Virus record (IMG/VR): IMGVR_UViG_3300035156_000206
Location: 124,001-188,000 of that record
Reading direction: 5' to 3' (one strand)
DNA: 64,000 nucleotides
Below the pieces are notes generated by a model. That model worked only from the letters and a program-made list of their open reading frames with translations. It was not told the DNA's origin and did not search any database. How positions within the stretch are numbered: the stretch's first letter is position 1; each line of letters opens with the position of its first letter. The position numbers and the translations under genes were made by a program. This document shows positions 1-64,000 of the stretch, one piece after another.

Positions 1-1
1 G

Positions 2-553
2 CGTAAGACCACTACTCCAAAGGTCATCCAGAACTTCTTGAAAGAGATCGTATCACGCATCCTTCGCGGCGAAGACTGGGACGAAATCAATGATCAGATC
101 ATTGAATATCGTGACCATGTTGTCACCAAGATGGATTTGCTGGATATTGGACTTCCTAAGGGTTGCAACAAGATGGAGGAGTATGCTCTCAAGAAGGCAG
201 CTGGCAGGGACTCAACAGGGAAGAAGTACACTATTCCTGGACACGTTGCTGCTGCACTGCACTACAACGAGGCGCTGAAGATATATGGCGACTTGGAGAG
301 CCCAGAGATTGTTTCAGAGATGAAGGTGAAGGTGTTCTACTTGGACAAGCCCGTAAATGGTTTCAAGAGCATTGCACTGCCAACAGATCTGGATCGAGCT
401 CCTGATTGGTTTACAGAGAACTTCAATATCAACCGTGGCGATCACGCACAACGATTGATTGACAATAATCTAGGCCACATCTTTAAAGCGATCGGCAAAG
501 AAGTACCAACAAGACAAACACTGCTGTTTAACAGCCTCTACAGCTTCGAATAG
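2..553 (+). CDS. Family B DNA polymerase (T4 gp43-like), C-terminal part; 5'-truncated by the window
   Basis: Frame is open from base 2 (RKTTTPKVIQNFLKE..., the KxxTP thumb motif); contains PGHVAAALHYN and KVKVFYL; followed by a clamp gene. Confidence 0.85.
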   Translation, partial: RKTTTPKVIQNFLKEIVSRILRGEDWDEINDQIIEYRDHVVTKMDLLDIGLPKGCNKMEEYALKKAAGRDSTGKKYTIPGHVAAALHYNEALKIYGDLESPEIVSEMKVKVFYLDKPVNGFKSIALPTDLDRAPDWFTENFNINRGDHAQRLIDNNLGHIFKAIGKEVPTRQTLLFNSLYSFE

Positions 554-560
554 GCAACAA

Positions 561-1298
561 ATGAAACAAACAATTAAACTAAGCCCTGACCTGGTTGCAT
601 ATATCAAGAAGGTCCTAAAGACCGCACAAGTCCTAAAGTTTGAGGATATTGTGATTGGTCGTGATATGGTACGTGGGTGCAATCCGGTTCGTACTGCTGT
701 GATTGTCGATCTGGATGTTCCAGAGCTGCCATTCGAAGGCATTGGCATTGGTGGTGTAGGACGACTGTTGACCCGTATGGGTCTGATGGAGAACTACACT
801 GCCGAAGTCGAGCTGGTGAACAACTTCGTGATGAATTTGGAACTGAAGGTCAAGGGAATGTCAGTGAAATATCGCTGTGCGAACCCGAATGCAATCAAGT
901 CTCCAAAGTCTCTCAAGGACGTTGATGGTTGGACAATGGAGCTCAGTCCAGAAGTGATTGCTCAGCTCACCAAGGGCGCGGCTGCAATGGGTTGTGAGAT
1001 CATCACATTCAAAGTGGTCGAAGATGAGTGCTCACTGACTATGGTCGACTCAAACCGCGACTCATACACCCAGGAATTTCAGGGATATATAGAATCACTG
1101 TTCGGTCACGAAGACACTAGTTCGTTCACGTTCCATTATGACTTGCCTACGCTGCTGAACGTGCTGAAGTTCTGTGACAAGCCAAAGAAGGTTGAGGGAC
1201 CAGAAGGCTCCCTCAAAGTAGTAATCGGTCAAGGTGGATCAATGGTTTGCACCTTGAATTCAATCAAAGTCAGTGTCGCTCCGAGGTCAGTATTATGA
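561..1298 (+). CDS. Sliding clamp (T4 gp45-like)
   Basis: 245 aa; KYRCANPNAIKSP motif; directly downstream of the polymerase. Confidence 0.7.
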   Translation: MKQTIKLSPDLVAYIKKVLKTAQVLKFEDIVIGRDMVRGCNPVRTAVIVDLDVPELPFEGIGIGGVGRLLTRMGLMENYTAEVELVNNFVMNLELKVKGMSVKYRCANPNAIKSPKSLKDVDGWTMELSPEVIAQLTKGAAAMGCEIITFKVVEDECSLTMVDSNRDSYTQEFQGYIESLFGHEDTSSFTFHYDLPTLLNVLKFCDKPKKVEGPEGSLKVVIGQGGSMVCTLNSIKVSVAPRSVL

Positions 1299-1492
1299 AC
1301 ATCGCAATGGTATTTCTGGTTTTCTGGGTCAATGGTGCAACTATGCCTACGGCCAAATTCATTCGCAGCTTTCCTGATATGGACTCCTGCACTAAAGCAA
1401 AAGAGATTGGGAAGCGAGACCCTGACCTCAAAGATGGCTTAGCTTGCATACAAATCCTGGGTACCTTGCCTGATGCTGGCGAACCATTCTAA
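1295..1492 (+). CDS. Small hypothetical protein with hydrophobic N-terminus
   Basis: ATGA overlap with the clamp stop codon; starts MNIAMVFLVFW. Confidence 0.6.
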   Translation: MNIAMVFLVFWVNGATMPTAKFIRSFPDMDSCTKAKEIGKRDPDLKDGLACIQILGTLPDAGEPF

Positions 1493-1512
1493 TTACACAG
1501 TAAGGACATACA

Positions 1513-1776
1513 ATGTTTAAATATATGAAATCCATCCCTGAGCGCTTCGTCCGTTGGTTCGAGCGCCGCAAATACAAACACTCAAGCGAGCCTTGGATCT
1601 CGATCATTGGCGACGTTGAAGATGCCAAGAAAGGCCTAAAGCTGGATATGGATTGGAATGATGCGTTCATCCAATACCTACGCCAGAATGGCATCATCGG
1701 CATCTCTGATGAAGAAGTGGTAGCTCGTTGGATCACCACCCTCCACTCACAACTGTTAGATGAGAGTGATGAATAA
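1513..1776 (+). CDS. Hypothetical protein
   Basis: AAGGA RBS; TAATG coupling to the next gene. Confidence 0.7.
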   Translation: MFKYMKSIPERFVRWFERRKYKHSSEPWISIIGDVEDAKKGLKLDMDWNDAFIQYLRQNGIIGISDEEVVARWITTLHSQLLDESDE

Positions 1777-2687
1777 TGGCCAAGAGAGAACATCACTTAG
1801 TTCTTGATGCGTCACACTTGCTGTACCGTGCGTACTACGCCAACCCAAATGAACAGTCTGAAATCATTATGGGTCTGGCGATGCACTCAGCATTTCTGGT
1901 AATGAACAAGTACTACAAGAAGTTCAAGCCGGATCGCATTGTCATGTGCTTCGACCGTAACAACTGGCGCAAGGACTACACCTTGTCAGATGAGTGCTAC
2001 TCAAAGCGCATCTACAAAGGCGAACGCCGCAAGGACCAGACTCCCGCTCAGAAAGAGAAGTACGCGGCTTTCAAGAAACACATTGGAGAGTTTGAGGCAA
2101 TGGTGCGCGACCATACAACGATCACTGTCCTTGCTGAGCCACTTCTGGAAGGCGATGATTGTGTTGCTGGTTGGATTCTTCGCAACCCTGAGCACAAGCA
2201 TACCATCATTTCGGGCGACAAAGACTTCGTCCAAATGCTTCGCTGCGAAGGTGTTGAGTTGATGGATCCAGCTACGGACAAGTACCGTACGACTGAAGAT
2301 CCACACTACTACATCTTCGAGAAACTGTTCCGTGGCGAGCCAAAAGGTACGGACAACGTGCTGTCAGCGTATCCACGTATCCATCACACGAAGATCAAGA
2401 AGGCATATGAGGATCCAATTGCCCTGACTAACCTACGTCAAGCTACGTGGACGGACCATGACGGTCGCATCATGGTCGTTGGAAAGTTGTTGGATGAGAA
2501 TAAGCTGCTGATGGATCTGACTTGCCAGCCAGAAGATATCCAAGACATTATGGATGCAATGGTGGTCAGGGCTATGATGAAGAAGCCTAAGTTCTCACAC
2601 TTCCACTTCATGAAGTTCTTGGGTAAATACGAACTCAAGCGCATTGCAGAGCAGTTGGAGACATTCGTCCCAATGCTATCACGTTAA
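1776..2687 (+). CDS. rnh: RNase H / 5'-3' flap exonuclease (T4 rnh-like)
   Basis: Motifs LVLDASHLLYR, CFD, YKGER, EGDD, SGDKDFVQ, G..TDNV. Confidence 0.9.
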   Translation: MAKREHHLVLDASHLLYRAYYANPNEQSEIIMGLAMHSAFLVMNKYYKKFKPDRIVMCFDRNNWRKDYTLSDECYSKRIYKGERRKDQTPAQKEKYAAFKKHIGEFEAMVRDHTTITVLAEPLLEGDDCVAGWILRNPEHKHTIISGDKDFVQMLRCEGVELMDPATDKYRTTEDPHYYIFEKLFRGEPKGTDNVLSAYPRIHHTKIKKAYEDPIALTNLRQATWTDHDGRIMVVGKLLDENKLLMDLTCQPEDIQDIMDAMVVRAMMKKPKFSHFHFMKFLGKYELKRIAEQLETFVPMLSR

Positions 2688-2697
2688 GGAGAACGGT

Positions 2698-2940
2698 ATG
2701 CCAGGTGTATCTAGAGTAGGTGTTGATTCAGCCAGTTCCAAGATTGTGGAGAATCTGGCACCAACCGTTTTCGTCAACGGATCCCCAATCGCTGTTAAAG
2801 GCGCTAAGGAGCAGAATGGAAAGCGTTTATCAGAAGCAAGTTCTACTGTGTTTGCGCACGGAATTGCTGTAGTACGCGCAGGCGACAAGGACAGTGATCC
2901 GAAGCCCGCATCAGGCAGTTCTGATGTAATTGCAGGCTAG
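2698..2940 (+). CDS. PAAR-like spike tip protein (gp5.4-like)
   Basis: AAGGAG RBS; three PAAR-type repeats (GVSRVGVD, TVFVNGSPIAVKG, STVFAHGIAVVRAGD) ending GSSDVIAG. Confidence 0.8.
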   Translation: MPGVSRVGVDSASSKIVENLAPTVFVNGSPIAVKGAKEQNGKRLSEASSTVFAHGIAVVRAGDKDSDPKPASGSSDVIAG

Positions 2941-2968
2941 CCGTTTGAATCCCCCTGAAAATTTGAAC

Positions 2969-2976
2969 TATAAATA
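2969..2976 (+). promoter_or_regulatory. T4-type late promoter TATAAATA
   Basis: Exact consensus upstream of the ORF at 3034; gp55 is encoded in the window. Confidence 0.8.
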
Positions 2977-3033
2977 AAGACATGAGCGTGCGATTGTTAG
3001 TCGCACATATACAATGAATCTTAGGAGATTTAA

Positions 3034-3432
3034 ATGATTGGTAAGTACCCACACATCGAATGGATTGATCTGAACGGAAACAACGTCGTTACAGAATGCG
3101 CCATTCTCAAAAAAGACCCAGAAGGTAACATCTACTTCTTCACGCTGAACAGCCTCGATCTGATCGACAAAAAGCGTCTGCTGGATATCGTCACGAACCG
3201 CAACGCCAATATGTACGAGCTGTGGGACTTGATGTCGCAGATCACCATGCGCAATGGCGTCAATGCTCTGGTGTACTTCCACCAATTGGCAAAAGTTCTG
3301 ACCCCTTCCGGTCAAGTTATCGAATGCGATCCATCGCGTCGTGGTCTGGCTCTCCAGAACCGCATTGACGTGGTTGACCAAGACCCAGCCGCTGACGTTC
3401 GTCGTGGCCGTGCTGCTGCCCCAGCTGCATAA
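3034..3432 (+). CDS. Hypothetical late protein
   Basis: AGGAG RBS; late promoter upstream and terminator downstream. Confidence 0.8.
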   Translation: MIGKYPHIEWIDLNGNNVVTECAILKKDPEGNIYFFTLNSLDLIDKKRLLDIVTNRNANMYELWDLMSQITMRNGVNALVYFHQLAKVLTPSGQVIECDPSRRGLALQNRIDVVDQDPAADVRRGRAAAPAA

Positions 3433-3460
3433 CGAATCAATCCCATCTTGATTGTTTTTC

Positions 3461-3487
3461 AAAAGGACCTTCGGGTCCTTTCTTTTG
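3461..3487 (+). terminator. Rho-independent terminator
   Basis: aaggacc-TTCG-ggtcctt followed by a T tract. Confidence 0.8.
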
Positions 3488-3506
3488 TCTATACATTCTG
3501 CGCAAT

Positions 3507-3535
3507 AAAAAAGGACGCCTAGGCGTCCTTTTTTT
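3507..3535. terminator. Bidirectional terminator-like palindrome
   Basis: aaaaaaggacgcctaggcgtcctttttt between convergent genes. Confidence 0.75.
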
Positions 3536-3896
3536 ATCCAACTTGGAACTGTATCACAGAACCGTGGACCTTTTCATTTTCCCATCCAGTATTGGGCATT
3601 CCTACAGGCTGGGTGAAGCTAACCCCTGATTGGCGTGCTTCACGGTACGGAGGATTGATAATGTTGTTTAGCACTTTTCCAGATAGTTGGCCTTGCTCTT
3701 CTCTACCATCTCTCGAGTTGACTACAGACACCATAAACACCATCCCACCATTCTGGCCTCGACGAGTAGTGTAGGTTGCGCCTTTCGGCACATCCTCCAT
3801 ACTTTGCGTCCATCCAGCTTGCTTCAGTAAGTTCTCCACATCATAGGCCATTTCCTGGCCCATGCGTGCATCTTCCAACAATTCCAGAATCTTCAT
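3534..3896 (-). CDS. Hypothetical protein, possibly head-internal (MKILELLE N-terminus)
   Basis: AAGGA RBS; last gene of the minus-strand structural unit. Confidence 0.65.
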   Translation of the reverse strand: MKILELLEDARMGQEMAYDVENLLKQAGWTQSMEDVPKGATYTTRRGQNGGMVFMVSVVNSRDGREEQGQLSGKVLNNIINPPYREARQSGVSFTQPVGMPNTGWENEKVHGSVIQFQVG

Positions 3897-3905
3897 CCTG
3901 TTCCT

Positions 3906-5030
3906 TTATTGTGAACGTGCAACCGAGATCGTCAGTGTGTATACAACACGGATCGTACGGTTCGCCGCTTTCAAAATTGGCGAGAAGATGATGTGTGTCA
4001 GAAGACGTTCACGCACGGTTGTTGCATCCGCTGCGTTGTTCTGTACACCAGCCAATTCGCCAGATACTGGAGCTGAGATCGATGTGAAACCAATCAGCTT
4101 GTTGAACAACCAGTTGGTTGGCAATTGTGAAGGCTGTGAGATCGTAATCGCCGAGTTAGGACCTGTTGCAGTACTCGTGATGATCAGGTTACCACCAGCG
4201 TAGATATTGTTCGCTTTGTCTGTCACCGTTGCAGTAGCACCAAGTGTTGCCAACTGAGAGTTGATCAGAGGAATAATGTCGCCGTACGTAACAAACTTGC
4301 TACCAACTGTTCCACCGCTACCAACTGCTGGTGTGGTGAATGTTACTGGCTGCGCGGCACCGCCATTGACAGAGATCGAGAATGTGTACTGACTTGATGC
4401 TGCGAGTCCAGTGTTCGATCCTTTTTCTTTGTTGGAGATGTTAACAACTTGCTTACCTTGGGTGTTGATGTGCTGACGGCCAGAGGTGAACAGGCCCAGT
4501 TCATCAAACATAAATTGCGATTCGGTACCTGTTTGCGGATCATTGTCAGTTGCTTCTTGGCTCGAAGGCTCCAAAGCATTCAATGTCAGGTCAATTGTGA
4601 CAAGCGATACCAGACCTTGTTCCGAACTACGGACACCAGGACCAGAGATATTTGGTACCGCGATCGGATCGTTGGACGGGGAAGCGCCATCGCCTTGACC
4701 GAGCTTGCCACTCTGTTCATCGATTACTTCCGAGTAGGTCTCATTGTAGAGACGTGACTGCCAGCCCGATGGGTCAGGCAGCTGACCATCATTTGCGGTT
4801 TTGTAAGTGATGGTATTACCCACACTAACGGTTGTGCCACCATTGCCGAGAGCAACGCGGTAGATTTGCGCATTTGGCTCATTGGCCAGTGCACGTGCAA
4901 ACACGCGAGCCAAATTTTGTGGGTGGACAGCATTCTGCTCATCTAGCAAAACATTGCCTAAGTCATCGGTGATATGTACGTGGCCGATGATCTTTGCAGT
5001 GGTTGCGTCGTTTTTTGGTTTGCGTTGCAT
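3906..5030 (-). CDS. Baseplate/tail-associated structural protein
   Basis: GHVHITD...N, FDELGLF, LLTHIIFSPILKAANRTIRVVYTL tail-collar-like motifs; AAGGAG RBS. Confidence 0.65.
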   Translation of the reverse strand: MQRKPKNDATTAKIIGHVHITDDLGNVLLDEQNAVHPQNLARVFARALANEPNAQIYRVALGNGGTTVSVGNTITYKTANDGQLPDPSGWQSRLYNETYSEVIDEQSGKLGQGDGASPSNDPIAVPNISGPGVRSSEQGLVSLVTIDLTLNALEPSSQEATDNDPQTGTESQFMFDELGLFTSGRQHINTQGKQVVNISNKEKGSNTGLAASSQYTFSISVNGGAAQPVTFTTPAVGSGGTVGSKFVTYGDIIPLINSQLATLGATATVTDKANNIYAGGNLIITSTATGPNSAITISQPSQLPTNWLFNKLIGFTSISAPVSGELAGVQNNAADATTVRERLLTHIIFSPILKAANRTIRVVYTLTISVARSQ

Positions 5031-5115
5031 TGGGTGAATCTCCTTAGTATAACTGTTTACTTAATTTCAATTCCACATTACGATATGGGAATAATTAATC
5101 TTTTTGGACACCATC

Positions 5116-5907
5116 ATGTATTTACTGCGCTTGTATAACGACACCCACAACGAATTCAATGTTTTCGAAGTGCCTGTGTTGCCAAACGAAAAACAGACGG
5201 TTCTGTCCTTAGCTGGTGATATTTATGATCGTAAGCACTTAATGGAATGGTTGCGTCCACTTGCGGCTCGTTTCAAGGCAGTTGTCGTTGTTCTTGGCAA
5301 CCACGATTACTGGAAAGGCGACGTTGACCGTCTCCAAGTGACTATCAAACAGTGGCAGCGGGATAACCCTATTCCTAACTTGCATGTCCTGTTTGACGAA
5401 GCCGTAGAGATTGATGGTACTGTATTCTTCGGTGGCACAATGTGGACAGATCTGAACAAAAAAGATCCTCTCACGATGATCAGCGACAAGCCATTCAACG
5501 ACTTCAGGATGATACGGTACGAAAATTACATCAAGCGCTGGTCACCAAAGGAGCAGTACCGCCGCCACTACGTGTACCGTCAGAAGCTGTGGAACACCCT
5601 TGCATTACCTGAACATCAAGGTAAACGCTTTGTGGTATTGTCTCATCATGCGCCACACCAGTTGAGTTCAGACCCTCGTCGCACAGACCGTATAGAGAAT
5701 GGCTTCTACACGTCCGATTTGTCCGAACTCATCCTGGATCACCCACAGATCGTTCTTTGGCATCATGGTCATACTCACTACAAGAATTGGTACTACATTG
5801 GTGATACTCCAGTTGCTTGCAACCCTCGTGGATATATTCCCGAGGGGCCTGTTAAAGACTTTGACCCTGAGATGATCATTGACCTGGATGCTATGCCAGT
5901 TCCGTAA
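5116..5907 (+). CDS. Calcineurin-like metallophosphoesterase
   Basis: Motifs DTH, AGDI, LGNHD, SHHAP, HGHTH, CNPRGY. Confidence 0.9.
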   Translation: MYLLRLYNDTHNEFNVFEVPVLPNEKQTVLSLAGDIYDRKHLMEWLRPLAARFKAVVVVLGNHDYWKGDVDRLQVTIKQWQRDNPIPNLHVLFDEAVEIDGTVFFGGTMWTDLNKKDPLTMISDKPFNDFRMIRYENYIKRWSPKEQYRRHYVYRQKLWNTLALPEHQGKRFVVLSHHAPHQLSSDPRRTDRIENGFYTSDLSELILDHPQIVLWHHGHTHYKNWYYIGDTPVACNPRGYIPEGPVKDFDPEMIIDLDAMPVP

Positions 5908-6466
5908 GCCTGTGGATGGTCAAAGCCTTCAATTTGGCCACTTCAGCAATGGTGCTACAGTTCTGCAAATTATGCTTTCCAGAAAGTCTTACACTCTCGA
6001 TCGCTGAAATTTTTGTCATCCACTCTGAGCGGCGTTTAACTACGTTCTCAGCGATATCTTTCATCGGAACGAGAAGTATTTCTCTTTCGATTTCCAGCAG
6101 TGGATATTCATGGTACCGGACTGGCTTTGTGGTTGACAAAAAGTCCAGTGCCTGTTCATACTTCTCGCGGTACACTTCTGCTTGTCCTGGGATGTCAGTG
6201 ATGTGCTTTACTCTGGCATGCCCAGCCGCAATGTCAATTGCACGTGCAGCTTCTTCTTTTCCAGCCTCGAATAGGATCGTCTCTTCAGTTGCTGGACCAA
6301 ACAATCCTGTCGTTTGGTGCAAACGCCATCCGGGCTGAGGCTGTGGATTGGCGTTTGACACTTCAATCCATTCCGTCAGTCCTTCCCCAATGTCTTCCAT
6401 CGGGTAGTCAGTGTCTACAACTTGCAGTACTTTGTTGTGTTTTAATTGTGCGTATCTGTAGTTCAT
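5891..6466 (-). CDS. Tail-fibre assembly/chaperone-like protein
   Basis: PQPQPGW..., IDIAAGHAR...PGQAEVYREK, IESVRL resemble Tfa-like chaperones. Confidence 0.55.
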   Translation of the reverse strand: MNYRYAQLKHNKVLQVVDTDYPMEDIGEGLTEWIEVSNANPQPQPGWRLHQTTGLFGPATEETILFEAGKEEAARAIDIAAGHARVKHITDIPGQAEVYREKYEQALDFLSTTKPVRYHEYPLLEIEREILLVPMKDIAENVVKRRSEWMTKISAIESVRLSGKHNLQNCSTIAEVAKLKALTIHRLTELA

Positions 6467-6699
6467 TAACGTTTCATTTCTAGTTGGCGAGTAACGCTGG
6501 TTGACAACTGGCGCAACATCCCGTGGAATGTTACTGGATCGACTTTGATCTTGCCACAGTTGAAGTCCTTTATGACCTCATCTGGTACACTACTGAAGAT
6601 GAAGGTACCTCTACGGCCCTCCACCTCAATCGACTCCATCAAAAATCCCTGCAGCTTCAAGCATGCTGCAAGGACGATGTCAGTAGTTCTATATTGCAT
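6466..6699 (-). CDS. Hypothetical protein (DUF5659-like)
   Basis: YRTTDIVLAACLKLQGF pattern; AAGGAG RBS. Confidence 0.55.
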   Translation of the reverse strand: MQYRTTDIVLAACLKLQGFLMESIEVEGRRGTFIFSSVPDEVIKDFNCGKIKVDPVTFHGMLRQLSTSVTRQLEMKR

Positions 6700-6709
6700 A
6701 TCATGCTCC

Positions 6710-7204
6710 TTAGATCACTTGAATAGACAGCGATTCAATGATCGTCGCCCCAACAGAGTCTTCCCCGTTGTCTTGTTGCTCAAATGCCAATCGGCTCATA
6801 TTTTCAGAATCAAACCCTTGTTCATCGAATGCTGTCATATCCCAGCCCATTGAGTGCAAGTTGGCATACGTGAGGATTTCCTCGGACAGATTCATGTCAA
6901 TGAACATCTGCAGTTGTTCCGATATTGCTGTCAGAATGCGACTTGGTGATGCAGCATCGGAGAAGTGCGGATAATCCCATTGGTCCGCATCATACGGTCC
7001 AGTATCCCATCCCACTCCTGGAACAACGAAGAACTTATTCGAGTCAGTGGTCATCTCGATGTAGATCTCGTACCGCTCATTGATCGTTGCCCTTACAGGC
7101 TCGGTGTACACATACTCAAGGATAACCTCGTACACCTTGGTGTGGTACGGCTTTACCACACCAACGTATTCAATCAGACTTGCTAGTGGATCACGTTTAC
7201 TCAT
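6710..7204 (-). CDS. Baseplate-associated structural protein
   Basis: KPYHTK motif and GWDxxxxD repeats; overlaps the end of the giant wedge gene. Confidence 0.6.
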   Translation of the reverse strand: MSKRDPLASLIEYVGVVKPYHTKVYEVILEYVYTEPVRATINERYEIYIEMTTDSNKFFVVPGVGWDTGPYDADQWDYPHFSDAASPSRILTAISEQLQMFIDMNLSEEILTYANLHSMGWDMTAFDEQGFDSENMSRLAFEQQDNGEDSVGATIIESLSIQVI

Positions 7205-10200
7205 CGAACTCTCCGTTTACATTCAATGGCGTAGTGCCATTGATTGAGATTGCCGAGGTCTTCATCAGACTTCCGGAGTAGTCAACGTCAATGTTAGCCA
7301 ACGCATCCATCATCACAGCAAAGAACAGTTGGTTGACATGCTTTGCTGGGAACGAATCATACAAATCGTTCATAAACGCTAACAGGTCCACAGTTGTGTT
7401 CATTTTGTGGTTTTCCAGGAAGTAATCGATGTCGATAGGCTCGAAGTCAATCTCCGGACTATTTAGTACTAGAAGTATCGTCTCTAATGCCTCTGTACCA
7501 TCAACGAACGTTTGCCCTGCACCAATACCGAATCGCGTCGAGGTACCATTTACACTATCGTAGATGGTGCGGTCCAATGAAGGCACCGCAATGTCAGCAT
7601 CTGCGATTGTGTGGCCAATGACAGCTTCAGTAACCATATTCCACAGCGAGCGATCAATGTGTTGATCTTGGTTCTGACGGAACATGATCCACTCTGCGTG
7701 AGTTGGCTTCAACATCGATCCATCTGAGCCATTCAACTGGTGACGCAGTGTGTAGTTCTTGCGGATACGCAGAGTGTAACGATTTGGCTCTGAAACAATA
7801 CCTGCTGTTCCAGCTAACACCAGTTGTGACAAACGTGACTCACCATTTACCAGCACTTCATTCATGCAGATTACATATGGACGGTCATTCACGCTCACCA
7901 ACTTCTCCAGTGTCGAAGTAGTGATTGTGCGAGCACTATCGATCGTCTCAGCCATTCCACGAACCCAGAAGTAGTACAGTGGTTCACGTGAGACGCCATT
8001 TACCGCAACGTGATCCATCTTCGTGTGCGGGTATCCAACATACGATTGCTCTGAAGCAGGAGTCAGATCCAAGTCAGCAGGTACGGTAGTCAGCAGACCG
8101 TCAATGATGCCAGTCTTACGGATCACAGTCAGTCGAACACGTGTGCTATCTGCAAATGCTAACATCGTCTCAGGTTCAATATCGATAACGCCACCAGCCA
8201 ATACAGGACCATCCTGTACGAACACGCCATCAGCAAACATTGCGAACTCTGATCCAACTGGCAGACCTGTCGTCAGTGTTGAACCATTGATGTTGATGGT
8301 GTAGTAGTGTTCAACCATTGGTACTACTTTTGTCCAAGCTCCTTTAAAGGTTGCTGGAGATACAGTAATCACACCTTCGCCTGGCATCGTCAGAGGAATA
8401 ACAACACCTGCGCGGTCAGCAACAACTACTGTGGTAAAAGTTGAACCAGCACCAACGGTGTACACTGTCTTCTCTTTCAGTGGATGTGGCAATGTATCTG
8501 CATTGATGACAATGTCATCACCAATTGAAAATCCATGCACTACACCCAAATTCAAGGCAGTAGAACTAACCGTAGCTGTGAATTGAACGCGTGAGCGGCT
8601 GTATACTTCTGAGCGTGGTGTTCCATTCTTGAAGTCCTTTGGCGCAACGGTGCTTTCTACCCACTGGTAAACAGCAGGATCGCTCCACTCTTCCATCTTG
8701 CCCCAGTTGACCAGCTTCTCGTTGGTTGTCAGGTGCAATGCTTTGTACGACACGTAATCAAATGAATTCGTGTCCAGCCACACATTGCCAACTTCAGGCT
8801 TATTCCAGAACTTGGTGGTGCCGTTGGTAATCGCACTTGGCGACAAGTTGTATACCGCAGGATCAGCCTTAGCGTAGGTGTCAACGTACTGCGCCAGAGT
8901 CGCTTGATGGATGCCTGCAATAGGATCCCAAGCTGGCAACTCTTGGACAACAGTTTTTGCTTTCTCGTCGTACACGTGAATCGGTGCCAACGTAGCATAG
9001 TCAACCGCACGAGTAGTGACCCAAACATTGCTCGCAGGAGCAACCATCTGAATCATACCATTTGTCAAGCGGTGGTAATGCACACCTTCAACAAATGTGC
9101 TTACGTGCGGAACGATGACAACTACAGCATTGGCTCCAAAGTTGCCAATCACTTGGATTGACGTATCTGAGATCTCAGTGTAGTCTACATTGACGGTACG
9201 CAGTGCACCATTGATGAATACGTTCAGTGCACCAGAGTTCGGCAAGTAGGTTTGACCAGTCATCGTGATCACACTTCCTACACCAGCAGCGATACCTGTA
9301 GTGCGGCTACGTTCAGCACCAACTGGTTGGTACACAGTGATTACGTCACCAGGTGTGTGGAACGCGATGTAACGGGCACCGATCAGTTGGATGCTAACTT
9401 GTGCGTTTGTCTTTGCTACCGTACCGAACAGTGCATAGCTATCTGACAGGCTTGCGGCCTGTGCAGGGAAGTTAGGCCAACGTGACACATCACTCATTGG
9501 TACTTTAGTGAAGTATGGCTGTACGGTGTTCTCAGGCGTAGCAACGAACTGAATCTTTGCATGGCTGCTGATGGTATCCTGAGGAACCAAGTTCATTGTG
9601 TAGTGCACGTCAGGGCGGTTGTCCCCGAAGTCGAATGCACGGTACGCCCAGAACTCATCCACTGCAGCAGACTGGAAGTGCTTCGAGTTGGTAAATGCTT
9701 CAATGCTTCCTGTGGTACCTTTTGCCTTGATCATTCCTTTATAGAACAGGAACTGCGACTTTGGTGTCACGTTGGTGTTCGTCATGTACGTTGCGTTAGG
9801 TGTATAGCCCAACATGCGACGTGCATAGTTGACGAAATCCGAGTTCTCATTCACCGTGAAGGTATCGTAGTACTTCAGGATGTTCGAAGTCGTGTATTCA
9901 TAGTTCTGTACAAACTTACCATCTTTGAGAACAAATCCGCCGATGTTAGGACGCTTGGTACTATCCTGTTGCTTCTCAAAGTAAGCTTGCAGACGGCTCA
10001 CAGCAACACCCAGGAAGCTATCGAATACCAGAGCATTCGAAATCGTGTATGGGTTGAACATCAACACGTGTTCGTATTCATCGAAGTATGCGTGCACACC
10101 ACCGAACGGGACATTGTCCGGCACCAGCATGAAGTTGTCCGTCTGTGCGCCATCCAAGATCTGGTTGGTTGCTGCAATGTGCGTGATCGTGTCTTGACGC

Positions 10201-13200
10201 AGTGCATGGAAGTTGCGTGTGTCAATACGGTTACCACGGTTGTCATACACGATCGCCATAGCGCTCGAATCTTTCGAGTCGACGGTATTGAACTCTGATA
10301 CCACACCAGTTGGGTGCGTCAGCCAGATGTTGTTGCGGAATGGGTTCATCTCAATTTCACCCACCAGGTTAGCCATACTGTTGGTGCGGCTGACATTGCT
10401 TGCGTTCAGGTACAGTGTATCGATGAAGCTCTCAACTTCGAACTGCCAAGTGATCTGGCGGTTGTTGGAATCATCATACTCCAACACACTGCTGTCATTG
10501 AATACGATACCTTGATCTGTCAGGTACAATGAATAACCATCAACAAAGTCAACCACGTTCTGGATACCAGTAATAGGCACAGCGGTGCTGAACGAACGCA
10601 GGTCACGCTTGTTCACAGAGAAGTGTTTCCACAGAACTGGAGTGTGCTTACCTTCCAGTGAGTAGAATGTGCTTGTCAGCTCAGCCACGCTGTATACACC
10701 TGAACCATTTGTGACCAAGTTGATGTTGTGCCCGATAAGAGCTTCTTCCTTGCTGTTCGCCAGCATGAAGGTGGTGTCATTTACGGGAATGATGAAGTAG
10801 TATGTGAGATCATCAATGGCGTTAGGCAGCAAGCCTTGTACGCCAAGGTCGAATACAACGGGCGAACCAGCTACCCATCCAGACAATTCAATGGTACCAT
10901 TAACCATCGAGAAGGTGTTTGTTGCCAGGTCAGACGTGACGCGGTATTTCTTGACGCCATAGTAGAACGCGGTACGAGCTGCTGGGCAATGTGTTGCCAC
11001 ATCAAACTTCCAGTCTCGTCCTGCACCCATAGGGATCTCACGTGGGCTACCTGCTTGAGCAATCGATGCATATAGAGCATCAACCCAAACATCACGCACG
11101 TGGCGTGCAGTCTTTACCTCAACTGAGTAGTCATTAGGAGTCATCTCAAACAGACCTGAGTCGATTGAGAGTGTATTGTCGATCACAAAACTACCAACGC
11201 TGTAGCACAGCTGGGTGGTCCATGATGTCCAAGCACGCTTGAATTCACTTGCATTCAGGTCCAGAGCGTTGTAACGGAAGAAGTTGACGAACAGTTGGTT
11301 AACACCATCAAACAATTGTGTTACGCCATTGTTGTCTGTATCGCCGTGGAAAATCACATCGCGGTGCGACAGAACTTTGCTCGTGCGGTTACAAACTTCC
11401 AAGCCATTGACAGAAGTGAATTCTTCACCAAATGTGTAGTGCGTGAAGCGAATTGGATCAAGACGGAACATCGAACGCATCTCAGCGTACTTGTAGTCCA
11501 GTGTTTTCTTCCAGGCGCGCTCATGCAGTGCATCCTGACCAAAGTAGAAGTTGTTGCTTGCGATATCCGCAGTTGCTGGCATTACAGTCAGCAGAGCAGG
11601 GTAGTCAGCATACAATTCCACATCTTCAGCACTAGATGGTTCCCAGTATGGAGGGAACAGATCATCTGGACCATAACCATCTACGGTAGTGTGACTGAAT
11701 TGGTTGACCGGTACTTGTGGTACTGGTGCAACGGACCATGGCTCGACAGGCAAGATACCAAAATTGATGTTTGCCCACATATCAGTATTCCAACGACGAC
11801 CTTGAGTAGCACCGTCGTAATGGAAATCCCACCATGTTGGCTTTTGCTCGAAGCCTTGCAGTTTCCATGGCTCCAGATGAGGATATGATGTTCCGTACAG
11901 TGACTGATAAATTGCATCCCAACGTACTTCACCAGTCAAGACTGTCGAGTAGTTCCATGTGAATGCATCAGTGATATCGAAGTCACCACGGTAAGGCGCA
12001 GTGATCCGATTTGCTTTGCAGTATTCTTCGAACTCTGTTTGCATCAAGGCGGCAAATTGTCCAGCATCCACCTCTGGCAGATTGTCGATCCACAGGTCGC
12101 CCTCAGGAACACTATCAGCTAAGCGTTGCTCAATACGCAGCAGAACACTGGCGACAACATCTACCAGGTCAAATTCTTTCCACAGTACGTCAGCAGCCAG
12201 GGTAGTTTCTTCCCAAGCTGAGTTAACATTCTGGTACACCAGCTGAGTGATCGGGTTCAGATACATGGCCCCTGCTGGGTACACACGTGCATCCGGGATT
12301 GATGTGGTTACTGCAATCGCGCTGAAGCGGAACAACTGATCCCTTGTTGCATTGTACCACATTTCGCCTGGTTGAGCATCAAATGCAGACACGTATGGTT
12401 GCTGTACGCCATTTGGATACAGGTTCAGTGTCTTGATGATGTTGGCTTTAGCTACAGCACTGGTGATGCTATTCAGCTCATCCAAACTGCGGTGACCGTC
12501 GTGGTGAACCATTTCCAAGATGCCACGTTTGTCATCACGGATGTATTGTGGTGTCGATTTGCCGCTCATGCGCAGGTACGGCAGGGTGGCGATCCAGTTG
12601 GTGATAGCACCACGGGTCGTTACGCTGCTATCACCATAGATGCGTGACAGTGCAGTATCATTGCGCAGGGTAGTGAGCACTTTGCCTTCAATGAAACCAA
12701 TCAAGTCACCTACAGCACCATTGTCTAGGGAGTTCAGCGAAGCAACGATATTTTGCTCTACGTTCTCACGCACACGCACCAGCAGCTCGTTGTATTGAGT
12801 TGCCGCGAATGCCAGGATCGAAGGCAAGTTAAAGTTGCTGCTGATCAGGGACGAAACAAAATTATCGAATGAGTAGCTGTGCTCTTTAATTGTTCCACCC
12901 AGAGCATAGTTGATATTTTCCTGCAGACGGTACGAATTCGATGGAGTGAGGTTCACGCCATAGATCGAAGGGTCAGCAGGAGGCTGGTTATCGACAATCG
13001 ACTTGAAGTGCAGGAACAGCTCTGAGTAGCTCAGTTGGCGACGGCACTCGTGGTGCGCGTTCTTCATCAGTTGCTGAGGGATCTCATATACGCCATCAGG
13101 GTCTTCGTTGCCAACTGGCATACGGTCTGCATTTACTTTGGTTGGAACATACAGGGCTGCATTGCTCCACACAGAAGCAGTTGTGCCATCATCCGAGTTG

Positions 13201-14963
13201 ATGTAGAAGCGCAGGGTGTCATCTGCAGCGACTAAGTCGATATCAAATGTGAACTCTTTGGTCAGTGTGTTGTGCTTGATGCGGGAACCGAAATCGGCAT
13301 CAACGTCTGCTGTGCTATCTTCCGTAAATGTGACGATGCTTGTCGATTGGTTCAGAGCATTGCCCTTAACATCAACAACATTGAACAGTGGGTACTGATT
13401 GCGAGCGGTCTTGTATTGTTCTTGCTTACGGTATTTGATCAAGCAACGCAGTTCCAGAGGTGCATCGTCATCTTCCGATACACGCACCATGACCATCTCT
13501 TTACCTTGGTCTTCTTCAGCGATGGCATTTGGGTAGATCTCGACAACGTCACCAGCACTGAGTGGTTCAGTAAAACGAATGCGGTAGATTGGAAGTTCCG
13601 TGTAGGTTCCATACTGGCGGCGACCGTTCAAGTAGACGCGAGCTAACCCACCATCAAACAGGTACATTGTGGTTAGTGCAAAATCAGTCTGGCCTTCAAT
13701 CGCAGTGAACTGCTCGCCATTGTTGCCTTGGTACGCTAATGCTGGTTCCATTGTAGGCAGTGGTTGTCCCAGTTCAACCAACATCCAGTGATTGAACAGC
13801 CCTTTCCAATCATCGCCCAAGCTGGTTGTAGCGAATGGCAGAACGGTTCCAGAAGGATTGTCTGTTGTCAGATTGCCATCAACGTGGATGACGGTCACAT
13901 CACCTTCATAGAAGTAATCAACGCTGAGAGCATTCCACTTGCCGTTGTACAGTTCCGATCCTTCGATAGTAAATGGTTGATCCACACTAAGCTTGCTAGT
14001 TTGGTCGCCAGCAACAGTAATCGTGTCGTCATCACGACTTGATGCAACAACAGGCATACGATCAAACAATTCATTACGAGCTGGGCCTGTGGTGTTGATT
14101 TCCCAAGGGAAAGAAGCCGAGCGGCGGTACTGCCACACTTGTGGACGGTATGTGTATTCAGTCAGCTGGATGTTGTCATTGTACTCAATGATTGGCATCT
14201 TGGCTTGCTTGACGAGTGACAGATCGGCAACATCCAGACGGTGGATCCATTTGTTCTGGATAGCCCAATCAGATGTCAGCACGAACATACCTTCCATTTC
14301 ACCTGGCAGTTGTGCGAAGATATATGGAGGGTGAATTGGGTCCGCGATGATGGTCGTGAGGTTTGGGATAGAGATTCGTTGGTCTGCAGCCACGAAGGTG
14401 TTCACAGCATTCAACGCAAACTCAATATCAGCCCACAGAGCCAGCTTATCGTCAGCCGATGGGTAGTGCGAAGCCATCTGGCTCAACTGTGCTTGCAGCT
14501 TCGTCAGTTTGTTTTCAATGACGACGTACTCTGGATCGGTTTCACTTGACCAGTAGTATTCATTGTAGTTGGTAATCTTGTCGAGGTTGATAGGCAGGGC
14601 GTAATTGAACTGCTCAGCATTCTGCCACTCTTGGACACGTGACGTATCAATGCCTAGCTGCTCACAGAGGCGCTTAATATCTTTGTATGTAGTGATTTGG
14701 ACTTCCGAAGCGGCGCTATTTTTGATAGCTGGCTGCAATTGGAATGCCTGGTCATATGTGCTTGGTTCAACAATTTGATCATCCTGTGAGGATGTCTTGC
14801 GTTGTCCAATGGTGCCGATTACGCGCTGAAGTTCCGGCTTTGTGTAGAATCGATTGAATGTGGTCTCTGCTAGCGCCTTGGATAACGGGTTCTGATGGAT
14901 AGCAGGCAGCAGATTGTGCACGTCCGGACGACCCAGCTTGTAATCGCTATTATTTTGTGACAT
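7197..14963 (-). CDS. Very large baseplate wedge protein (gp7-like), 2588 aa
   Basis: Size; position after the gp6-like gene; HLEPWKLQGF and FYKGMIKAKGT motifs; late promoter upstream. Confidence 0.7.
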   Translation of the reverse strand: MSQNNSDYKLGRPDVHNLLPAIHQNPLSKALAETTFNRFYTKPELQRVIGTIGQRKTSSQDDQIVEPSTYDQAFQLQPAIKNSAASEVQITTYKDIKRLCEQLGIDTSRVQEWQNAEQFNYALPINLDKITNYNEYYWSSETDPEYVVIENKLTKLQAQLSQMASHYPSADDKLALWADIEFALNAVNTFVAADQRISIPNLTTIIADPIHPPYIFAQLPGEMEGMFVLTSDWAIQNKWIHRLDVADLSLVKQAKMPIIEYNDNIQLTEYTYRPQVWQYRRSASFPWEINTTGPARNELFDRMPVVASSRDDDTITVAGDQTSKLSVDQPFTIEGSELYNGKWNALSVDYFYEGDVTVIHVDGNLTTDNPSGTVLPFATTSLGDDWKGLFNHWMLVELGQPLPTMEPALAYQGNNGEQFTAIEGQTDFALTTMYLFDGGLARVYLNGRRQYGTYTELPIYRIRFTEPLSAGDVVEIYPNAIAEEDQGKEMVMVRVSEDDDAPLELRCLIKYRKQEQYKTARNQYPLFNVVDVKGNALNQSTSIVTFTEDSTADVDADFGSRIKHNTLTKEFTFDIDLVAADDTLRFYINSDDGTTASVWSNAALYVPTKVNADRMPVGNEDPDGVYEIPQQLMKNAHHECRRQLSYSELFLHFKSIVDNQPPADPSIYGVNLTPSNSYRLQENINYALGGTIKEHSYSFDNFVSSLISSNFNLPSILAFAATQYNELLVRVRENVEQNIVASLNSLDNGAVGDLIGFIEGKVLTTLRNDTALSRIYGDSSVTTRGAITNWIATLPYLRMSGKSTPQYIRDDKRGILEMVHHDGHRSLDELNSITSAVAKANIIKTLNLYPNGVQQPYVSAFDAQPGEMWYNATRDQLFRFSAIAVTTSIPDARVYPAGAMYLNPITQLVYQNVNSAWEETTLAADVLWKEFDLVDVVASVLLRIEQRLADSVPEGDLWIDNLPEVDAGQFAALMQTEFEEYCKANRITAPYRGDFDITDAFTWNYSTVLTGEVRWDAIYQSLYGTSYPHLEPWKLQGFEQKPTWWDFHYDGATQGRRWNTDMWANINFGILPVEPWSVAPVPQVPVNQFSHTTVDGYGPDDLFPPYWEPSSAEDVELYADYPALLTVMPATADIASNNFYFGQDALHERAWKKTLDYKYAEMRSMFRLDPIRFTHYTFGEEFTSVNGLEVCNRTSKVLSHRDVIFHGDTDNNGVTQLFDGVNQLFVNFFRYNALDLNASEFKRAWTSWTTQLCYSVGSFVIDNTLSIDSGLFEMTPNDYSVEVKTARHVRDVWVDALYASIAQAGSPREIPMGAGRDWKFDVATHCPAARTAFYYGVKKYRVTSDLATNTFSMVNGTIELSGWVAGSPVVFDLGVQGLLPNAIDDLTYYFIIPVNDTTFMLANSKEEALIGHNINLVTNGSGVYSVAELTSTFYSLEGKHTPVLWKHFSVNKRDLRSFSTAVPITGIQNVVDFVDGYSLYLTDQGIVFNDSSVLEYDDSNNRQITWQFEVESFIDTLYLNASNVSRTNSMANLVGEIEMNPFRNNIWLTHPTGVVSEFNTVDSKDSSAMAIVYDNRGNRIDTRNFHALRQDTITHIAATNQILDGAQTDNFMLVPDNVPFGGVHAYFDEYEHVLMFNPYTISNALVFDSFLGVAVSRLQAYFEKQQDSTKRPNIGGFVLKDGKFVQNYEYTTSNILKYYDTFTVNENSDFVNYARRMLGYTPNATYMTNTNVTPKSQFLFYKGMIKAKGTTGSIEAFTNSKHFQSAAVDEFWAYRAFDFGDNRPDVHYTMNLVPQDTISSHAKIQFVATPENTVQPYFTKVPMSDVSRWPNFPAQAASLSDSYALFGTVAKTNAQVSIQLIGARYIAFHTPGDVITVYQPVGAERSRTTGIAAGVGSVITMTGQTYLPNSGALNVFINGALRTVNVDYTEISDTSIQVIGNFGANAVVVIVPHVSTFVEGVHYHRLTNGMIQMVAPASNVWVTTRAVDYATLAPIHVYDEKAKTVVQELPAWDPIAGIHQATLAQYVDTYAKADPAVYNLSPSAITNGTTKFWNKPEVGNVWLDTNSFDYVSYKALHLTTNEKLVNWGKMEEWSDPAVYQWVESTVAPKDFKNGTPRSEVYSRSRVQFTATVSSTALNLGVVHGFSIGDDIVINADTLPHPLKEKTVYTVGAGSTFTTVVVADRAGVVIPLTMPGEGVITVSPATFKGAWTKVVPMVEHYYTININGSTLTTGLPVGSEFAMFADGVFVQDGPVLAGGVIDIEPETMLAFADSTRVRLTVIRKTGIIDGLLTTVPADLDLTPASEQSYVGYPHTKMDHVAVNGVSREPLYYFWVRGMAETIDSARTITTSTLEKLVSVNDRPYVICMNEVLVNGESRLSQLVLAGTAGIVSEPNRYTLRIRKNYTLRHQLNGSDGSMLKPTHAEWIMFRQNQDQHIDRSLWNMVTEAVIGHTIADADIAVPSLDRTIYDSVNGTSTRFGIGAGQTFVDGTEALETILLVLNSPEIDFEPIDIDYFLENHKMNTTVDLLAFMNDLYDSFPAKHVNQLFFAVMMDALANIDVDYSGSLMKTSAISINGTTPLNVNGEFDE

Positions 14964-14997
14964 ATGATTCCTTTGTGTATGAGGTACTAATCCATAA

Positions 14998-15005
14998 TAT
15001 TTATA
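14998..15005 (-). promoter_or_regulatory. Late promoter TATAAATA inside a 14-bp inverted repeat
   Basis: Exact consensus on the minus strand; repeat arms at 14987-15000 and 15008-15021. Confidence 0.8.
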
Positions 15006-15046
15006 GCATATTATGGATTAGCCAAAAACAGAATCAAATCAAGCAG

Positions 15047-18000
15047 TTACCGGGCTTGGTTGGTATTCACCGCGTTCAGTGCCGTTGTGATCTCAACATC
15101 ATCGATGTCCACGTCCGCTTGAATGATCTCGTCTTCACTCATATTTACTTGGAACATGTCACCGAAAAAGTGATTAGGGTAGAGAGGTACCAGAACCACT
15201 GAGTTGATATCAGAAGCCAGCTCTTTGTGGATCACGGCTGATAGCTCAGTGAAGTAGAACGATTCACCAAACTCCCAGTACGTGATATCAAAGAAGCTAC
15301 GCACCACATCACGAACCTTCAGTTTGATCTGACTGTCCGTCAGCACCGAGCGTGGGTTCTTAACAACCAGGAACTTTGCTTGGAGCTGTGGTGCTGCTTT
15401 GTCACCAATCACCAACTTGATCTTGCCTGGGTGGAATACCACCGTGTCCGAGATCATTGCGTTGACCAGTAAATCTTTGTAGTCGTTGCGCAACTGCATT
15501 GGAGTTGGAGGAAGTGGCTGTGCGCCGTTTCCTTCTAACCACGTTTGCAGGTTGTTGTAGTAACCCTTCTGAATCACAAATGCATCATTAATGTTCGTTG
15601 GTGATGGATCTACCAAGTGGAACATAGACGTCTGGTGCATCCACATGAAGTTCAGACCAGAACGGCCGCGAGTGCGACGGTACTTACGATCTTGAGCAGA
15701 CACACCTGCCAGTTCTTCCAGTGCTTGCAAAGTCCGAACTGTGCCGGTAGTCGTAACAAACTTCCATGGGGCCGAAGCACTAACGCGCTGGTGGTACACA
15801 AAGCTTGTACGAGTGACTGTGATCAACCCACTAGCAGGACGTGCGCTCAAACGCACAGTCGTTGTCAGATCACCTAATGCCACACCTGGGCTCTCTACCC
15901 AGCTCGTACCAACTCCGGAAACACTGATTTCATTCATTCCACGAACATACGCGAACGGCAGGGTGATGTCAACAGGAACAGACCCCGAAGCAGCAACCGA
16001 AATTGTATAGTCAGGGTCAATCAGTTCACCCACAAGCCCGGTACCACTCAGCTCGGATTGTACTGCATCGTATGCCACAACTTCCAGCTTGTTGATGTTT
16101 TGTAGACCAGATAACTCATCGTACACCACTCCAGACGGTACCATAGTTACAGCAGTCGACAGAGTACGGATACGTGATTCATTGGAAGTATTTGTGTCAG
16201 CCTGATCGTATTTGTTGGTGTTAGCCTTCAACAGGATGATCTTGTCACGCTCTGCCGTCAATGTGTCTTCTGCAACGATTGCTGAACCATTAGCAGCCCA
16301 GAAGCGAGTCGTTGGACTCTCAATCGTCATTTTGGTAGCAGCATTGCTTACGGTCCATCCAATGACATTACCACCATTCATTGTTGCATCAATGAGCATG
16401 ACGTAGTCTGATGTGCCAGCTGTTGATGCTGAATACACACCCGTTGTCGCGTTGTAGATGATATACACAGGATCAGGCCATACATTGTTTTGCAGTACGG
16501 TGGAGATCTGGAGCATCTCATCAGCTGTGAAGGTGCGACGAATATTTTGCACACGGTTGATAAATGCACGTGTGTACGTTCCCGCAGCAGACAGAGTAGG
16601 GATGATGTAGTTGGTGAACAACTTATCGGTATCGACCGGGTCCGTCACACGAACAGCATCGGTATAGTTCTCAAACATCACGATCATATCGTCACCAGCC
16701 AGCTTGACGTTTTCGTACGTCTCACTCGTATCGTGCCAACGTGAATACTTCGACTCGCCAGCATACGTGCGGTTGACAGTGCGCAACTTCAAGATCGTTG
16801 GATCCTTCAGTGGGTACAGATTGTAGTCTGCACCATTGACCATACGGTTCTGAGTGTAGTACACAGATGGAGCAACACGACGGATGTGTTCGATATCTTC
16901 AGATGCCGAAGCATTCTGCAGGTTCGAGATCAGAGATACAGTAAACTGCAACGTCTGTGGTTGACCCAGCTTGTCGATGTAGCGCAGCGAGAATGCCTTG
17001 TCGATAACAGCATTCAGAGGGATCGACAGGTTTTCATTTGCTGACGTGCGATACCAGAAGTCAAACGTTCCTGCTGGGATGTTAGCAAACTCACCATCAC
17101 CAAACACTACACGTACTTGGTCATTGTCGAGAGTTTCCGTCTCAAAGCGGTTGCGACCATTCGTGTAGCTGAAGATCACGTTCTGTGCACTTGTGGTGTC
17201 TACTTCTTCCCATTCGCCTGAGCGTTTGGTACGAATCGATCCATCATTCAGTATTTGCTCTGAGGTGATGTCGATGTTGTTGACCCACAGGTCAGTATCA
17301 TTGATGTTCGATGTTGGGATGTCGATGTATTGGTTTGGTGTCTTGCCGTCGAATGTACTACGTGTCGAAGACAACGTACCTTGTTTGGTAAAGAAGAAGA
17401 AACCAGTTGTAGGCGAATCATTGCCGAAACCATCTGAACCGTACAGCAAAGTCATCCCGCCACCATTCTCAGGACGACGTTCTGTAGGACCATAGCGATC
17501 TACACGCACTGGAACGATTTCCATTGGGTAAGACGTTCCGTCAACGCTTACAGCATATGGAAGAACGCTACGCTGCGTAGGAACGTTGTTAAGCGAGTAC
17601 AATTCAAAGAGAACGTTATCGACTTGAACGCGATCGCCAGGATTGACTGTTCCGATGTTGGACAGCGTGGCCGAGTTCATGATAGTGAGGAACTGTTCTT
17701 TCCACAGCAGGTTATTGGTATCATTCCAACTAACTTGCTTGCCTTTCAGAGGCGTACCGCGGGTATCGTACAGATCTTCAGATGTAGTCAGTGAGGTGAT
17801 CTTCAGCAGACCACGAGCAGGGATGTTACGGGTAGCACGGTACGAGATCAGTTTTGCAAGACGCAGTACGTTTTGCTTACGCTGTGCAACACCAATGAAG
17901 TTCTCGTGCGAGCTTACGTCAACACGGTAGATCAGAAGTTCGCCCAAGTATGCAAAGATCTCGATCATGGCGATGAATTCGCTTGATTCGATGAAGTCGT

Positions 18001-18142
18001 TGAAGCTCTCAGGGAAGTACAGCTTGAGGTAGTCTACGATCGACTGCTTGATCGATGTGTAATCGAATGCTGTGAAGTTGATTTGGTTAAATGCCTCGTA
18101 GGCCTTTTCCCATGCTTCTGCGCGTGATACTAAACGTGCCAT
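15047..18142 (-). CDS. Baseplate wedge subunit (T4 gp6-like)
   Basis: Motifs DYTSIK...FNDFIESS, LAKLISY, VVFGDG, EDIEHIR...TQNRMV..DY. Confidence 0.9.
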   Translation of the reverse strand: MARLVSRAEAWEKAYEAFNQINFTAFDYTSIKQSIVDYLKLYFPESFNDFIESSEFIAMIEIFAYLGELLIYRVDVSSHENFIGVAQRKQNVLRLAKLISYRATRNIPARGLLKITSLTTSEDLYDTRGTPLKGKQVSWNDTNNLLWKEQFLTIMNSATLSNIGTVNPGDRVQVDNVLFELYSLNNVPTQRSVLPYAVSVDGTSYPMEIVPVRVDRYGPTERRPENGGGMTLLYGSDGFGNDSPTTGFFFFTKQGTLSSTRSTFDGKTPNQYIDIPTSNINDTDLWVNNIDITSEQILNDGSIRTKRSGEWEEVDTTSAQNVIFSYTNGRNRFETETLDNDQVRVVFGDGEFANIPAGTFDFWYRTSANENLSIPLNAVIDKAFSLRYIDKLGQPQTLQFTVSLISNLQNASASEDIEHIRRVAPSVYYTQNRMVNGADYNLYPLKDPTILKLRTVNRTYAGESKYSRWHDTSETYENVKLAGDDMIVMFENYTDAVRVTDPVDTDKLFTNYIIPTLSAAGTYTRAFINRVQNIRRTFTADEMLQISTVLQNNVWPDPVYIIYNATTGVYSASTAGTSDYVMLIDATMNGGNVIGWTVSNAATKMTIESPTTRFWAANGSAIVAEDTLTAERDKIILLKANTNKYDQADTNTSNESRIRTLSTAVTMVPSGVVYDELSGLQNINKLEVVAYDAVQSELSGTGLVGELIDPDYTISVAASGSVPVDITLPFAYVRGMNEISVSGVGTSWVESPGVALGDLTTTVRLSARPASGLITVTRTSFVYHQRVSASAPWKFVTTTGTVRTLQALEELAGVSAQDRKYRRTRGRSGLNFMWMHQTSMFHLVDPSPTNINDAFVIQKGYYNNLQTWLEGNGAQPLPPTPMQLRNDYKDLLVNAMISDTVVFHPGKIKLVIGDKAAPQLQAKFLVVKNPRSVLTDSQIKLKVRDVVRSFFDITYWEFGESFYFTELSAVIHKELASDINSVVLVPLYPNHFFGDMFQVNMSEDEIIQADVDIDDVEITTALNAVNTNQAR

Positions 18143-18154
18143 GTGATATCTCTC

Positions 18155-18538
18155 TTATAATTGGGCATCGAATTCGAGGTGTAGGTCAAAGCGATCGACC
18201 ACATTCAACTCGATATACTGCAGAACGGCCGATGCAATGATACCGTTCAATTCGGGTACAGCAAACACATTCAGCTCGATCAGGGTAACACGTGGGTCAT
18301 AGTTGAAGACGTACTCCAACTGTTGACGCACTTCCTGGACGGTCTTTTCGTCTAGCTGCTCGAATAATAGATCTGGGATAGAAGTACCAAAGTTTGACAT
18401 CATCACGCGTTCACCACGTCTGGTATAGATGTGGTTCAGCAAGTCGCGTTTCACAACATCAATGTCAGCAAGTCTGAACGATTGTTTGTTGGAAAGGTAA
18501 CTGGCAGTTGAAAACCCACGGTATAAAGATAAAGCCAT
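18155..18538 (-). CDS. Baseplate wedge subunit gp25-like
   Basis: Motifs TRRGERVMMSNFGT, LLFE, YDPRV. Confidence 0.9.
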   Translation of the reverse strand: MALSLYRGFSTASYLSNKQSFRLADIDVVKRDLLNHIYTRRGERVMMSNFGTSIPDLLFEQLDEKTVQEVRQQLEYVFNYDPRVTLIELNVFAVPELNGIIASAVLQYIELNVVDRFDLHLEFDAQL

Positions 18539-18580
18539 TACTTACTCCTTGTAATGGCTTTATTTATCCTCATTGGCAGA

Positions 18581-19921
18581 TCACCGTCTCCAGTGCTTTC
18601 CACGCGGTATGGAAGTTCCACGTTCTGAAGTCCCAACTGCTGGATCATCATATGGAAATTCTGGTTCATGTGTTGTGTCATCCTTTGTCATCACTCGCGC
18701 GAATGGCTCGTGAGATGGTAGACGGTTTGTGAGCTTTGCTTCTTCTGGTGATGCAGATGCTGCAGCCTGTCCATTCATGTGGATCTGTGATCCTGTCTGT
18801 AGAATATTGCCTGACGCTTTCAAACTCAGCGCTGCACCACTTTGCACATTAACAGCAGCCTCTGCTTTAACCTCGAGCCCTGCATCAGTCTTGATGTTGA
18901 TATTGTCAGTTGCTTGGATGCTAACTTCAGCCTTGGACACCATGTGGATACCTTTGTCGGCGTACATACGAATAGTCTCACCAGCTGTGAAGTTGATGTC
19001 TGTCTCAGCACGGACGGATACACGCTTGCCGTACATATCGATGTTGCCATCATAATCCATCTCTACCCAGTTGTCTCCTTTGGGAGTGCTGATGTAGATA
19101 CGCTCATTCGTGTCATCCATCAAGATCTGGGCACCTGAAGTTGTTCGAACACGGACGCGGCAGTTCTCAGGTCTGTCATCCATCGAGAAGCTATGAAAGC
19201 CTGGTGTAGTCCACGAGTACACTGAACTATCATCACCAGCTTCACCATTCTGGTTTACAGCATAGCCATTCTTCACATCAAACGTTTTACCGTCATTTGA
19301 GGTAAATGGTGTTAATTGGGTTTCGTCAGCCTTGTCGCTCGGGGAAGTATCAACGTGCTCAGCCGTATTGCCTGTTGCCGAATAGTCAGCACCACGAGTG
19401 CGCCATTCGTACCCATTGGCATCCTTGAATGCCTTTTGCATATTGCTGTAGAGCGGCTCGATCGGGTCTTCGTACGAATCGAATGGTCCATCGGGTGTAC
19501 CACTTTTGCCTTTGTAGAAGAAGCGACCATGTGGCAGTGAGCTTACGGCACCTTGGTCGAATACACATCCGAGCCACACACGGTAGTAAGGATCTCCATC
19601 GACACAACAAACAAGAACGGTTGCTCCACGCTTGGGGATACCCCACAGCCCATACGCAACCGGTCCTTTTGATGAGAGGCCTACACTAGGACCACGCTTG
19701 AAATCTGAATTGACCATTCCACCAAGTGGTGAGACGTAGGTAGCCCAAGGTAAATTTTCACCTTGTAAGTCATCTGGGTTGTCGCCCAGCGTAGGACACA
19801 GAATCTTCAAACGACCCATCTGATGAGGATCGTTTGTTGCCATCACGGTACCAAGTGTTATGGAATCCATAGTTGTTTGCTTACCAACTTGTGAATTCCT
19901 GTTATTGAACTGTTTACCCAT
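18581..19921 (-). CDS. Baseplate hub/central spike (gp5/VgrG-like, no lysozyme domain)
   Basis: DPHQMGRLKI and LPWA OB-fold motifs; beta-helix repeats toward the C-terminus. Confidence 0.85.
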   Translation of the reverse strand: MGKQFNNRNSQVGKQTTMDSITLGTVMATNDPHQMGRLKILCPTLGDNPDDLQGENLPWATYVSPLGGMVNSDFKRGPSVGLSSKGPVAYGLWGIPKRGATVLVCCVDGDPYYRVWLGCVFDQGAVSSLPHGRFFYKGKSGTPDGPFDSYEDPIEPLYSNMQKAFKDANGYEWRTRGADYSATGNTAEHVDTSPSDKADETQLTPFTSNDGKTFDVKNGYAVNQNGEAGDDSSVYSWTTPGFHSFSMDDRPENCRVRVRTTSGAQILMDDTNERIYISTPKGDNWVEMDYDGNIDMYGKRVSVRAETDINFTAGETIRMYADKGIHMVSKAEVSIQATDNINIKTDAGLEVKAEAAVNVQSGAALSLKASGNILQTGSQIHMNGQAAASASPEEAKLTNRLPSHEPFARVMTKDDTTHEPEFPYDDPAVGTSERGTSIPRGKHWRR

Positions 19922-22411
19922 TTATACTCTCAGGTGGATGAATTTACGTGCTGCAGGGATCGGGTTCAGTGAAGAGTCGATGTTGAAACTACAGTGAACC
20001 CAACTTGCGGAAGCACTAGTCTCACTGATAACTTGTCTAAAGTCAAGGCCTGAACTCTTCAAGGCGTTGAAAATCTTCTCTGGCGATCCGTATGCTGGGC
20101 AGATAAAGTCAACTGCTACGCCTTGCATGTGGTCACTCGTCTTCGAGCTACCTTTGGTTCCAGCGTTGTATGCAGCACAACGGAATCCACTGGTGATGGT
20201 GATGCTGTGACCTAACAGCGACTGCACGTCTTCCAGCTTCTTAGCTAATGCACACAAGTTGTTCATGATGCGATCTGTCAGGTGAGGAATATTCACTTCG
20301 CGACGAATCAGTTGCTCCAACGTGAATGACTTGCTCAAGAAGGTACGACGAGCCGAAGCCATTGTGATTGGTTGCTTACGCACACTCTGACAATTCAGTA
20401 GTTCTTGTGGAGACAGTGGTGTTGAATTTACGCCCATTTTGGCTTTCTGCTCTGCAGTAACGACAGGAGCTGCTTTTGTAGATTTGTCTACCTTTTTCTC
20501 TGCCTTTTGGTTTCCATCCGGTACACCTGAAGGTGATGAGGTAGATGGTTGTGTATCACGACGAGCTGGTGGAGCCCCGGCACCGGTTGGTGTTACCATC
20601 TCTTCCGTTAATATCGTGATCAGGTCTAACTCTTGATCGAACTTGCCGTCACGGAATACACTCTTGATGGAGATGATCTGGAAGAAGCCTGTGTACCAGA
20701 ACTCCTCAGTGAAATCCTTCTGACCAGCAACGAATTCATTATCGCGGGCAGGCATACGCACATTGACCTTGATCAACGGGATCGTTTCCTTCAGTGCTGT
20801 ACCATTTGGGCTGGACACTTCAAGAGCAGTTGGACTAAATGCCTCTAGCAGCCATGGAATACCTACAATGCGCATCTTCGAGTTGATTGCTTCGATTGCT
20901 GCTTGTCGTGCCATAAACGTACGGAAGTCAGCCGTCTTTGCAGGCTCACGTTTGTTACGCGATGCAGGATCTTGAATCGTGCCAGAGTTTCCAACAATCG
21001 AGTACTTACGCATCACGGTGTTGTCTGTATTCAGAATAGTACCAGCTCCGCTACCTAACGTAGTGATATCACCAGAAGCTCCATGGAAATCACCTGGGAA
21101 GTTGTTTGATGATCCGAATGTCTGGAAGAATGCCTGACCGAGCAACATCTTCATATCGTACTCTAGGATCTCGATGTTCGCACCCGTAAAGATGTAGTCG
21201 AACTCAATCACATAACGATGATCCACATTTGGCAAAATCATCTTGCCTTCATTGTTGCGGTTGTCTTTAATGCTGACTGGTACCTTACATGCCTTGACAA
21301 TGTACGTCACAATAGCGGCATCAATGGTGGTGTCAAGCACTGAGTCAATCTTGAAGATTGTCTTGTATCCTTTGTCAACGTCACGGTTCATGATCTCTGT
21401 GACCTTGGTCGTGCTCATTAGCACGTCCGTGATAGCAGACTCAATGTCGATTCCAATTGGCGTTGCCATCTGAGCTTGGCCGCCACCACCTTGGTTACGA
21501 GTGTTGATATTATCGAGTGGCAGGTTAGCGTACTCATCAGCACACGAGATCACATATTTGATCTGACGACCAATTGGGCTATACTTCGAAGGATCATCAC
21601 TTGCACCCTTATTGGTATTGTTGCGTTCATCCAATTGCTTGATCAGTTCCTTGTATGATTTCTCTGCGTTCTCATTCAATGTCGTTTCAAGTGATGTTAA
21701 CGCTTCCTGCACGGTTCCACCCCTAGCATTCGATTGCTCGAGCTTGGCAAATACTGGAAGGCGAGGAGTGCCGTTGATATGGCCTACAAACTCCATCTGA
21801 TACGTTGACCCAGCAGCTGTAAACTCTCCCGTGATGTCCATCATCAGGAATTGGAATGGGCGCGTCTCTAACAATTGTTGGATATGTGGCTCACCGTCGT
21901 GTCCGTCTGTGTAACCCACAAAAATGGTCTTCAACACAAATGTCAGCCCATTTGGTTCAGATTGCAGAGCATCGCATGCGTGCTTCAGCAGGTTCATGAA
22001 GCGGACGCCTTTTGGTTCCATGATCTCCATCATGCCTTCAACGAAGCTGGCGTGAGGATTGCTGCTGCGAGCAGCAGGGTCAATGATGGTCTCAATTTCC
22101 AGTGCCTGGATCACAAACTCAGCATCCGTCATACCATTGATCAACACCATGTATGCATCTTTGCCGTCTGGCACTCCAGGTGGCTTCTTTGGCATGTACT
22201 TGTCTTCATACGATGCGTGCATCCACGTCTCAATGTCGCTCGACTCCATAGCATAGTTTGCAGCAGCCGTTGTGTTAGCTACCACGAGGATGTGATGGTA
22301 TGAGTACGTGCGGAATTGATGCAACAGGTTCAACTCTTTCTCAACATCAATGATGTCCTGAGGAGTCTTACCGTTGAGGATCCGTTGGTCAGAGTTAAAG
22401 ATTCTTGCCAT
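19922..22411 (-). CDS. Baseplate hub protein with C-terminal M15-family peptidase
   Basis: C-terminal ITSGFRC..YN...SxHxxGxAVD...WVH Zn-peptidase motifs; position before gp5. Confidence 0.75.
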   Translation of the reverse strand: MARIFNSDQRILNGKTPQDIIDVEKELNLLHQFRTYSYHHILVVANTTAAANYAMESSDIETWMHASYEDKYMPKKPPGVPDGKDAYMVLINGMTDAEFVIQALEIETIIDPAARSSNPHASFVEGMMEIMEPKGVRFMNLLKHACDALQSEPNGLTFVLKTIFVGYTDGHDGEPHIQQLLETRPFQFLMMDITGEFTAAGSTYQMEFVGHINGTPRLPVFAKLEQSNARGGTVQEALTSLETTLNENAEKSYKELIKQLDERNNTNKGASDDPSKYSPIGRQIKYVISCADEYANLPLDNINTRNQGGGGQAQMATPIGIDIESAITDVLMSTTKVTEIMNRDVDKGYKTIFKIDSVLDTTIDAAIVTYIVKACKVPVSIKDNRNNEGKMILPNVDHRYVIEFDYIFTGANIEILEYDMKMLLGQAFFQTFGSSNNFPGDFHGASGDITTLGSGAGTILNTDNTVMRKYSIVGNSGTIQDPASRNKREPAKTADFRTFMARQAAIEAINSKMRIVGIPWLLEAFSPTALEVSSPNGTALKETIPLIKVNVRMPARDNEFVAGQKDFTEEFWYTGFFQIISIKSVFRDGKFDQELDLITILTEEMVTPTGAGAPPARRDTQPSTSSPSGVPDGNQKAEKKVDKSTKAAPVVTAEQKAKMGVNSTPLSPQELLNCQSVRKQPITMASARRTFLSKSFTLEQLIRREVNIPHLTDRIMNNLCALAKKLEDVQSLLGHSITITSGFRCAAYNAGTKGSSKTSDHMQGVAVDFICPAYGSPEKIFNALKSSGLDFRQVISETSASASWVHCSFNIDSSLNPIPAARKFIHLRV

Positions 22412-22426
22412 AGTATGATATAATTT

Positions 22427-22720
22427 TTATAAGATGCGGTCTGGAGAAGGAAGGTAAATTACTGCACCTTCGATCAGCTCTTCGCGGTCATCCAAGATTG
22501 TGTTATACTGCAACACAACCCACATATACTGATCACTACCGTAGACGAGCTTTGCAATCGCATCAGCTCGTCCTACTAGATCGCTCGTGATCACTAGACG
22601 GATGTCTGTGTTCGAACGAGGCATGATCTTACGTTCCCACCATCCAAGACGGTTCGGGAATTGTTCAGTTGTGCCACCTTGCACATATCGTGTGCGCTTG
22701 TTGTTTGTCGATGATGCCAT
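22427..22720 (-). CDS. Baseplate wedge gp53/LysM-like protein
   Basis: GRADAIAKLVYG..YMWVVLQYN...IYLP. Confidence 0.8.
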   Translation of the reverse strand: MASSTNNKRTRYVQGGTTEQFPNRLGWWERKIMPRSNTDIRLVITSDLVGRADAIAKLVYGSDQYMWVVLQYNTILDDREELIEGAVIYLPSPDRIL

Positions 22721-22722
22721 GA

Positions 22723-23667
22723 TTAGAATCCTGGTAATTTACCATCACGGTATTTGAAAATGTCGAAGTTTTCAAACTCGCGAGGTGAGTGAGTCTCAAC
22801 CAGAGCTAATGAGATGCTCATGATGATCGGGAATGGCTCACCATCAATAGTTGGTATGTAATCCACATCATTTGGGTAGTTGATGCTCAGGTTCGTAATC
22901 ACCACTGGGATCTTAAAAATGTTGGTGGAACGGTCCAACTGTCCACCTTTCAGTACAGGATCCGAATATGCAGTCAGATACAACACTTCTGGAGGAGCTC
23001 CTAGGAATTGTTTGCCACGTTGCACCGTTTGTGTTCCGTCAGCTACTGCAACGCGCTTGAACGAATCATTACCACCATTGAACATTGGTCGTGCTGATTG
23101 CGGCAGTCCACCGCTCTGATCATTCATCACGCTCAACAGGAATTGTGCTTTCGTCTTGTTACTCGATGTCAACAGCTTCCGCTTCTGATCTTCAGTGAGG
23201 ACAGAGGCACCATTAGTTGCTCCTGGGGTAACCCAACCATTCGATTGAAGTACACCTGCAATGTCATTTGCATTGAGAGGTTCTGTTTTGGACTTATCGC
23301 CTTCAACTGTTCGTTGCCATTCTTCTTTAGTCTTTGCCATCAGCACGTTCTTGCCATTCGCTGTACCAAAACCAAAGTACGGCTTCGTCCAACCACGAAG
23401 AGTGTTACGGATAGCTTGATTCGCCGTCGCTTCCATTGGAGTACGACTGATCAACTTCAGATCACCAATGTCGTATGTGCTAGACTTAGTGCCTTTGTAG
23501 ACGAAGAACGAACCAGGCATATGAATTGGATCCAATGCTTGGTACTCAACCTGAATGTTTTCAGCAATTGTTGGCATCACATTGAACACCACCTCACTGG
23601 TAGGAATCGTTGAGGTGCCGTGACTGTAGCTCTCGAGCCTTACTTTATACTGATTGCTATTGTCCAT
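22723..23667 (-). CDS. Baseplate tube-initiator-like protein (gp48/54-like)
   Basis: GAPPEVLYL, IPVVITNLSINYPNDVDY, ISLALVE. Confidence 0.65.
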   Translation of the reverse strand: MDNSNQYKVRLESYSHGTSTIPTSEVVFNVMPTIAENIQVEYQALDPIHMPGSFFVYKGTKSSTYDIGDLKLISRTPMEATANQAIRNTLRGWTKPYFGFGTANGKNVLMAKTKEEWQRTVEGDKSKTEPLNANDIAGVLQSNGWVTPGATNGASVLTEDQKRKLLTSSNKTKAQFLLSVMNDQSGGLPQSARPMFNGGNDSFKRVAVADGTQTVQRGKQFLGAPPEVLYLTAYSDPVLKGGQLDRSTNIFKIPVVITNLSINYPNDVDYIPTIDGEPFPIIMSISLALVETHSPREFENFDIFKYRDGKLPGF

Positions 23668-24217
23668 GGGCCTCTTTCAACAGGTCGAATGTGGTGGTTA
23701 CTTGTTTGTTATCTGTATACATCAAATGCGAACGGAATGACGTCAAGTCATTGTTCGCAACCGCCCGTTCGCAAACTTGCTGCACACTGTCCAGGTAAGC
23801 TGGTACATACTTCACCAGTGTATCTTTTCCGTATACGGCTTTGCACGTGACAAGTGCCTTCTCCACGATTACAGTTTCACCAAGCACTGCCACAGGCACA
23901 CGACTAAATGAGTGCAGCTTCATTAGGGAGGAAGCGACATCGCGCTCAACTACTACCTTCAGGAAGCTGTAGTCACGGGACAAGGTCTCAATGACTGTGT
24001 TCAACATCGTTTCGTTTGTGCTAGGGGTGCGCATGATTGTGAGGATAGCTTCGGCATTGTGTTCGTCACTCAGCTTCATCATTTCGGCAATCATTGGTAA
24101 ATAGCCGATGTGGAAAGGACTGAATGATCCATACCCGAGGATCACCGATTGGGTATCACCCAAAAAGTGTGACTCCTGGAGTTGTTTATCATTTGATAAG
24201 AAGTTCTTGAAATTCAT
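23657..24217 (-). CDS. Cytidylyltransferase-fold (HIGH superfamily) protein, degenerate motif
   Basis: GYGSFSPFHIGY (HxGH changed to HIGY); preceded by TAAATA. Confidence 0.55.
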   Translation of the reverse strand: MNFKNFLSNDKQLQESHFLGDTQSVILGYGSFSPFHIGYLPMIAEMMKLSDEHNAEAILTIMRTPSTNETMLNTVIETLSRDYSFLKVVVERDVASSLMKLHSFSRVPVAVLGETVIVEKALVTCKAVYGKDTLVKYVPAYLDSVQQVCERAVANNDLTSFRSHLMYTDNKQVTTTFDLLKEAHGQ

Positions 24218-24256
24218 AGTGTCCATTCCGCGTTTCCATCTATTTATCACGACCTG

Positions 24257-24285
24257 TTGCCTTTAATTAGACCATGGTGTAGTAT
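24257..24285 (+). promoter_or_regulatory. Sigma70-type promoter for the gp55 gene
   Basis: TTGCCT-17 bp-TAGTAT. Confidence 0.6.
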
Positions 24286-24393
24286 GTATGCCTATAGGAC
24301 GTCAGGGAAAAGCCCCAGGCGCGACATACTAACATTTGTGATCATATGGCAACATTGACACATAAGCCCAAACTGAGGGCATAAGGAAATAAC

Positions 24394-25014
24394 ATGGCAC
24401 GACCTAAAAAAGTAGTAACAATCGATGAAGTCATTCAAGATGCACCAAACATGGATGATCTGTATGAAGTTGATCCAGAGCAGTTCCTAGCTGCAGCAGT
24501 GCATGGAGATGCAATCGATCCTGAGCTGGCTACTCTGTTGGACGATGAGCCTGAAGTTGAAGAGCCGGTGGTCGAAGAAGAGGTGATGAAGCCAATTAAG
24601 GCCAAGCGCGTCAAGAACTACATCAACAACGCCGACTTGCTGGTACAGTTAGCGATCAGCAATGCAAATGGTGAGATGAGCAAGGAACTGGTCAAAATGT
24701 TCCAGACCCTGTGTGACCGTTACGGCGCCAAGGCAAACTTTGGTGGCTACTCGTACATCGACGATATGAAGGCATATGCAATGTACATGCTCGTGCGCAC
24801 ATGGAAGGCTTTCAAGTGCGAGAAAAGCCAGAACCCATTTGCTTTCTTCACCCAGTGCATCAAGCACAGTTTCATCCAGTGTCTCAACAAGGAACGCAAC
24901 GAGCGTGACATTCGGGACCAGCTACTGATTGATGCTGGTCTGAATCCTTCCTACTCCTTTGGAGGTGGTGATTCAGATAGCTCTGGTGGCGGTGGTGAAG
25001 ACAGCTACGATTGA
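24394..25014 (+). CDS. Late-transcription sigma factor (T4 gp55-like)
   Basis: NYINNADLL, NFGGYSYIDDM, SQNPFAFFTQCIKHSFIQCLNKE; adjacent to gp47/gp46 as in T4. Confidence 0.9.
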   Translation: MARPKKVVTIDEVIQDAPNMDDLYEVDPEQFLAAAVHGDAIDPELATLLDDEPEVEEPVVEEEVMKPIKAKRVKNYINNADLLVQLAISNANGEMSKELVKMFQTLCDRYGAKANFGGYSYIDDMKAYAMYMLVRTWKAFKCEKSQNPFAFFTQCIKHSFIQCLNKERNERDIRDQLLIDAGLNPSYSFGGGDSDSSGGGGEDSYD

Positions 25015-25016
25015 TC

Positions 25017-25040
25017 AAAAGCCCTACGGGGCTTTTTCTT
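25017..25040 (+). terminator. Rho-independent terminator
   Basis: aaaagccc-TACG-gggcttttt. Confidence 0.75.
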
Positions 25041-25077
25041 CGTTTGGATCCAATAAATAGCAGATCTAGGAGATGCT

Positions 25078-25548
25078 ATGATTCTTAACGAACTATTCGA
25101 CACTGCAGCACGTTACCAACTTACGGACGATGGTACTGGCTATTTCAACATCAACGGCAAAGCTTTTGTGGTGGACTTTGCAGTAGAGCCTGACAAGAGC
25201 GTTGAGGTATCGTTCATGCTCCGGGATGGTGAGTACAAAGGTGGTACACCCAAGTACACACATACTGCAACTGGCACGGGTGATGAGCTTGTGGTGTTCA
25301 GCACAGTCATTGCAATCATTAGAGAATATCTGAAACGCACACCAACACACAAGATCGTGTTCACGTCAAAGACGAGTGAGCCTTCACGTGTGAAATTATA
25401 CGATCGGATGGCTCGTACACTGGTACCAGGTTGGCAGTTGTCCACACGGTTTATTAGTGGCGAGAAAATGTATGAATTAGTAGACCCTGCTTTCCACACA
25501 AGAAATACTCCACCGGGTGCAGGGTCTTCAGAAGACGTTCCGTTCTAA
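25078..25548 (+). CDS. Hypothetical late protein (MILNELFD N-terminus)
   Basis: AATAAATA promoter and AGGAG RBS. Confidence 0.75.
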   Translation: MILNELFDTAARYQLTDDGTGYFNINGKAFVVDFAVEPDKSVEVSFMLRDGEYKGGTPKYTHTATGTGDELVVFSTVIAIIREYLKRTPTHKIVFTSKTSEPSRVKLYDRMARTLVPGWQLSTRFISGEKMYELVDPAFHTRNTPPGAGSSEDVPF

Positions 25549-25555
25549 AAAGTTG

Positions 25556-25584
25556 TTGACATCGGTTGTGTTCTAGTCTAGGAT
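25556..25584 (+). promoter_or_regulatory. Sigma70-type promoter for gp47/gp46
   Basis: TTGACA-17 bp-TAGGAT. Confidence 0.7.
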
Positions 25585-25618
25585 GTGGAGCGTACACATA
25601 TCCTGTAACTTGAGACCT

Positions 25619-26719
25619 ATGATCCTAAACAATACACATCCCGAAACAGTTGCTTTGTTCAAGAAATTGAAGAAGGCTGCTGCATTCACTGATATCCACT
25701 TCGGCAAGAAGGGAAACTCAGATCAACACAATCAAGACTGCTTGGATTCTATCACCTGGTTCTGTGAACAGGTGCGTAAGGATCCAACGATCGATCACAT
25801 AGTTGTACCAGGTGACTGGCATGAACTGCGTTCGTCACTCAGCATCAACACGATGGATTACTCTCTCCGTGGTGCTGAACTATTAAGCACTCTCGGTATC
25901 CCAATCATCATCACTATCGGCAACCACGATCTGTTTCACCGTGATAGCCGTACGATGTATTCCACTATCATGTTCAAGCACATCCCCAACATCTATCTGG
26001 TGCCTGAGCCAGTAGTGATGGAGTTGAAGCACGGTCCAACATTGTTTGCACCATTCCTGTTCTCTGATGAGTACCCAGGTCTGGTGAAGCATGCAGCTGT
26101 GCCAGTATGGTGGGGACACTTTGAGTTTAAAGGCTTCGTCATCAGTGGATACAACACGAAGATGGAACACGGTCCAGAACATGGCGACTTCAGTGGACCA
26201 AAGCGGATCTTCAGTGGCCACTTTCACAAGCGCCAAATTCAAGACAACATCGTCTATATCGGCAATGCCTTCCCTATGGATTTCTCTGATGCTGGAGACT
26301 TTGCACGGGGCATGGCAGTGTATGACTACAAACACGATGAGCTGGAGTTTATTGACTGGCCAGGCTGTCCGAAGTACGTTAAGGCAAAGCTGTCACAATT
26401 CCTTGACGAGACCGCTGCCATCCCTGCGAACTCACGTGTGCGTTGCATCATTGATGTGCCGCTGACGTACGAAGAGAGCATTATCATCAAGCAGACATTC
26501 CTGGTTCAGTATGAACTTCGTGAGCTGCGCCTTGAAGAGTCAGATGAGTTGACAGACGTCCTAACCAACACCGAGACAGGGGAGATCATGGAGAACCCAG
26601 AAGGCCGATTGAATACTGTCGATGAGCTGGTTGTTCAGATGCTTGGTGCAATCGACACTCCTAAGATTGATCAGGCCATGCTTGTCAATCTGTACCAAAA
26701 ATTACAATCGGAGGGATGA
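25619..26719 (+). CDS. Recombination nuclease, Mre11/SbcD-like (T4 gp47)
   Basis: Motifs TDIHFG, GDW, GNHD, GHFE, SGHFH, YIGN. Confidence 0.92.
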   Translation: MILNNTHPETVALFKKLKKAAAFTDIHFGKKGNSDQHNQDCLDSITWFCEQVRKDPTIDHIVVPGDWHELRSSLSINTMDYSLRGAELLSTLGIPIIITIGNHDLFHRDSRTMYSTIMFKHIPNIYLVPEPVVMELKHGPTLFAPFLFSDEYPGLVKHAAVPVWWGHFEFKGFVISGYNTKMEHGPEHGDFSGPKRIFSGHFHKRQIQDNIVYIGNAFPMDFSDAGDFARGMAVYDYKHDELEFIDWPGCPKYVKAKLSQFLDETAAIPANSRVRCIIDVPLTYEESIIIKQTFLVQYELRELRLEESDELTDVLTNTETGEIMENPEGRLNTVDELVVQMLGAIDTPKIDQAMLVNLYQKLQSEG

Positions 26720-26720
26720 T

Positions 26721-26897
26721 ATGACATTTGATGACTATGTAGCGGCCGTGGATGTTTGGGTGCTGGAAGTGTTCACCACAGGATTGGACCATGACGATCT
26801 GGAGTACGTTATGGCTATGATGGATATTAAGATGTTACCCGAGTCGTGTGCTGCGGAAGTTGTTAAACAAAGAATGAAAGAGTGTGAAGATGATTGA
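26721..26897 (+). CDS. Small acidic hypothetical protein
   Basis: GGAGGG RBS; fills the gap between gp47 and gp46. Confidence 0.6.
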   Translation: MTFDDYVAAVDVWVLEVFTTGLDHDDLEYVMAMMDIKMLPESCAAEVVKQRMKECEDD

Positions 26898-29394
26898 TAG
26901 TACCGATATGTTAGAATTACTGGAGCTGCGCATGCGCAACTTCCTATCGTATGGCAACAACTATACGATCATCGACCTGACGACACCTGGCACCACTCTG
27001 ATCGTGGGAGAAGACTTGGATAGTGGTACCGGGTCAGCAAACGGTGTTGGTAAGACGACCATCCTCAATGGCATCGTCTATGGCTTATATGATAAGCCAC
27101 TGTCGAAAGAGATCAAGCTCGACCACCTGATCAACAACATCAACAAGAAGAATATGGAAGTGTCTCTGACCTTCCGCAAGCATGGTGATACATTTGTTGT
27201 TACGCGCTTCCGCAAGGGCAAGGACGGCAACACTGTCATCCTGACCAAGAATGGTACCGCTATCACGCGTGACAGCGTAGACCAGACTAACAAGTTCATC
27301 GAGACGGTGATTGGTTACTCATACGACCTGTTCGTCCGCATTGTTGTGTTCTCTGCAGGACACGATGCATTCTTAGACTTGCCTACGTCTGGGGCAAAGA
27401 AGCCTCTTCAATCAGACATCATGGAAGAGCTGTTCGACTTAACGTCACTGACGGAAAAGGCCGAGCGCGCCAAGAAAGAGATCAAGGCCAATGAGCAGCG
27501 CATGGAAGTTATCAAGGCTCAGATTGAACAGATCGAGCGTGAAGCTGAACGCCACGCTGCACAGATTGCAACCACACGCCGGCTAATCGGTGAATGGGAT
27601 GTTACACAGACAGGTAAGATTGCTCGACTCAAGGCTGAACTGGCTACTCTGGAAGGGATCGACTTCGAGAAGGAGCAACGACTCCACAAAGAGTTAGAGG
27701 CAAAGAAGCCGGCTCGCAAGGCATTGTGGGATGCGCGTGATCGTGCAGTCACGTGGGAAGCTTCTCACCAGATGAAGACGCTGCGTGTGATGAAGGATCT
27801 CAAGAAGCTTGATGGGATTGACTTCGACGCACAGTTGGAACTGCATCGTCAGTTGAAGCATGCCACGCAGCGCCACAAAGAGTTAGCCAGCACCTTCAAG
27901 CAGTACTCCAGCTTTGAAGAGACCAATAGTCTCAAGCTGTCATCTCTGGCCAAAGAAATCCAATCAATGGCCGATGTGGACTTTGATGCTGAGAAGGCTA
28001 TCTTTACCCATTTGGCCGATAAGCAAGCATCTCTGAAGACCCTCAACACAGAGTTAGAAGAGATCGTCAGGGTCAAGGGTGAGAACTTAGTCACCTATGA
28101 AAAACTGAACACAGAGTCGAAGCACCTGTTCGATGCTACCTGTCCGTACTGTTTGCAGAACTTTGCAGGTGCTAAGGAGAAGGGTGAGAAGATTGGTGAT
28201 CAGCTAACTGAGCTGCAGGGTGGTCTCAAGAAGCACGACAGTAAGATCACAAAGACCAATAAGGCAATCTCTGCACTGGCTGAAGAGATTGAGGCACTCA
28301 AAGGTAAGGCGATCGTTAAGTCCTTGGCGGATCTGGTCAAGATGCAATCTGATAAAGAGTCACTGGATTGTCGTTATGCTGATGCAAGTGATGCAGTCAA
28401 TCCTCATGCGGTAGCCCTGCAAGAGCTGATGCAATCGGACAAAATTGAATCTGACCAAGTTGAGTTGGACATTGCAGAACTTGCTACAAAGATCAAGGCC
28501 CGTAAGGACTGCATTACTGTGGATGACGCTGATGAGCTCGCTCAGATGAAATCAGATAGCGTCTCATTGAAGGCTCGCTTGGAGGAGCTGACGGAGGAAG
28601 CTAATCCGTACCTCAAGGAGATCAATGCACTTGGTGTGAAGATCAAAGCGACCGATGACATCTTGGAGGTATGTGATCCAATCATTAATCGACTGACCAG
28701 TGAGATCAAGGACATCGAGGATCAGATTACAGTGGATGACATTGAGGACTTGTTGGAGACAAAGAACAACAGTGCCACAATGGAAGCCAGGATCAAGGAG
28801 ATGTCAACAGAGGCCAATCCATACGAGACTACTTTGGCGGAGTTGGAAGCGGTTGAGTTGGATGAGGCAAAGTATGATTTCATCAACGAGATGACTAAGG
28901 TAGTGGATCACCACAAGTTCCTGGTCAAGCTGTTGACAAAATCTGACAGCTTTGTTCGGAAACAACTGATCGCTGAGAATATTCCGTTCCTAAATAAACA
29001 ACTGCGTGAGAATCTGAAGGACTTAGGATTGCCACACCGTGTAGAGTTTACTGATACCATGTCAGCATCGATCTCGCAGTTGGGTCGTCCTTTAGAGTTT
29101 GGTAACCTGTCTCGTGGTCAGAAGGCACGTGTGAACTTGGCACTAGCTTGGGCATTCCACGATGTTCTACAAAGCATGCACGGGCCCGTCAATTTCTGTT
29201 TACTTGATGAGGTGCTTGATGTAGGATTGTGTTCAGTAGGAGTCATTATGGCTGCGAAGATGTTGAAGAACAGAGCGAAGCGTGACAAGTTGACGATGTT
29301 CATCATCTCACACAAGCAGGAAGTGGACAGTATCTTCGATCGTACAATGAAGATTCAGTTGCACAAGGGCTTCTCCAAGATTGCTACAGAGTAA
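26884..29394 (+). CDS. Recombination ATPase, Rad50/SbcC-like (T4 gp46)
   Basis: NFLSYGN, Walker A NGVGKT, CPYC zinc hook, LSRGQ signature, LLDEVLD, ISH. Confidence 0.93.
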   Translation: MKMIDSTDMLELLELRMRNFLSYGNNYTIIDLTTPGTTLIVGEDLDSGTGSANGVGKTTILNGIVYGLYDKPLSKEIKLDHLINNINKKNMEVSLTFRKHGDTFVVTRFRKGKDGNTVILTKNGTAITRDSVDQTNKFIETVIGYSYDLFVRIVVFSAGHDAFLDLPTSGAKKPLQSDIMEELFDLTSLTEKAERAKKEIKANEQRMEVIKAQIEQIEREAERHAAQIATTRRLIGEWDVTQTGKIARLKAELATLEGIDFEKEQRLHKELEAKKPARKALWDARDRAVTWEASHQMKTLRVMKDLKKLDGIDFDAQLELHRQLKHATQRHKELASTFKQYSSFEETNSLKLSSLAKEIQSMADVDFDAEKAIFTHLADKQASLKTLNTELEEIVRVKGENLVTYEKLNTESKHLFDATCPYCLQNFAGAKEKGEKIGDQLTELQGGLKKHDSKITKTNKAISALAEEIEALKGKAIVKSLADLVKMQSDKESLDCRYADASDAVNPHAVALQELMQSDKIESDQVELDIAELATKIKARKDCITVDDADELAQMKSDSVSLKARLEELTEEANPYLKEINALGVKIKATDDILEVCDPIINRLTSEIKDIEDQITVDDIEDLLETKNNSATMEARIKEMSTEANPYETTLAELEAVELDEAKYDFINEMTKVVDHHKFLVKLLTKSDSFVRKQLIAENIPFLNKQLRENLKDLGLPHRVEFTDTMSASISQLGRPLEFGNLSRGQKARVNLALAWAFHDVLQSMHGPVNFCLLDEVLDVGLCSVGVIMAAKMLKNRAKRDKLTMFIISHKQEVDSIFDRTMKIQLHKGFSKIATE

Positions 29395-29400
29395 CCAATA

Positions 29401-29423
29401 GGCGACCTTCGGGTCGCCATTTC
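29401..29423 (+). terminator. Hairpin/terminator
   Basis: ggcgacc-TTCG-ggtcgcc followed by attt. Confidence 0.55.
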
Positions 29424-29438
29424 CCGTAGGAGGAATGT

Positions 29439-29771
29439 ATGACAATGGATCAATCGATGTGGGAAGACGTGCATGAACCGTCCGAGGAAGAGATAGCAAC
29501 AGGAAGACGCCTCCAGGCCGAGGCAAAGGCGAGATGGGATGCATTAACGCCAGAGCAGAAAGCCAAGAAGGAAGAGGAGCGGCAAGCACGATTTCGCGCG
29601 CATTCAGAATTTTATGAACGTTTGGGTTTGAGGTTGATTGTGCCTACAACTATACCTCAAACTGAGCTCATTGTCCAACCAATGGTCGAACCTCAAGGAT
29701 TGGTGTTCGCAATGCGAGCACGATACAATTGGGAGATCCAAAAAGGCGAAACTGATGAAAAACCAGTTTGA
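29439..29771 (+). CDS. Small protein carrying a major-capsid Gol-region-like segment
   Basis: AGGAGG RBS; C-terminal LRLIVPTTIPQTELIVQPMVEPQGLVFAMRARY aligns with the major capsid protein. Confidence 0.7.
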   Translation: MTMDQSMWEDVHEPSEEEIATGRRLQAEAKARWDALTPEQKAKKEEERQARFRAHSEFYERLGLRLIVPTTIPQTELIVQPMVEPQGLVFAMRARYNWEIQKGETDEKPV

Positions 29772-30081
29772 ACAATACTACGATGTCGTGTACGGTATCG
29801 ATTCGGGTGTCAGTGTTTCTCAAGCAATGAAAGAGATCATCAGATGGTCCATGCAGGATCGGACTATTGAAGGTGTCATTGCCAAGAACCCTGATCTGGA
29901 AGGCGCTGACTTGAGTCGTCTAGATACACACCTGATCATTGCAATACTTCGTTCTACCTACATCATCCATAACTATTTGGCGTGTTGGGAGGCCAAAGTT
30001 GATGAGGCTGAGTTAGTATTGATCGGACGAAGCCTTAACCCTAGACAATTGTTACGCGGACTAAAGAGATTTCCTAAATGA
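29755..30081 (+). CDS. Hypothetical protein
   Basis: AAGG RBS; overlaps both neighbours in an operon. Confidence 0.6.
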   Translation: MKNQFEQYYDVVYGIDSGVSVSQAMKEIIRWSMQDRTIEGVIAKNPDLEGADLSRLDTHLIIAILRSTYIIHNYLACWEAKVDEAELVLIGRSLNPRQLLRGLKRFPK

Positions 30082-30374
30082 ACATGTTTGTTATTTGTTT
30101 CCCCTTCAGTGGAGCTAAAGACCAATCTGGTGAATATGCACGTATGGAGTACCTATTCTTTCGGGATGAGGCGCCTGCATTAAAGTGCTTACGTGAGCAG
30201 GATCACAAGGACGGTCATGAGTATTATGAAGTGCCTTGTTTCCATCGTGGCGGATACGTCCGTCGTGAAAAGATCCTTTGGGCGTGGGAACCACAAGATA
30301 TGGTTCAGGCTGAAGACTACGCCAACCACTATGGGCTAAAGTTGATTGAGTTTGACCGTTCGTGGTTAGAATGA
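30078..30374 (+). CDS. Hypothetical protein
   Basis: ATGA overlap with the previous gene. Confidence 0.6.
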   Translation: MNMFVICFPFSGAKDQSGEYARMEYLFFRDEAPALKCLREQDHKDGHEYYEVPCFHRGGYVRREKILWAWEPQDMVQAEDYANHYGLKLIEFDRSWLE

Positions 30375-30445
30375 TCCTAAGCATGTGATATTCCTTTGGT
30401 ATTTGCGGGCCTTAAATAGCCTCAATACCAATACAGGAGTATCAC

Positions 30446-30931
30446 ATGATTATCTTAGGCATCGATCAATCTTACACCAGCTCAGGTTTAGTTGTTGTGG
30501 ACGGCGATAAATTGTTGTACAGTGGCGTCTTTAAGACGCCCAAGGACATGGACATCTTCGAACGCGCTTGGCGCATCGGTGAACATGTACTAGAAAAGAT
30601 AGAAGAATTCGGTGTCGAGGCGGTTGCGATTGAAGGTCTTGCTTTTGGTATGACTGGAAACGCTACGCGAGACCTAGCAGGACTACAGTTTGTGATTGTA
30701 TCGAAGATCCAGTTTGTTGCTGGAAAGCTCGTTGCTGTCATATCACCAAAGTCTCTGAAAGTGTTCGCGACGGCTAATGGTAAGGCAACGAAGAAAGAGA
30801 TGATTGCTGCAGTACCCGAGGATGTAAATTCTATTTTCAAGGGTCAGGGGTATAAACTAACGACAGGTCTTGCTGACTTATCGGATGCTTATTTCCTGGC
30901 GCAATATATCAAGAAGCAGGATACAAATTAA
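30446..30931 (+). CDS. ruvC: RuvC-like Holliday junction resolvase
   Basis: ILGIDQS, AIEG, NGKATK, DLSDAY catalytic motifs; AGGAG RBS; late promoter. Confidence 0.88.
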   Translation: MIILGIDQSYTSSGLVVVDGDKLLYSGVFKTPKDMDIFERAWRIGEHVLEKIEEFGVEAVAIEGLAFGMTGNATRDLAGLQFVIVSKIQFVAGKLVAVISPKSLKVFATANGKATKKEMIAAVPEDVNSIFKGQGYKLTTGLADLSDAYFLAQYIKKQDTN

Positions 30932-30940
30932 GTTGCGAGA

Positions 30941-31192
30941 TGTTGACCCGTGTAGTGCGGGTGAAAACCTTCGGGTATGACATTGTGGACGCAATACGAA
31001 TGATGGATGTGCGCAACATCCGGTACTAGCTCGTATTGTGGGTCCCACTAAATTGGTTATGCAACCGCGAGCGTAGGGATACAAGCAGCGCGAGACCATA
31101 TCCATCTAGCCACTCCTGCGAGTGATAGTTAAACATCTCCTGACCATTGGGGTATGACAGTATGCCTGTCCGGCCCGCACCCACGGTCGATA
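30941..31192 (+). ncRNA. Putative structured non-coding RNA of unknown class
   Basis: Long-range stem 30941-30962/31173-31192; ACC-UUCG-GGU tetraloop; nested stems GCAATACGA/TCGTATTGT, GGATGT/ACATCC, CACTC/GAGTG, GACAG/CTGTC; several G-U pairs; no credible ORF. Confidence 0.55.
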
Positions 31193-31243
31193 GGGGGATT
31201 GTTTCATTGTTTGAATTAATTGATAGTCGGCAATCAAGATAGA

Positions 31244-31434
31244 TTAACTGATCGAATATCTGAGGACGAACGCAGTGAGGACGAAGATGGAGATCAGATG
31301 AGGCGAAGCCGAGTTAAATGATTCAACCGGTTCTTTTGCAGCTAGCTGGATTATGTGTCTGTCGTTACACTCCAGACTTAATATAGATGATTGTGAAACT
31401 CGCTACGCTCGCCATCACAATCATCTATATTAAG
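31244..31434. repeat. ssDNA-type hairpin cluster with a 20-bp perfect inverted repeat (31377-31396/31415-31434)
   Basis: GNA-triloop hairpins closed by tandem GA/GA pairs on both strands; arms CTTAATATAGATGATTGTGA / TCACAATCATCTATATTAAG. Confidence 0.75.
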
Positions 31435-31436
31435 GG

Positions 31437-31631
31437 TTATTTTAATCGGCCGTGTTCTGTGAGTACTTTGGATTCAGCAATATCGTACTCTATTCGAGCC
31501 TTTTCCGATTCAGCTGATGCAACTGCCAACTGAGCTTCCGCTTTCGCCAATGTATCTTCCACAGATGGTTCAGATTGGCTTCCACCACAAGCAACCAAAC
31601 ACAATAGTACTAGAACTGGTAGCGTCTTCAT
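31437..31631 (-). CDS. Small putative lipoprotein
   Basis: MKTLPVLVLLCLVA-CGG lipobox; ATGA overlap with the upstream gene. Confidence 0.65.
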   Translation of the reverse strand: MKTLPVLVLLCLVACGGSQSEPSVEDTLAKAEAQLAVASAESEKARIEYDIAESKVLTEHGRLK

Positions 31632-32350
31632 TGTACTGACTCCAACGATAAGTGTTTGTCCTCAACCGTCTTGGCATAGTCATACAACTTCTCAATATAC
31701 TTGTCACGACGCAGAATTTTGAATGCCAGGTTCTCAACCGAGAACTCACCGTCACGATCCAAGCCCATCTTCCTCATCTCTCGCAATCGGGTTTTTAATT
31801 TCTCGATCGTAGTGAGATTACACACTTTATTATGGATTATCCCGTCGATAGACGATTTCCATTTATCTGCCTTACTGATTACATACGAGTCGTTAATTTC
31901 GGGATTGGATTTCTTAGGCTTGACCAACCACTTGTTCCTCATAATGCTATACACACCTGACGATACATGAGGTTCCTTCTCACCTTGGACATACAACTCA
32001 ACGGGGAAGCCTTTGATCTTGATATCATGCTCAAGGTTCCATAGCTGCTTCTTAGCGTTGAATAGCTCCAAAGCTACCTCTTCATTCTCACAGCGTGACA
32101 AGTCTGCCATGATGTGAAGATCGACGTCTGACTGATCGTGCCACGTATAGTTGGCGAGACTCCCAGTTACAATCATATCAACCACAATTAGTTCACTTGA
32201 GTCCACAAAGTCGATGAACTGTTTTGCAATCGACTTCAGTGCAGTCTTAATCTCGGGCTTCATGACGGTCTCTTCCCATACAGCATGGTTGAGGTGACGC
32301 TTCTCATCAAGAGCGAACGCTGTTTCATTCAGGTATTGTTTAAATTTCAT
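31628..32350 (-). CDS. Pol-beta superfamily nucleotidyltransferase
   Basis: TGSLANY...SDVDLH (GS..DxD), VELYVQ; late promoter; MKFKQYLNE N-terminus. Confidence 0.75.
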   Translation of the reverse strand: MKFKQYLNETAFALDEKRHLNHAVWEETVMKPEIKTALKSIAKQFIDFVDSSELIVVDMIVTGSLANYTWHDQSDVDLHIMADLSRCENEEVALELFNAKKQLWNLEHDIKIKGFPVELYVQGEKEPHVSSGVYSIMRNKWLVKPKKSNPEINDSYVISKADKWKSSIDGIIHNKVCNLTTIEKLKTRLREMRKMGLDRDGEFSVENLAFKILRRDKYIEKLYDYAKTVEDKHLSLESVQ

Positions 32351-32394
32351 TTGGATTATCCTTGTGTGCATCCTATTTATGGTACAGACAAAAG

Positions 32395-32424
32395 AAAAGG
32401 AAGGTTGTTTCCAACCTTCCTTTT
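32395..32424. terminator. Terminator hairpin
   Basis: aaaaggaaggttg-tttc-caaccttcctttt. Confidence 0.7.
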
Positions 32425-32440
32425 GACACTCAGAACATCC

Positions 32441-32635
32441 TCAATACACTGGATGGGCGTTTTTCTTCTCAATCTCGAACCGTTCATCCAAGAACTCTTT
32501 GATCAGAACACGCTCGGCGTATGTACGCCACATCATCTCATCATACGATATTGCACCACGCATGAAGTATACCAGAGAGATCATAGACACAACCAAGCTT
32601 CTGGATTCAGCTCCCATCCTCTGGAGCATCTGCAT
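32441..32635 (-). CDS. Baseplate hub/tail assembly chaperone partner (gp51-like); probably a frameshift extension of the upstream gene
   Basis: Weak RBS; lies in the -1 frame after a T7 run at the end of the gp26-like gene. Confidence 0.6.
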   Translation of the reverse strand: MQMLQRMGAESRSLVVSMISLVYFMRGAISYDEMMWRTYAERVLIKEFLDERFEIEKKNAHPVY

Positions 32636-32664
32636 CTTCTCTTGAGGAGAACCCTGTCTGAGTA

Positions 32665-33492
32665 CTAGATAAAAAAACTAATCGGGTTCAGTGGTGTTGG
32701 GATGACCAACTCTTCACCACAGTCGATACACTTGATTGGCACGTTAAATTCAACGCCCCAGTCTGTGGTTCGGGTAGCTGCTTCTGAAATAGATTGCAGC
32801 CATTGGACAGGAAGCGACTTGAGCCACTCAACAATCATTGCACGATCGGAGGTGTCATCAACACGGTCAATCAAAATGGCTGCAGATGTCAGCAAACGAT
32901 TGAGCATGTCCGAGTGCGATTCACTGTCATCCGCTTGGGCGTGATGAATCTGTTCTGTCTTGTACACTTCGATCACGTCGTCGTATGTTGCAGGCTTGAA
33001 GTACACAACTTGCTTGTTCTCCAGTACATGTTGGTACGAAGATTTGATTGTGGTTGGATTTAACGACTTTGCCCCGCGCAGGAAAATGTCCAGCGCTAAT
33101 TCGTATGTGTGCTGCTCAGCATTTTCACACGTGTGGGTGTACGTGATATCAAATGTTGGACCGTACGACACTTTCTTGATGGCTACCAACAGATAGTCAA
33201 TGTCTTTGGCTGACAGCTCGCCCGGCTTCAGGATGCTTGGAATGCAGCGGCCGAATACTTCCTTGACAGCCTCACCGTTCAGGATCTTGTCGACTGATTT
33301 CATGATCAGCTCATCGATACCTGTCATTGGGTATACATGCACCTCGCCGTTCTTGACATCAGGAGCAAGTTCGCCATTGGTATAGAAGACGCCACCAGAC
33401 GGCAGAGTAAAAGACTCACCTGGGATGCGGACGCGCATCAACAGAGGATTAATTTGGGAAGGGATGCCAGTAGGTGGCAGGATTTGATCCAT
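32665..33492 (-). CDS. Baseplate hub assembly protein (T4 gp26-like)
   Basis: LPSGGVFY, VYPMT..DE, DIDYLLVAIKKVSYG, C-terminal CxxC; next to the tape measure gene. Confidence 0.8.
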   Translation of the reverse strand: MDQILPPTGIPSQINPLLMRVRIPGESFTLPSGGVFYTNGELAPDVKNGEVHVYPMTGIDELIMKSVDKILNGEAVKEVFGRCIPSILKPGELSAKDIDYLLVAIKKVSYGPTFDITYTHTCENAEQHTYELALDIFLRGAKSLNPTTIKSSYQHVLENKQVVYFKPATYDDVIEVYKTEQIHHAQADDSESHSDMLNRLLTSAAILIDRVDDTSDRAMIVEWLKSLPVQWLQSISEAATRTTDWGVEFNVPIKCIDCGEELVIPTPLNPISFFI

Positions 33493-33605
33493 GGAAGGAC
33501 TCCTATATGTTATGAATGACTTACACCATATTTACGACCGTTTAGAATGGCGGGAAAGCCAGGATAGTATTGACAATAAATATAAGCACATTATAGGATA
33601 TCCAC

Positions 33606-36575
33606 ATGGCTACAGGTACACCAATCGCAGGCGGAACAATTGAGCAGTTAGCAGCAGCAATTGCACAGGCTATTAATCAGTCTGGTGGTGCTGGCCGTAA
33701 CTATAACCCAATCACGAACCAAGCATCCAAGCAAGATGATCCAGCAGCTCGTGTGGCGGCAATCCGAACTCACAAGACAGCAATCTCAGCTAATGAGCTG
33801 ATGAAAGAACTGGCTGAGGTCCAACGCAAGTCGATCCGAAGCAGCCAAGACTTAGAGCGTATGCTCGACTTCAACCGCAAGACACTCGGTCAAGCACTGA
33901 ACAAGTACGAGACATTTGCTGAAGCACAGAAGGAAATGGTAAAGGAACTGAACAAGCAGTTGAGTTCCGGTTCTGTTCCAGCAAGTGTAAAAGCATTAGC
34001 CGGATCGATTGACACACTCGAAGACGTCCTGAAGTTTAGTGATGCTGCCAAAGCAGCTGCTGAACTATCGAAGGCGATGAAGGACAGCCAGAAGACTGGT
34101 GAGAACATGGCCACGTTGGCCGAGACTATCTCCGACTTGAAGAAAGCTTTACCAGCAGGAAAGAGCCTGGCGGATGTAGATGCATCTCTGGATGCATTAG
34201 ACAAGCGCATGCAATCATTCCTGACTGCATTCAATGCACAGCAACAAGCAGATGGAAGCTACAAGTACCATGATGCTGCTGGTGCAGAACGCAGCCAAGC
34301 AGACCAAGATAAAATCAACAAGGCATTGCAAGCAATCGTTCAGAAGAGCCAGGTGGCAAAGAATGCTGCTAAGGCCGCTGAAGACCTCGCAATCAATGGA
34401 CACACTGCAGTAATCGAGGCCAATGTACGCTCTATGAAGCGTCTGGATGGAGTTGTAGCAGAAGCTGGCCGTCGCGTCAGTGCATGGGGAGTTAAAGTAA
34501 CATCAGCAGCTTGGGCAATTGACAAGCTGGCGGATGCTGCCGTCCACCTGTACCAATCACTGAAGACTGCAGCAGCAACCGGAACTGAGCGCAGCTTGGG
34601 TGGTGTTGCCGGCCGCGAAATGACAGCGCTGACGACAATGATCAGCAGTGAGACTATTCAAGAAGGCCAAAAGAATTACGCACAGCGTCGTAACATTGCT
34701 GGCCGTGAAGACTACGACAAATCACAGCGTCAAGGAACTTTCGACTTCTTCAAGCTGACAGGTGACTTGGATGAAGCTCACAGACAGTTCGGGTTGACTA
34801 ATGAGTTGATTGGTCGTCACGGTGTCAGCTTCCAGACAGCTATGAAGAGTACCCGCATGCTGATGGGGACGTTCAATGAGCTCACGATGATGACTGGTAT
34901 GACCGTTGGTGAAATCAACGCGATGAACCAAGAGCTCGCATCTGGTAACGACTACCGTCAAACACTTGCAGGACTGAACGAAAAAGAACGCGCTATGGCG
35001 CTTGTTGGACTTGACCTGATGGTTAAAGAGAATGCCATCCGTGGTATCTCGATCCAACAAACCAAAGAGATGTTGAAAGCGACACAAGCTGAGTCAAATC
35101 CATTCAGCCCTAAGTCTCGCATGAAAGCGGCCGCGAAGTTGCGTCTGCTTGGTGCATCACAAGGATTGGATGTTGAATCAGCTGCACGTGTGATTGATGC
35201 AGGTGGTATTGCTCAACGTCGTGCAGAACTGTCTCAATCGGGAATGAGCCCTCAGGCCATTGAAGCTGAGATGAACAAGGTACAGAGACAAGAACAATCT
35301 CTGGGAACCAAGAATAGTAAAGACATGGGTGGACGTGTAACCGCTCAAGGTTTGGCGATTGAAGCTATTGGTGGAAAGATGCCAGAGCTGAAGTCGTACT
35401 TTGATGGTACACGTGACGTTAGTGCAATCGAGGGCAACCAGATGCTTGGTAAAGCCGCGGACGAGTTCAACGTTGGTGTCAATAAGTTCGTTGCTGGTGT
35501 AGGACTGATGGGTGTGAATGGTGCTAAGAATACAGCATCTAACCCTTACGTGCAAGCTATCATCGCTGGTGCCGGATATCTATTGTTCCGAAAAATGGGT
35601 GGACCAGGAATCGCCAAGCTTCTTCCCGGCATTAGTGGATTGCTTAAAAAAGTTCTTCCTGGTGCTAAGGGTGCGGCTGCCGGTGCCACAGGGGCGGCTG
35701 GTGCTCTATCAGGAGCCCGCACGGCCTCTGGAGCCGCAGCTGTAGTCCGAAGCAGCTCCGGTGCACTAATGAATACCGTACGTGCAATCATCCCTGTGCT
35801 TGGAGCAAAAGCAGCAACTGCTGCGGCCGCTATTCCAGCCGCAGCATCATCTGCACGGACAATGGCGGCAGCCGCAGTGGCTGCATCGGCAGCTGCTCGT
35901 CCTATCATCCCTAAGATTCCTACTCAAGTTGGTATGGGTTCAAAGGCACTGGGCGTGCTTGGTAAGTTAGCTACACCGCTTGCCGTATTAGGAACTGGTT
36001 TATCAATATACGGTCACGCAACAAGTGATGAAACAGCGAAAGAAAAGACAGAAGCGATCTCAGGTGATGTGGGTGGATTAGCTGGCGGGTTGGCAGGTGC
36101 TGGTTACGGCGCCGCAATTGGTACAGCAATTTTCCCAGGGGTTGGTACAGCAGTTGGTGGTATTCTGGGTGGACTGATTGGTATGTGGGCTGGTGATAAG
36201 GTAGGCACTGGTGTTGGCATGGGCATCAACGCGACAGGTGTCAACGACCCTTCTCAGCCTGGCGTGACGGGTCCAAGTGTAAATACGCCATCTGATCAAA
36301 CACAGTCAACAGCAGTAGTAGATGCTAACGGTAATGTAACTGGTTACGTTACACCTGACGCACCACAAGCTGTCGATCCTTCAATTATGCTGACACAAGC
36401 TGTAACGCAAATGAATATAACCTTGGGCTCAATTCACACTCTCTTAGCAGCCTCAGCTGGTGAAATGAGTGGATCTAGCGAAGCCGCCCTCGAACAACAG
36501 AAGCGCTTAGCTCGTGCTTTAAAAAATGCTGGCATGGGTAGTGTAGCCCCAGCATCAACAGCATACAATGCTTAA
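33606..36575 (+). CDS. Tape measure protein
   Basis: 989 aa, Ala-rich and helical; C-terminal glycine zipper (GGLAGGLAGAGYGAAIGTAIFPGVGTAVGG); AATAAATA promoter. Confidence 0.75.
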   Translation: MATGTPIAGGTIEQLAAAIAQAINQSGGAGRNYNPITNQASKQDDPAARVAAIRTHKTAISANELMKELAEVQRKSIRSSQDLERMLDFNRKTLGQALNKYETFAEAQKEMVKELNKQLSSGSVPASVKALAGSIDTLEDVLKFSDAAKAAAELSKAMKDSQKTGENMATLAETISDLKKALPAGKSLADVDASLDALDKRMQSFLTAFNAQQQADGSYKYHDAAGAERSQADQDKINKALQAIVQKSQVAKNAAKAAEDLAINGHTAVIEANVRSMKRLDGVVAEAGRRVSAWGVKVTSAAWAIDKLADAAVHLYQSLKTAAATGTERSLGGVAGREMTALTTMISSETIQEGQKNYAQRRNIAGREDYDKSQRQGTFDFFKLTGDLDEAHRQFGLTNELIGRHGVSFQTAMKSTRMLMGTFNELTMMTGMTVGEINAMNQELASGNDYRQTLAGLNEKERAMALVGLDLMVKENAIRGISIQQTKEMLKATQAESNPFSPKSRMKAAAKLRLLGASQGLDVESAARVIDAGGIAQRRAELSQSGMSPQAIEAEMNKVQRQEQSLGTKNSKDMGGRVTAQGLAIEAIGGKMPELKSYFDGTRDVSAIEGNQMLGKAADEFNVGVNKFVAGVGLMGVNGAKNTASNPYVQAIIAGAGYLLFRKMGGPGIAKLLPGISGLLKKVLPGAKGAAAGATGAAGALSGARTASGAAAVVRSSSGALMNTVRAIIPVLGAKAATAAAAIPAAASSARTMAAAAVAASAAARPIIPKIPTQVGMGSKALGVLGKLATPLAVLGTGLSIYGHATSDETAKEKTEAISGDVGGLAGGLAGAGYGAAIGTAIFPGVGTAVGGILGGLIGMWAGDKVGTGVGMGINATGVNDPSQPGVTGPSVNTPSDQTQSTAVVDANGNVTGYVTPDAPQAVDPSIMLTQAVTQMNITLGSIHTLLAASAGEMSGSSEAALEQQKRLARALKNAGMGSVAPASTAYNA

Positions 36576-36587
36576 TCAGGAATAATA

Positions 36588-38282
36588 ATGACAAAATGGA
36601 CTGGCTATTTTAAGGTTGTTCAACCAACAACCGATACAACAACCGTTACCGATAACCAGGCAATGGATGGTACCGAGTATGGAAACTACTCGTGGTATCA
36701 ACGTCTGGTACAAGGTTCGGCATCACGGATCAGCCGCTACAGCGAATATGATGTGATGGATAGCGACGTTGAAGTCGCTCGTGCTTTGGATATCATTGCA
36801 GAGGAGATGACTTCCAACAACGAGAAGACCGACTTGCCAATCAACATCGATGTCCAAGCAGAAGACATCGAACACATGGCTCCAACCACTTTGATGACTC
36901 TCCGTGCCGCTTTGCGCTACTGGAGTTCTGTTCACGACTGGGAAAATCGTCTGTTCAAGATTGCTCGCACTACTGCAAAGTATGGCGACTGCTTCTTCCG
37001 TCGTGGCAAAGATCCTCGTGCTAAGTGGACCTTCATTCATCCGAAGATGGTTGTTGGTGCTGTAGTCGATGAGCAAGATGTTACCAAGATTCTCGCATAC
37101 CAAATCAAAGTCGATATCAACCGTCCTGTGTCAAGCGCTGGACAGATCCCTGTTGGTCAGCAGTATGACAGTGAGATCGTTCCTGCACACGAAATCGTTC
37201 GGTTCTCGCTGAACGATGACATGTCGTCCGTTGCACCTTTCGGTGAATCGATTCTGTCGCCTGTGTATCGTGCACACAAACAAAAAGAGATGCTGGAAGA
37301 CGCGATCATCATTTACCGTACGGTACGTGCTCCTGAACGGCGCGTATTCTACATTGACGTGGGCAAGATGCCACCAGCAATGACCAAGAAGTACCTCGAG
37401 CAAATCAAAAATGAGATTCGGCAGCGTAAGATCCCATCCGCCAATGGTGGACAAACAAACGTCGACTCGGTCTATAATGCCCAATCAATGTCAGAAGACT
37501 TCTACTTCGCACAACGTGCTGACGGTAAAGGTAGTCGTGTAGAGACTCTCCCTGGTGGAGCTGGTCTTGGTGAATTGGCTGACTTGGATCACTTCCTCAA
37601 CAAAGTCTTCCGCGGTCTTCGTATTCCTATCTCTTGGATGAATGAAGCAAACGGTGGTGGTGCAATCTTCAATGATGGCAAGACTGGCCAAGCGTACATC
37701 CAAGAGATTATCTTCGGTAAGTATGTTGCTCGTCTGCAAGGGTACATTGACCGTGTGCTGGATGTTGAATTTAAGAAGTACCTTCGTGACAACCGCATTG
37801 TGGTTGATGAGAGTATGTACAAGCTGCGTTTGCCAGAGTCGACCAACTTTGCAAAGCTGCGCCAAGCTGAAGTAGATGGACAGATGTTGGCTACCTATGC
37901 AAGTGCATCGGAGATCCCACACATGTCGAAGCGTTATGGCTTAGAGCGTTATGCTCAGTGGTCTGAGGATGAGATCCTGGCAAATGAGAAGAAGGTCATG
38001 GAAGAGCGTGGCATCCCAGCTGACGCACCAAACCGCATGCAATTGATCTACGGTGATCCAAATACTACACCAGCGGACTTCTCATTGCCAGGTGGCGGTG
38101 GAGCAATGGGTGGTGGCGGAGCGATGCCTTTAGGTGCTGGTGAAGGTACCGGAGATCCATTAGATCCAGGTGCAGATGCTGACGGCAAAGACACATCGAC
38201 TACTGATTTAGCAGACAAACAAACCACGCGTGATGCGCCGGCTCCTGGCGCAAAACCAGGTGGGGTTGGCGGTAAGCCATAA
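36588..38282 (+). CDS. Portal vertex protein (T4 gp20-like)
   Basis: EDAIIIYRTVRAPERRVFYIDVGKMP, EDFYF, VETLPGG. Confidence 0.95.
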   Translation: MTKWTGYFKVVQPTTDTTTVTDNQAMDGTEYGNYSWYQRLVQGSASRISRYSEYDVMDSDVEVARALDIIAEEMTSNNEKTDLPINIDVQAEDIEHMAPTTLMTLRAALRYWSSVHDWENRLFKIARTTAKYGDCFFRRGKDPRAKWTFIHPKMVVGAVVDEQDVTKILAYQIKVDINRPVSSAGQIPVGQQYDSEIVPAHEIVRFSLNDDMSSVAPFGESILSPVYRAHKQKEMLEDAIIIYRTVRAPERRVFYIDVGKMPPAMTKKYLEQIKNEIRQRKIPSANGGQTNVDSVYNAQSMSEDFYFAQRADGKGSRVETLPGGAGLGELADLDHFLNKVFRGLRIPISWMNEANGGGAIFNDGKTGQAYIQEIIFGKYVARLQGYIDRVLDVEFKKYLRDNRIVVDESMYKLRLPESTNFAKLRQAEVDGQMLATYASASEIPHMSKRYGLERYAQWSEDEILANEKKVMEERGIPADAPNRMQLIYGDPNTTPADFSLPGGGGAMGGGGAMPLGAGEGTGDPLDPGADADGKDTSTTDLADKQTTRDAPAPGAKPGGVGGKP

Positions 38283-38313
38283 ATACTCTAAATCAACATA
38301 AATGGAGTCTGAT

Positions 38314-38964
38314 ATGAATCAACAAATGCTTATCGAAACGTTGGCACCTGGCATGGCAAACATGATCAGTGAGTCAACTCAAGATGGTAAGAATACGTGG
38401 CTTTCAGGCGTCTTCATGCAGGCAGATATTCGTAATCGTAACAATCGAGTCTACCCAATGCGTGAGATCGCTGAAGCGGTCAACAATGCGAATCTCATCA
38501 TTCAAGAGACGAACGGAATCTTCGGAGAGTTGGATCATCCTCAGACGCTGTCTATCAATATGGATCGTGTATCGCATGTGATCACAAGCCTCCGTATGGA
38601 AGGTGCCAACGCAGTCGGCAAGATGAAGATCTTGTGCGGCCAAAATGGTACACCATGTGGTAACATTGCAAAAGCTCTGATCGAGAGTGGCGTCCGCGTT
38701 GGCGTTAGCTCACGTGGTGCTGGTGCAGTGAATGAGAGTGGTGAAGTGAATGGTTTCAATTTTGTGACCATTGATATCGTTGCCACACCTAGTGCACCAG
38801 GTGCGCGTCCTAACTCGTTGATCGAGTCACTGGAAGCAAATGCATCGGGACGCCTGGTTCTGACCCTGGCTGAGCAAATGCAACAAGATGAAGCTGCACA
38901 AAAGTACTTCAAAGCGGAAATCATGCGCTTTGTCAACCTCAACTTATTTGCCAAGAGCAAGTAA
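38314..38964 (+). CDS. Prohead core protease (T4 gp21-like)
   Basis: RNRNNRVYP, GELDHP, GVSSRGAG, DIVATPSAPGA. Confidence 0.95.
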   Translation: MNQQMLIETLAPGMANMISESTQDGKNTWLSGVFMQADIRNRNNRVYPMREIAEAVNNANLIIQETNGIFGELDHPQTLSINMDRVSHVITSLRMEGANAVGKMKILCGQNGTPCGNIAKALIESGVRVGVSSRGAGAVNESGEVNGFNFVTIDIVATPSAPGARPNSLIESLEANASGRLVLTLAEQMQQDEAAQKYFKAEIMRFVNLNLFAKSK

Positions 38965-38986
38965 TCAACACAATTAGGAGATCAAG

Positions 38987-39418
38987 ATGGACTTTAAAGA
39001 ACAACTGGGCACGCTTATCGATGCCATGTTAGCAAACAAGGATGACGAAGCTAAAGCTGCGTTCCACGCCTACTCAGTCGCCAAGACTTCAAAGCTGGTA
39101 GCCGAAGGCGAAATGCCTAAGGGATTCGTTCCGTTCAAGAAAAAGGGCGAGAAGGACGAAGACAAAGACGACAAGTCTGCCAAGAAGGATGACGGCAAGT
39201 CAGACGACAAGGATGAAGATGACAAAAAGGACAAGCCTAAAAAAGGCGTGAACCCTTTTGCCAAGAAGGATGACGACAAGTCTGATGACAAGAAGGACGA
39301 CGACAAAAAGGACGACGACAAAAAGGACGACAAGAAATCGGACAAGAAGGATGACGACAAGTCAGACGACAAGGCCGACAAAAAGTCAAAAAAGGATGAC
39401 AACAAGGACGAAGAGTAA
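38987..39418 (+). CDS. Highly charged prohead core/internal peptide protein (gp67-like)
   Basis: K/D low-complexity repeats (KKDDDK); lies between protease and scaffold; AGGAG RBS. Confidence 0.65.
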   Translation: MDFKEQLGTLIDAMLANKDDEAKAAFHAYSVAKTSKLVAEGEMPKGFVPFKKKGEKDEDKDDKSAKKDDGKSDDKDEDDKKDKPKKGVNPFAKKDDDKSDDKKDDDKKDDDKKDDKKSDKKDDDKSDDKADKKSKKDDNKDEE

Positions 39419-39534
39419 TCATTCGTATTGAAACAACTAACACCTTGGTTTAACAGGGTTAGTTGTTTGTTTAGGTGGTCAGCTTCGGCTGCCGCCTAAA
39501 TATGTTTAATAATCAATGGATTAGGAGATTTAGC

Positions 39535-40455
39535 ATGGATGAATTACTGAAGCAATTGTTCGAATCTGAAGTTCTTTCAGAAGAAACAAAAACTCAACTG
39601 CAAGAAGCGATGGCCTCTCAAATGGCTGACATGATTGCAGAAACCAAAACTGCCACCGAAGAAGCTGTTCGTCTGGAACTGGCTGAGCAATGGGTCACTA
39701 CTCGTGAAACATTGATCGAAGCTATCGACACCAAAGTGTCCGATCTGCTGGAAGCCGAAATCACTGAACTGCACAGCGACATTGCTGCATTCCGTGACCT
39801 GGAAGTTGAATACGCTGGCAAGCTGACAGAAGCAAAACAAGAAATGGCTGTTCAGGTAAAATCTGATATGGCTCAACTGATCGAAAAGCTGGACGCGTTC
39901 CTGGAACTGCGCATCGCTGAAGAGTTCGCTGAACTGAAGACATCAATCGACGAAGCCAAAAAGAATGACTTTGGTCGCCGTGTTGTTGAAGCCTTCATGG
40001 GTGAATACCAAGCCAAGTTTGTCGACGAAAACGAAGTACATGCAAAACTGGAAGAAGCAGAAGCTAAACTGCAAGCTGTTACGGCAAAACTGAACGAAGC
40101 ATCGTCAACACGTGCTAAGCTCGAGCGTACCATCAAGCTGGAAAACCTCCTGTCACCTCTCGCCGGTACGCACCGTCAGCTGATGGAAACTATTCTGTCG
40201 ACTGTCAAAACCAACGAATTGGACAAGGCTTACACCAAGTTCATCGGTCGTGTCATGAAAGAAGATGCTGCTCCAACCAATGCCCAGGAAGACAAAGTAC
40301 TGGCCGAAGGTAAAGAAGTACCTGCTGCTGACAAGGCAACCGTAGTAAAAACCGGCGATTCTTTAACAGAATCCCAAAACCTGAACGCCACTGTTTCTGC
40401 GCTGTCTGACGACGAAAAGCGTAAATTACAGCGTATGGCTGGCATTGCTTACTAA
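39535..40455 (+). CDS. Prohead core scaffold protein (T4 gp22-like)
   Basis: Acidic coiled coil; FGRRVVEAF; directly upstream of the major capsid gene. Confidence 0.85.
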   Translation: MDELLKQLFESEVLSEETKTQLQEAMASQMADMIAETKTATEEAVRLELAEQWVTTRETLIEAIDTKVSDLLEAEITELHSDIAAFRDLEVEYAGKLTEAKQEMAVQVKSDMAQLIEKLDAFLELRIAEEFAELKTSIDEAKKNDFGRRVVEAFMGEYQAKFVDENEVHAKLEEAEAKLQAVTAKLNEASSTRAKLERTIKLENLLSPLAGTHRQLMETILSTVKTNELDKAYTKFIGRVMKEDAAPTNAQEDKVLAEGKEVPAADKATVVKTGDSLTESQNLNATVSALSDDEKRKLQRMAGIAY

Positions 40456-40489
40456 ATAGTAGTATAAGAAACATTTAAGGAGATTCAAG

Positions 40490-41815
40490 ATGGACTTACA
40501 AACAAAATGGGCAGAAGAAAAAGTTGCCTTGCTGGAAGGCCTGGAAGGCAAACAACGCGAGACCGTTGGACAGGTTCTGGAAAATCAACGCAATTACGTT
40601 CTGAACGAAACAGCAGCTGAAGGTTCGACCTCAGCAAGCAACATCGCTGGTTTCCGTAAGATCATGATTCCAATGATTCGTCGTATTATCCCTGGCACTA
40701 TTGCTCAGGAACTCGTTGGTGTTCAGCCAATGGAAGGCCCAGTTGGCCTGGTTTACTCGCTGCGCTTTAAGTACGCCGAGTCAGTTACTACTTCGACTTC
40801 GCCAAACGGTGACATCGTTGCTGGTGACGAAATCTGGGGTAACGCAAACCCAATCCGTCGTTTCTATTCGAGCGGCACTGGCGTAGCACAAGTTGCTGGC
40901 GCTGGCGGTATGGGTGCACCTGCACCAGGCGCAATCACTGGAACAGCAAACGGTAACGCATGGGGTTCGACCCTGGACGCGGCTGCTGGTTGTACAGTTG
41001 GTGGTGCTGGTTCGTTCCTGGAAGGTTCAGGCGGTCGTAAGTCGAGCTTCGAGATCGTTTCGCAAGCTGTTGAAGCTGGTACGCGTAAGCTGCAAACTGG
41101 TTGGACTATCGAAGCAATGCAAGATGCTAAGAACCAACACGGTATCGACATCGAGTCAGAAATGACCAAAACGATCTCTGCACAAATCGTGCAAGAAATC
41201 GACAACGAAATCATCACGGACTTGACAGCTCTGGCTGGCACCGTAGCAACATGGGACGGTGCTCTGCCATCAGCTCCAGGCTACTACCGTCCAACATTCA
41301 TCGGCGATCGCTTCGCGAACCTCGGTGTGATGATCTCGTACGTTGCGAATGAAATCGCTCGTAAGACCCGTCGTGGTCCAGGTAACTTCATCGTTGTTTC
41401 GCCAATGATGTTGACCGTTCTGCAACAGGCTGTTAAGTCCCAGTTCGCACCAGCAGTTCGTGGTTCGTTCAAAGGCCCTAACAACACCCAATTGGTTGGT
41501 ACCCTCAACGGTACAATCAAGGTCTACAGCTACCTGTGGAACCAAACACAATCGACCGACGTTGGTGGTACAGGCGACGACACGATTCTGGTTGGCTACA
41601 AAGGCGGTGACGGTGAATCGGACGCAGGTTACTTCTACTGCCCATACATCCCACTGATGAGCTCAGGCGTTATCACTAACCCTGTGACCTTCCAGCCAGT
41701 CGTATCGCTGATGACTCGTTACGGTAAGACATACTTTACCAACCCAACGACTTCGCTCGGCAACTCGGCTGACTACTACGGTAAGATCAACGTCACTAAC
41801 CTGTCGTTCGCTTAA
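40490..41815 (+). CDS. Major capsid protein (T4 gp23-like)
   Basis: IRRIIPGTIAQELVGVQPM, RKLQTGWTIEAMQD, EIDNEII, GYFYCPYIPL, MTRYG. Confidence 0.97.
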   Translation: MDLQTKWAEEKVALLEGLEGKQRETVGQVLENQRNYVLNETAAEGSTSASNIAGFRKIMIPMIRRIIPGTIAQELVGVQPMEGPVGLVYSLRFKYAESVTTSTSPNGDIVAGDEIWGNANPIRRFYSSGTGVAQVAGAGGMGAPAPGAITGTANGNAWGSTLDAAAGCTVGGAGSFLEGSGGRKSSFEIVSQAVEAGTRKLQTGWTIEAMQDAKNQHGIDIESEMTKTISAQIVQEIDNEIITDLTALAGTVATWDGALPSAPGYYRPTFIGDRFANLGVMISYVANEIARKTRRGPGNFIVVSPMMLTVLQQAVKSQFAPAVRGSFKGPNNTQLVGTLNGTIKVYSYLWNQTQSTDVGGTGDDTILVGYKGGDGESDAGYFYCPYIPLMSSGVITNPVTFQPVVSLMTRYGKTYFTNPTTSLGNSADYYGKINVTNLSFA

Positions 41816-41840
41816 TCGCAGTAACAGTTGGAAAACAAAA

Positions 41841-41874
41841 AGCCCTCTTCGGAGGGCTTTTTTATTGTCTGGTG
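41841..41874 (+). terminator. Terminator; left copy of a 33/34-bp direct repeat
   Basis: agccctc-TTCG-gagggc-T6-attgtctggtg. Confidence 0.85.
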
Positions 41875-41960
41875 GATCCGCTCCGAACAACAGGGCATTC
41901 CAAATCTTACCACAAAAATAACACCCGCGCATAAATATCCACAAATATAAGGAGAACAAT

Positions 41961-42163
41961 ATGGAATTCAGTCGCTGGGCAGAACAAGTTATATCTGGGG
42001 CACTAGATACGGAGGGACACTTTTTTCCTCTGGATTCGCTCCAACAAACGCTAACACGTGATGCTGGAACAGGAAATGTAACAAAAATCGTTGCTACCAA
42101 TGGGACCAACACGTGGACACAAACCATGACGTACACTAGTGGCTTGCTGACAAATATTTCTGG

Positions 42164-42179
<16 letters not shown>
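41961..42179 (+). CDS. Small virion-associated hypothetical protein
   Basis: CATAAATA late promoter; AAGGAG RBS; YD-like [11 protein letters not shown] end. Confidence 0.65.
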
Positions 42180-43233
<1,054 letters not shown>

Positions 43234-43234
<1 letters not shown>

Positions 43235-44019
43235 TGACACAACGTAAAGTTGCTTTGATTATTGGCTACGGTCAATCTAATGAGCGTGGCACGGGAGTGG
43301 CACCTCGACTTGCCGGTACAGCAGTTCTTAGTTCTGATACAGCAAACAACGTTCGCCATACGGCCGTCTTTGGACAAGCAAATGTCAGCTTGACCACAAC
43401 TGCACCTTATGTTGAACCTTGTTCGATTTTTCAGAAGGTGGGTGAACACCTGGCTATGGAAACAGGATGGGTAGTGAACGTGGTGAACAAAGCTGTTGGT
43501 GGAACTGCTGCTACAGATTCTTGGTGCGGATGGGATTCAACCAACAACCGCATCAAAACGTCGGGCGAGTCAGGATACGATCCTTCAGGTCTGATTGCTG
43601 CGTTTGTTGCTGCAATTACTAGTGCTGTTGCACAAGGGTATGAAGTTTGGACCATTACCGCAGGACACCAACAAGACATTACTCTAGGTCGCCCAGTGGA
43701 TCAAGTTATTGCTGCATCAGTATACATTCAACAATTAGCAATTGCTGCTGGTGCTACTAAGGTGTTTGTTGGTAAGACCCCACGTTACATTGGTGGCGCT
43801 ACTGAAGCTGAATGGAATACAGGCGGAAAGATCCATCTGATCGCAGCGGGTGTACTCGCAGGTATCCCAGGATCATACGCAGGAGCTGATTTGTCAACCA
43901 ACACTGACACCAAACTGTGCGCAACTGATAACATCCAGTACATTCACTTGAACCACGCTGGAGTTTGTTGGGCAGCAGAGAAGTGGCTGATTGCGATGAA
44001 ACCTGTTTTTAGTGCTTAA
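43234..44019 (+). CDS. SGNH/sialate O-acetylesterase-like hydrolase
   Basis: GYGQSN block I, AVGGT block II, D..xIHLN block V. Confidence 0.65.
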
Positions 44020-44022
44020 ACG

Positions 44023-44055
44023 AGCCCTCTTCGGAGGGCTTTTTATTGTCTGGTG
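44023..44055 (+). terminator. Terminator; right copy of the direct repeat
   Basis: agccctc-TTCG-gagggc-T5-attgtctggtg. Confidence 0.85.
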
Positions 44056-44106
44056 TTTTTGAGAGACTTGATGTACAATCAAACATTGTCTCCACTCTAC
44101 ACAGAT

Positions 44107-44541
44107 ATGACACCAGTTGACCAACAATTTATGAAAGTGCCTGAGATAGGACAAGCAGGCGATTGTGCAAGAGCAGCGATAGCAACCCTGCTAGATCTTC
44201 CTTTAATCGATGTTCCCCACTTTCTCCAAGAAGTATTGGATGGCAAGACGAGCGAAAAAGGATCCCTTGGATTCTACGGCTATATTGATGATTGGCTTGA
44301 GGATCGTGGCTACATTATGCAATGGCAACACAATCCAATATACCACCCAGTGGGCACGTACTGCTACATTAGTGGACCAAGTCCAAATATTGTAGGTGGG
44401 TGGCATGCTTGTGTTGGGCAAATACAAGAGGATCGCACAATCAAACTATTGCACGATCCTCACCCGCTTAAGAAAGGCTTGTTAGAGCCTGAACGCTGGA
44501 AGTTTAGCTTTTTGGTGAAACATCGTCGATCAGTGTCTTGA
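44107..44541 (+). CDS. Hypothetical protein, possibly papain-like (Cys-His-Asp)
   Basis: Q...GDCARAAIA, WHACV, HDPHP. Confidence 0.5.
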   Translation: MTPVDQQFMKVPEIGQAGDCARAAIATLLDLPLIDVPHFLQEVLDGKTSEKGSLGFYGYIDDWLEDRGYIMQWQHNPIYHPVGTYCYISGPSPNIVGGWHACVGQIQEDRTIKLLHDPHPLKKGLLEPERWKFSFLVKHRRSVS

Positions 44542-45538
44542 TGCTTGGCCGGCTATACGGCACGTGGGGCTTCTTCCCATCAAACTGTTCGTAGATGTAG
44601 TGGGTGAACTGGCTTTGCAGCTGTCCATCCACCATACGGGCACCAAAGGCGCCGTACACAGCTTTGAACTTACGGCCAGTCTCGGCATTCTCGTAAGGCA
44701 CCACTGCGATTGAGGACATGAAGTTCTCCAGCTTGCGCAGACTTGGCTTTTCGTAGAACAGCTCGGTGATCCAACCATTGATCTCGATTTCACCACCACT
44801 GCCGATGTTCTTCTGGGTGAAAATCCCCTTCCAGAATGTGGAATCGTGGAACACAAAGGAGGTGAGTATCTGATCCAGTACACCATGCACAACACGCATG
44901 TAACCAGCAGCACCTGTCAAACCAACTGAGTCAAACAGCTTGGCAATGCCATCCGCACTATTCACCAGGCTGTCCCAGTCAGCAACGGTGCCGCCTACTT
45001 CGACTTCTGGGATACCACAACAGAAGGTCATGTAGTTGTAGTACGCCTGTACACCGTCAAGCAATGCAGCACATAGCGCAAGCCTGGATTCTTTTGTCAG
45101 TGTCGACAGCTCAGGCACAAACATTGCTTGGTCCGTAGGCATAAGACTGGTCAGCTGATCCATCACCGAATCGAGATCCATTTGTGTTGGGTCAGTTGTA
45201 GGCACCATGATGGTGACCTTATCATCAGACCGGGTGAACAGTGGACGGCAGGCTTCCGTGTTGGCCTTGATGATCTTGGCAACCTCACACATCACAATGA
45301 ACCAGAGATCCTGAGGGAGGATCAACATCTTCTGGTGGGTTGAGTACGCGGTGCTCAATGTACCCACGAAGCCAAGTGCTGGATACACATCGGCTTCTTC
45401 TGGTGGCATTGCTGTCACCAGCTTGAAGTGATTCTGCTCGGTGTTGAGCTTCACTTCGAGGCTGCTGACGATCTGCAACACTTCCTTCCTGCGACGGATT
45501 GGTGTTGCTTCGAGACTTGCATCGATTACTACTTTCAT
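44504..45538 (-). CDS. DUF4419-like protein
   Basis: AYSTHQKMLILPQDLW, CGIPEVEVGGTVADW, FW...GSGG..INGWIT. Confidence 0.7.
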   Translation of the reverse strand: MKVVIDASLEATPIRRRKEVLQIVSSLEVKLNTEQNHFKLVTAMPPEEADVYPALGFVGTLSTAYSTHQKMLILPQDLWFIVMCEVAKIIKANTEACRPLFTRSDDKVTIMVPTTDPTQMDLDSVMDQLTSLMPTDQAMFVPELSTLTKESRLALCAALLDGVQAYYNYMTFCCGIPEVEVGGTVADWDSLVNSADGIAKLFDSVGLTGAAGYMRVVHGVLDQILTSFVFHDSTFWKGIFTQKNIGSGGEIEINGWITELFYEKPSLRKLENFMSSIAVVPYENAETGRKFKAVYGAFGARMVDGQLQSQFTHYIYEQFDGKKPHVPYSRPSIKTLIDDVSPKS

Positions 45539-45546
45539 GTATGTTC

Positions 45547-45858
45547 CTAACGGTCGTTTACGAATTTGTGGAGACGCTTCTTGGCTTTTGCAGCCTTGAT
45601 CCCTTTCCAACGTTTCACTTCTTTATCTGCCAATCCACTCTTGATCATGTTCTTGATGCCCCACAGACCATAATAGTTCAATGCATCTAACATGGCTTGT
45701 GCAAGACTCTCACCGCCAGGGTTCTTTCGTGCATTTCTTCCAAGGAAGATAATGTACTCCCGCAGCTCGTAAGGAATGCAAAACTTGAGCATCCCCTCGT
45801 GCATGGCCGTGCGGGAGGCATCGATACCTCCCGTAAGCTTAAACTCGATCGTGTTCAT
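45547..45858 (-). CDS. Hypothetical basic protein
   Basis: TAATG coupling to the radical SAM gene. Confidence 0.65.
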   Translation of the reverse strand: MNTIEFKLTGGIDASRTAMHEGMLKFCIPYELREYIIFLGRNARKNPGGESLAQAMLDALNYYGLWGIKNMIKSGLADKEVKRWKGIKAAKAKKRLHKFVNDR

Positions 45859-46787
45859 TACAGTTCGCGTGGAGCGTGTACGATAGGGATGGAACGGCCG
45901 ATGCTTGGCTTAGCCAGTTCAGGATGTTGACGCATCCAGTCTTGGACGAACCAGAGCTGGCCGCAACCGCCGCCGATATCATCTTGACCTGCAGGATCGA
46001 AACAGCGAGTGGAGTAGCCGTAACCATTCAGCAGACTCATGAAGTCTTCGGCCAGCTGACGTTGGCGGATGTTCGCGGCCGCAACAGCTTCATCACGCTC
46101 ACACACGACCGAGATTGTCGCCTGCCATACACCTGGATTGAACAAACGATAGATGCGAGCAGCATCTTCTGGTGACGTATTGTCCGCGTGTGCGCAGTAG
46201 TTGAAGAATGGCATGCGTCCGGTGGCTGCAAACCACTTCTCGCCTTCTTGGCTGATTTCGTACAGATCAAGCTTGGCCTTGAACGGCACCAGCTTGTCAC
46301 GCGCTTCGTCAGTGCTCTCATGAACACTGAACTGGAGGCCGATGTTGGGGAATTCAACCGAGAGGTTGCGAATGGCTTCGTAGTCTGCCTTTGGTGCCGA
46401 TGTGCTAATCAGCAAAGCAAACCGTGGGTACTTCTCGCTGAGCATGCGAATGGCCCCGGACAGTCCCTTGATGTTGAGCAATGGCTCACCCATCGACATG
46501 AACATGATTTGGCACCGTTCGACTTTTTCAGGATCGATATTGCGATCCGCAAACAGGTGGTCAACCTGTGCAACGATCTCTTCAGCGGTCAGTGACCGGA
46601 CAAAGGAGTCGCCGGCGCCACAGAAGCGGCAACCAACTGGACAGCCACTTTGGGTGGAGCAGCAGATCACCGTGCGTGCTTCGTAGGTGGGATATTTGTA
46701 CAGTACTGCTTCAGCAACGGCATTGCCAAAGTCGAACACATACTTGCTGACATTCTCGTCAGTTGAATCAACGCGCTTGACGTCCAT
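45858..46787 (-). CDS. RlmN/Cfr-family radical SAM methyltransferase-like protein lacking the N-terminal domain
   Basis: ICCSTQSGCPVGCRFC, MSMGEP, QFSVH, DIGGGCGQL. Confidence 0.85.
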   Translation of the reverse strand: MDVKRVDSTDENVSKYVFDFGNAVAEAVLYKYPTYEARTVICCSTQSGCPVGCRFCGAGDSFVRSLTAEEIVAQVDHLFADRNIDPEKVERCQIMFMSMGEPLLNIKGLSGAIRMLSEKYPRFALLISTSAPKADYEAIRNLSVEFPNIGLQFSVHESTDEARDKLVPFKAKLDLYEISQEGEKWFAATGRMPFFNYCAHADNTSPEDAARIYRLFNPGVWQATISVVCERDEAVAAANIRQRQLAEDFMSLLNGYGYSTRCFDPAGQDDIGGGCGQLWFVQDWMRQHPELAKPSIGRSIPIVHAPREL

Positions 46788-46817
46788 TTTAGTTACCCTT
46801 CAGTTGAAAGAAAGTTA

Positions 46818-46846
46818 ACTATACTGGGTAACTAAAATATTGTCAA
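46818..46846 (-). promoter_or_regulatory. Sigma70-type promoter for the radical SAM operon
   Basis: TTGACA-17 bp-TATAGT on the minus strand. Confidence 0.75.
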
Positions 46847-46849
46847 CTG

Positions 46850-47017
46850 TTACTCCTTATAATAGCAAAACCATTTACCAAACACCCAGTAGCAGTGTTG
46901 CTCCTTGGACATATCATTAGTATTACCACATCCTGCCCATTTGCAACGAGCAATGCCAGTATTATATCCTGCAGAGGATCTTTTCTGGCACTTGGTGCAG
47001 AACCAATAGTACATCAT
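46850..47017 (-). CDS. 55-aa Cys/aromatic-rich protein (absent from the ORF track)
   Basis: MMYYWFCTKCQKRSSAGYNTGIARCKWAGCGNTNDMSKEQHCYWVFGKWFCYYKE; ATGA overlap with the upstream gene. Confidence 0.55.
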   Translation of the reverse strand: MMYYWFCTKCQKRSSAGYNTGIARCKWAGCGNTNDMSKEQHCYWVFGKWFCYYKE

Positions 47018-47352
47018 AATGCACAGGTACCAGCCACAGGATAGTATTTGCCCCGGCGACTTTGAACAATGCGTACGTTGGTCCTAACTGGCACTTTCGG
47101 CTTCTCCTGGTGATAAGGGATGACAGAGTCTTGCATTGTCAGTTTCATTAAGTTGGATTTCCACACGTACAGCCTCTGTCCCTCGACTGAGATATTGTAG
47201 CCGGCCTCATTCTGATTGTTGAAGTACGCAATACACAGTTTAAGCGGACGCAGTTCACCACTCACTTTAATGCTGTATAACTGCTTGTCCTCAGTATTCC
47301 AAAAGTATCCCGGATACTTGATAGCTACAAACGGTGGCGGCAGTGTAATCAT
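47014..47352 (-). CDS. Hypothetical protein
   Basis: ATGA overlaps at both ends. Confidence 0.65.
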   Translation of the reverse strand: MITLPPPFVAIKYPGYFWNTEDKQLYSIKVSGELRPLKLCIAYFNNQNEAGYNISVEGQRLYVWKSNLMKLTMQDSVIPYHQEKPKVPVRTNVRIVQSRRGKYYPVAGTCAL

Positions 47353-47771
47353 GGCAGGATCCCCAGCATAGCTAATTGCATTTTCAGACGTGTATAATCA
47401 GCCCACACTTTCTTTGGTAAGTCTTCTACCTCTTTTCCAGACATCGCGTCGTACTTAGCAGTCAGAGTCTTGTACAGTTCGATGGTAGGAGCGTACTCTT
47501 TGGTCCGCTCAGCTATTCTGTCCTCTGGTGATACCATCGGAGCGAGCTCGACTGTTGTAGTGACGGTGTAGACGGCTACCTGAGCCATCTTATAATCTTC
47601 GCTGTTGCGGGCTAAGTCGTCACATGCTGCTATTGCAGCTTCGCGGCTCTTGAATGATTTGCCTAGGCATGCTTTAGTTGGATCTTGGGTAAAGCGTTGT
47701 TGCTCCCAGACTGCACCATCATATACATAGCCAAATGGCGGAATGAATATGCCATAACGTACTTGTTTCAT
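47349..47771 (-). CDS. Hypothetical early protein
   Basis: AGGAGG RBS; TTGACA-16 bp-TATGAT promoter at about 47797-47824. Confidence 0.7.
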   Translation of the reverse strand: MKQVRYGIFIPPFGYVYDGAVWEQQRFTQDPTKACLGKSFKSREAAIAACDDLARNSEDYKMAQVAVYTVTTTVELAPMVSPEDRIAERTKEYAPTIELYKTLTAKYDAMSGKEVEDLPKKVWADYTRLKMQLAMLGILP

Positions 47772-47888
47772 GTCACCCTCCTGATTAGATTCGATAATCA
47801 TACAAGGGTCTAGGAATATGTCAACAACTCGTTGTAAATTATTCAGATTTCTGTACAATGCAAAGCATGTCTCTTTAACGGATAAAAT

Positions 47889-48086
47889 ATGGCACACGAC
47901 CACGAACACACAGAACACTATCACACAGACGAAAAGGGTGTACTCGTCAAGTGCTACCACCAATGCAAGGCACTCCTTGCGATGCCATCATTTTGGATTG
48001 GGTCAACAATCAGCTTTCCGCTGGAGCACTTTATCTGGGAAAAACTTCCTGGGTTTAGCCATCTAGCCCATTGGATGGGGATGTAA
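47889..48086 (+). CDS. Small His-rich putative membrane protein
   Basis: MAHDHEHTEHYH followed by a hydrophobic segment; TAATG coupling. Confidence 0.55.
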   Translation: MAHDHEHTEHYHTDEKGVLVKCYHQCKALLAMPSFWIGSTISFPLEHFIWEKLPGFSHLAHWMGM

Positions 48087-48613
48087 TGAGATTCGATCTT
48101 CCTCAAGAGCAATTAAATGATGTCAGGCGGTCAGTGGACGATCCCGACTACTTTACCCAGAAGTTCCTGCACATCCCATTGGTGGACTTAGATGTCGAGG
48201 TTCCAATCACACAAGATCCAAAGTTGGGATGCATGCAATTGTGTGCATACGTCGTCTGGCACTTGATCTTCCGAATGGAGCAGACTGTTGTAGTTATCTC
48301 CCCGACTATGGAACATCGCCAGTCGATGAATACCATAGTCACTGATATGTTAGCTATGATACCAGCATGGTTCAGTGTTAATGTCAGAGAAGGGCTGAAG
48401 ACTCGCATTGTCTTGGGAAACAATTCTCGAGCTGTGTTTGCTGTTGCTTCTTCTGCACCAATCCGTGGTGAAGCTGTGAATACGTTTGTGTTTCCCAAGT
48501 ACGATCAAGTGAAAGAATACATCAAGTTTGAGATGATACAGTACTTGCTTCCAATGTTGTATACACACGCAACTGTAGTGATGTCTGGAACGGACGAGCG
48601 ACTGGATTACTGA
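48086..48613 (+). CDS. Degenerate paralog of the terminase large-subunit ATPase domain
   Basis: Colinear with TerL residues about 18-205, but Walker A is deleted and Walker B DE is changed to PK. Confidence 0.75.
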   Translation: MRFDLPQEQLNDVRRSVDDPDYFTQKFLHIPLVDLDVEVPITQDPKLGCMQLCAYVVWHLIFRMEQTVVVISPTMEHRQSMNTIVTDMLAMIPAWFSVNVREGLKTRIVLGNNSRAVFAVASSAPIRGEAVNTFVFPKYDQVKEYIKFEMIQYLLPMLYTHATVVMSGTDERLDY

Positions 48614-48632
48614 TCCCACTTCTCCAATCAAA

Positions 48633-48660
48633 CAAACCCGCTTCGGCGGGTTTCTTTTTG
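48633..48660 (+). terminator. Rho-independent terminator
   Basis: aaacccgc-TTCG-gcgggttt-ctttttg. Confidence 0.8.
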
Positions 48661-48730
48661 TCCAGTAAATAGCTTACGTTGTTGAAGCCACTATTCATGC
48701 ATAGTTTTTGTGTATCAATTGTCCCAAGGC

Positions 48731-48738
48731 TATAAATA
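48731..48738 (+). promoter_or_regulatory. Late promoter TATAAATA
   Basis: Exact consensus upstream of the ORF at 48770. Confidence 0.75.
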
Positions 48739-48769
48739 ACTTTTATCAACACACATAAGGTTACACTGC

Positions 48770-49084
48770 GTGGATCACTTATCATTTAAAGATTACCTAG
48801 TCTCGAAGGTTCAGCTGAAGAATGCGCTGCACGAGACGCCATACAAGATTGCAACGTACCGCGTCACGAAGTACTGCAAGCTTGAATTGGCAGAGGGAGA
48901 TGAATTGGTATCACTGAAGCCAAACAACGAGCTGATCGTTGAGTGGGTGTATACTGACATGGCGAGCCCAACCATACAGACGGTGGTGCTTATGACCAAA
49001 GAATCTTCCAGCGCCATTGCTGTCAAACGCGATGCTCATAAGCTAACCAAATGGCTCACATCAAATACTGAAGCGGTCGATTAA
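48770..49084 (+). CDS. Hypothetical late protein
   Basis: Late promoter; TAAGG RBS; GTG start; LSFKDYL N-terminus. Confidence 0.65.
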   Translation: MDHLSFKDYLVSKVQLKNALHETPYKIATYRVTKYCKLELAEGDELVSLKPNNELIVEWVYTDMASPTIQTVVLMTKESSSAIAVKRDAHKLTKWLTSNTEAVD

Positions 49085-49794
49085 CGCCCAGCTTTACGTA
49101 CTGTACGAAACACCGCAACAGCACTCTTACGCAGATCGAACTTGTTGTCCGTCGTACGACGGAACAATGCATCTGGAGCACCAAACGTTACACCCAGGCG
49201 ACCACGGCGGATCAGCTCTTGAGTTGCCGTACGGTACTTACCGTCCTCACAAAAGAACAACGCCTGACCATGTTGGGTCAGTTTGTACTTGGTGCCAGAG
49301 AAGAAGAACTGATCTTCTGTATCAACTAGGAACATTGAAGACTTGCGAGTACCTTCTTCGATGCATGTTACCATTGTCGAGGTGATGGTAACGCCACGCT
49401 GTGTTGCTTCTTGCAATCCTTGGCGATATGCTGCCAGAGTCAAGTGGTAGTTCGTATCAATTGGGAACTCTGGAACCATGCTCTCCGGAATGACTAAGTT
49501 CTCGTGGGTGACATCATATGTGTCCATAGGATTCATCCGGGGCACGCGAACATCATCTGGCACTGCGAAGCCATAGTTTGCCAGAATTGCTCGTGCCATC
49601 GATGTAGACTCTACGATGCCCTCACCTGTGCCTGAAGCACCCTTGATAATGAGCATTGGATAGTCCCATCCACTGATCGTGAACTTGTTCTCTGCTACCC
49701 AGGCCTTATCTGCATCTGACACTTTCAGTGTGACCATTCCGCTGGGGAAACGTTTGGCGAAAGTGACACCCAATTTGCATTCCATGTTAGACAT
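49081..49794 (-). CDS. Hypothetical protein
   Basis: AGGAGG RBS before MSNMECK. Confidence 0.7.
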   Translation of the reverse strand: MSNMECKLGVTFAKRFPSGMVTLKVSDADKAWVAENKFTISGWDYPMLIIKGASGTGEGIVESTSMARAILANYGFAVPDDVRVPRMNPMDTYDVTHENLVIPESMVPEFPIDTNYHLTLAAYRQGLQEATQRGVTITSTMVTCIEEGTRKSSMFLVDTEDQFFFSGTKYKLTQHGQALFFCEDGKYRTATQELIRRGRLGVTFGAPDALFRRTTDNKFDLRKSAVAVFRTVRKAGR

Positions 49795-49925
49795 TTTAAG
49801 ACCCTCCTGTTGAGAAATTAAAGAACTAAGTCGATGGGGTGACATTAAAAGTCTTGAACAAAAAAGTAAACAATTATTTTAGATCCCATCGTAAATAAAT
49901 ACAATACATTTTAGGAGTTCCATAC

Positions 49926-52556
49926 ATGGCAACATTCGATACATACGCAGACGCACCATTCCAGATCAAGCGTGAAGGCCAAGAGATTGTCGTGCGACAG
50001 TCCCGCATTAGCCCAACAACAATCCGCATCTCCTGGACACTGCCTTCTGCACTGACATGCAATTTGCCATACTCATACAATGGTGCAATTGTAACCCTCG
50101 CGTCCGACCCAACGGCATTGAGTAAACTGCCCGTAGATGGATCCGTCTATACTGCAGACGCAACGGCAGACTCTGATCTTCACTCTGGCAGCAAGATTGG
50201 CACTGCTAAGGTAGTAGGAGCATTCTATAATGATGTGCTTACAAGCTACGTCGACGTGATGGATGCACCTGAAGGAAAAGCCTTCTATGCTTCTGTGCAT
50301 GCAGTTGACAACGTCAATCGGTATCATACAGATGGTGCACACTCATACTCACTGCCGTACGGTAAAGACATCACTCTAGGTACATCTGGGTACCAAATGA
50401 TCTTCATGGGTGCTAATGGCATCTTTGGTACGACTCCAACTAACCTCGACCCACTGCTGAACTACAATTTCAAGCTGTCTGTTGATGGTACAATGGAAAT
50501 TCCTGTGACGATCTCAGGAGCCGATGCTGACACCTATGACAAGCTGATTACAGCGATCAACACCAAACTGAAGCTGCATGGCGCTGTTGTGCAATCACCA
50601 GAAATGCCTGCTCAAGGTCAATACTGGCTGAATGTCCCTGCTAAAGAACTGAAACAGTGGGATGGAATTAAGTACACAACTATCCCTGGTGTATACTTCG
50701 TAGCTAATGATCCTCTGTCTCCTAATGCTGGAGACTACTGGTACAATCCTACATTAGATCAGCTGAGTGTGTTCAATGCTGGATGGGAAATCAAAGAATT
50801 CCACAATTGGCCTCGTGATCCACGCAACCCGTACTGCAATGATTTCTGGTACGATGGAACTGTCATGCGCAAGTGGAATGGTGGCGCTTGGGTTGTACAA
50901 ACGTTAGTGCACTCAGCAATCGATCCAGCCCTGGCTCCGATCATGACTTGCCACAGCTATTGGGTTCATGATGACAAAGTATATCAGTGGGATGAGAAGA
51001 ATTGCATCTGGGTACTCCAAGTGTCCACACCAACAGCTCCAACTACGCCCACAAGTGGAATGCTCCACCTCGATGCTACCAACCATAAGGTTTACATTTG
51101 GTCTGACATTGATGCCGCGTGGATTGACGTTGGAGCCGTATTCTCTACTATCGACCCTTCGTTAGTAGTCGAGGTTGCACAGAACGTCGTATGGCATGAC
51201 ACAATCGCCAACTTGTTCTTTAACCGCGACGGAACATCATGGGTGCCAGTAAAGTATCTCAAAGGAACGACAAAGCCACAACTGATCACAGATGGTGCAT
51301 TATGGTTCAATAGCACTGACAAGAAGTGGTACAAAATGGCAATGGGTATGTGGATTGTGTTTATCCCAGTCGTAAGCACCGTTACTCCGAACGTTCCACT
51401 GCTAGGTGCTATGTGGTACCAAGCTTCAACTTTTACTCTGTGGAAATTTGATGGGTCTGTATGGGTAAGTGTTCCTTTCTCGACCACGTCTGTCACGCCT
51501 GCTGTTGGCACCGTATGGTACAACACAACAAATGATACTCTGTACACTTGGACAGGAACTATGTGGGCCGTTCGTTTAGCTCCAGCATTGTTCTCGATCA
51601 ATGAGCTAGGTAATATCAAAGTGGAGAGCAGCACCACAGGAAGCAAGTCATCAGCTTGCATTAGCGATCCAGGTACTCTGTGGAATACAGTGTCTCTGAC
51701 GCCAGTTCCACGTCCTCAGCAGCCAATGAAGGGTACGGATCCACTGTCAAGTGTTCCAGCATACCAGCAGGCTGGTGTAGGCACAGACGGAAGTCAGGAC
51801 GAGCGTCGTGCATTAGTATCACGTATCAAGTCAGCATTGGGATACCCAGTGATGCAAGTAGAACTGACAAAGGACCAAATTGACATGGCGATTGACATGG
51901 CTCTGGAGAAATTGCGTGCAATTAGCTCAGCGCCGTACCGTCGCGGATACTTCGCTCTCGATTTGCAACCACGCGTACAGAAATACATCCTGACTAATGA
52001 GACTGTTGGACACAACAAGATCGTGGACGTGCTTTACGTATACCGTCCTTCGGCTTCGTACTTGAGCACTGCTGCAGGCAATGACGTGTATGGTCAGATG
52101 ATGATCCAGAGCCTGTTCACTATGGGCAAGTTTGACCTGCTGAGTCACCACATGATGACTCAATACACAGAAACAATGCGCCAAGTATTTGCTACAGAGA
52201 TCCAACACTCATGGGATGAACATGCCCGTGCGCTGACGATTTACAAAGACCTGCCACGTGCTGAGAAGGTTCTGGTAGATGCAATGGTGGAGCGTACTGA
52301 GCAAGACCTGATGTCAGACCGTTGGACTCGCCCATGGATACAAAAGTACGCTACAGCACAATGCCGCTACATGTTGTCAGAAATTCGCGGTAAGTTCTCT
52401 ACCTTACCAGGTGCTGGTGGTGCAGTAACACTGAATGCTGCTGATCTGCGTAGTGCCGGTGACAAAGAGATTCAAGAATGTATCGAAGACGTCGACAACT
52501 ATGTGGTTGGTGGTAAGACAGAATTTGGTATGGCATCAGACTTCGTTTTAGGATAA
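49926..52556 (+). CDS. Neck protein (gp13-like C-terminus) with large N-terminal Trp-repeat extension
   Basis: C-terminal IKSALGYPVMQVELTKDQI...RGKFSTLPGAGGAVTLNA; about 10 PxxGxxWYN...W repeats. Confidence 0.85.
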   Translation: MATFDTYADAPFQIKREGQEIVVRQSRISPTTIRISWTLPSALTCNLPYSYNGAIVTLASDPTALSKLPVDGSVYTADATADSDLHSGSKIGTAKVVGAFYNDVLTSYVDVMDAPEGKAFYASVHAVDNVNRYHTDGAHSYSLPYGKDITLGTSGYQMIFMGANGIFGTTPTNLDPLLNYNFKLSVDGTMEIPVTISGADADTYDKLITAINTKLKLHGAVVQSPEMPAQGQYWLNVPAKELKQWDGIKYTTIPGVYFVANDPLSPNAGDYWYNPTLDQLSVFNAGWEIKEFHNWPRDPRNPYCNDFWYDGTVMRKWNGGAWVVQTLVHSAIDPALAPIMTCHSYWVHDDKVYQWDEKNCIWVLQVSTPTAPTTPTSGMLHLDATNHKVYIWSDIDAAWIDVGAVFSTIDPSLVVEVAQNVVWHDTIANLFFNRDGTSWVPVKYLKGTTKPQLITDGALWFNSTDKKWYKMAMGMWIVFIPVVSTVTPNVPLLGAMWYQASTFTLWKFDGSVWVSVPFSTTSVTPAVGTVWYNTTNDTLYTWTGTMWAVRLAPALFSINELGNIKVESSTTGSKSSACISDPGTLWNTVSLTPVPRPQQPMKGTDPLSSVPAYQQAGVGTDGSQDERRALVSRIKSALGYPVMQVELTKDQIDMAIDMALEKLRAISSAPYRRGYFALDLQPRVQKYILTNETVGHNKIVDVLYVYRPSASYLSTAAGNDVYGQMMIQSLFTMGKFDLLSHHMMTQYTETMRQVFATEIQHSWDEHARALTIYKDLPRAEKVLVDAMVERTEQDLMSDRWTRPWIQKYATAQCRYMLSEIRGKFSTLPGAGGAVTLNAADLRSAGDKEIQECIEDVDNYVVGGKTEFGMASDFVLG

Positions 52557-52559
52557 CCA

Positions 52560-54107
52560 ATGATTAATGATGAATGCAAAGACTACGGTCTAGGCCCACT
52601 GCGAAACCCAGATTGCACTACGTTTGATCTGGGGAGTAGCGACACCACAGTAATGGATCACTACGGTAATGAGCAGTTGCTCATTGCTGGTGCTGACATT
52701 AACGTGTTCAAGCTGTTGGGCGTTCACGACCAAGGAAAACTAACAGACGTCACTGGACGAGGTATTGCCATCTCCAGTGGTGCGCAACCAACGTACGAAG
52801 CCGCCAATGTGTTCGATCTGAATACATGTGGTGAGTGGCGTTCACTTGCTCGTGGCCCTGAAGTGTTACAGAAAGCCTATATTGGCTACAACTTCGGAGA
52901 CATCAAACTTGCCAATGGCCGCCTTCAGTACGGAGTGGAGACTTACGTCCAATACAATATCGACCGCATCCGCATCCAACAAGGTGAGCAAAAGATCAAC
53001 CGTGCCACTAAAGCTCGCGTGGAACATTCAGTTGATGGTGTAACCTGGCGTGGAGCGGCTGTTATAGCGCTTCCAGACGATGCACAACCGCATACAATCA
53101 CATTCGCGATGTCTGTTCGCGCAAAATATTGGAGACTGCGTCCTCTCGCGTTTAACGGCGGTCCTACCGATTTTTGGACTGTACGCGCTGTTGACTTGAT
53201 TGAGGCTGGTGCCACATCCCTAAGTAACGTGCAGGATGATTGGGGATTGCTAGAAAACCGTGATCGTGAATACTCAAAGACCAGCATCCGTCTGAAGGCT
53301 ACATATGACTTGGTGGACATTCAAACTATGTTGGCTCGCTTCGGCATGGAAACCACAGATGAATTTACATTGCAGTTCCACTTCCTGTCGATGGTAGCAA
53401 TGCTTGGTCGTCCTCTGGTGATTGGTGACATTCTGGAGATCCCTAGTCAAGTGCAGTACGGTGCAGATATGGTACCTGTTAAGAAGTACCTGAGTGTTAC
53501 ACAAACTGCTTGGGCCGTTGGTGGATTTACGCCTGGATGGAAGCCAACGATCCTGAAGGTGGTTGCTGCCCCAATTATGGCTACACAAGAGACGATGGAT
53601 GTTATGGGCGACTTCTCGGGTGCTCGTGATATGACTGGCTTCCTTGATATGGACACTTCGAAGTACAACAATATGGCTGAAGAGCTCACGATGAAGTCAG
53701 ATGCTATGTCGCGTGAGCTGGTACCCGAACGTGGTGAAGACGATACGGGCGCTGCTGTAATTGATCCAGAAGTAATCGAGATTGCCAACTTCAACGGACT
53801 CGATATTGAGAAGTTGTCGCACCCTACTACCAATTTGGGATATGTGCATGATGCGATGCCTCCAGGTGGTGCAGATTACACAGAAGGTGATGTAAGACCA
53901 GCTTCTCCTAAGGATGGTGACTATCACCGTCTGACATACACCAACATTGACGCTGATATCCCAACGCGTCTGTATCGTTGGTCATTGAAGAAGAATAAGT
54001 GGATCTATCTGGAAACAGACGATCGCAAAACAAACACAGTGCACAGCGCAAGGATCAATGAATTCTTGAGCAGCCCAACCCGTTCAAATTTTGGAGACAT
54101 TAAGTAA
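52560..54107 (+). CDS. Neck protein (gp14-like) with discoidin/F5-8-like insertion
   Basis: GLLENRDREYS, LARFG, LGRPLVIGDILEIP; insertion VEHSVDGVTW...AKYWRL. Confidence 0.75.
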   Translation: MINDECKDYGLGPLRNPDCTTFDLGSSDTTVMDHYGNEQLLIAGADINVFKLLGVHDQGKLTDVTGRGIAISSGAQPTYEAANVFDLNTCGEWRSLARGPEVLQKAYIGYNFGDIKLANGRLQYGVETYVQYNIDRIRIQQGEQKINRATKARVEHSVDGVTWRGAAVIALPDDAQPHTITFAMSVRAKYWRLRPLAFNGGPTDFWTVRAVDLIEAGATSLSNVQDDWGLLENRDREYSKTSIRLKATYDLVDIQTMLARFGMETTDEFTLQFHFLSMVAMLGRPLVIGDILEIPSQVQYGADMVPVKKYLSVTQTAWAVGGFTPGWKPTILKVVAAPIMATQETMDVMGDFSGARDMTGFLDMDTSKYNNMAEELTMKSDAMSRELVPERGEDDTGAAVIDPEVIEIANFNGLDIEKLSHPTTNLGYVHDAMPPGGADYTEGDVRPASPKDGDYHRLTYTNIDADIPTRLYRWSLKKNKWIYLETDDRKTNTVHSARINEFLSSPTRSNFGDIK

Positions 54108-54856
54108 TGCTACCATACTACTATGACAACCAGTTCAAGAAATACATCGTCCAATTCATGACGATCTTTTCAGGACTGCAAGTATCAGTCGGAACAGGTG
54201 AGAATGCTCGCCTGATCTCAGTACCAATTCACTTCGCTCAAATGGACCGTGTGGCCGCATCCATTAAAGCTGGTGGAACATCCAACAAACCATTGCGCTT
54301 GCCAGTGATGAGTGTAGACGTTGCAGGCATCCGTCAGGATCCTCTGAGCCACGTTGGTCTCAATCAAACTTACAGCCAGACGTATCTGCCAGAGGGTGGA
54401 TTCTTTGCAGAAGACGTCAAGACCCTGAAACGTCTTCGTCCAGCTGTGTACCAGTTAGATCTCGATCTTGCCATCTGGACAAGCAATACGGACCAGCACT
54501 TCCAGATCATGGAACAGCTTCTGTCAATCTTCAACCCATCACTACAGATCCAAACAAGTGACGATCGTTTCGACTGGACGAAGATTACAACTGTAGAGCT
54601 GAATGGAATCAATGTCAACAGTAACTTCCCTATCGGAACTGCTCAACGCATTGTGATGGCTAACCTTTCATTCTCGTTGCCAGTGTATATGTCTGCACCA
54701 GCAAACCTGAAAGATGAGTTCGTGCGTGACATTTTTGTTCGCTTGGCGGTTGTAGACCAAGCTGATAACCTGGCAGCAGCACTATCTGAGCTGGAAGAGG
54801 AAGATGCACCAGCATTTAAAGTGGCATCTGCAGACGACTTGATTCCACCTGTTTAA
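54107..54856 (+). CDS. Tail sheath stabiliser/terminator (T4 gp15-like)
   Basis: YYYDNQFKKYIVQFMTIFS, RLPVMS, QIMEQLLSIFNPS. Confidence 0.88.
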   Translation: MLPYYYDNQFKKYIVQFMTIFSGLQVSVGTGENARLISVPIHFAQMDRVAASIKAGGTSNKPLRLPVMSVDVAGIRQDPLSHVGLNQTYSQTYLPEGGFFAEDVKTLKRLRPAVYQLDLDLAIWTSNTDQHFQIMEQLLSIFNPSLQIQTSDDRFDWTKITTVELNGINVNSNFPIGTAQRIVMANLSFSLPVYMSAPANLKDEFVRDIFVRLAVVDQADNLAAALSELEEEDAPAFKVASADDLIPPV

Positions 54857-55030
54857 ACGCATTTCATGCGGTGCTCATACGGGGATCGCATGAAAATCTG
54901 CATGTTTCGATCCAGCCCCACTAAATAATAGCATAACACTTGCGTGTATGTAACGGATCGCACCATTATGTATTAAGAGACCGAATGATTTGGTCTACGT
55001 TTTAAAAACCGCAAACTTAGGAGAATTAAT

Positions 55031-57118
55031 ATGGCAAATTTGGTTTCACCAGGCGTATCTGTTACGGTCACTGACGAGTCGTTCTACGTCCCGGCCTCCG
55101 CCCCAACAGTACCACTGATCTTCATTGCCACAGCAGACGAAAAATTACAACCGAATGGCATTACTCCTGCCGCGGGTACGTTCGAATCTAATGTGGTTCG
55201 CACGATCACCTCGCTTCAGCAAAGCACCCAGATGTATGGTATCCCAGTTTTCAAAGAAGACTACACAGGGAAGCCATTGCACGGTGACGCACGTAATGAA
55301 CAAGGTCTGTTAACGCTGAACAAGTTCCTCGGACTTGGTAGCTCAGCCTTCGTTGTTCGTGCCAATGTCAACTTGAATGATGACACAGAAGATGTAGCGG
55401 GTAAGTGGGCTGACAAAATGCAGACTGCAAGCTTCGTGCTGCAGAACTACATCACTTCGTTCCTGGACGAATATAACACATTGAATGGTTACACGCCTTT
55501 TAGCTCAAGCTATAAGACAACTGTGACTCAGTCGGAGTTAGTGTACTTGACTAACAAGGCAACTGCCGAACTGTTCGCACTGTACACATTCAAGAACGCT
55601 AAGGCGGACTTTTTTGACAACAACCTGGGCAATGAAGTAAGCACAGCCGGTAGTCAAGCAGTAAGCTTCGGTGGTAGTATCACTGACGGTACAGCTGCAA
55701 CTGGTCTGGCAGCACAAGTTTACACTGCTACGGTACGTGTAGATGGCGTGAACAAGGCAATCTCGATTAGTGGTTCTGTAGCAACAACGTACAATGCTCT
55801 GATTACAGAAATCAACAACGACCTGGGTCTGTCGGCTACTGCTGTTCTGGCTGATGGGAATATCAAGATCACGAGCGAGACTGTTGGTTCAGCTTCGAAA
55901 GTTCTGATCACTGACACTGACCTGTTTGCTTCGGTCGAAGGTTTTGTTTCACTGTATCTGCCAACAGATGGTTCATTAGCAGATGCCCCACTGCCAGTAT
56001 TTGGTAATGGTTTCAGTCAGCCACCAACCGGTTCGTACTTAGGTTTCGAAGGTATGGCTATGGAATGGGTTGATACTCACCCAACGGATTCTGGTGTTTC
56101 GGAATTCACGGCAGAAGATGCTGCTGAGCTCCTGCTGGATGCTGCTGATGAGTACTCACTGACTGTCGAGTTCCTGAACAAGACAAGCTTGGGTGCAAAC
56201 GATGCTGCTCGTCGTGTTTCGATCGTAACAGCCCTGGCTGCATTGATCAACAGTAACACAGATGTACGTTCGGAGCGTTTCGAGTACAACCTGATCATGT
56301 GCCCTGGCTTCCCAGAAGTCGTTGACGAGATGGTTGCCCTGGCACAAGAGATCGGTGAAGAAGCATTCGTAGTTGCTGACATGCCAATGCTGTTAAGCCC
56401 AGAAGCTGCTGCAACTTGGGGTACTTCGTCTGACCGTGTTCGCGGTACAAACGTTGCGTACTACTACCCAGGTGCTTTGACTTCGAACCTGGACGGTAAG
56501 GATGTGTATTCGTCATCAGTGGCTGTTGCGCTGCGTACGATCACAAACAGCGACAACGTGAGCAAGATTCACTTTGCTCCAGCTGGTCCACGTCGTGGTC
56601 TGGTTACTGGTTTCTCGAAAATGGGTTACCTGACTGGCACACCTGGAACACCAACCACATTCATCGAGACAAACCTGAATGTTGGACAACGTAACAATCT
56701 GTACCAGTACACAAACAACATCAACCCAATTACCGAGATCCCAGGTCGCGGCATTATGGTGATGGGTCAGAAAACATCGGCTGTTGCTGCATCTGCCATG
56801 GACCGTATCAATGTTGTTCGTATGTTGGCTGATCTGCGTCGTAGCCTGCGCAAGACTGCATTCTCGTACCTGTTCGAACCTAACGATCAAATCACTCGTG
56901 ATAATCTGAAGTCGGCAGTTGATGGTGTTCTGTCTAACCTGATGGTTGAGCGTGGCCTGTACGATTACGTCACCGTGTGTGACGCGTCTAACAACGATGG
57001 TGTTCGCATCGACCGTAACGAGCTGTATATCGATATCGCGCTGAAGCCTGTGCGTGCAGTCGAATTCATCTACGTGCCGATCCGTGTGTTGAGCACTGGC
57101 GCTACATTAGCAAATTAA
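55031..57118 (+). CDS. Tail sheath protein (T4 gp18-like)
   Basis: LVSPGVSVTVTDES, FAPAGPRRG, GQKT, DRINVVR, LFEPND, IDRNELYIDI..KP.RAVEFIY. Confidence 0.97.
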   Translation: MANLVSPGVSVTVTDESFYVPASAPTVPLIFIATADEKLQPNGITPAAGTFESNVVRTITSLQQSTQMYGIPVFKEDYTGKPLHGDARNEQGLLTLNKFLGLGSSAFVVRANVNLNDDTEDVAGKWADKMQTASFVLQNYITSFLDEYNTLNGYTPFSSSYKTTVTQSELVYLTNKATAELFALYTFKNAKADFFDNNLGNEVSTAGSQAVSFGGSITDGTAATGLAAQVYTATVRVDGVNKAISISGSVATTYNALITEINNDLGLSATAVLADGNIKITSETVGSASKVLITDTDLFASVEGFVSLYLPTDGSLADAPLPVFGNGFSQPPTGSYLGFEGMAMEWVDTHPTDSGVSEFTAEDAAELLLDAADEYSLTVEFLNKTSLGANDAARRVSIVTALAALINSNTDVRSERFEYNLIMCPGFPEVVDEMVALAQEIGEEAFVVADMPMLLSPEAAATWGTSSDRVRGTNVAYYYPGALTSNLDGKDVYSSSVAVALRTITNSDNVSKIHFAPAGPRRGLVTGFSKMGYLTGTPGTPTTFIETNLNVGQRNNLYQYTNNINPITEIPGRGIMVMGQKTSAVAASAMDRINVVRMLADLRRSLRKTAFSYLFEPNDQITRDNLKSAVDGVLSNLMVERGLYDYVTVCDASNNDGVRIDRNELYIDIALKPVRAVEFIYVPIRVLSTGATLAN

Positions 57119-57182
57119 TTGGCGGGCCCCTTTGGGGGCCCACTAAATACAACAAACGAATTTCGATCGGAAGGATATAGAA

Positions 57183-57776
57183 ATGGCAAATATTAACGAC
57201 ATGGGTCTCCCGTTACCAGGTGGTTCTGGAATGGGCATCTTGCACCCAAAGCTGAAAAAGAACTTCATGGTTCAATTCATCAACATCGGCTTTGTAGGCT
57301 CGCGTGACCTGTCAATGCAAGCAATCTCAGTAACGCGTCCTAAGGTCTCGTTTGCTGAAGTAGAACTACACCGCTACAACTCGATCTCATGGTATGCTGG
57401 TAAGCAATCGTATGAGCCACTGTCGATCGTTATCCAAGATAACTACTCGAACGGTGCAACTCGTATCATCCAGTCACAACTTGAGCGTCAACAAAAACTG
57501 ATTGGTGCTGATAGTGGTCCTTTCCTGGCTACTGCTCCAGATGGTAACACGTACAAATTCGCTGTCAAGCTGACCCAGCTGGATGGTGGTACGCAAGTAC
57601 TGGAAGAGTGGAACTATGAAGGTTGCTTCATCCAAGCAGCCGACTACGATACAGTGGAATACTCATCGAGCGATCCTGTGACGATTACATTGACGATTCG
57701 TTTCGACAATGCGTTCCAAGTGTTTGGTGCTACTCCATCAAGTGGTCAGTCACTGGGCGGTAACGCTCCACGCTAA
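57183..57776 (+). CDS. Tail tube protein (T4 gp19-like)
   Basis: VTRPKVSF, YAGKQSYEP, W.YEGCF, ITLTIRFDNA; follows the sheath gene. Confidence 0.92.
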   Translation: MANINDMGLPLPGGSGMGILHPKLKKNFMVQFINIGFVGSRDLSMQAISVTRPKVSFAEVELHRYNSISWYAGKQSYEPLSIVIQDNYSNGATRIIQSQLERQQKLIGADSGPFLATAPDGNTYKFAVKLTQLDGGTQVLEEWNYEGCFIQAADYDTVEYSSSDPVTITLTIRFDNAFQVFGATPSSGQSLGGNAPR

Positions 57777-57796
57777 TCTGATTAGCAACCTAAGTC

Positions 57797-57824
57797 AAAG
57801 CCGCCTCGTGCGGCTTTTTCTTTT
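57797..57824 (+). terminator. Rho-independent terminator
   Basis: aaagccgc-ctcgt-gcggcttttt. Confidence 0.75.
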
Positions 57825-57868
57825 GGTGGTGGCGGCCATAAATAATACACACGAAAAGGGTCACACAT

Positions 57869-59152
57869 ATGTCATTACTAGACGAGTTCATTAAATCAGG
57901 CATTGGTACTGCAAACCAAACAATCACGGAGACGAGATCCAACACATCACGTAAGCTCCAAGGCTTCGTTATGGGTGCTTTGCCACGGACCAACCGCATC
58001 CCAGGTCCCCTTGGTGGATTCGCGGAGAGTCTGACAGGTAATATCACAGGCAAAGTTGGTGATGGCCTTAAGCAGGTATTCGATGCTGTTGGGGTGCCCT
58101 TTGATACTAAGGTCAAGCTAGTCAACGAGCGTGTGTACAACAACGGTGTGGCAGCAGCTCAAAATGTGTGGCACCAGATCGACTCTGGTGAATATAAAGT
58201 AGGCGATATTGTAGCAGGTGCTCAAGAACCTCTCACATTGCTGAAGTATAGCCATGACACTATGCCACCAGACGATGTGACAGCTCCTCTCGAATCAAAT
58301 GCATCACACCCAACTCCATATGCAATGGACTTGTTCCGCTTGGCACCAAAGCACAAATTCCTATTCGTAGTTGAGTTCGTATTCAATGGTGGTTACGACT
58401 TCATTGGTTCCGGCCAACGCAGCAAGAATGACTTTGCGGTTGTGATTAAAGAGTTTGACCGTCCAAAGGTAAAATACGAGCATGAGCCTGATGTAAACTT
58501 CTACAACTTCCGCTCGTCTGTGGTCAAACGCGTAATACATGACACGCTAACAATTAAGTTCCTGGATGACCGTCAAAATCTTGCCATGACGTTCTTCCAC
58601 AAGTATATGAAGGCGACTCACCCAATTACTTCAGTGGAAGCGGGTAGCGCTGCGTTTTACGAGGATAACGGCATGAATTTCGCTAGCAATATCAACTCGT
58701 CTTCGACTGGAGTGCTAGAGAACAACCTCAAGACCATCCTCAAAGAAATCAAAGTATACCACCTGTATGACTTTGGTGCGATGATGAATGTGCACCACTT
58801 TACCAATCCAAAGATTGTATCGATCGAGCACGACAACTGGGATATGTCTGACTCCAATGGCAGCAGCATCAATTCACAGTTTACCTACGATTCGTGGAAT
58901 ATGGAACTGGGCATTAAAGTTGCAGCCGATGAAGCATCTCTGTTGGGTACATTGTCGAACTCAGGTAAGTATCAACTGCGTCCAATGCAGACTCCTCCAC
59001 CGGGCGATCACGCTGGTGTTAATCAGGATGCTGGACCAGAATCAACAATCCGTGAGTCATTGGGCAACAACGAGCGCCTGGTCACAGCTACTGAGATTGA
59101 ACTGGCAGAAGCTACGCGCCGTGCTGGCGTGAACCCAGGAGACTTATTCTAA
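57869..59152 (+). CDS. Tail-tube-fold paralog (tube initiator/gp54-like)
   Basis: PKHKFLFVVEF, DRPKV, LTIKFLDD, NPKIVSIEHD, FTYD. Confidence 0.7.
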   Translation: MSLLDEFIKSGIGTANQTITETRSNTSRKLQGFVMGALPRTNRIPGPLGGFAESLTGNITGKVGDGLKQVFDAVGVPFDTKVKLVNERVYNNGVAAAQNVWHQIDSGEYKVGDIVAGAQEPLTLLKYSHDTMPPDDVTAPLESNASHPTPYAMDLFRLAPKHKFLFVVEFVFNGGYDFIGSGQRSKNDFAVVIKEFDRPKVKYEHEPDVNFYNFRSSVVKRVIHDTLTIKFLDDRQNLAMTFFHKYMKATHPITSVEAGSAAFYEDNGMNFASNINSSSTGVLENNLKTILKEIKVYHLYDFGAMMNVHHFTNPKIVSIEHDNWDMSDSNGSSINSQFTYDSWNMELGIKVAADEASLLGTLSNSGKYQLRPMQTPPPGDHAGVNQDAGPESTIRESLGNNERLVTATEIELAEATRRAGVNPGDLF

Positions 59153-59586
59153 TGGCATCAAAATTTAACCAAGGCTACTATGCAGCCAAGAATGTGGAGA
59201 AGTATGTTGGCGATCTGGACAAGATCCGATACATGTCATCGTGGGAGTTGAACTTCTTCAAGTTCCTCGATGGCAATCCAAATGTGCTACGTTGGAGCAG
59301 CGAGAACATCGCTATTCCTTACATGAAGCCAACAGACGGACGCATTCACAAGTACTATCCGGACATCTGGATTGAGTACCGTAACCGCGATGGCGAGATC
59401 TTACAGGAAATCCTGGAGATCAAGCCAAAGAGCCAAGTCACTTTAGGCAAACGCCCATCACAATACGAACAACTGCAATGGGCCGTGAACGTATCTAAAT
59501 GGAAAGCAGCACAAGCATTCTGCCAAGCCAAAGGGATTAAGTTCAGGATTTTAACAGAAGACGAGCTCTTCTCAAAGGGGAAGTAA
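59152..59586 (+). CDS. Head completion nuclease (T4 gp4-like)
   Basis: KYVGD..IRYMSSWE, WSSE, YYPD, EIKP, KWKAA, FRILTE. Confidence 0.92.
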   Translation: MASKFNQGYYAAKNVEKYVGDLDKIRYMSSWELNFFKFLDGNPNVLRWSSENIAIPYMKPTDGRIHKYYPDIWIEYRNRDGEILQEILEIKPKSQVTLGKRPSQYEQLQWAVNVSKWKAAQAFCQAKGIKFRILTEDELFSKGK

Positions 59587-59587
59587 C

Positions 59588-60046
59588 ATGGAAACAAAAA
59601 TCGTTGAGGTGCAATTTCAGCACCCTGCAGAACAAATATTCGATCTCGAGCCAGGGTCTACTGTAATTGACCAAGTGGTGACTACGTCTCCTCCCGAAGA
59701 GCAGCCTGTACAGTACGATGACAAGGACCAAGAGATTAATGATCAGCTCCAATTGGTATTCAACGCTGCATATGGCACGTTTGAATCTCAGCGGATGCTA
59801 ACAGAAGGAATGAACCCACAGTTTCAGAACCGTGCAATGGAAGTCGCCGCTCAGTTCCTAAATACAGCCTTGGCTGCAGTGAATGCAAAGAGTCAGTTCA
59901 AGCAGGCCAAAGACAAGATTGTCAAGCCTACCGGGAACGTCAATACCACAACTAACAACCTGATCATGGACCGGGACGATATGTTGAAGATGTTGATGGA
60001 ACAAAAAAAGAACGCAGAACGAATTATCGATCAAGAGGAACAATAA
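59588..60046 (+). CDS. Terminase small subunit (gp16-like)
   Basis: RAMEVAAQFL, TTNNLIMDRDDMLKML; upstream of TerL. Confidence 0.75.
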   Translation: METKIVEVQFQHPAEQIFDLEPGSTVIDQVVTTSPPEEQPVQYDDKDQEINDQLQLVFNAAYGTFESQRMLTEGMNPQFQNRAMEVAAQFLNTALAAVNAKSQFKQAKDKIVKPTGNVNTTTNNLIMDRDDMLKMLMEQKKNAERIIDQEEQ

Positions 60047-60047
60047 C

Positions 60048-60722
60048 ATGCCAGTAGCAGAACAACACATCTTAGTACAAGACACTGACGATCTCTTATT
60101 TGACTCATTCTTATCTGATGGGCCATTTGTAGACCACGTAGGCGAGACAGGGATGGCCTGGAACGCGGGTGTATTCGGTAATGACCAGGTGTCATCCAGT
60201 GGCGGATTGATTGTCAATGGTACTTTATACAGTCACTCATCTACCAATTTCGAACGGATTCAGGGTTATACCGACTTCGCCACTCCTCAGCGATACCAGA
60301 TAAGCTTTGAATTTGTCATTGGCAACCAACCAAATACTACATTCTTTGACTTGTATGGTCCTACTGAGGGAAACGGTCTGTATTCGTACTATGTATCGTT
60401 CCAGCCAGATGCAAACGATACCATGTACTTCTCCATCCAAAATAGTGGCGATGGTGGGTACTCTGCTGGCGACTTACCTTATACACCAGGCCAACACGTA
60501 CTGCGTGTCGAAATCGACAATCTTGCAGGCACCAAGACGGTACTATGGGACGACACAGAAGTCTGTTCTGTGAATGGTGGTAGTTATATCGCAGGTAACA
60601 TGGGCTTTATGATGGACATTGACGACCAAGAATCCGCAATGAGCATTGTTGCAATCAAAATGGGCCCTTTGGGTGAACCAGTGGATCCACCTTTCCTCGA
60701 CCGTCGGATGCTTGTTTTTTAA
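60048..60722 (+). CDS. Acidic beta-sandwich hypothetical protein
   Basis: GAGG RBS; lectin-like HVLRVEID..KTVLWDD pattern. Confidence 0.6.
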   Translation: MPVAEQHILVQDTDDLLFDSFLSDGPFVDHVGETGMAWNAGVFGNDQVSSSGGLIVNGTLYSHSSTNFERIQGYTDFATPQRYQISFEFVIGNQPNTTFFDLYGPTEGNGLYSYYVSFQPDANDTMYFSIQNSGDGGYSAGDLPYTPGQHVLRVEIDNLAGTKTVLWDDTEVCSVNGGSYIAGNMGFMMDIDDQESAMSIVAIKMGPLGEPVDPPFLDRRMLVF

Positions 60723-60771
60723 TATACAACAAATATGGTAACCCTCCGTTACCATCCAGGTATTTCCCAAT

Positions 60772-60804
60772 AAATAGGGCGATTTTGGGATCGCCCTATT
60801 TTTT
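60772..60804 (+). terminator. Terminator hairpin
   Basis: aaatagggcgat-tttggg-atcgccctattttt. Confidence 0.75.
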
Positions 60805-60808
60805 GGCC

Positions 60809-60816
60809 TATAAATA
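60809..60816 (+). promoter_or_regulatory. Late promoter TATAAATA
   Basis: Exact consensus upstream of TerL. Confidence 0.8.
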
Positions 60817-60842
60817 ACCTTACAATATATTATGAGGTTATC

Positions 60843-62375
60843 ATGGCAAGTAATGTCCAGAAAAACGCGTCAGCAGGCGTAGAGTACAATGGCGATAGGA
60901 TGCAAGAGCTCCTGCGCTGTGCAATGAGCGCGTCTTACTTCATCAACAAGTACGTCAAGATTCAGCACCCAATGAAAGGGCAGGTTCCATTTTCATTGTA
61001 TCCGTACCAATTTAAGATGCTCGAGACGATGCAGCACAATCGTAAGACCATCGTACTGTCTGCACGTCAGACTGGTAAATCACAAACCTCAGCAGCGTTT
61101 CTACTCTGGTACGCACTGTTCAATGAAGACAAGACTGTCTTGATTGCATCGAACAAGAACAGCAATGCGCTGGAGATGATCTCTCGTATCCGCTACATGT
61201 ATGAGACGGTCCCTGATTGGCTAAAGTCTGGAATCACTAAAGACGGGTGGAACAAACTGTCTGTAGGCTTTACCAATAAGTCCCGTATCATATCGACGGC
61301 TACTTCCGAATCATCGGGTCGAGGTCTTTCGATCTCCCTGCTGTTTTGTGACGAGTTAGCTTTCGTGAACCGCACAGTACAAGAAGAGTTCTGGAAATCG
61401 ATTTCCCCTACGCTGTCAACAGGTGGTGGTTGTATCATTTCGTCAACACCTAATGGTGAAGGTGACCTGTTTGCTAATCTGTGGCACGGTGCCGAGCTTG
61501 GTGCTACTGGAGCGTTCAAGCCTGTGTATGTAGCATGGGATGAACCACCGGGACGCGATGACTCATTCAAGGAAGAGAAGATTGCGGAACTAGGTATGCT
61601 CGCATGGCGACAGGAATTTGAGTGCGAATTCTTGACATCTGAAGCATTGCTGATCGACCCAATGTTCTTGCAGAACCTAGGAACAATCTGTAAGAAGATT
61701 GAACCTATCAAGCAAGAGATGGGCACAGACTGGTTCGATGTGCTGAAAGCGGATGGTACGTATCTGATGGGTGTAGATCCATCCACGGGTACAGGAAGTG
61801 ACTTTAGTGTCATTCAGGTATTTGAGTTTCCTACTCTAATTCAGGTTGCACAATTCCGATCAAATCTAGTATCATCTCCACAGCTGTATGGTGTGATGAA
61901 ATATATACTAAAAGAGATGGAGAAGATCAACGCAAAATGTTACTTCAGCGTTGAGAACAATGGTGTTGGTGAAGGTGTTATTGCGTTGTACCAGAATGAC
62001 GAGAACATGCCTGAATCAGGTCAGTTCATTTCTGAAGAAGGCAAGAACCGCATTGGTATGTCAACGACTACCCGCTCCAAGCTGAAGGCTTGTCTCAACT
62101 TCAAGTCGCTGCTGGAATCAGGCAAGATCACCATCAAGTCGTCACTGCTTGTAACAGAGCTGAAGATGTTCGCTACAGGCAAAGGTTCATACATTGCTCT
62201 GCCAGGCGGAACGGACGATATGGTTATGGCTTGTATGATTGTGGTGCGTCTGTTAAGCGAGATCGCTTCGTACGAACAAGAGGCTTTTGACAAGCTGTAT
62301 GTGTACTCGGAAGAGGAGATGCAGTTTGGAGATGATGAGGGCAGTATTGAAGAGCCACTCGGAATGATATTCTAA
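60843..62375 (+). CDS. Terminase large subunit (T4 gp17-like)
   Basis: LYPYQ, ARQTGKS, LLFCDELAF, ISSTPNG, QEFECEF, GVDPSTG, ENN, DDMVMA. Confidence 0.97.
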   Translation: MASNVQKNASAGVEYNGDRMQELLRCAMSASYFINKYVKIQHPMKGQVPFSLYPYQFKMLETMQHNRKTIVLSARQTGKSQTSAAFLLWYALFNEDKTVLIASNKNSNALEMISRIRYMYETVPDWLKSGITKDGWNKLSVGFTNKSRIISTATSESSGRGLSISLLFCDELAFVNRTVQEEFWKSISPTLSTGGGCIISSTPNGEGDLFANLWHGAELGATGAFKPVYVAWDEPPGRDDSFKEEKIAELGMLAWRQEFECEFLTSEALLIDPMFLQNLGTICKKIEPIKQEMGTDWFDVLKADGTYLMGVDPSTGTGSDFSVIQVFEFPTLIQVAQFRSNLVSSPQLYGVMKYILKEMEKINAKCYFSVENNGVGEGVIALYQNDENMPESGQFISEEGKNRIGMSTTTRSKLKACLNFKSLLESGKITIKSSLLVTELKMFATGKGSYIALPGGTDDMVMACMIVVRLLSEIASYEQEAFDKLYVYSEEEMQFGDDEGSIEEPLGMIF

Positions 62376-62384
62376 AGGAACAAG

Positions 62385-62921
62385 ATGTTACTAGTCGAAA
62401 TGACACACCTCCAACTGGACGAGATGACCACGTACCAGTTGGACCGAAGCACCCACACAGCGTTTGGAGACACTCGCGAAGCAAGTGCAGGCCGTACCCA
62501 AATTGGTAACATTGAGTTTTCATCCACAACTGCAAAGGGTAAGCAGCAGCTCGTGGTGAAGTCAACTGTAACGGGACCTACAGGAAAAAAGTACACGACC
62601 TTGATCATCTTTAAGAACGTCAAGTTCGAGCCGGAAGACACCCCACAGAACATCACCATACAAGGTGTGGATGGGCAACCTCTCCATATTGACCCATATA
62701 GCACTGGGATGTCTGATGTTCAGGTGCGTTGCGACTGTATGGACTTCTACTGGCGCTTTGCAAACTGGAACTTCAAGCACCACGCACTCTCGGGTGATAA
62801 ACCTCCTCCGTATGTGAAGGTGACAGATCGTCCTCCCGTCAATCCTCTCCAAAAAGCTGGTACGTGTAAGCACCTGTACAAGCTTGTTCAACAGATTCGC
62901 GCTAAGCAACTAATTGGCTAG
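62385..62921 (+). CDS. SWIM-type zinc-finger hypothetical protein
   Basis: VRCDCMDF...TCKHL. Confidence 0.65.
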   Translation: MLLVEMTHLQLDEMTTYQLDRSTHTAFGDTREASAGRTQIGNIEFSSTTAKGKQQLVVKSTVTGPTGKKYTTLIIFKNVKFEPEDTPQNITIQGVDGQPLHIDPYSTGMSDVQVRCDCMDFYWRFANWNFKHHALSGDKPPPYVKVTDRPPVNPLQKAGTCKHLYKLVQQIRAKQLIG

Positions 62922-62977
62922 CAAGTTGTTCCCTAGATGGGTCACACTAAATACAGTGATCTATTTAGGGAACACTA

Positions 62978-64000
62978 ATGAAACTAAAATTCCGCCAAGG
63001 CCTCGTTCGCTGCCAAACAGACAATAATAACAATCCTTTGTTCCTGCAACGCACGGGACATGCTGTTTCTCTGGTCGTATCACCTACCCCAACAATCGTC
63101 ACATTCGCTCACACCGATACAGACTATCTGTACACGGAAGGAAAGAATGTCCCTAGTGCTTGGCTAGGTCCTTTCCTTGCTGATAAAGATTATTGGCTGT
63201 ACTGGGATCTCAATATCATCACAGGACTGCGCACGTTCGGTCACACACTTCGCGCTCCAATCACATCAAGAACTCCTCCAGCACAGCCACTGGTGGATCA
63301 GCACTGGTTTGACTTAAACACAACATCAATGCGTGTGTGGAATGGTAACGTCTGGAATACTGTCATCCGCGTGTTTGCATGTAAGTATGCTCTAGGTACT
63401 GTGTTTGAAACAATGCTGAAGCCTCTGTCGAAGCAATTCACTGGCTCACAAGTGTCTCTTAATGTTCCATGCAAATCGGGAGCACTGATCTTCGATACGG
63501 TTGGAAAGCCCTTGAAGACGTCTACAAATACGTTCTTCACTACTGAAACGGGAGCTGCAGTATCCGGATTCGCAAGTGCCATCAACATCGCATCGTTGTT
63601 CAAGGAAGGTGAGGCTCAAGAAGTTATCCCAGCCTACTCAATGGTATACTTCTCAGGCTTCCACAAGCTCAAGCGTGCCAACAATAATACGTCACCGCTA
63701 ATCCCTGTTGGTATGGTCGAGACGGCGCTGACGCCTGGACAAGTTGGCCAAATGGTAACCGAAGGTTTGGTGGTTAGTGATCAATGGAATTGGACCACTG
63801 TCAACCAGCCTCTGTACATTGGAGTCAATGGGGAACTTACCGTAACACAAATGCAGCCTGATCAAGGTCCAATCGCATTCGTTATGTCACCTGACTCTGT
63901 TATGATCATTCGCACACAGTTATCACGTGGCGATCGAGGTAACGATGGTGTGATTGGTGTAGACGGAGCTGATGGTGCCCCAGGTCCCATTGGACCACAA
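62978..64000 (+). CDS. Virion structural/fibre protein, 3'-truncated (collagen repeat begins at the window end)
   Basis: Open frame MKLKFRQGL...GADGAPGPIGPQ; late promoter; Trp repeat QHWFDLNTTSMRVWNGNVW. Confidence 0.75.
   Translation, partial: MKLKFRQGLVRCQTDNNNNPLFLQRTGHAVSLVVSPTPTIVTFAHTDTDYLYTEGKNVPSAWLGPFLADKDYWLYWDLNIITGLRTFGHTLRAPITSRTPPAQPLVDQHWFDLNTTSMRVWNGNVWNTVIRVFACKYALGTVFETMLKPLSKQFTGSQVSLNVPCKSGALIFDTVGKPLKTSTNTFFTTETGAAVSGFASAINIASLFKEGEAQEVIPAYSMVYFSGFHKLKRANNNTSPLIPVGMVETALTPGQVGQMVTEGLVVSDQWNWTTVNQPLYIGVNGELTVTQMQPDQGPIAFVMSPDSVMIIRTQLSRGDRGNDGVIGVDGADGAPGPIGPQ

Follow-up and report, generated by a model that had tools for sequence, protein, structure and literature searches.

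Evidence for a conserved -1 frameshift that would yield gp26-like and gp51-like proteins from one gene of a jumbo T4-like phage

T4 is the reference contractile-tail phage, yet the roles of gp26 and gp51 in hub assembly have stayed obscure for decades. In a 64,000-nucleotide stretch of IMG/VR record IMGVR_UViG_3300035156_000206 (positions 124,001 to 188,000; hereafter the window), a gp26-like gene ends in a run of seven T's and is followed by a small open reading frame (ORF) in the -1 frame. This raises the question of whether the two ORFs are separate genes, or whether one gene encodes a short and a long tail-assembly protein through a programmed -1 frameshift, as in the lambda G/GT chaperone pair. 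Here we show that comparative evidence for a programmed frameshift is strong, and that such a frameshift is very probably used, although the slip itself is inferred, as there is no experimental evidence for the trans-frame protein in any of these phages. We found no description of a gp26/gp51 frameshift in the literature searched, and no record examined annotates a frameshift join. Current annotations of hundreds of jumbo-phage and cyanophage genomes miss the long product, either by omitting the small ORF or by calling it an independent gene.

The slippery site and the open -1 frame

The first-pass annotation, which proposed a -1 slip at the T-run joining the gp26-like gene to the downstream ORF, described the sequence correctly. 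The minus strand reads AGT TTT TTT ATC TAG, and after a -1 slip on T_TTT_TTT the reading continues without a stop into the 64-aa ORF, with the predicted junction NPISFF-YLVLR. The -1 frame is closed by a TAG immediately before the T-run and has no ATG, GTG or TTG before codon 13, so the linker can only be read by shifting frame. Features of the locus are summarized in Table 1.

Table 1. Coordinates of features of the gp26-like locus, given as positions of the window.
Position	Strand	Feature	Remarks
32665..33492	-	gp26-like gene, 0 frame	275-aa short form; T4 baseplate hub assembly protein family
32678..32680	-	TAG in the -1 frame	Immediately upstream of the T-run
32671..32677	-	Slippery heptamer T_TTT_TTT	In phase (AG-T TTT TTT), on Phe273-Phe274
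32665..32667	-	0-frame stop codon TAG	One codon after the heptamer
32636..32671	-	Linker, -1 frame (YLVLRQGSPQEK)	12 codons, no start codon
32441..32671	-	-1 frame extension	76 codons plus stop; joined to residues 1-274 gives a predicted 350-aa long form (gp51-like)
32441..32635	-	Small ORF within the extension	64 aa
32627..32635	-	Two in-frame ATGs (32635-32633 and 32629-32627)	Possible minor independent start; the second is extension codon 15
32395..32424	-	Terminator-like hairpin	13 pairs followed by a T-rich tail, just after the extension's stop
33606..36575	+	Tape-measure-like protein, divergent neighbour	989 aa; presumed client
57183-57776		Tail tube gene	About 24 kb away

The site is more than chance would give. 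Only 3 T7/A7 runs occur in the window, against 10.2 expected from shuffles, Phe is encoded by TTT in only 31% of cases in this genome, and of 19 Phe-Phe pairs in 26 long ORFs this is the only one with an in-phase T_TTT_TTY. An independent assembly of the source run is identical with no indel, and a related freshwater contig spans the run without a gap. The hairpin following the extension would end the gp26/extension transcription unit, and no minus-strand promoter-like site was found between the two ORFs. The divergent neighbour matches tape-measure families phrog_794 (3e-17) and phrog_167 (2e-11), and a large divergent neighbour in the same position is annotated in RaK2 as tape-measure-like and in PA5oct, 121Q and CBB as a structural protein.

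Conservation of the heptamer and of the extension

A blastn search of the region against phage records revealed no nucleotide-level relative, and a scan with the single protein gave only 6 loci, after which the profile was rebuilt from eligible loci. All 25 distinct gp26 loci that carry this extension in the -1 frame (the window, 9 metagenomic relatives, 12 Rak2-like or other jumbo phages, 2 cyanophages, and Aeh1) keep an in-phase T_TTT_TTY heptamer on the invariant Phe-Phe pair. While the residue preceding Phe-Phe is S, A, H, V, R, D, T, Y or N, its codon always ends in T, which is conservation at the nucleotide level and runs against the codon bias of this genome, where third-position T is 28%. 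T4, KARL-1, KFS-EC, and Aeromonas phage 25 have no -1 extension after gene 26, and none has the heptamer; T4 keeps Phe-Phe but spells it TTC TTT, and the other three do not keep the pair. In close relatives of the window the 0-frame stop is TAG, TAA or TGA, while the -1 reading stays Y-L-(V/T/I)-L.

The linker has a coding signature in the -1 frame only, with a pN/pS of 0.45 against 1.05 and 1.86 in the other frames (extension codons 3-14 in 7 relatives), and the extension has a pN/pS of 0.24. Ten distant extensions align without gaps from the first codon after the heptamer. Some relatives have no start codon for the extension: that of PA5oct has no Met, and the first Met is at position 48 of 82 in RsoM2USA and 57 of 80 in RAS14. 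Gene callers pick variable starts across the 246 clusters of the extension family. Two natural fusions, P0256 and P0268, carry body and extension in one frame, and P0268 sits beside a paralogue that lacks the extension. It is important to note that the window has no stimulatory RNA structure downstream of the heptamer (z +1.58) and that its subclade has no conserved one, so efficiency may be low, although hairpins with z from -2.3 to -6.7 occur in 5 distant relatives and such a structure does not appear obligatory, given that lambda G/GT seems to lack one.

The gene most likely encodes two proteins sharing residues 1-274. Most ribosomes would terminate at TAG, giving the short form, while a fraction would slip back one base on U_UUU_UUU when decoding Phe273-Phe274 and read 76 more codons, giving the long form. 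We hold this explanation with high confidence. The alternative that the small ORF is an independent gene, translated from its own start (ATG 32635 or 32629) or by termination-reinitiation after the TAG, with the T-run a by-product of Phe-Phe codons, has some support. Phe-Phe itself is conserved for protein reasons, which fixes part of the T-run, the ATG at extension codon 15 is conserved in the close subclade, cyanophage S-SSM6a has an ATG just after the stop, Cygsa01 appears to use a TAATG overlap instead of a heptamer, and most records annotate the small ORF as a separate gene. Some independent initiation is therefore possible, but it is unlikely to be the main route, as the ATG at 32635 is not conserved among close relatives, the wobble T and the TTT first codon are kept in 25 of 25 loci, the linker upstream of any start is under purifying selection in the -1 frame, and the domain appears to be an in-frame C-terminal domain in gp51 and is one in the two natural fusions.

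Transcriptional slippage, in which RNA polymerase would add one U on the T-run, is likewise considered unlikely, albeit without RNA data, as only assembled contigs of DNA runs were found. Runs of 7-9 T can cause polymerase stuttering, RsoM2USA has T9, and the window lacks a stimulatory structure; however, 13 of the 25 loci have only T6 followed by C, which is short for polymerase slippage but is a canonical X_XXY_YYZ heptamer, and strong hairpins lie a few bases downstream in several relatives, as expected for ribosomal frameshifting. A sequencing or assembly error, or a pseudogene of a single 350-aa ORF, is very unlikely. Although homopolymers are error-prone and two relatives do have in-frame fusions, the same out-of-frame arrangement occurs in 25 independent genomes from many laboratories and platforms, none of the 123 gp26-like clusters is long enough to be fused, the independent assembly gives the same T7, and the in-frame fusions have different junction sequences.

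Relationship to gp26, gp51 and known frameshifted systems

The short form matches PF12322 (4.3e-15; 56 bits, cut-off 24.5) and phrog_150 (5e-17, profile positions 10-222 of 282), and all 123 homologues carry PF12322. C255, C258, F273, and F274 are invariant in one sequence set (A1), which includes T4 gp26, and C122, C255, C258 (zinc-ribbon-like), F273, and F274 are at least 90% conserved in another (A4). The gp26/gp51 idea of the first-pass annotation appears to be right in a sharper form than stated, as the 64-aa ORF is not a whole gp51 but appears to correspond to its C-terminal domain, such that the frameshift product as a whole would be the gp51 equivalent. T4 gp51, a full-length paralogue of gp26, matches phrog_150 over positions 3-281, and in Aeh1, S-WAM1, S-SSM6a, and Cygsa01 that profile is split between gp26 (about 5-237) and the adjacent other-frame piece (about 215-281). 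Two-gene genomes have one long and one short copy, whereas the window's genome has a single copy. The homology of the window's extension to gp51 nevertheless rests on profile comparisons of moderate strength. Comparison of the extension family with 91 gp51 C-terminal domains by hhalign gave a collinear match (probability 82.8%, E 9.4e-6), but a 4-sequence profile gave 33%, the whole of T4 gp51 gave no meaningful hit (1.3%), phrog_634 was hit by 3 of 58 members, and the window's own extension had no direct hmmscan hit to the gp51-type C-terminal families (phrog_634, PF28602). T4 gp51 is not related to the 247-aa nucleotidyltransferase-like gene downstream (BLASTP E 0.043).

In an AF2 model of the gp26-like protein (pLDDT 91), the body is predicted to comprise two domains resembling tail assembly chaperones plus a zinc ribbon. 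HK97 gp13, YqbN, and Rbstp2171 (2OB9, 3KLU and 3FGX), the solved chaperones of this kind (PMC9603447), rank 1-3 of 48,161 chains (Z 6.0, 5.9 and 5.7), covering model residues 9-120 and 146-244. This support is weak, as such Z scores are individually in the range of chance matches and below the tool's caution level, and Foldseek found no match in the PDB. The extension, a small predicted helical domain, is predicted to dock on the most conserved surface of the body, or, in trans, on a short-form molecule. The docking score was 0.62 against a best control of 0.00, a mark reached by 58 of 80 solved complexes and 2 of 110 mismatched pairs; the runs agree in at least 64% of contacts, and the partner's pLDDT is at least 72. 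In this single complex prediction no contact between the extension and the tail tube protein was reported, although a missing contact is not evidence of absence. By analogy with T4 genetics and with lambda G/GT, the two forms may act together as non-structural factors that assemble the hub and tape-measure complex encoded next door, chaperone activity on the tape measure protein being an inference.

It is about as likely as not that gp26 and gp51 are the long-missing tail assembly chaperones of the T4 superfamily, made in a short and a long form. One gene with a -1 frameshift would then be the widespread, probably ancestral, arrangement, seen in jumbo Rak2-like phages, cyanophages, and Aeh1, which Tevenvirinae-type phages would have resolved into two paralogous genes, and the extension would act by capping the conserved surface of the body rather than by recruiting tube protein as lambda's T domain does.

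Compared with lambda gpG/gpGT and the conserved -1 frameshift of tail assembly chaperone genes (Levin et al. 1993; Xu, Hendrix and Duda 2004), the locus shares the apparent gene expression logic (a short and a long protein with a common N-terminus, from a -1 slip on a heptamer near the end of the short ORF), the position next to the tape measure gene and, weakly, the predicted fold. In addition, the gp26-like protein was not detected in XacN1 or RaK2 virions (PMC5852040) and is absent from the CBB virion table (PMC5259590). It differs in belonging to another sequence family (only PF12322 is hit, with no Pfam tail-assembly-chaperone hit), in the tandem of two chaperone-like domains plus a zinc ribbon predicted for its body, in being divergent from the tape measure gene rather than directly upstream of it between tube and tape measure, and in an extension predicted to bind its own body.

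With T4 gp26 the short form shares PF12322, phrog_150 positions 10-236, and the terminal Phe-Phe, and the predicted long form would match gp51 in being the same family plus a C-terminal domain; in T4 both are needed for hub assembly, and gp51 is absent from the particle (PMC3004832). However, T4 uses two divergent paralogous genes without a slippery site (GAG TTC TTT GAG), and the window's extension is longer (76 aa against about 50 aa) and only remotely similar. The small ORFs annotated as gp51 or baseplate hub assembly catalyst after gp26 in cyanophages and phiW-14-like phages (phrog_634) have the same position and -1 frame relative to gp26 and an apparently homologous domain (S-WAM1 3e-30, Aeh1 3e-13 and Cygsa01 9e-12 against phrog_634), but are annotated as free-standing genes. 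In E. coli dnaX (tau/gamma), a -1 slip on a homopolymeric heptamer likewise appears to set the ratio of two forms sharing an N-terminus, although there the shifted product is probably the shorter one and the protein family is unrelated; one locus, L018, resembles dnaX in that the 0 frame gives the long form and a -1 slip would meet TAA at once.

The gene end and its genomic context

The minus strand across the gene end reads AGT TTT TTT ATC TAG in the 0 frame, where it closes a 275-aa ORF, and TAG TTT TTT TAT CTA GTA in the -1 frame, which runs without a stop into a 64-aa ORF. The observation made in the first-pass annotation, that a -1 slip on a run of seven T's would join these two ORFs through a stop-free reading, is therefore confirmed. 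Given that the -1 frame is closed by a TAG directly before the T-run and holds no ATG, GTG or TTG until codon 13, the 12-codon linker is readable only by a shift of frame. The predicted long product comprises residues 1-274 plus 76 residues (350 aa). Coordinates of the features discussed are summarized in the table below.

Features discussed in this section and their coordinates (in the window unless another locus is named)
Feature	Coordinates	Strand
Gene end read in both frames	32680-32661	-
275-aa gp26-like ORF (0 frame)	32665..33492	-
64-aa ORF in the -1 frame	32441..32635	-
Divergent tape-measure-like gene	33606..36575	
247-aa ORF with weak nucleotidyltransferase signature	31628-32371	-
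Hairpin flanked by A6 and T7, AAAAAAGGACGCCTAGGCGTCCTTTTTTT	3505-3535	
Heptamer A_AAA_AAG	60003-60009	+
Small-terminase-like ORF containing that heptamer	59588..60046	+
In-frame body-extension fusion, locus L018	225-1247	
Two adjacent PF12322 paralogues, contig L019	2084-3978	
gp26 end of Pseudomonas phage Cygsa01, locus L023	1305-1312	

T7/A7 runs are depleted in this window (3 found against 10.2 expected), and one of the other two is a terminator tail. A symmetric hairpin flanked by A6 and T7 lies between converging ORFs and looks like a bidirectional intrinsic terminator. In 26 long ORFs, Phe is encoded by TTT in only 31% of cases, and among 19 Phe-Phe pairs the only in-phase T_TTT_TTY is the one considered here. 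A dnaX-type heptamer, A_AAA_AAG, does lie in phase (CAA AAA AAG) about 40 nt before the stop of a small-terminase-like ORF (phrog_445 at 7e-6); however, the -1 frame there stays open for only about 17 codons, and its occurrence is probably due to chance. An independent assembly of the source run (a biocrust metagenome) agrees base for base, and a related freshwater contig spans the run without a gap.

The 275-aa protein belongs to the T4 gp26 family (PF12322 at 4e-15, phrog_150 at 5e-17). The divergent neighbour is tape-measure-like and is followed by the portal, protease and major head genes, with sheath, tube and terminase genes lying further on. The window is part of a 292-kb virus record, and its nearest named relatives are jumbo myoviruses, namely RsoM2USA (39% identity), then Xoo-sp13, CM1, PA5oct, Atu_ph07 and the Rak2-like phages. 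Just downstream of the gp26/extension unit, after a terminator, lies a 247-aa protein with a weak nucleotidyltransferase signature (PF01909 at 2e-5, phrog_36119 at 1e-52). A gene of similar size is present in the same position in loci L026-L031 (there with faint or weak PF01909 hits), RAS14, XacN1 and Xoo-sp13, while RaK2, 121Q and PA5oct have none there. It is not related to T4 gp51.

Conservation of the heptamer and of the -1 frame

The gene end was examined in 25 distinct loci that carry the extension in the -1 frame. These included the window, six relatives at 56-75% identity, three IMG/VR loci, nine phages (RsoM2USA, RAS14, XacN1, Xoo-sp13, Atu_ph07, PA5oct, RaK2, 121Q, and SCTP-2), Vibrio phage 2.275.O, Phosso and CBB, cyanophages S-WAM1 and S-SSM6a, and the straboviral phage Aeh1. 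Every one has T_TTT_TTY in phase on the Phe-Phe pair, in the form of T7 then A in 11 loci, T6 then C in 13, and T9 then C in one. While part of the run is explained by the protein, as Phe-Phe is invariant in the protein family, the residue before it is S, A, H, V, R, D, T, Y or N, and its codon always ends in T. The 0-frame tail after the heptamer varies from 1 to 11 codons, and the stop codon varies even among close relatives.

Sequence comparisons further support translation of the -1 frame. Ten distant extensions align without a gap from the first codon after the heptamer. Among seven close relatives, extension codons 3-14, which lie after the 0-frame stop and before any conserved Met, have a pN/pS of 0.45 in the -1 frame, against 1.05 and 1.86 in the other frames, and the rest of the extension gives 0.24. 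A profile of the extension finds 246 clusters in 1.84 billion proteins, nearly all of which are short ORFs whose called starts fall at many different positions, and none of the 123 gp26-like clusters is long enough to be a fusion.

With respect to independent initiation of the small ORF, the window's ATG at 32635 is replaced by I, V, Y, Q, I or R in relatives, and a Met at codon 15 is conserved in that subclade only. The PA5oct extension has no Met at all, and the first Met is found at 48 of 82 in RsoM2USA and 57 of 80 in RAS14. Cygsa01, a phiW-14-like Pseudomonas phage, is an exception, in that its gp26 ends ATT TTC ACC TAATG, without a slippery heptamer, and the gp51-like small ORF starts at an ATG that overlaps the stop, which suggests translational coupling rather than frameshifting in this lineage. 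A programmed -1 frameshift yielding gp26-like and gp51-like forms remains the best explanation, and we hold frameshifting itself to be very probable; that it is ribosomal rather than transcriptional is likely, although not shown. No downstream RNA structure was found in the window (z +1.6), nor a conserved one in its subclade, whereas several distant relatives have strong hairpins a few bases after the heptamer, with z from -2.3 to -6.7. A 13-pair terminator-like hairpin follows the extension's stop, and no promoter-like site separates the two ORFs.

In-frame fusions and the link to T4 gp51

Natural fusions of body and extension were also identified. The fusion protein P0256 (340 aa, seen in two samples) joins them in frame at GAT CAA TTT TTT AAC. 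In this fusion (locus L018), a -1 slip at CAA TTT TTT AAC would read TAA at once, and the arrangement may be inverted, with the long form in the 0 frame and the short form made by slippage, as in dnaX. A second fusion protein, P0268 (325 aa, on a 196-kb metagenomic phage contig, L019), joins body and extension at AAT ATA TTC CGG, without a slippery site, and sits immediately after a paralogous 305-aa PF12322 gene that lacks both the extension and the C-terminal cysteine pair. In that phage, then, the short and long forms are two genes, an independent solution like that of T4 genes 26 and 51.

T4 gp26 ends ...KEFFELL, with Phe-Phe spelled TTC TTT; its -1 frame closes at once, and gene 25 follows. 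T4 gp51 matches the same PHROG as gp26, but over the whole profile (positions 3-281 of 282, E 2e-86), while gp26 and the window's protein stop near position 223-236. The -1 ORFs of S-WAM1, Aeh1, and Cygsa01 match phrog_634, the family of gp51's C-terminal part (3e-30, 3e-13, and 9e-12, respectively). T4 gp51 homologues (proteins P0271-P0362) carry a precomputed Pfam domain, PF28602.1, presumably a recent model of the gp51 C-terminal domain. Whole-genome searches with phrog_150 revealed two arrangements. T4, KARL-1, KFS-EC, and Aeromonas phage 25 have two genes, one long and one short, and no heptamer, while Aeh1, S-WAM1, S-SSM6a, and Cygsa01 have one gene plus an adjacent other-frame piece covering profile positions 215-281, the heptamer being present in all of these but Cygsa01. 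RaK2, Atu_ph07, and the window's genome, in which the heptamer is present, gave one match only. The window's own extension family is more remote; it aligns collinearly with a profile of 91 gp51 C-terminal domains at 83% probability and E 9e-6, but at only 33% probability against a 4-sequence profile.

Predicted fold and comparison with tail assembly chaperones

The AF2 model of the 275-aa protein is confident (pLDDT 91). Foldseek finds no PDB relative, and in BFVD finds only 'baseplate hub (assembly)' proteins, from many myovirus groups. A Foldseek-independent search of 48,161 PDB representatives ranks HK97 gp13 (2OB9, Z 6.0, model residues 9-114), YqbN (3KLU, Z 5.9, residues 146-244), and Rbstp2171 (3FGX, Z 5.7, residues 19-120) first, second, and third. 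These three are the solved tail assembly chaperones of this kind (PMC9603447). While each Z is modest, the ranking is specific and suggests a tandem of two chaperone-like domains.

In a three-chain model of the tube protein, the body, and the extension, the extension is predicted to dock on the body with a score of 0.62 against a best control of 0.00, a mark reached by 58 of 80 solved complexes and 2 of 110 mismatched pairs. The runs agree in at least 64% of contacts, and the partner's pLDDT is at least 72. The modelled interface joins the extension's conserved E53-R54 region to the body's near-invariant P55...D60-E61 motif, and places the extension's first residues beside the body's C-terminus, as a covalent link would require. 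No tube contact was reported in this model.

None of the 21 annotated records examined annotates a join, and no paper describing this frameshift was found, although prior description cannot be excluded given that subscription journals were not covered. T4 gp26 and gp51 are listed as hub assembly chaperones, and gp51 is absent from the particle (PMC3004832); the gp26-like protein was not detected in XacN1 or RaK2 virions (PMC5852040) and is not in the CBB virion table (PMC5259590). While the chaperone function and the partner of the extension are inferences, the analogy with G/GT holds for expression logic and, less firmly, for fold.

What the first reader, a model, noticed from the sequence alone, without database searches (positions are those of the whole stretch)
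44504..46846. Early operon: RlmN/Cfr-like radical SAM enzyme, small basic protein and DUF4419 protein
Seen: the protein has CxxxCxxC, MSMGEP and both extra catalytic cysteines of the RlmN/Cfr mechanism (ICCSTQSGC; GGGCGQL), but lacks the N-terminal accessory domain. It is coupled to a 103-aa basic ORF and a DUF4419-like gene under a TTGACA-17-TATAGT promoter. Established: RlmN makes m2A in 23S rRNA and at tRNA position 37, and Cfr makes m8A2503. Inference: a phage RNA C-methylation module, for example shielding tRNAs from anticodon nucleases or retuning ribosomes. The basic protein could replace the missing RNA-binding domain.
Basis: partly seen in the sequence, partly recalled or inferred. 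Interest (0 to 1): 0.65.

Follow-up and report, generated by a model that had tools for sequence, protein, structure and literature searches.

The report
Phage RlmN-like methylase linked to NAD
A jumbo phage carries a shortened but catalytically complete relative of the RNA methylases RlmN and Cfr; elsewhere this gene keeps company with NAD+ salvage genes, not with the two genes beside it here, which points to an undescribed job in the phage-host fight over NAD+.

Summary
On the minus strand lie a 309-aa RlmN/Cfr-type radical SAM gene (45858-46787), a 103-aa basic ORF (45547-45858, TAATG overlap) and a DUF4419 gene (44504-45538). They sit behind a TTGACA-17-TATAGT promoter, inside the T4-like head module of a 292-kb biocrust phage.

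All five catalytic cysteines are present and the roughly 80-residue N-terminal domain is absent. The enzyme belongs to a deep third clade, about 300 aa long, outside both RlmN and Cfr.

The three-gene module is not supported. The small ORF and DUF4419 join the enzyme in only one sister phage, in scrambled order, and each occurs alone elsewhere.

The recurrent partner is NAD+ salvage. In 29 of 122 loci, across phages and five or more bacterial phyla, the enzyme lies in or beside NAMPT, NMNAT/Nudix, PncA, PncB, NadD, NadE, Prs or NrtR genes. One relative is fused to a Nudix domain next to NAMPT-NMNAT, and another to an HD triphosphohydrolase-like domain. Of 43 viral records carrying the enzyme, 17 also encode NAMPT, as does this phage 107 kb away.

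My best reading is a stand-alone class A C-methylase that works with NAD+ reconstitution, probably on an adenine nucleotide and not on folded RNA. The substrate is untested. No paper in the searched library reports this link.

The parts
46818..46846 (-). sigma-70-like promoter TTGACA-17-TATAGT, 31 nt upstream of the radical SAM start codon
   Evidence: It resembles the phage's repeated promoter TTGACAttTTTCCAAAAGTCAGTATAAT.
45858..46787 (-). 309-aa short RlmN/Cfr-like class A radical SAM methyl synthase: C42, C49/C53/C56, MSMGEP, C275; no N-terminal domain
45547..45858 (-). 103-aa basic ORF (pI 9.95) with a lysine/arginine-rich C-terminus; start overlaps the radical SAM stop (TAATG); lineage-restricted orphan
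44504..45538 (-). 344-aa DUF4419 (PF14388) protein; ATG 8 nt after the small ORF's stop; fold without a PDB match
44428..44461 (-). 14-bp-stem hairpin 43 nt after the DUF4419 stop; a weak terminator candidate that lies inside the convergent + strand ORF 44053-44541
46850..47963 (-). Upstream same-strand genes of the island (55-aa Cys-rich, 112-aa, 204-aa ORFs) with their own TTGACA-16-TATGAT promoter at 47824..47797. The 112-aa ORF is shared with the sister phage. Read-through into the radical SAM gene is possible.

Best explanation
The 309-aa gene encodes a self-sufficient, horizontally mobile member of a deep, N-terminally truncated third clade of the RlmN/Cfr (class A) radical SAM methyl synthases. 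It is transcribed from its own sigma-70-like promoter within a small accessory island in the head-gene module.

Chemistry (inferred from conserved residues):
- One SAM methylates Cys275.
- A second SAM is cleaved at the Cys49/53/56 [4Fe-4S] cluster to give a 5'-deoxyadenosyl radical.
- That radical abstracts H from methyl-Cys275, and the resulting methylene radical adds to an sp2 carbon of an aromatic base, by analogy adenine C2 or C8.
- Cys42 resolves the adduct.

Biological role (inferred from gene context and fusions): an accessory of NAD+ salvage and reconstitution. I think it acts on an adenine nucleotide of the NAD+/ADP-ribose pool, or on another free nucleotide, alongside Nudix, NAMPT and NMNAT during the conflict over NAD+. 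I do not think it acts as a housekeeping rRNA/tRNA methylase.

The 103-aa ORF and the DUF4419 gene are co-transcribed neighbours specific to this phage lineage. They are not conserved partners, and their functions remain unknown.
For: Identity
- All 44 aligned clade members keep the residues matching E. coli RlmN E105, C118, C125/129/132, MxMGEP and C355-G-Q.
- The AF2 model has pLDDT 88 and matches RlmN at TM 0.70-0.73, including the tRNA complex 5hr7.

Separate clade
- RlmN and Cfr lie together on the far side of a 100* branch from 44 (and later 103) short sequences.
- Scores are far below the RlmN and Cfr cut-offs.
- There are 78 clusters (50% identity) at E<=1e-30, nearly all about 300 aa or shorter (some fragments, a few longer fusions); full-length RlmN-like hits appear only from about 1e-29 downwards.

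NAD link
- The top recurrent neighbour clusters over 122 loci are Nudix/NrtR (18), NadE (12), NAMPT (11), PncA (9), NadD/NMNAT (8), Prs (7) and PncB (10). Together they occur in 29 loci, and in at least 17 an NAD gene is directly adjacent.
- The enzyme lies between NMNAT and NAMPT in L034 and L040. L102 reads NrtR-PncA-PncB-NadE-rSAM.
- The NAD-linked label needs 17 changes on the tree, at least 9 of them forced, so the link recurs independently.
- 17 of 43 viral records with the enzyme also encode PF04095 (6 of 16 records at least 90% complete; 12 of 18 records of 100 kb or more). NARP2 is found in about 1.1% of phages (preprint 10.1101/2024.02.11.579819).
- This phage has NAMPT and NMNAT at C1:60197-63832.

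Fusions
- P0186 is the enzyme fused to NUDIX, followed on its contig by NAMPT and NMNAT.
- P0261 is the enzyme fused to HD plus HD_assoc.
- Both keep all the cysteines.

Not a replacement for RlmN
- 4 of 5 cellular genomes with the short enzyme also have a canonical RlmN above the cut-off.
- The clade is acidic, median pI 5.8 against 6.6-9.1 for RlmN/Cfr. RlmN's basic C-terminal tail is replaced by a conserved CGQLWFVQDWM.

No module.
Against: - No biochemical evidence exists for any substrate. Every characterised class A enzyme methylates RNA (review PMC9692996).
- In this window the enzyme is not next to NAD genes; they lie 107 kb away. About three quarters of all loci show no NAD gene within 5 kb, and six complete small phages or prophages carry the enzyme without NAMPT.
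- tRNA genes lie within 5 kb in roughly 18 loci, and this phage encodes 29 tRNAs, including A37 species that are RlmN substrates in E. coli.
- One Saccharibacteria genome has only the short enzyme and no canonical RlmN, which would fit an RNA role there.
- Large phages carry NAD genes more often than average, so the genome-level enrichment is partly a size effect.
- A slow enzyme that spends two SAM per turnover is ill suited to modifying a millimolar metabolite pool.
Confidence: 0.5

Rival explanations
1. A stand-alone RNA C-methylase. The truncated enzyme still methylates adenine C2 or C8 in tRNA (A37 of host or phage tRNAs) or in 23S rRNA A2503, retuning translation or shielding tRNAs. Its proximity to NAD genes would reflect shared regulation or clustering of accessory genes.
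For: - The only characterised relatives are RNA methylases.
- The catalytic residues are intact.
- tRNA genes are nearby in ANB28-like phages and about 18 loci.
- The phage encodes A37 tRNAs Arg, Asp, His, Gln and Glu.
- The very high cross-phylum conservation (45-88% identity) fits a universal target.
- One Saccharibacteria genome lacks a canonical RlmN.
Against: - The N-terminal helical domain and the basic C-tail are missing, and the pI is acidic.
- The enzyme coexists with canonical RlmN in 4 of 5 genomes.
- It sits in NAD salvage operons of both the NAMPT and the PncA/PncB type across phyla.
- It is found fused to Nudix and HD nucleotide hydrolase domains and not to RNA-binding domains.
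Confidence: 0.3
2. One reading: a three-gene phage RNA methylation module in which the 103-aa basic protein supplies the missing RNA-binding domain and DUF4419 is a further subunit.
For: - The genes are tightly packed on one strand, with a TAATG overlap and an 8-nt gap.
- They share one promoter.
- The small protein is basic, pI 9.95.
- All three genes are present in the sister phage L005.
Against: - The trio is found in 1 of 122 other loci, and in permuted order there.
- The small ORF's third known copy lies without the enzyme or DUF4419.
- DUF4419 occurs alone in other jumbo phages.
- Divergence rates differ sharply: 88% against 57% and 47% identity.
- Most homologues of the enzyme stand alone or sit beside unrelated small ORFs.
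Confidence: 0.05
3. A Cfr-like ribosome modifier. It would make m8A2503, or a similar mark, so that infected-cell ribosomes resist peptidyl-transferase-centre inhibitors or ribosome-targeting defence toxins.
For: Homology to Cfr at E 2e-16 and about 29% identity to plasmid cfr.
Against: - The protein scores higher with the RlmN model than with the Cfr models, and far below the Cfr cut-offs: 76 against 530-550 bits.
- It lies outside the Cfr clade.
- A2503 is modified on naked 23S rRNA before subunit assembly (review PMC13602947).
- The arguments about the missing domain and the NAD context apply here too.
Confidence: 0.05
4. A DNA adenine C-methylase that protects phage DNA from restriction.
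For: - In a Duganella prophage the gene sits in the early recombination and nin-like region, where orphan DNA methylases are common.
- DNA methylase genes are neighbours in 5 loci.
Against: - To my knowledge there is no precedent for C2- or C8-methyladenine in DNA.
- No conserved partner genes for DNA modification were found.
- The enzyme is chromosomal in NAD operons of bacteria.
- The slow chemistry is unsuited to genome-wide marking.
Confidence: 0.03

Closest known systems
RlmN (23S rRNA m2A2503 / tRNA m2A37 methyl synthase; PDB 3rfa, 5hr7, 6fz6)
   Same: It has the same radical SAM core fold (TM 0.70-0.73). It has the same CxxxCxxC cluster motif, the two mechanistic cysteines (C118 and C355 equivalents), E105 and an MxMGEP motif. 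These features predict the same ping-pong methyl synthase chemistry.
   Different: It lacks the roughly 80-residue N-terminal helical domain and the basic C-terminal tail. It has MSMGEP where RlmN has MGMGEP, and SV(V/I)CERDE where RlmN has IPWNP. It is acidic. It scores 99 bits against the 290-bit cut-off and branches outside RlmN. It coexists with canonical RlmN in cellular genomes, and its gene context is NAD salvage where rlmN sits between ndk and rodZ or pilW.
Cfr (23S rRNA m8A2503 methyl synthase, resistance determinant; PDB 9p0p)
   Same: It belongs to the same class A family, with the same catalytic residues, at about 29% identity.
   Different: It is not in the Cfr clade and scores 76 bits against the 530-550-bit cut-offs. 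It has no N-terminal domain. It is carried by phages and NAD operons, not by resistance plasmids.
NARP2 (phage NAD+ reconstitution pathway 2: NAMPT plus NMNAT/Nudix; Osterman et al. 2024; KVP40 NadV/NatV)
   Same: The enzyme is repeatedly encoded inside or beside NAMPT-NMNAT/Nudix cassettes. It lies between the two genes in L034 and L040, and is fused to the Nudix domain in L149. Its own phage and the cultured Salmonella phage Arash both encode NARP2-type genes.
   Different: NARP2 as described has two genes and no radical SAM component. In this window the enzyme lies 107 kb from the NAD genes. It also accompanies the PncA/PncB/NadD/NadE route in bacteria.
Viperin-like radical SAM enzymes (act on free NTPs)
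   Same: They are a precedent, from my own knowledge, for a radical SAM enzyme that acts on free nucleotides in virus-host conflict. They are the next-best structural matches after RlmN and Cfr.
   Different: The chemistry differs (dehydration against methyl synthase). Viperins lack the two mechanistic cysteines. The structural similarity is only the generic radical SAM barrel (TM about 0.5).

Membership tests
Class A radical SAM methyl synthases (RlmN/Cfr family) | CxxxCxxC motif ligating the radical SAM [4Fe-4S] cluster | tested here: met
   C49-x3-C53-x2-C56 align with E. coli RlmN C125/C129/C132 and are conserved in 44 of 44 clade members. Pfam Radical_SAM gives E 5e-9.
Class A radical SAM methyl synthases (RlmN/Cfr family) | Two additional conserved cysteines, the methyl carrier and the resolving cysteine (E. 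coli C355 and C118) | tested here: met
   C275 (GGGCGQL) and C42 (ICCSTQSGC) align with C355 and C118. They are invariant in the clade and in the Nudix and HD fusions. The definition is taken from review PMC9692996.
Class A radical SAM methyl synthases (RlmN/Cfr family) | RlmN-type core fold | tested here: met
   The AF2 model (pLDDT 88.4) matches 6fz6 at TM 0.73, 5hr7 at 0.72 and Cfr 9p0p at 0.61, with E 1e-18 to 1e-11. Other radical SAM folds reach only E>=1e-5.
Class A radical SAM methyl synthases (RlmN/Cfr family) | Methylation of an sp2 carbon of adenosine (C2 or C8) | not testable with these tools
   This needs anaerobic reconstitution and LC-MS.
RlmN proper (TIGR00048 equivalog) | Score above the curated cut-off, and the N-terminal helical (RNA-binding) domain | tested here: not met
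   98.8 bits against a cut-off of 290; the match covers model positions 73-342 only. Residue 1 aligns with RlmN residue about 80. The protein lies outside the RlmN group in the trees.
Cfr (NF000424 / TIGR04432) | Score above the curated cut-off, and placement in the Cfr clade | tested here: not met
   75-77 bits against cut-offs of 530-550. Cfr and Cfr(D) group apart at 99* support.
NARP2-type phage NAD+ reconstitution cassette | NAMPT and NMNAT encoded by the same phage | tested here: met
   tblastn finds NAMPT at C1:62288-63832 (36% identity, E 2e-81) and NMNAT/Nudix at C1:60197-61378 (E 2e-67) in the window's genome.
NARP2-type phage NAD+ reconstitution cassette | The radical SAM gene is physically part of the cassette in this phage | tested here: not met
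   The enzyme is at C1:169861-170787, 107 kb away. Adjacency is seen in other phages only.
NARP2-type phage NAD+ reconstitution cassette | Restores NAD+ and counters NAD+-depleting defence | not testable with these tools
   This needs infection assays and NAD+ measurements.
DUF4419 (PF14388) | Pfam score above the gathering threshold | tested here: met
   124.6 bits against 25, E 7e-36, residues 56-264. 39 phage or metagenome homologues were found.
Conserved three-gene module (rSAM + 103-aa ORF + DUF4419) | Co-occurrence of the three genes across independent genomes | tested here: not met
   Only the sister phage L005 has all three, and in a different order. The other 120 loci show no match to the small ORF or to DUF4419 at E<=0.01 or 1e-4. 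Each of the two genes also occurs alone elsewhere.

The most novel reading that the evidence does not exclude
The short RlmN-like clade would be the first class A radical SAM methyl synthase that works on a free nucleotide, namely the adenine (or pyridinium) ring of NAD+, ADP-ribose, a cyclic ADPR signal or a related molecule. It would form a previously unrecognised third component of phage NAD+ reconstitution (NARP2-like) cassettes and of bacterial NrtR-type NAD salvage operons. In that role it would make or destroy a C-methylated NAD-family nucleotide in the conflict with NAD+-depleting immunity.
Probability: 0.3. Interest if true: 0.9.

Novelty: new variant of a known kind. Interest (0 to 1): 0.72.

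Why it matters
RlmN and Cfr are the only characterised class A radical SAM methylases, and both act on RNA. Here a large, strongly conserved and widely transferred sister clade has lost the RNA-binding domain. It has 78 clusters at 50% identity and is found in phages of many hosts and in at least five bacterial phyla.

This clade is wired into NAD+ salvage by operon position, by genome-level co-occurrence and by domain fusion. NAD+ depletion is a major antiphage strategy, and NAD+ reconstitution is a recently discovered counter-strategy. An extra, chemically unusual enzyme riding with those pathways could point to an unknown NAD-derived metabolite, an unknown way of evading NADases or their signals, or a link between NAD+ status and RNA modification.

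The question is directly testable, because a cultured Salmonella phage (Arash) carries both the enzyme and NARP2-type genes.

The finding also warns against annotation transfer. These genes are labelled '23S rRNA (adenine2503-C2)-methyltransferase' in databases on weak grounds.

Tried and rejected
- Complex prediction of the enzyme with the 103-aa protein gave no answer (ipSAE 0.00). I do not count it for or against binding.
- ESM Atlas look-ups for DUF4419 and the small ORF gave no usable hits.
- The DUF4419 AF2 model (pLDDT 80, pTM 0.78) has no Foldseek match at E<=0.001. VIA-align matches only a generic helical hairpin at Z<=8.8. A profile search against PDB gave a short, probably spurious cytochrome c hit. 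The function of DUF4419 stays open.
- PHROGs gave only families of unknown function.
- Megablast against GenBank phages found no close genome.
- Sequencing-run search found two biocrust DNA metagenomes and no RNA run, so expression could not be checked and read laying was not used.
- Literature searches found no report of this clade: RlmN + phage, DUF4419, NARP2, NrtR + radical SAM, NAMPT + radical SAM + Nudix, and the Iyer et al. 2022 NAD-virus survey. The nrtX/nrtY genes of Rodionov et al. 2008 are undefined there and could not be matched.
- Small ORFs that follow the enzyme in other phages (ANB28 94 aa, Duganella prophage 77 aa and others) share no similarity with the 103-aa ORF.
- The N-terminal extensions of P0164, P0165 and P0170 have no Pfam domain and may be gene-call artefacts.
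Full report
**Where the window lies.** The window is bases 124001-188000 of a 291,967-bp IMG/VR virus record with estimated completeness 84%. The only sequencing runs that hold the region are biocrust metagenomes. The phage is a T4-like jumbo myovirus. Around the finding lie a portal gene (36588-38282), a prohead protease (38302-38964), a Gp23 capsid gene (40490-41815), a collagen-repeat protein (42164-43234) and a tail sheath gene (55031-57118). The genome also encodes 29 tRNAs and a tmRNA-like gene outside the window.

**Observation.** A run of minus-strand genes (44504-47963) interrupts the plus-strand head module. It contains:
- a 309-aa radical SAM ORF at 45858-46787;
- a 103-aa ORF at 45547-45858, whose ATG overlaps the preceding stop as TAATG;
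- a DUF4419 ORF that starts at the ATG at 45538, 8 nt after the small ORF's stop. That start is supported by the invariant M1 in 39 homologues.

The promoter TTGACA-17-TATAGT is at 46846..46818. Such strong sites are enriched in the window, 9 observed against 2.3 expected. This one shares its extended -10 region with a promoter repeated about ten times at 2-18 kb of the genome, which gives moderate support to the label 'early'. A hairpin at 44461..44428 follows DUF4419, but it has a poor T-run and lies inside a convergent ORF.

**What the enzyme is.** The protein matches NCBIfam RlmN (E 3e-28) and Cfr models (about 1e-21), but at 77-99 bits against cut-offs of 290-633. It matches PDB RlmN and Cfr sequences at E 5e-18 to 9e-14.

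In a MAFFT alignment with E. coli RlmN, S. aureus Cfr, Cfr(D) and four other RlmNs, all 44 members of its clade keep the positions matching E105, C118, C125/129/132, MxMGEP and C355-G-Q. Residue 1 aligns with RlmN residue about 80, so the N-terminal helical domain is absent. RlmN's basic C-terminal tail is replaced by a conserved CGQLWFVQDWM segment. The clade is acidic, median pI 5.8 against 6.6-9.1.

An AF2 model (pLDDT 88.4, pTM 0.89) matches RlmN structures at TM 0.70-0.73 and Cfr at 0.61. Other radical SAM enzymes follow only at E 1e-5. By the published definition of class A methylases, one radical SAM domain plus two conserved cysteines acting on sp2 carbons (PMC9692996), the protein qualifies.

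In trees, RlmN and Cfr sit together on the far side of a fully supported long branch from the short sequences. The protein is therefore neither an RlmN nor a Cfr but a third lineage.

**How widespread the clade is.** A word search found 5,504 relatives. More than 120 clusters lie at 75-88% identity, and all are about 310 aa. The exhaustive search found 78 clusters (50% identity) at E<=1e-30, many further short relatives at 28-40% identity, and full-length RlmN-like proteins only below that.

GenBank phages with the enzyme include Stenotrophomonas ANB28 and BUCTxx99 (73%), Xanthomonas JGB6, Salmonella Arash (54%), several Vibrio phages (51%) and an Aeromonas phage.

Only 82 matches were found among 185,579 species genomes. 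They span Proteobacteria, Actinomycetota, Saccharibacteria, Bacteroidota, Bacillota, Planctomycetota, Fusobacteriota and some archaeal MAGs.

**The three-gene module fails.**
- tblastn with the small ORF and with DUF4419 against all fetched loci finds them next to the enzyme only in one sister jumbo phage, L005. There the enzyme is 88% identical, the small ORF 57% and DUF4419 47%, and the order is DUF4419 - small - rSAM on one strand.
- The small ORF has just two relatives in 5.8 billion proteins. The second, on a 303-kb contig, has neither partner within 6 kb.
- DUF4419 has 39 phage-type relatives, and the two contexts I inspected lack the enzyme.
- GenBank phages carrying DUF4419 are different records from those carrying the enzyme.
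- Small ORFs that follow the enzyme in other phages are unrelated to the 103-aa ORF.
- The complex test gave no answer.

**What the enzyme does travel with.** I clustered the predicted neighbours within 5 kb over 122 non-redundant loci. Apart from artefactual antisense ORFs, the most recurrent clusters are all NAD+ genes:
- Nudix, NrtR or NMNAT-Nudix: 18 loci
- glutamine-dependent NAD synthetase NadE: 12
- NAMPT: 11
- isochorismatase-type PncA: 9
- NadD/NMNAT: 8
- PRPP synthetase: 7
- NAPRTase PncB: 10

The next unrelated clusters reach only 4-5 loci.

Twenty-nine loci have at least one of these genes, and in at least 17 an NAD gene is directly adjacent. Examples:
- NMNAT-rSAM-NAMPT (L034, L040)
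- NMNAT-NAMPT-rSAM (L016, L018)
- rSAM-Prs-NAMPT (L082)
- NrtR-PncA-PncB-NadE-rSAM (L102)
- PncB-rSAM-NadE (L114)
- PncA-rSAM-Nudix (L087)
- in three Saccharibacteria, pncB-pncA divergent from the rSAM gene, with nrtR-nadE beside it.

The cellular examples are flanked by housekeeping genes (MetRS, TatD, FtsH, AcrB), so they are chromosomal and not prophage. On the family tree the NAD-linked state needs 17 changes, at least 9 of them forced, so it is not one inherited arrangement.

At genome level, 17 of 43 viral records with the enzyme also encode a PF04095 protein. That is 6 of 16 near-complete records and 12 of 18 records of 100 kb or more, against 0 of 6 complete small ones. NARP2 is reported in about 1.1% of phages. 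The window's own phage has NAMPT and NMNAT/Nudix at C1:60197-63832. Cultured Salmonella phage Arash has them 13-16 kb from its copy of the enzyme.

**Fusions.** Among the longer relatives, P0186 (42% identity) is the enzyme fused to a C-terminal Nudix domain. Its contig reads Nudix ... [rSAM-Nudix] - NAMPT - stand-alone NMNAT. The Nudix domain that NARP2 usually fuses to NMNAT is here fused to the radical SAM enzyme. P0261 (36%) is fused to an HD plus HD_assoc domain of the dNTP triphosphohydrolase type. Both keep all five cysteines. Both fused domains belong to families that mostly hydrolyse free nucleotides.

**Relation to canonical RlmN.** Four of five cellular genomes with the short enzyme also have a canonical RlmN above the cut-off. 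One Saccharibacteria genome has only the short form. Canonical rlmN genes sit next to ndk, rodZ or pilW and not next to NAD genes.

**Interpretation.** Three things are shown: the enzyme is a complete class A methyl synthase of a separate, truncated clade; it is an independent mobile gene; and its recurrent genomic partner is NAD+ salvage, not the two local neighbours.

The rest is inferred. Because it lacks the RNA-binding parts, is acidic, coexists with RlmN, and is linked and fused to nucleotide-handling enzymes, I think it more likely acts on an adenine nucleotide of the NAD+/ADP-ribose family, or at least serves NAD+ reconstitution, than that it duplicates RlmN on rRNA or tRNA. I hold this at about 0.5.

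A stand-alone RNA methylase remains a serious rival at about 0.3. All known relatives act on RNA, tRNA genes are sometimes nearby, and three quarters of the loci, this window included, show no NAD gene close by. A slow, SAM-hungry enzyme also cannot plausibly remodel a millimolar NAD+ pool, so a low-abundance target such as a signal, a cap or a damaged or special nucleotide would be needed.

No paper in the searchable library mentions a radical SAM or RlmN-like gene with NARP, NrtR or phage NAD metabolism.

**DUF4419 and the small ORF.** The DUF4419 model is fairly confident but has no recognisable fold match. Its invariant residues (Y65, H68, W79, C174-G175, G246-S-G-G, G255-W256) suggest an enzyme or a ligand binder, but nothing more can be said. 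The small ORF is a lineage-restricted orphan with a basic tail. Both are best described as co-transcribed accessory genes of this phage lineage.

**Verdict.** The result is a new variant of a known enzyme kind, with an unreported and testable link to NAD+ metabolism.

Noticed in passing
G000:C1:2021-17745 (outside the window): A near-identical sigma-70-like promoter, TTGACAttTTTCCAAAAGTCAGTATAAT, is repeated about 10 times on the minus strand. It probably marks the phage's early region. The genome holds 42 TTGACA-N16-18-TANNNT sites in all.
   Followed up: partly
G000:C1:2477-9044 and 258286-271723 (outside the window): 29 tRNA genes lie in two clusters, together with a tmRNA-like gene (tag ANDSQFKVAAYA) and one tRNA-like gene with a 2-base anticodon call. 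The Arg(ACG), Asp, His, Gln and Glu tRNAs all carry A37.
   Followed up: partly
G000:C1:60197-63832 (outside the window): The phage encodes NARP2-type NAMPT and NMNAT/Nudix genes.
   Followed up: partly
window 7197-14963 (-) and 15047-18142 (-): Giant ORFs of 2588 and 1031 aa have no Pfam family. They lie next to baseplate-spike-like (18581-19921) and Peptidase_M15-containing (19922-22411) proteins and are presumably virion or tail components.
   Followed up: no
window 42164-43234 (+): A 356-aa protein has a long collagen-like G-x-y repeat ([10 protein letters not shown]...) directly after the major capsid gene. It may be a head fibre or decoration protein.
   Followed up: no
window 44053-44541 (+): A 162-aa ORF (phrog_5845, unknown function) converges on DUF4419 and overlaps it by 38 nt. 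The terminator-like hairpin lies inside this ORF.
   Followed up: no
window 46850-47017 (-): A 55-aa Cys-rich ORF (CxxC ... CxxxxC) just upstream of the radical SAM promoter looks like a zinc ribbon. It has no family hit.
   Followed up: no
L123:643-1704, L114:7824-8525: In some Bacillota-type loci a second, different radical SAM gene lies next to the short RlmN-like gene. In L123 the RlmN-like protein carries a 250-aa C-terminal extension with no Pfam hit.
   Followed up: partly
L100 (Woesearchaeota MAG contig), L127/L139: These NAD clusters around the enzyme also hold NadA, an ADP-ribosylglycohydrolase, CinA/PncC-like genes and a PTS_EIIC_2-family membrane protein that may be a niacin-related transporter.
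   Followed up: no
L002 (Stenotrophomonas phage ANB28) and H2/H3: Database annotations of the same gene disagree. It is called 'ribosomal RNA large subunit methyltransferase N' in ANB28, but 'prohibitin family protein' lies under the match in BUCTxx99 and JGB6. A Band7/SPFH gene is a neighbour in 4 loci.
   Followed up: no

What the first reader, a model, noticed from the sequence alone, without database searches (positions are those of the whole stretch)
48086..48613. Catalytically dead terminase-ATPase paralog: second candidate decoy
Seen: it aligns colinearly with TerL (60843): DDPDYFTQKFLHI/MSASYFINKYVKI, AYVVWHLIF..QTVVVIS/AFLLWYALF..KTVLIAS, IPAWF/VPDWL, NNSRAV/NKSRII, IRGEAVNTFVFPKY/GRGLSISLLFCDEL, VMSGT/IISST. 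The YQ motif and Walker A are deleted, Walker B DE becomes PK, and there is no nuclease domain. The ORF is nonetheless intact, translationally coupled and has its own terminator. Established: Avs (STAND) immune receptors recognise the terminase ATPase fold. Inference: it is a non-activating decoy or a packaging regulator. Together with the Gol mimic, it suggests a set of structural-protein decoys.
Basis: partly seen in the sequence, partly recalled or inferred. Interest (0 to 1): 0.75.

Follow-up and report, generated by a model that had tools for sequence, protein, structure and literature searches.

The report
Dead, fast-evolving copy of phage terminase ATPase
A giant soil phage carries a small, intact but enzymatically dead copy of the motor domain of its DNA-packaging enzyme; it belongs to a little-noticed, rapidly evolving family of such copies in T4-related giant phages whose job (packaging helper or immune-evasion protein) is still unknown.

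Summary
The Q-motif region is deleted, the P-loop lysine is gone, Walker B DE has become PK, and there is no lid or nuclease domain. Its ATG overlaps the stop of a conserved 65-aa ORF, and a conserved terminator follows.

It is not an orphan or a pseudogene. Five other lineages keep an intact 173-182-aa ortholog in the same capsid-to-neck gap. With an alignment it folds confidently as a T4 gp17-like ATPase core.

It belongs to a large family of short TerL paralogs. These lose the lysine and the catalytic glutamate but keep the arginine at the trans-arginine-finger position. Truncated terminases of this kind were noted in Rak2-like phages in 2017, without a function.

The family evolves 5-10 times faster than TerL and is missing from close relatives such as XacN1.

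The decoy idea is neither shown nor excluded. Fast evolution, patchy presence and a sigma70-type, terminator-insulated cassette fit counter-defence. Loss of the ATP site that Avs2 contacts, and adjacency to TerL in other phages, fit a TerL-binding regulator better.

My best guess, at modest confidence, is a non-catalytic TerL-binding subunit acting as a regulator or shield.

The parts
48086..48613 (+). 175-aa pseudo-ATPase paralog of TerL. It has the ASCE core only: no Q motif, no P-loop lysine, Walker B DE replaced by PK, no lid and no nuclease.
47889..48086 (+). 65-aa His/Cys-rich small ORF with a hydrophobic C-terminal half. It is the first gene of the cassette. Its TAA overlaps the paralog's ATG (TAATG). 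Orthologs in L003 and L005 are 72% and 51% identical.
47832..47859 (+). Sigma70-like promoter, TTGTAA-16-TACAAT, ending 29 nt before the ATG of the 65-aa ORF. L003 has TTGAAC-16-TATAAT at the same 29-nt distance and L005 has TTGATC-17-TACAAT at 30 nt. There is no late TAAATA motif here.
48634..48653 (+). Intrinsic terminator, AAACCCGC-TTCG-GCGGGTTT followed by CTTTTT. It closes the cassette and is conserved in L003 and L004.
48731..48738 (+). Late-type promoter TATAAATA for the next gene, the GTG-start ORF 48770-49084. It marks the return to late transcription and is conserved in L003, L004 and L039.
60843..62375 (+). The functional TerL (510 aa) with intact ARQTGKS, CDE and SST motifs and a nuclease domain. 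A late TATAAATA motif starts at 60809, 27 nt upstream of its ATG. This is the parent fold of the paralog but not its recent donor.
59588..60046 (+). Candidate small terminase (phrog_445, E 6.6e-6). Its presence shows that the paralog is not standing in for TerS in this phage.

Best explanation
The gene encodes a selectively maintained pseudo-enzyme. It is an ancient, much-reduced paralog of the TerL ATPase core that can no longer bind or hydrolyse ATP. It acts only by binding other proteins.

The most likely mechanism is inferred, not shown. The protein keeps the face of a TerL subunit that normally contacts the nucleotide site of the neighbouring subunit, including the conserved Arg-Gly at the trans-arginine-finger position. 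It would therefore dock on the ATP-site face of free TerL as a 'neighbour mimic'. In doing so it would regulate, or cap and shield, TerL before TerL assembles on the portal.

What is shown: homology, fold, loss of catalytic residues, retention of the Arg-Gly, family membership, conserved synteny, rapid divergence and dispensability among relatives.

What is inferred: the binding partner and the purpose. The confidence given below is for the mechanism. Confidence that this is a real, maintained, dead TerL paralog is about 0.95.
For: - Fold: AlphaFold2 with a 56-row alignment gives pLDDT 94.7 and pTM 0.90. The best PDB match is the T4 gp17 ATPase domain, TMq 0.79, E 2.5e-9.
- Selective loss versus retention across 38 short paralogs and 20 TerLs. 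The Walker A Lys is 95% in TerLs and essentially lost in the paralogs. The catalytic Glu is 100% in TerLs and lost in the paralogs. R160/G161 are kept (R 71% with Lys in most of the rest, G 95%).
- This Arg lies about 10 residues before the Walker B Asp. [quoted passage not shown]
- Maintenance: intact 173-182-aa orthologs occur in five other lineages in the same MCP-to-gp13 gap, despite only 23-32% pairwise identity.
- Link to packaging in other phages: the dead paralog overlaps the start of TerL in Serratia phage BF (gp272) and coliphage 121Q (gp3). It lies directly upstream of TerL in Xoo-sp13 (gene 242, annotated as TerS).
- Literature: the Rak2-like 'truncated large terminase' was reported in PMC5259590 and PMC7760394.
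Against: - No binding was demonstrated. The TerL-plus-paralog co-fold gave no verdict (score 0.53 against a control of 0.36) and cannot be used either way.
- A partner as slowly evolving as TerL would be expected to constrain the paralog more. It is nevertheless the fastest-evolving gene of its block.
- It is absent from XacN1, RAS14 and RsoM2USA, so it is not needed for packaging as such.
- In this phage it lies 12 kb from TerL, behind a sigma70-type promoter rather than the late TAAATA motif that precedes TerL. Co-expression with TerL is therefore not evident.
- The retained Arg-Gly could be kept for structural reasons only.
Confidence: 0.35

Rival explanations
1. Immune decoy. The protein mimics the TerL ATPase fold and occupies the sensor pocket of terminase-sensing defence proteins (Avs1-3, possibly Upx) without triggering their oligomerisation. 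This would protect the real TerL from detection.
For: - Divergence is very fast compared with all syntenic neighbours: 27-32% against 65-93%. The same holds in Rak2-like phages, where the paralogs are 23% identical and the TerLs 71%.
- Presence is patchy among close relatives.
- It sits in a variable accessory island with a sigma70-type promoter conserved in three lineages, and it is insulated by a terminator.
- The retained Arg appears to be the terminase Arg154 that EcAvs2 salt-bridges. This equivalence is my own inference from the position in the T7 gp19 sequence.
- The authors of PMC13601566 themselves suggest that non-terminase TerL-like proteins may be anti-defence proteins.
Against: - EcAvs2 contacts the terminase-bound ATP and the Mg site of its active site through a bridging ATP. 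This protein has no P-loop lysine, no Walker B acidic pair and no nuclease domain, so much of that interface is missing.
- The tested analogue, T4 vs.8, activates EcAvs2 rather than inhibiting it.
- Relatives L038 and L039 carry a late-type TAAATA motif in front of the gene, so early expression is not a family trait.
- The paralog is translationally linked to TerL in BF and 121Q.
- No published TerL decoy was found.
Confidence: 0.2
2. Decaying or functionless remnant of a TerL duplication or of a split TerL gene, retained by chance.
For: - It has lost every catalytic motif and two domains.
- It evolves very fast and is missing from some relatives.
- Its function is unknown.
Against: - Six lineages at 23-32% identity all keep an uninterrupted ORF of 173-182 aa at the same locus. 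Start-codon overlaps, promoters and a conserved terminator are also kept.
- Core residues F23, W58, F62, P93, N112 and G128 are kept at 84-97% across the family.
- The alignment yields a very confident fold.
- On the tree it does not group with the window's own TerL, which sits with the XacN1 and Xoo-sp13 TerLs (SH-aLRT 93), so it is not a recent copy.
- TerL itself is complete.
Confidence: 0.03
3. A different acquired role unrelated to TerL or its sensors. Examples are binding TerS or the portal, interfering with the packaging motor of competing phages or satellites, or binding DNA.
For: - It is dispensable among relatives and evolves fast.
- Its partners in the cassette vary. The 65-aa His-rich ORF is present in the window, L003 and L005, but other small ORFs replace it in L038 and L039.
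- The N-terminal DPxYF helix pair is strongly conserved (F23 at 97%), and I cannot assign a role to it.
Against: There is no positive evidence for any specific alternative partner. A separate TerS candidate exists. The conserved Arg-Gly points to the inter-subunit face.
Confidence: 0.25

Closest known systems
'Truncated large terminase / terminase-like protein' of Rak2-like jumbo phages: CBB_274, Serratia BF gp272, 121Q gp3 (phrog_5989). Also reported for Sinorhizobium phiM12 and phiN3, and found here in Xanthomonas phage Xoo-sp13 gene 242.
   Same: - It is a short protein homologous only to the TerL N-terminal ATPase region, in T4-superfamily jumbo myoviruses.
- The Walker A Lys and catalytic Glu are replaced: BF has GIT and DD, 121Q has GTT and DM, Xoo-sp13 has GTS and DV.
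- The Arg-Gly before the Walker B strand is kept.
- Divergence is very fast.
- No function is assigned (PMC5259590, PMC7760394).
   Different: - Those proteins are 227-236 aa. They keep the Q-motif region and sit directly upstream of TerL, overlapping it in BF and 121Q.
- The window's protein is 175 aa, has a further deletion of about 21-23 aa, and has lost even the Walker B Asp.
- It lies 12 kb from TerL in the MCP-to-gp13 gap, with its own sigma70-type promoter and terminator.
T4 vs.8, a TerL-ATPase-like protein that activates EcAvs2 on co-expression (PMC13601566)
   Same: It is a small stand-alone protein with the terminase ATPase fold, encoded away from the terminase genes in a T4-type phage. 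Its function is unknown and an anti-defence role has been suggested.
   Different: - vs.8 keeps the Walker A and B motifs (GGRQSGKS and IIDE) and is predicted to bind Avs2 with the bridging ATP.
- There is no detectable sequence relationship to this subfamily (hhalign probability 0.5%).
Functional large terminase TerL (T4 gp17; Pfam Terminase_6N plus Terminase_6C)
   Same: It has the same ASCE ATPase core fold (TMq 0.79 to PDB 2o0h) and colinear conserved blocks: DPxYF, AYxxW..F, LPxW, NxS and RG.
   Different: It has no adenine-binding Q motif, no P-loop Lys, no catalytic Glu or Asp, no lid subdomain and no nuclease domain. It therefore cannot be a packaging ATPase or nuclease.
Non-catalytic subunits of ring or clamp-loader ATPases that donate an arginine finger without hydrolysing ATP (for example clamp-loader delta-prime). 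This is an analogy from general knowledge and was not tested.
   Same: The pattern is the same: cis nucleotide-site residues are lost and the trans-acting Arg position is kept.
   Different: There is no evidence that this protein enters a ring with TerL. The family is unrelated.

Membership tests
Functional TerL (large terminase) | Walker A GxxxxGK[ST] with the lysine | tested here: not met
   PKLG aligns to RQTGK and the lysine column is a gap.
Functional TerL (large terminase) | Walker B hhhhDE with the catalytic glutamate | tested here: not met
   FVFPKY aligns to LLFCDE, so D has become P and E has become K.
Functional TerL (large terminase) | C-terminal RNase H-like nuclease domain | tested here: not met
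   The protein ends at residue 175, after the C-motif strand. There is no Pfam Terminase_6C hit.
Functional TerL (large terminase) | ASCE ATPase core fold of T4 gp17 type | tested here: met
   Model pLDDT 94.7. Foldseek against 2o0h, 2o0j and 3cpe gives TMq 0.75-0.79 and E about 1e-9.
Truncated terminase-like protein of T4-superfamily jumbo phages (phrog_5989 type) | Homology restricted to the TerL N-terminal ATPase region, in a short stand-alone ORF | tested here: met
   phrog_5989 E 8.8e-10. The family profile hits BF gp272 at 2.6e-14, Xoo-sp13 gene 242 at 9e-19 and 121Q gp3 at 1.5e-4.
Truncated terminase-like protein of T4-superfamily jumbo phages (phrog_5989 type) | Carried by a T4-like jumbo myovirus alongside a complete TerL | tested here: met
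   The source is a 292-kb virus record. It has a T4-type gp13, gp15, sheath, tube, gp4, TerS and TerL. Its MCP is 62-65% identical to XacN1 and Xoo-sp13.
Truncated terminase-like protein of T4-superfamily jumbo phages (phrog_5989 type) | Position immediately upstream of TerL | tested here: not met
   Here it lies 12.2 kb upstream of TerL, between the MCP and gp13 modules. The slot before TerL holds an unrelated 224-aa ORF.
Truncated terminase-like protein of T4-superfamily jumbo phages (phrog_5989 type) | Common descent with the Rak2-like and Xoo-sp13 copies (one clade apart from TerLs) | tested here: inconclusive
   The quick ML tree places it in a weakly supported group (SH-aLRT 84) with Xoo-sp13 gene 242 and BF gp272. 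The dead label needs only 3 changes against 17.8 in shuffles. Branches are very long, so attraction is possible.
T4 vs.8-like ATPase (Avs2 activator) | [quoted passage not shown] | tested here: not met
   vs.8 has GRQSGKS and IIDE. The window protein has neither.
T4 vs.8-like ATPase (Avs2 activator) | Sequence homology to vs.8 | tested here: not met
   hhalign of the subfamily profile against vs.8 gives probability 0.5% and E 0.13.
Anti-defence decoy of terminase sensors (hypothetical class) | Binds the Avs1-3 or Upx sensor and blocks activation by TerL | not testable with these tools
   No sensor sequence could be admitted for co-folding. This needs co-expression toxicity and binding assays.
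Small terminase (TerS) | TerS family homology | tested here: not met
   There is no TerS PHROG or Pfam hit. A separate TerS candidate lies at 59588-60046 (phrog_445).

The most novel reading that the evidence does not exclude
The whole family of lysine-less, glutamate-less short TerL paralogs would be a counter-measure against terminase-sensing immunity (Avs1-3, Upx). This family includes the Rak2-like 'truncated terminases' and at least 30 clusters at 50% identity. The proteins would act either as non-activating decoys or as neighbour-mimics that cap the ATP-site face of monomeric TerL, the surface that EcAvs2 contacts. Their 5-10-fold faster evolution would then reflect an arms race with those sensors.
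Probability: 0.2. Interest if true: 0.85.

Novelty: new variant of a known kind. Interest (0 to 1): 0.55.

Why it matters
Large terminase is one of the main molecular patterns that bacterial immune receptors use to detect tailed phages, and no phage counter-measure aimed at that detection turned up in my literature searches. This work shows that the odd 'truncated terminase' of some jumbo phages belongs to a broad family. Its members are systematically inactivated and evolve fast, yet their fold is conserved and they keep the inter-subunit arginine. That gives a concrete, testable candidate for either a new regulatory subunit of the packaging motor or a terminase-directed immune-evasion protein. 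Culturable carriers for the experiments exist: Xoo-sp13, Serratia BF and coliphage 121Q. If neither role holds, it is still a clean example of a viral pseudo-enzyme derived from a hallmark gene.

Tried and rejected
- Single-sequence AlphaFold2 was useless (pLDDT 34). The prediction had to be redone with an alignment.
- Word-based homolog search with the protein itself found only the protein itself.
- Scans of viral contigs with the protein, with P0002 and with P0003 found nothing.
- The subfamily alignment was too divergent for pattern scanning.
- gp13-anchored scans of viral and metagenome contigs gave seven loci, none carrying the paralog.
- The third word-based search, with the subfamily profile, gave no close relatives. 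A dN/dS test on moderately diverged pairs was therefore impossible, because synonymous sites are saturated among the orthologs in hand.
- The TerL-plus-paralog co-fold gave no verdict and is not used.
- The records behind L003-L005 are not held, so their TerLs could not be compared.
It was rebuilt without those rows.
- Only a DNA run from a biocrust metagenome holds the locus, so there are no expression data.
- P0004, a 1017-aa tandem-repeat protein, is a spurious hit.
- The idea that the paralog replaces TerS was rejected, because a TerS candidate is present.
- The idea that it is the N-terminal piece of a split TerL was rejected, because TerL is complete.
- 'Uniformly early expression' was rejected as a family trait, because L038 and L039 carry late-type motifs.
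- Literature searches found no functional study of these proteins and no published terminase decoy.

Full report
**What is there**

The window is bases 124001-188000 of a 291,967-bp virus record. A biocrust metagenome run holds the locus and may be its source. It is a T4-type jumbo myovirus:
- The window carries a gp13-like neck protein, a gp15-like protein, sheath, tube, a gp4-like head-completion nuclease, a TerS candidate, TerL and a gp23-like capsid protein.
- Its capsid protein is 62-65% identical to those of Xanthomonas phages XacN1 and Xoo-sp13 and Stenotrophomonas phages CM1 and RAS14.

The ORF at 48086-48613(+) encodes 175 aa.
- Its ATG shares a base with the TAA of the preceding 65-aa ORF, giving TAATG.
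- A strong hairpin plus T-run follows at 48634-48653.

**Is the TerL similarity real?**

Yes.
- BLASTP against the window's own TerL gives E 4e-9 over residues 53-169 against 84-202.
- PHROG phrog_5989, 'terminase large subunit', gives E 8.8e-10.
- A profile of the protein and its five same-length relatives hits the window's TerL at 1.6e-26.
- Pfam finds nothing.
- Folded alone the protein gives a meaningless model. With a 56-row alignment AlphaFold2 gives pLDDT 94.7 and pTM 0.90.
- The best PDB matches are the T4 gp17 ATPase domain (2o0h, 2o0j, 3cpe; TMq 0.75-0.79, E about 1e-9). Other large terminases follow.

Motif by motif:
- A deletion of 21-23 residues removes the LYPYQ adenine-binding motif and the following helix.
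- The P-loop is reduced to PKLG. The glycine is kept and the lysine column is empty.
- Walker B D-E is P-K.
- The C-motif SST is SGT.
- The chain stops there, so the lid subdomain and the nuclease domain are absent.

**It is a maintained gene, not a remnant**

An exhaustive profile-free search of 1.8 billion representatives found same-length relatives: P0002, P0003, P0005, P0007 and P0022, of 173-182 aa. All five lie in the same place in their phages, between the capsid gene and the gp13 neck gene.
- The terminator and the late TATAAATA promoter of the next gene are conserved downstream.
- The 65-aa upstream ORF is conserved in two of them, at 72% and 51%.
- The six proteins are only 23-32% identical to one another, yet all are uninterrupted and of the same length. 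That excludes neutral decay.
- On a maximum-likelihood tree the protein does not group with the window's own TerL, which sits with the XacN1 and Xoo-sp13 TerLs (SH-aLRT 93). It falls instead among the other dead paralogs, on a branch about five times longer, 2.43 against 0.46.
- Support is weak and long-branch effects are possible, so a single origin of all dead paralogs is not established.

**A large family, already glimpsed in the literature**

Among the hits, every full-length TerL keeps GK[ST] and DE. Thirty-odd short proteins of 160-320 aa, each representing a 50% identity cluster, have a non-lysine residue in Walker A (R, T, V, N, I, M, E, Q and others). They also have a non-glutamate residue after the Walker B Asp.

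The same is true of proteins in cultured phages:
- Serratia phage BF gp272, annotated as a second 'terminase large subunit'.
- Coliphage 121Q gp3, annotated as hypothetical.
- Xoo-sp13 gene 242, annotated as 'terminase small subunit'.

In all three phages the gene lies directly upstream of TerL, and in BF and 121Q it overlaps TerL's start.

Buttimer et al. [quoted passage not shown] I found no functional study.

The window's copy is a more reduced and relocated variant of this kind.

**What is kept and what is lost**

I compared 38 dead paralogs with 20 TerLs.
- TerL-invariant K79 and E171 are lost. D170 survives in 55% of paralogs.
- Retained positions are F33 (97%), W89 (87%), F93 (84%), P124 (92%), N145 (84%), P189 (79%) and the pair R160/G161 (R 71% with Lys in most of the rest, G 95%).
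- That arginine lies about ten residues before the Walker B aspartate, between helix alpha-2 and strand beta-3. The confirmed trans-arginine finger R139 of P74-26 TerL sits at this position, and T4 also has an arginine there (PMC5727402).
- By position it also corresponds to T7 gp19 R153. I infer that this is the PhiV-1 terminase Arg154 that EcAvs2 salt-bridges (PMC13601566). The equivalence was not tested by superposition.

Losing one's own nucleotide site while keeping the residue that reaches into a neighbour's site is what one expects of a non-catalytic, neighbour-mimicking subunit. That is the basis of my preferred mechanism. It remains an inference.

**Evolutionary behaviour**

Between the window and its syntenic relatives the identities are:

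| Protein | Identity |
|---|---|
| Capsid protein (MCP) | 89-93% |
| gp14-like and gp15-like | 76-77% |
| gp13 | 65-68% |
| Other island genes | 42-72% |
| Short TerL paralog | 26-32% |

The paralog is the lowest of all. In Rak2-like phages BF gp272 and 121Q gp3 are 23% identical while their TerLs are 71% identical.

The gene is absent from the complete genomes of XacN1, RAS14 and RsoM2USA, both with a profile query and with the Xoo-sp13 copy as query. XacN1 and Xoo-sp13 are close relatives, yet the slot before TerL holds the dead paralog in one and an unrelated ORF in the other. The family is therefore accessory and fast-evolving.

**Expression signals**

Genome-wide, the late-type motif TAAATA occurs within 60 nt upstream of 11.3% of genes, against 1.0% of random windows. 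It peaks 20-35 nt before the start codon. Sigma70-like hexamer pairs occur upstream of 16.4% of genes, against 2.8%. Both promoter classes therefore appear to be used.
- TerL, the capsid gene, gp13, the tube gene and others carry the late motif.
- The cassette holding the paralog has no late motif. It has TTGTAA-16-TACAAT ending 29 nt before the first ATG.
- L003 has TTGAAC-16-TATAAT at 29 nt and L005 has TTGATC-17-TACAAT at 30 nt, in otherwise diverged sequence.
- This suggests host-polymerase (early or middle) transcription in this lineage.
- However, the more distant relatives L038 and L039 have TAAATA-type motifs in front of their operons. Timing is therefore not uniform, and I do not lean on it heavily.
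- No RNA data exist for this phage.

**Weighing the explanations**

The pseudogene idea is excluded.

The Avs2/Upx paper also remarks that TerL-like non-terminase proteins might be anti-defence proteins.

It also faces real obstacles:
- EcAvs2 contacts the terminase-bound ATP and the Mg site of its active site through a bridging ATP, and this protein has lost those elements.
- T4 vs.8, the only tested stand-alone TerL-like protein, activates EcAvs2. vs.8 is not detectably related to this family.

The regulator or shield model is supported by the preserved inter-subunit arginine and by the tight linkage to TerL in other phages. It is hard to reconcile with such fast evolution against a slowly evolving partner. 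The one co-fold I could run gave no verdict.

My estimates:

| Explanation | Probability |
|---|---|
| TerL-binding non-catalytic subunit (regulator or shield) | about 0.35 |
| Sensor decoy | about 0.2 |
| Some other binding role | about 0.25 |
| Functionless remnant | about 0.03 |

**Verdict**

The feature is a new, more reduced and relocated variant of a known but uncharacterised kind, the truncated terminase-like protein of T4-superfamily jumbo phages. Its interest is moderate to high. The family-wide pattern documented here, together with the 2026 findings on terminase sensing, makes a specific and easily testable hypothesis about phage evasion of terminase-sensing immunity. Culturable phages that carry the gene are available.

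Noticed in passing
window:47889-48086 (+): A 65-aa ORF with a His-rich N-terminus (HDHEHTEHYH), a CYHxC motif and a hydrophobic, aromatic C-terminal half. It is conserved at 72% in L003 and 51% in L005. It has no Pfam or PHROG match. It may be a small metal-binding membrane protein. It heads the cassette but is missing from the L038 and L039 versions.
   Followed up: partly
whole genome G000; examples at window 40455-40490, 49890-49926, 60809-60816: The late-promoter-like motif [A/C/T]TAAATA is enriched 11-fold within 60 nt upstream of genes, peaking 20-35 nt before the start. Sigma70-like hexamer pairs are enriched 6-fold. The phage seems to use both promoter classes.
   Followed up: partly
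window:44504-47771 (-): An accessory island on the minus strand between the capsid and neck modules. It holds a DUF4419 protein (44504-45538), a radical-SAM protein (45858-46787), a 55-aa Cys-rich ORF and other small ORFs. It is headed by a strong sigma70-like promoter (TTGACA-16-TATGAT, 11 of 12) at 47824-47797. That position implies the first gene starts at the internal Met near 47771. The island's content differs between relatives.
   Followed up: partly
window:48770-49084 (+) versus 48811-49017 (-): Two overlapping open frames on opposite strands. The plus-strand GTG-start ORF (104 aa) has a conserved TATAAATA promoter and a conserved N-terminus in L003, L004 and L039, so it is probably the real gene. 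An ATG-only gene caller picks the minus-strand shadow ORF instead.
   Followed up: partly
window:60048-60722 (+): A 224-aa ORF of unknown function between TerS and TerL, with no Pfam or PHROG match. The gene directly upstream of TerL is the dead TerL paralog in Xoo-sp13 and an unrelated 242-aa ORF in XacN1, so this position is a variable slot.
   Followed up: no
L007:2253-2948 (Xanthomonas phage Xoo-sp13 gene 242): This gene is annotated 'terminase small subunit' in GenBank. It is in fact a TerL ATPase-domain paralog with GTS in place of GKS and DV in place of DE (phrog_5989, E 4e-28). The annotation is probably wrong.
   Followed up: yes
window:57869-59152 (+): A 427-aa protein whose residues 158-360 match a tail-tube family (phrog_4542, E 5.7e-13). 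It lies directly after the 197-aa tube protein (57183-57776) and looks like an enlarged tube paralog.
   Followed up: no
P0004 (hit): A 1017-aa protein made of about 14 near-identical repeats of roughly 70 aa matched residues 26-68 of the query at E 1.5e-15. It looks like a translated tandem DNA repeat and a spurious match.
   Followed up: no
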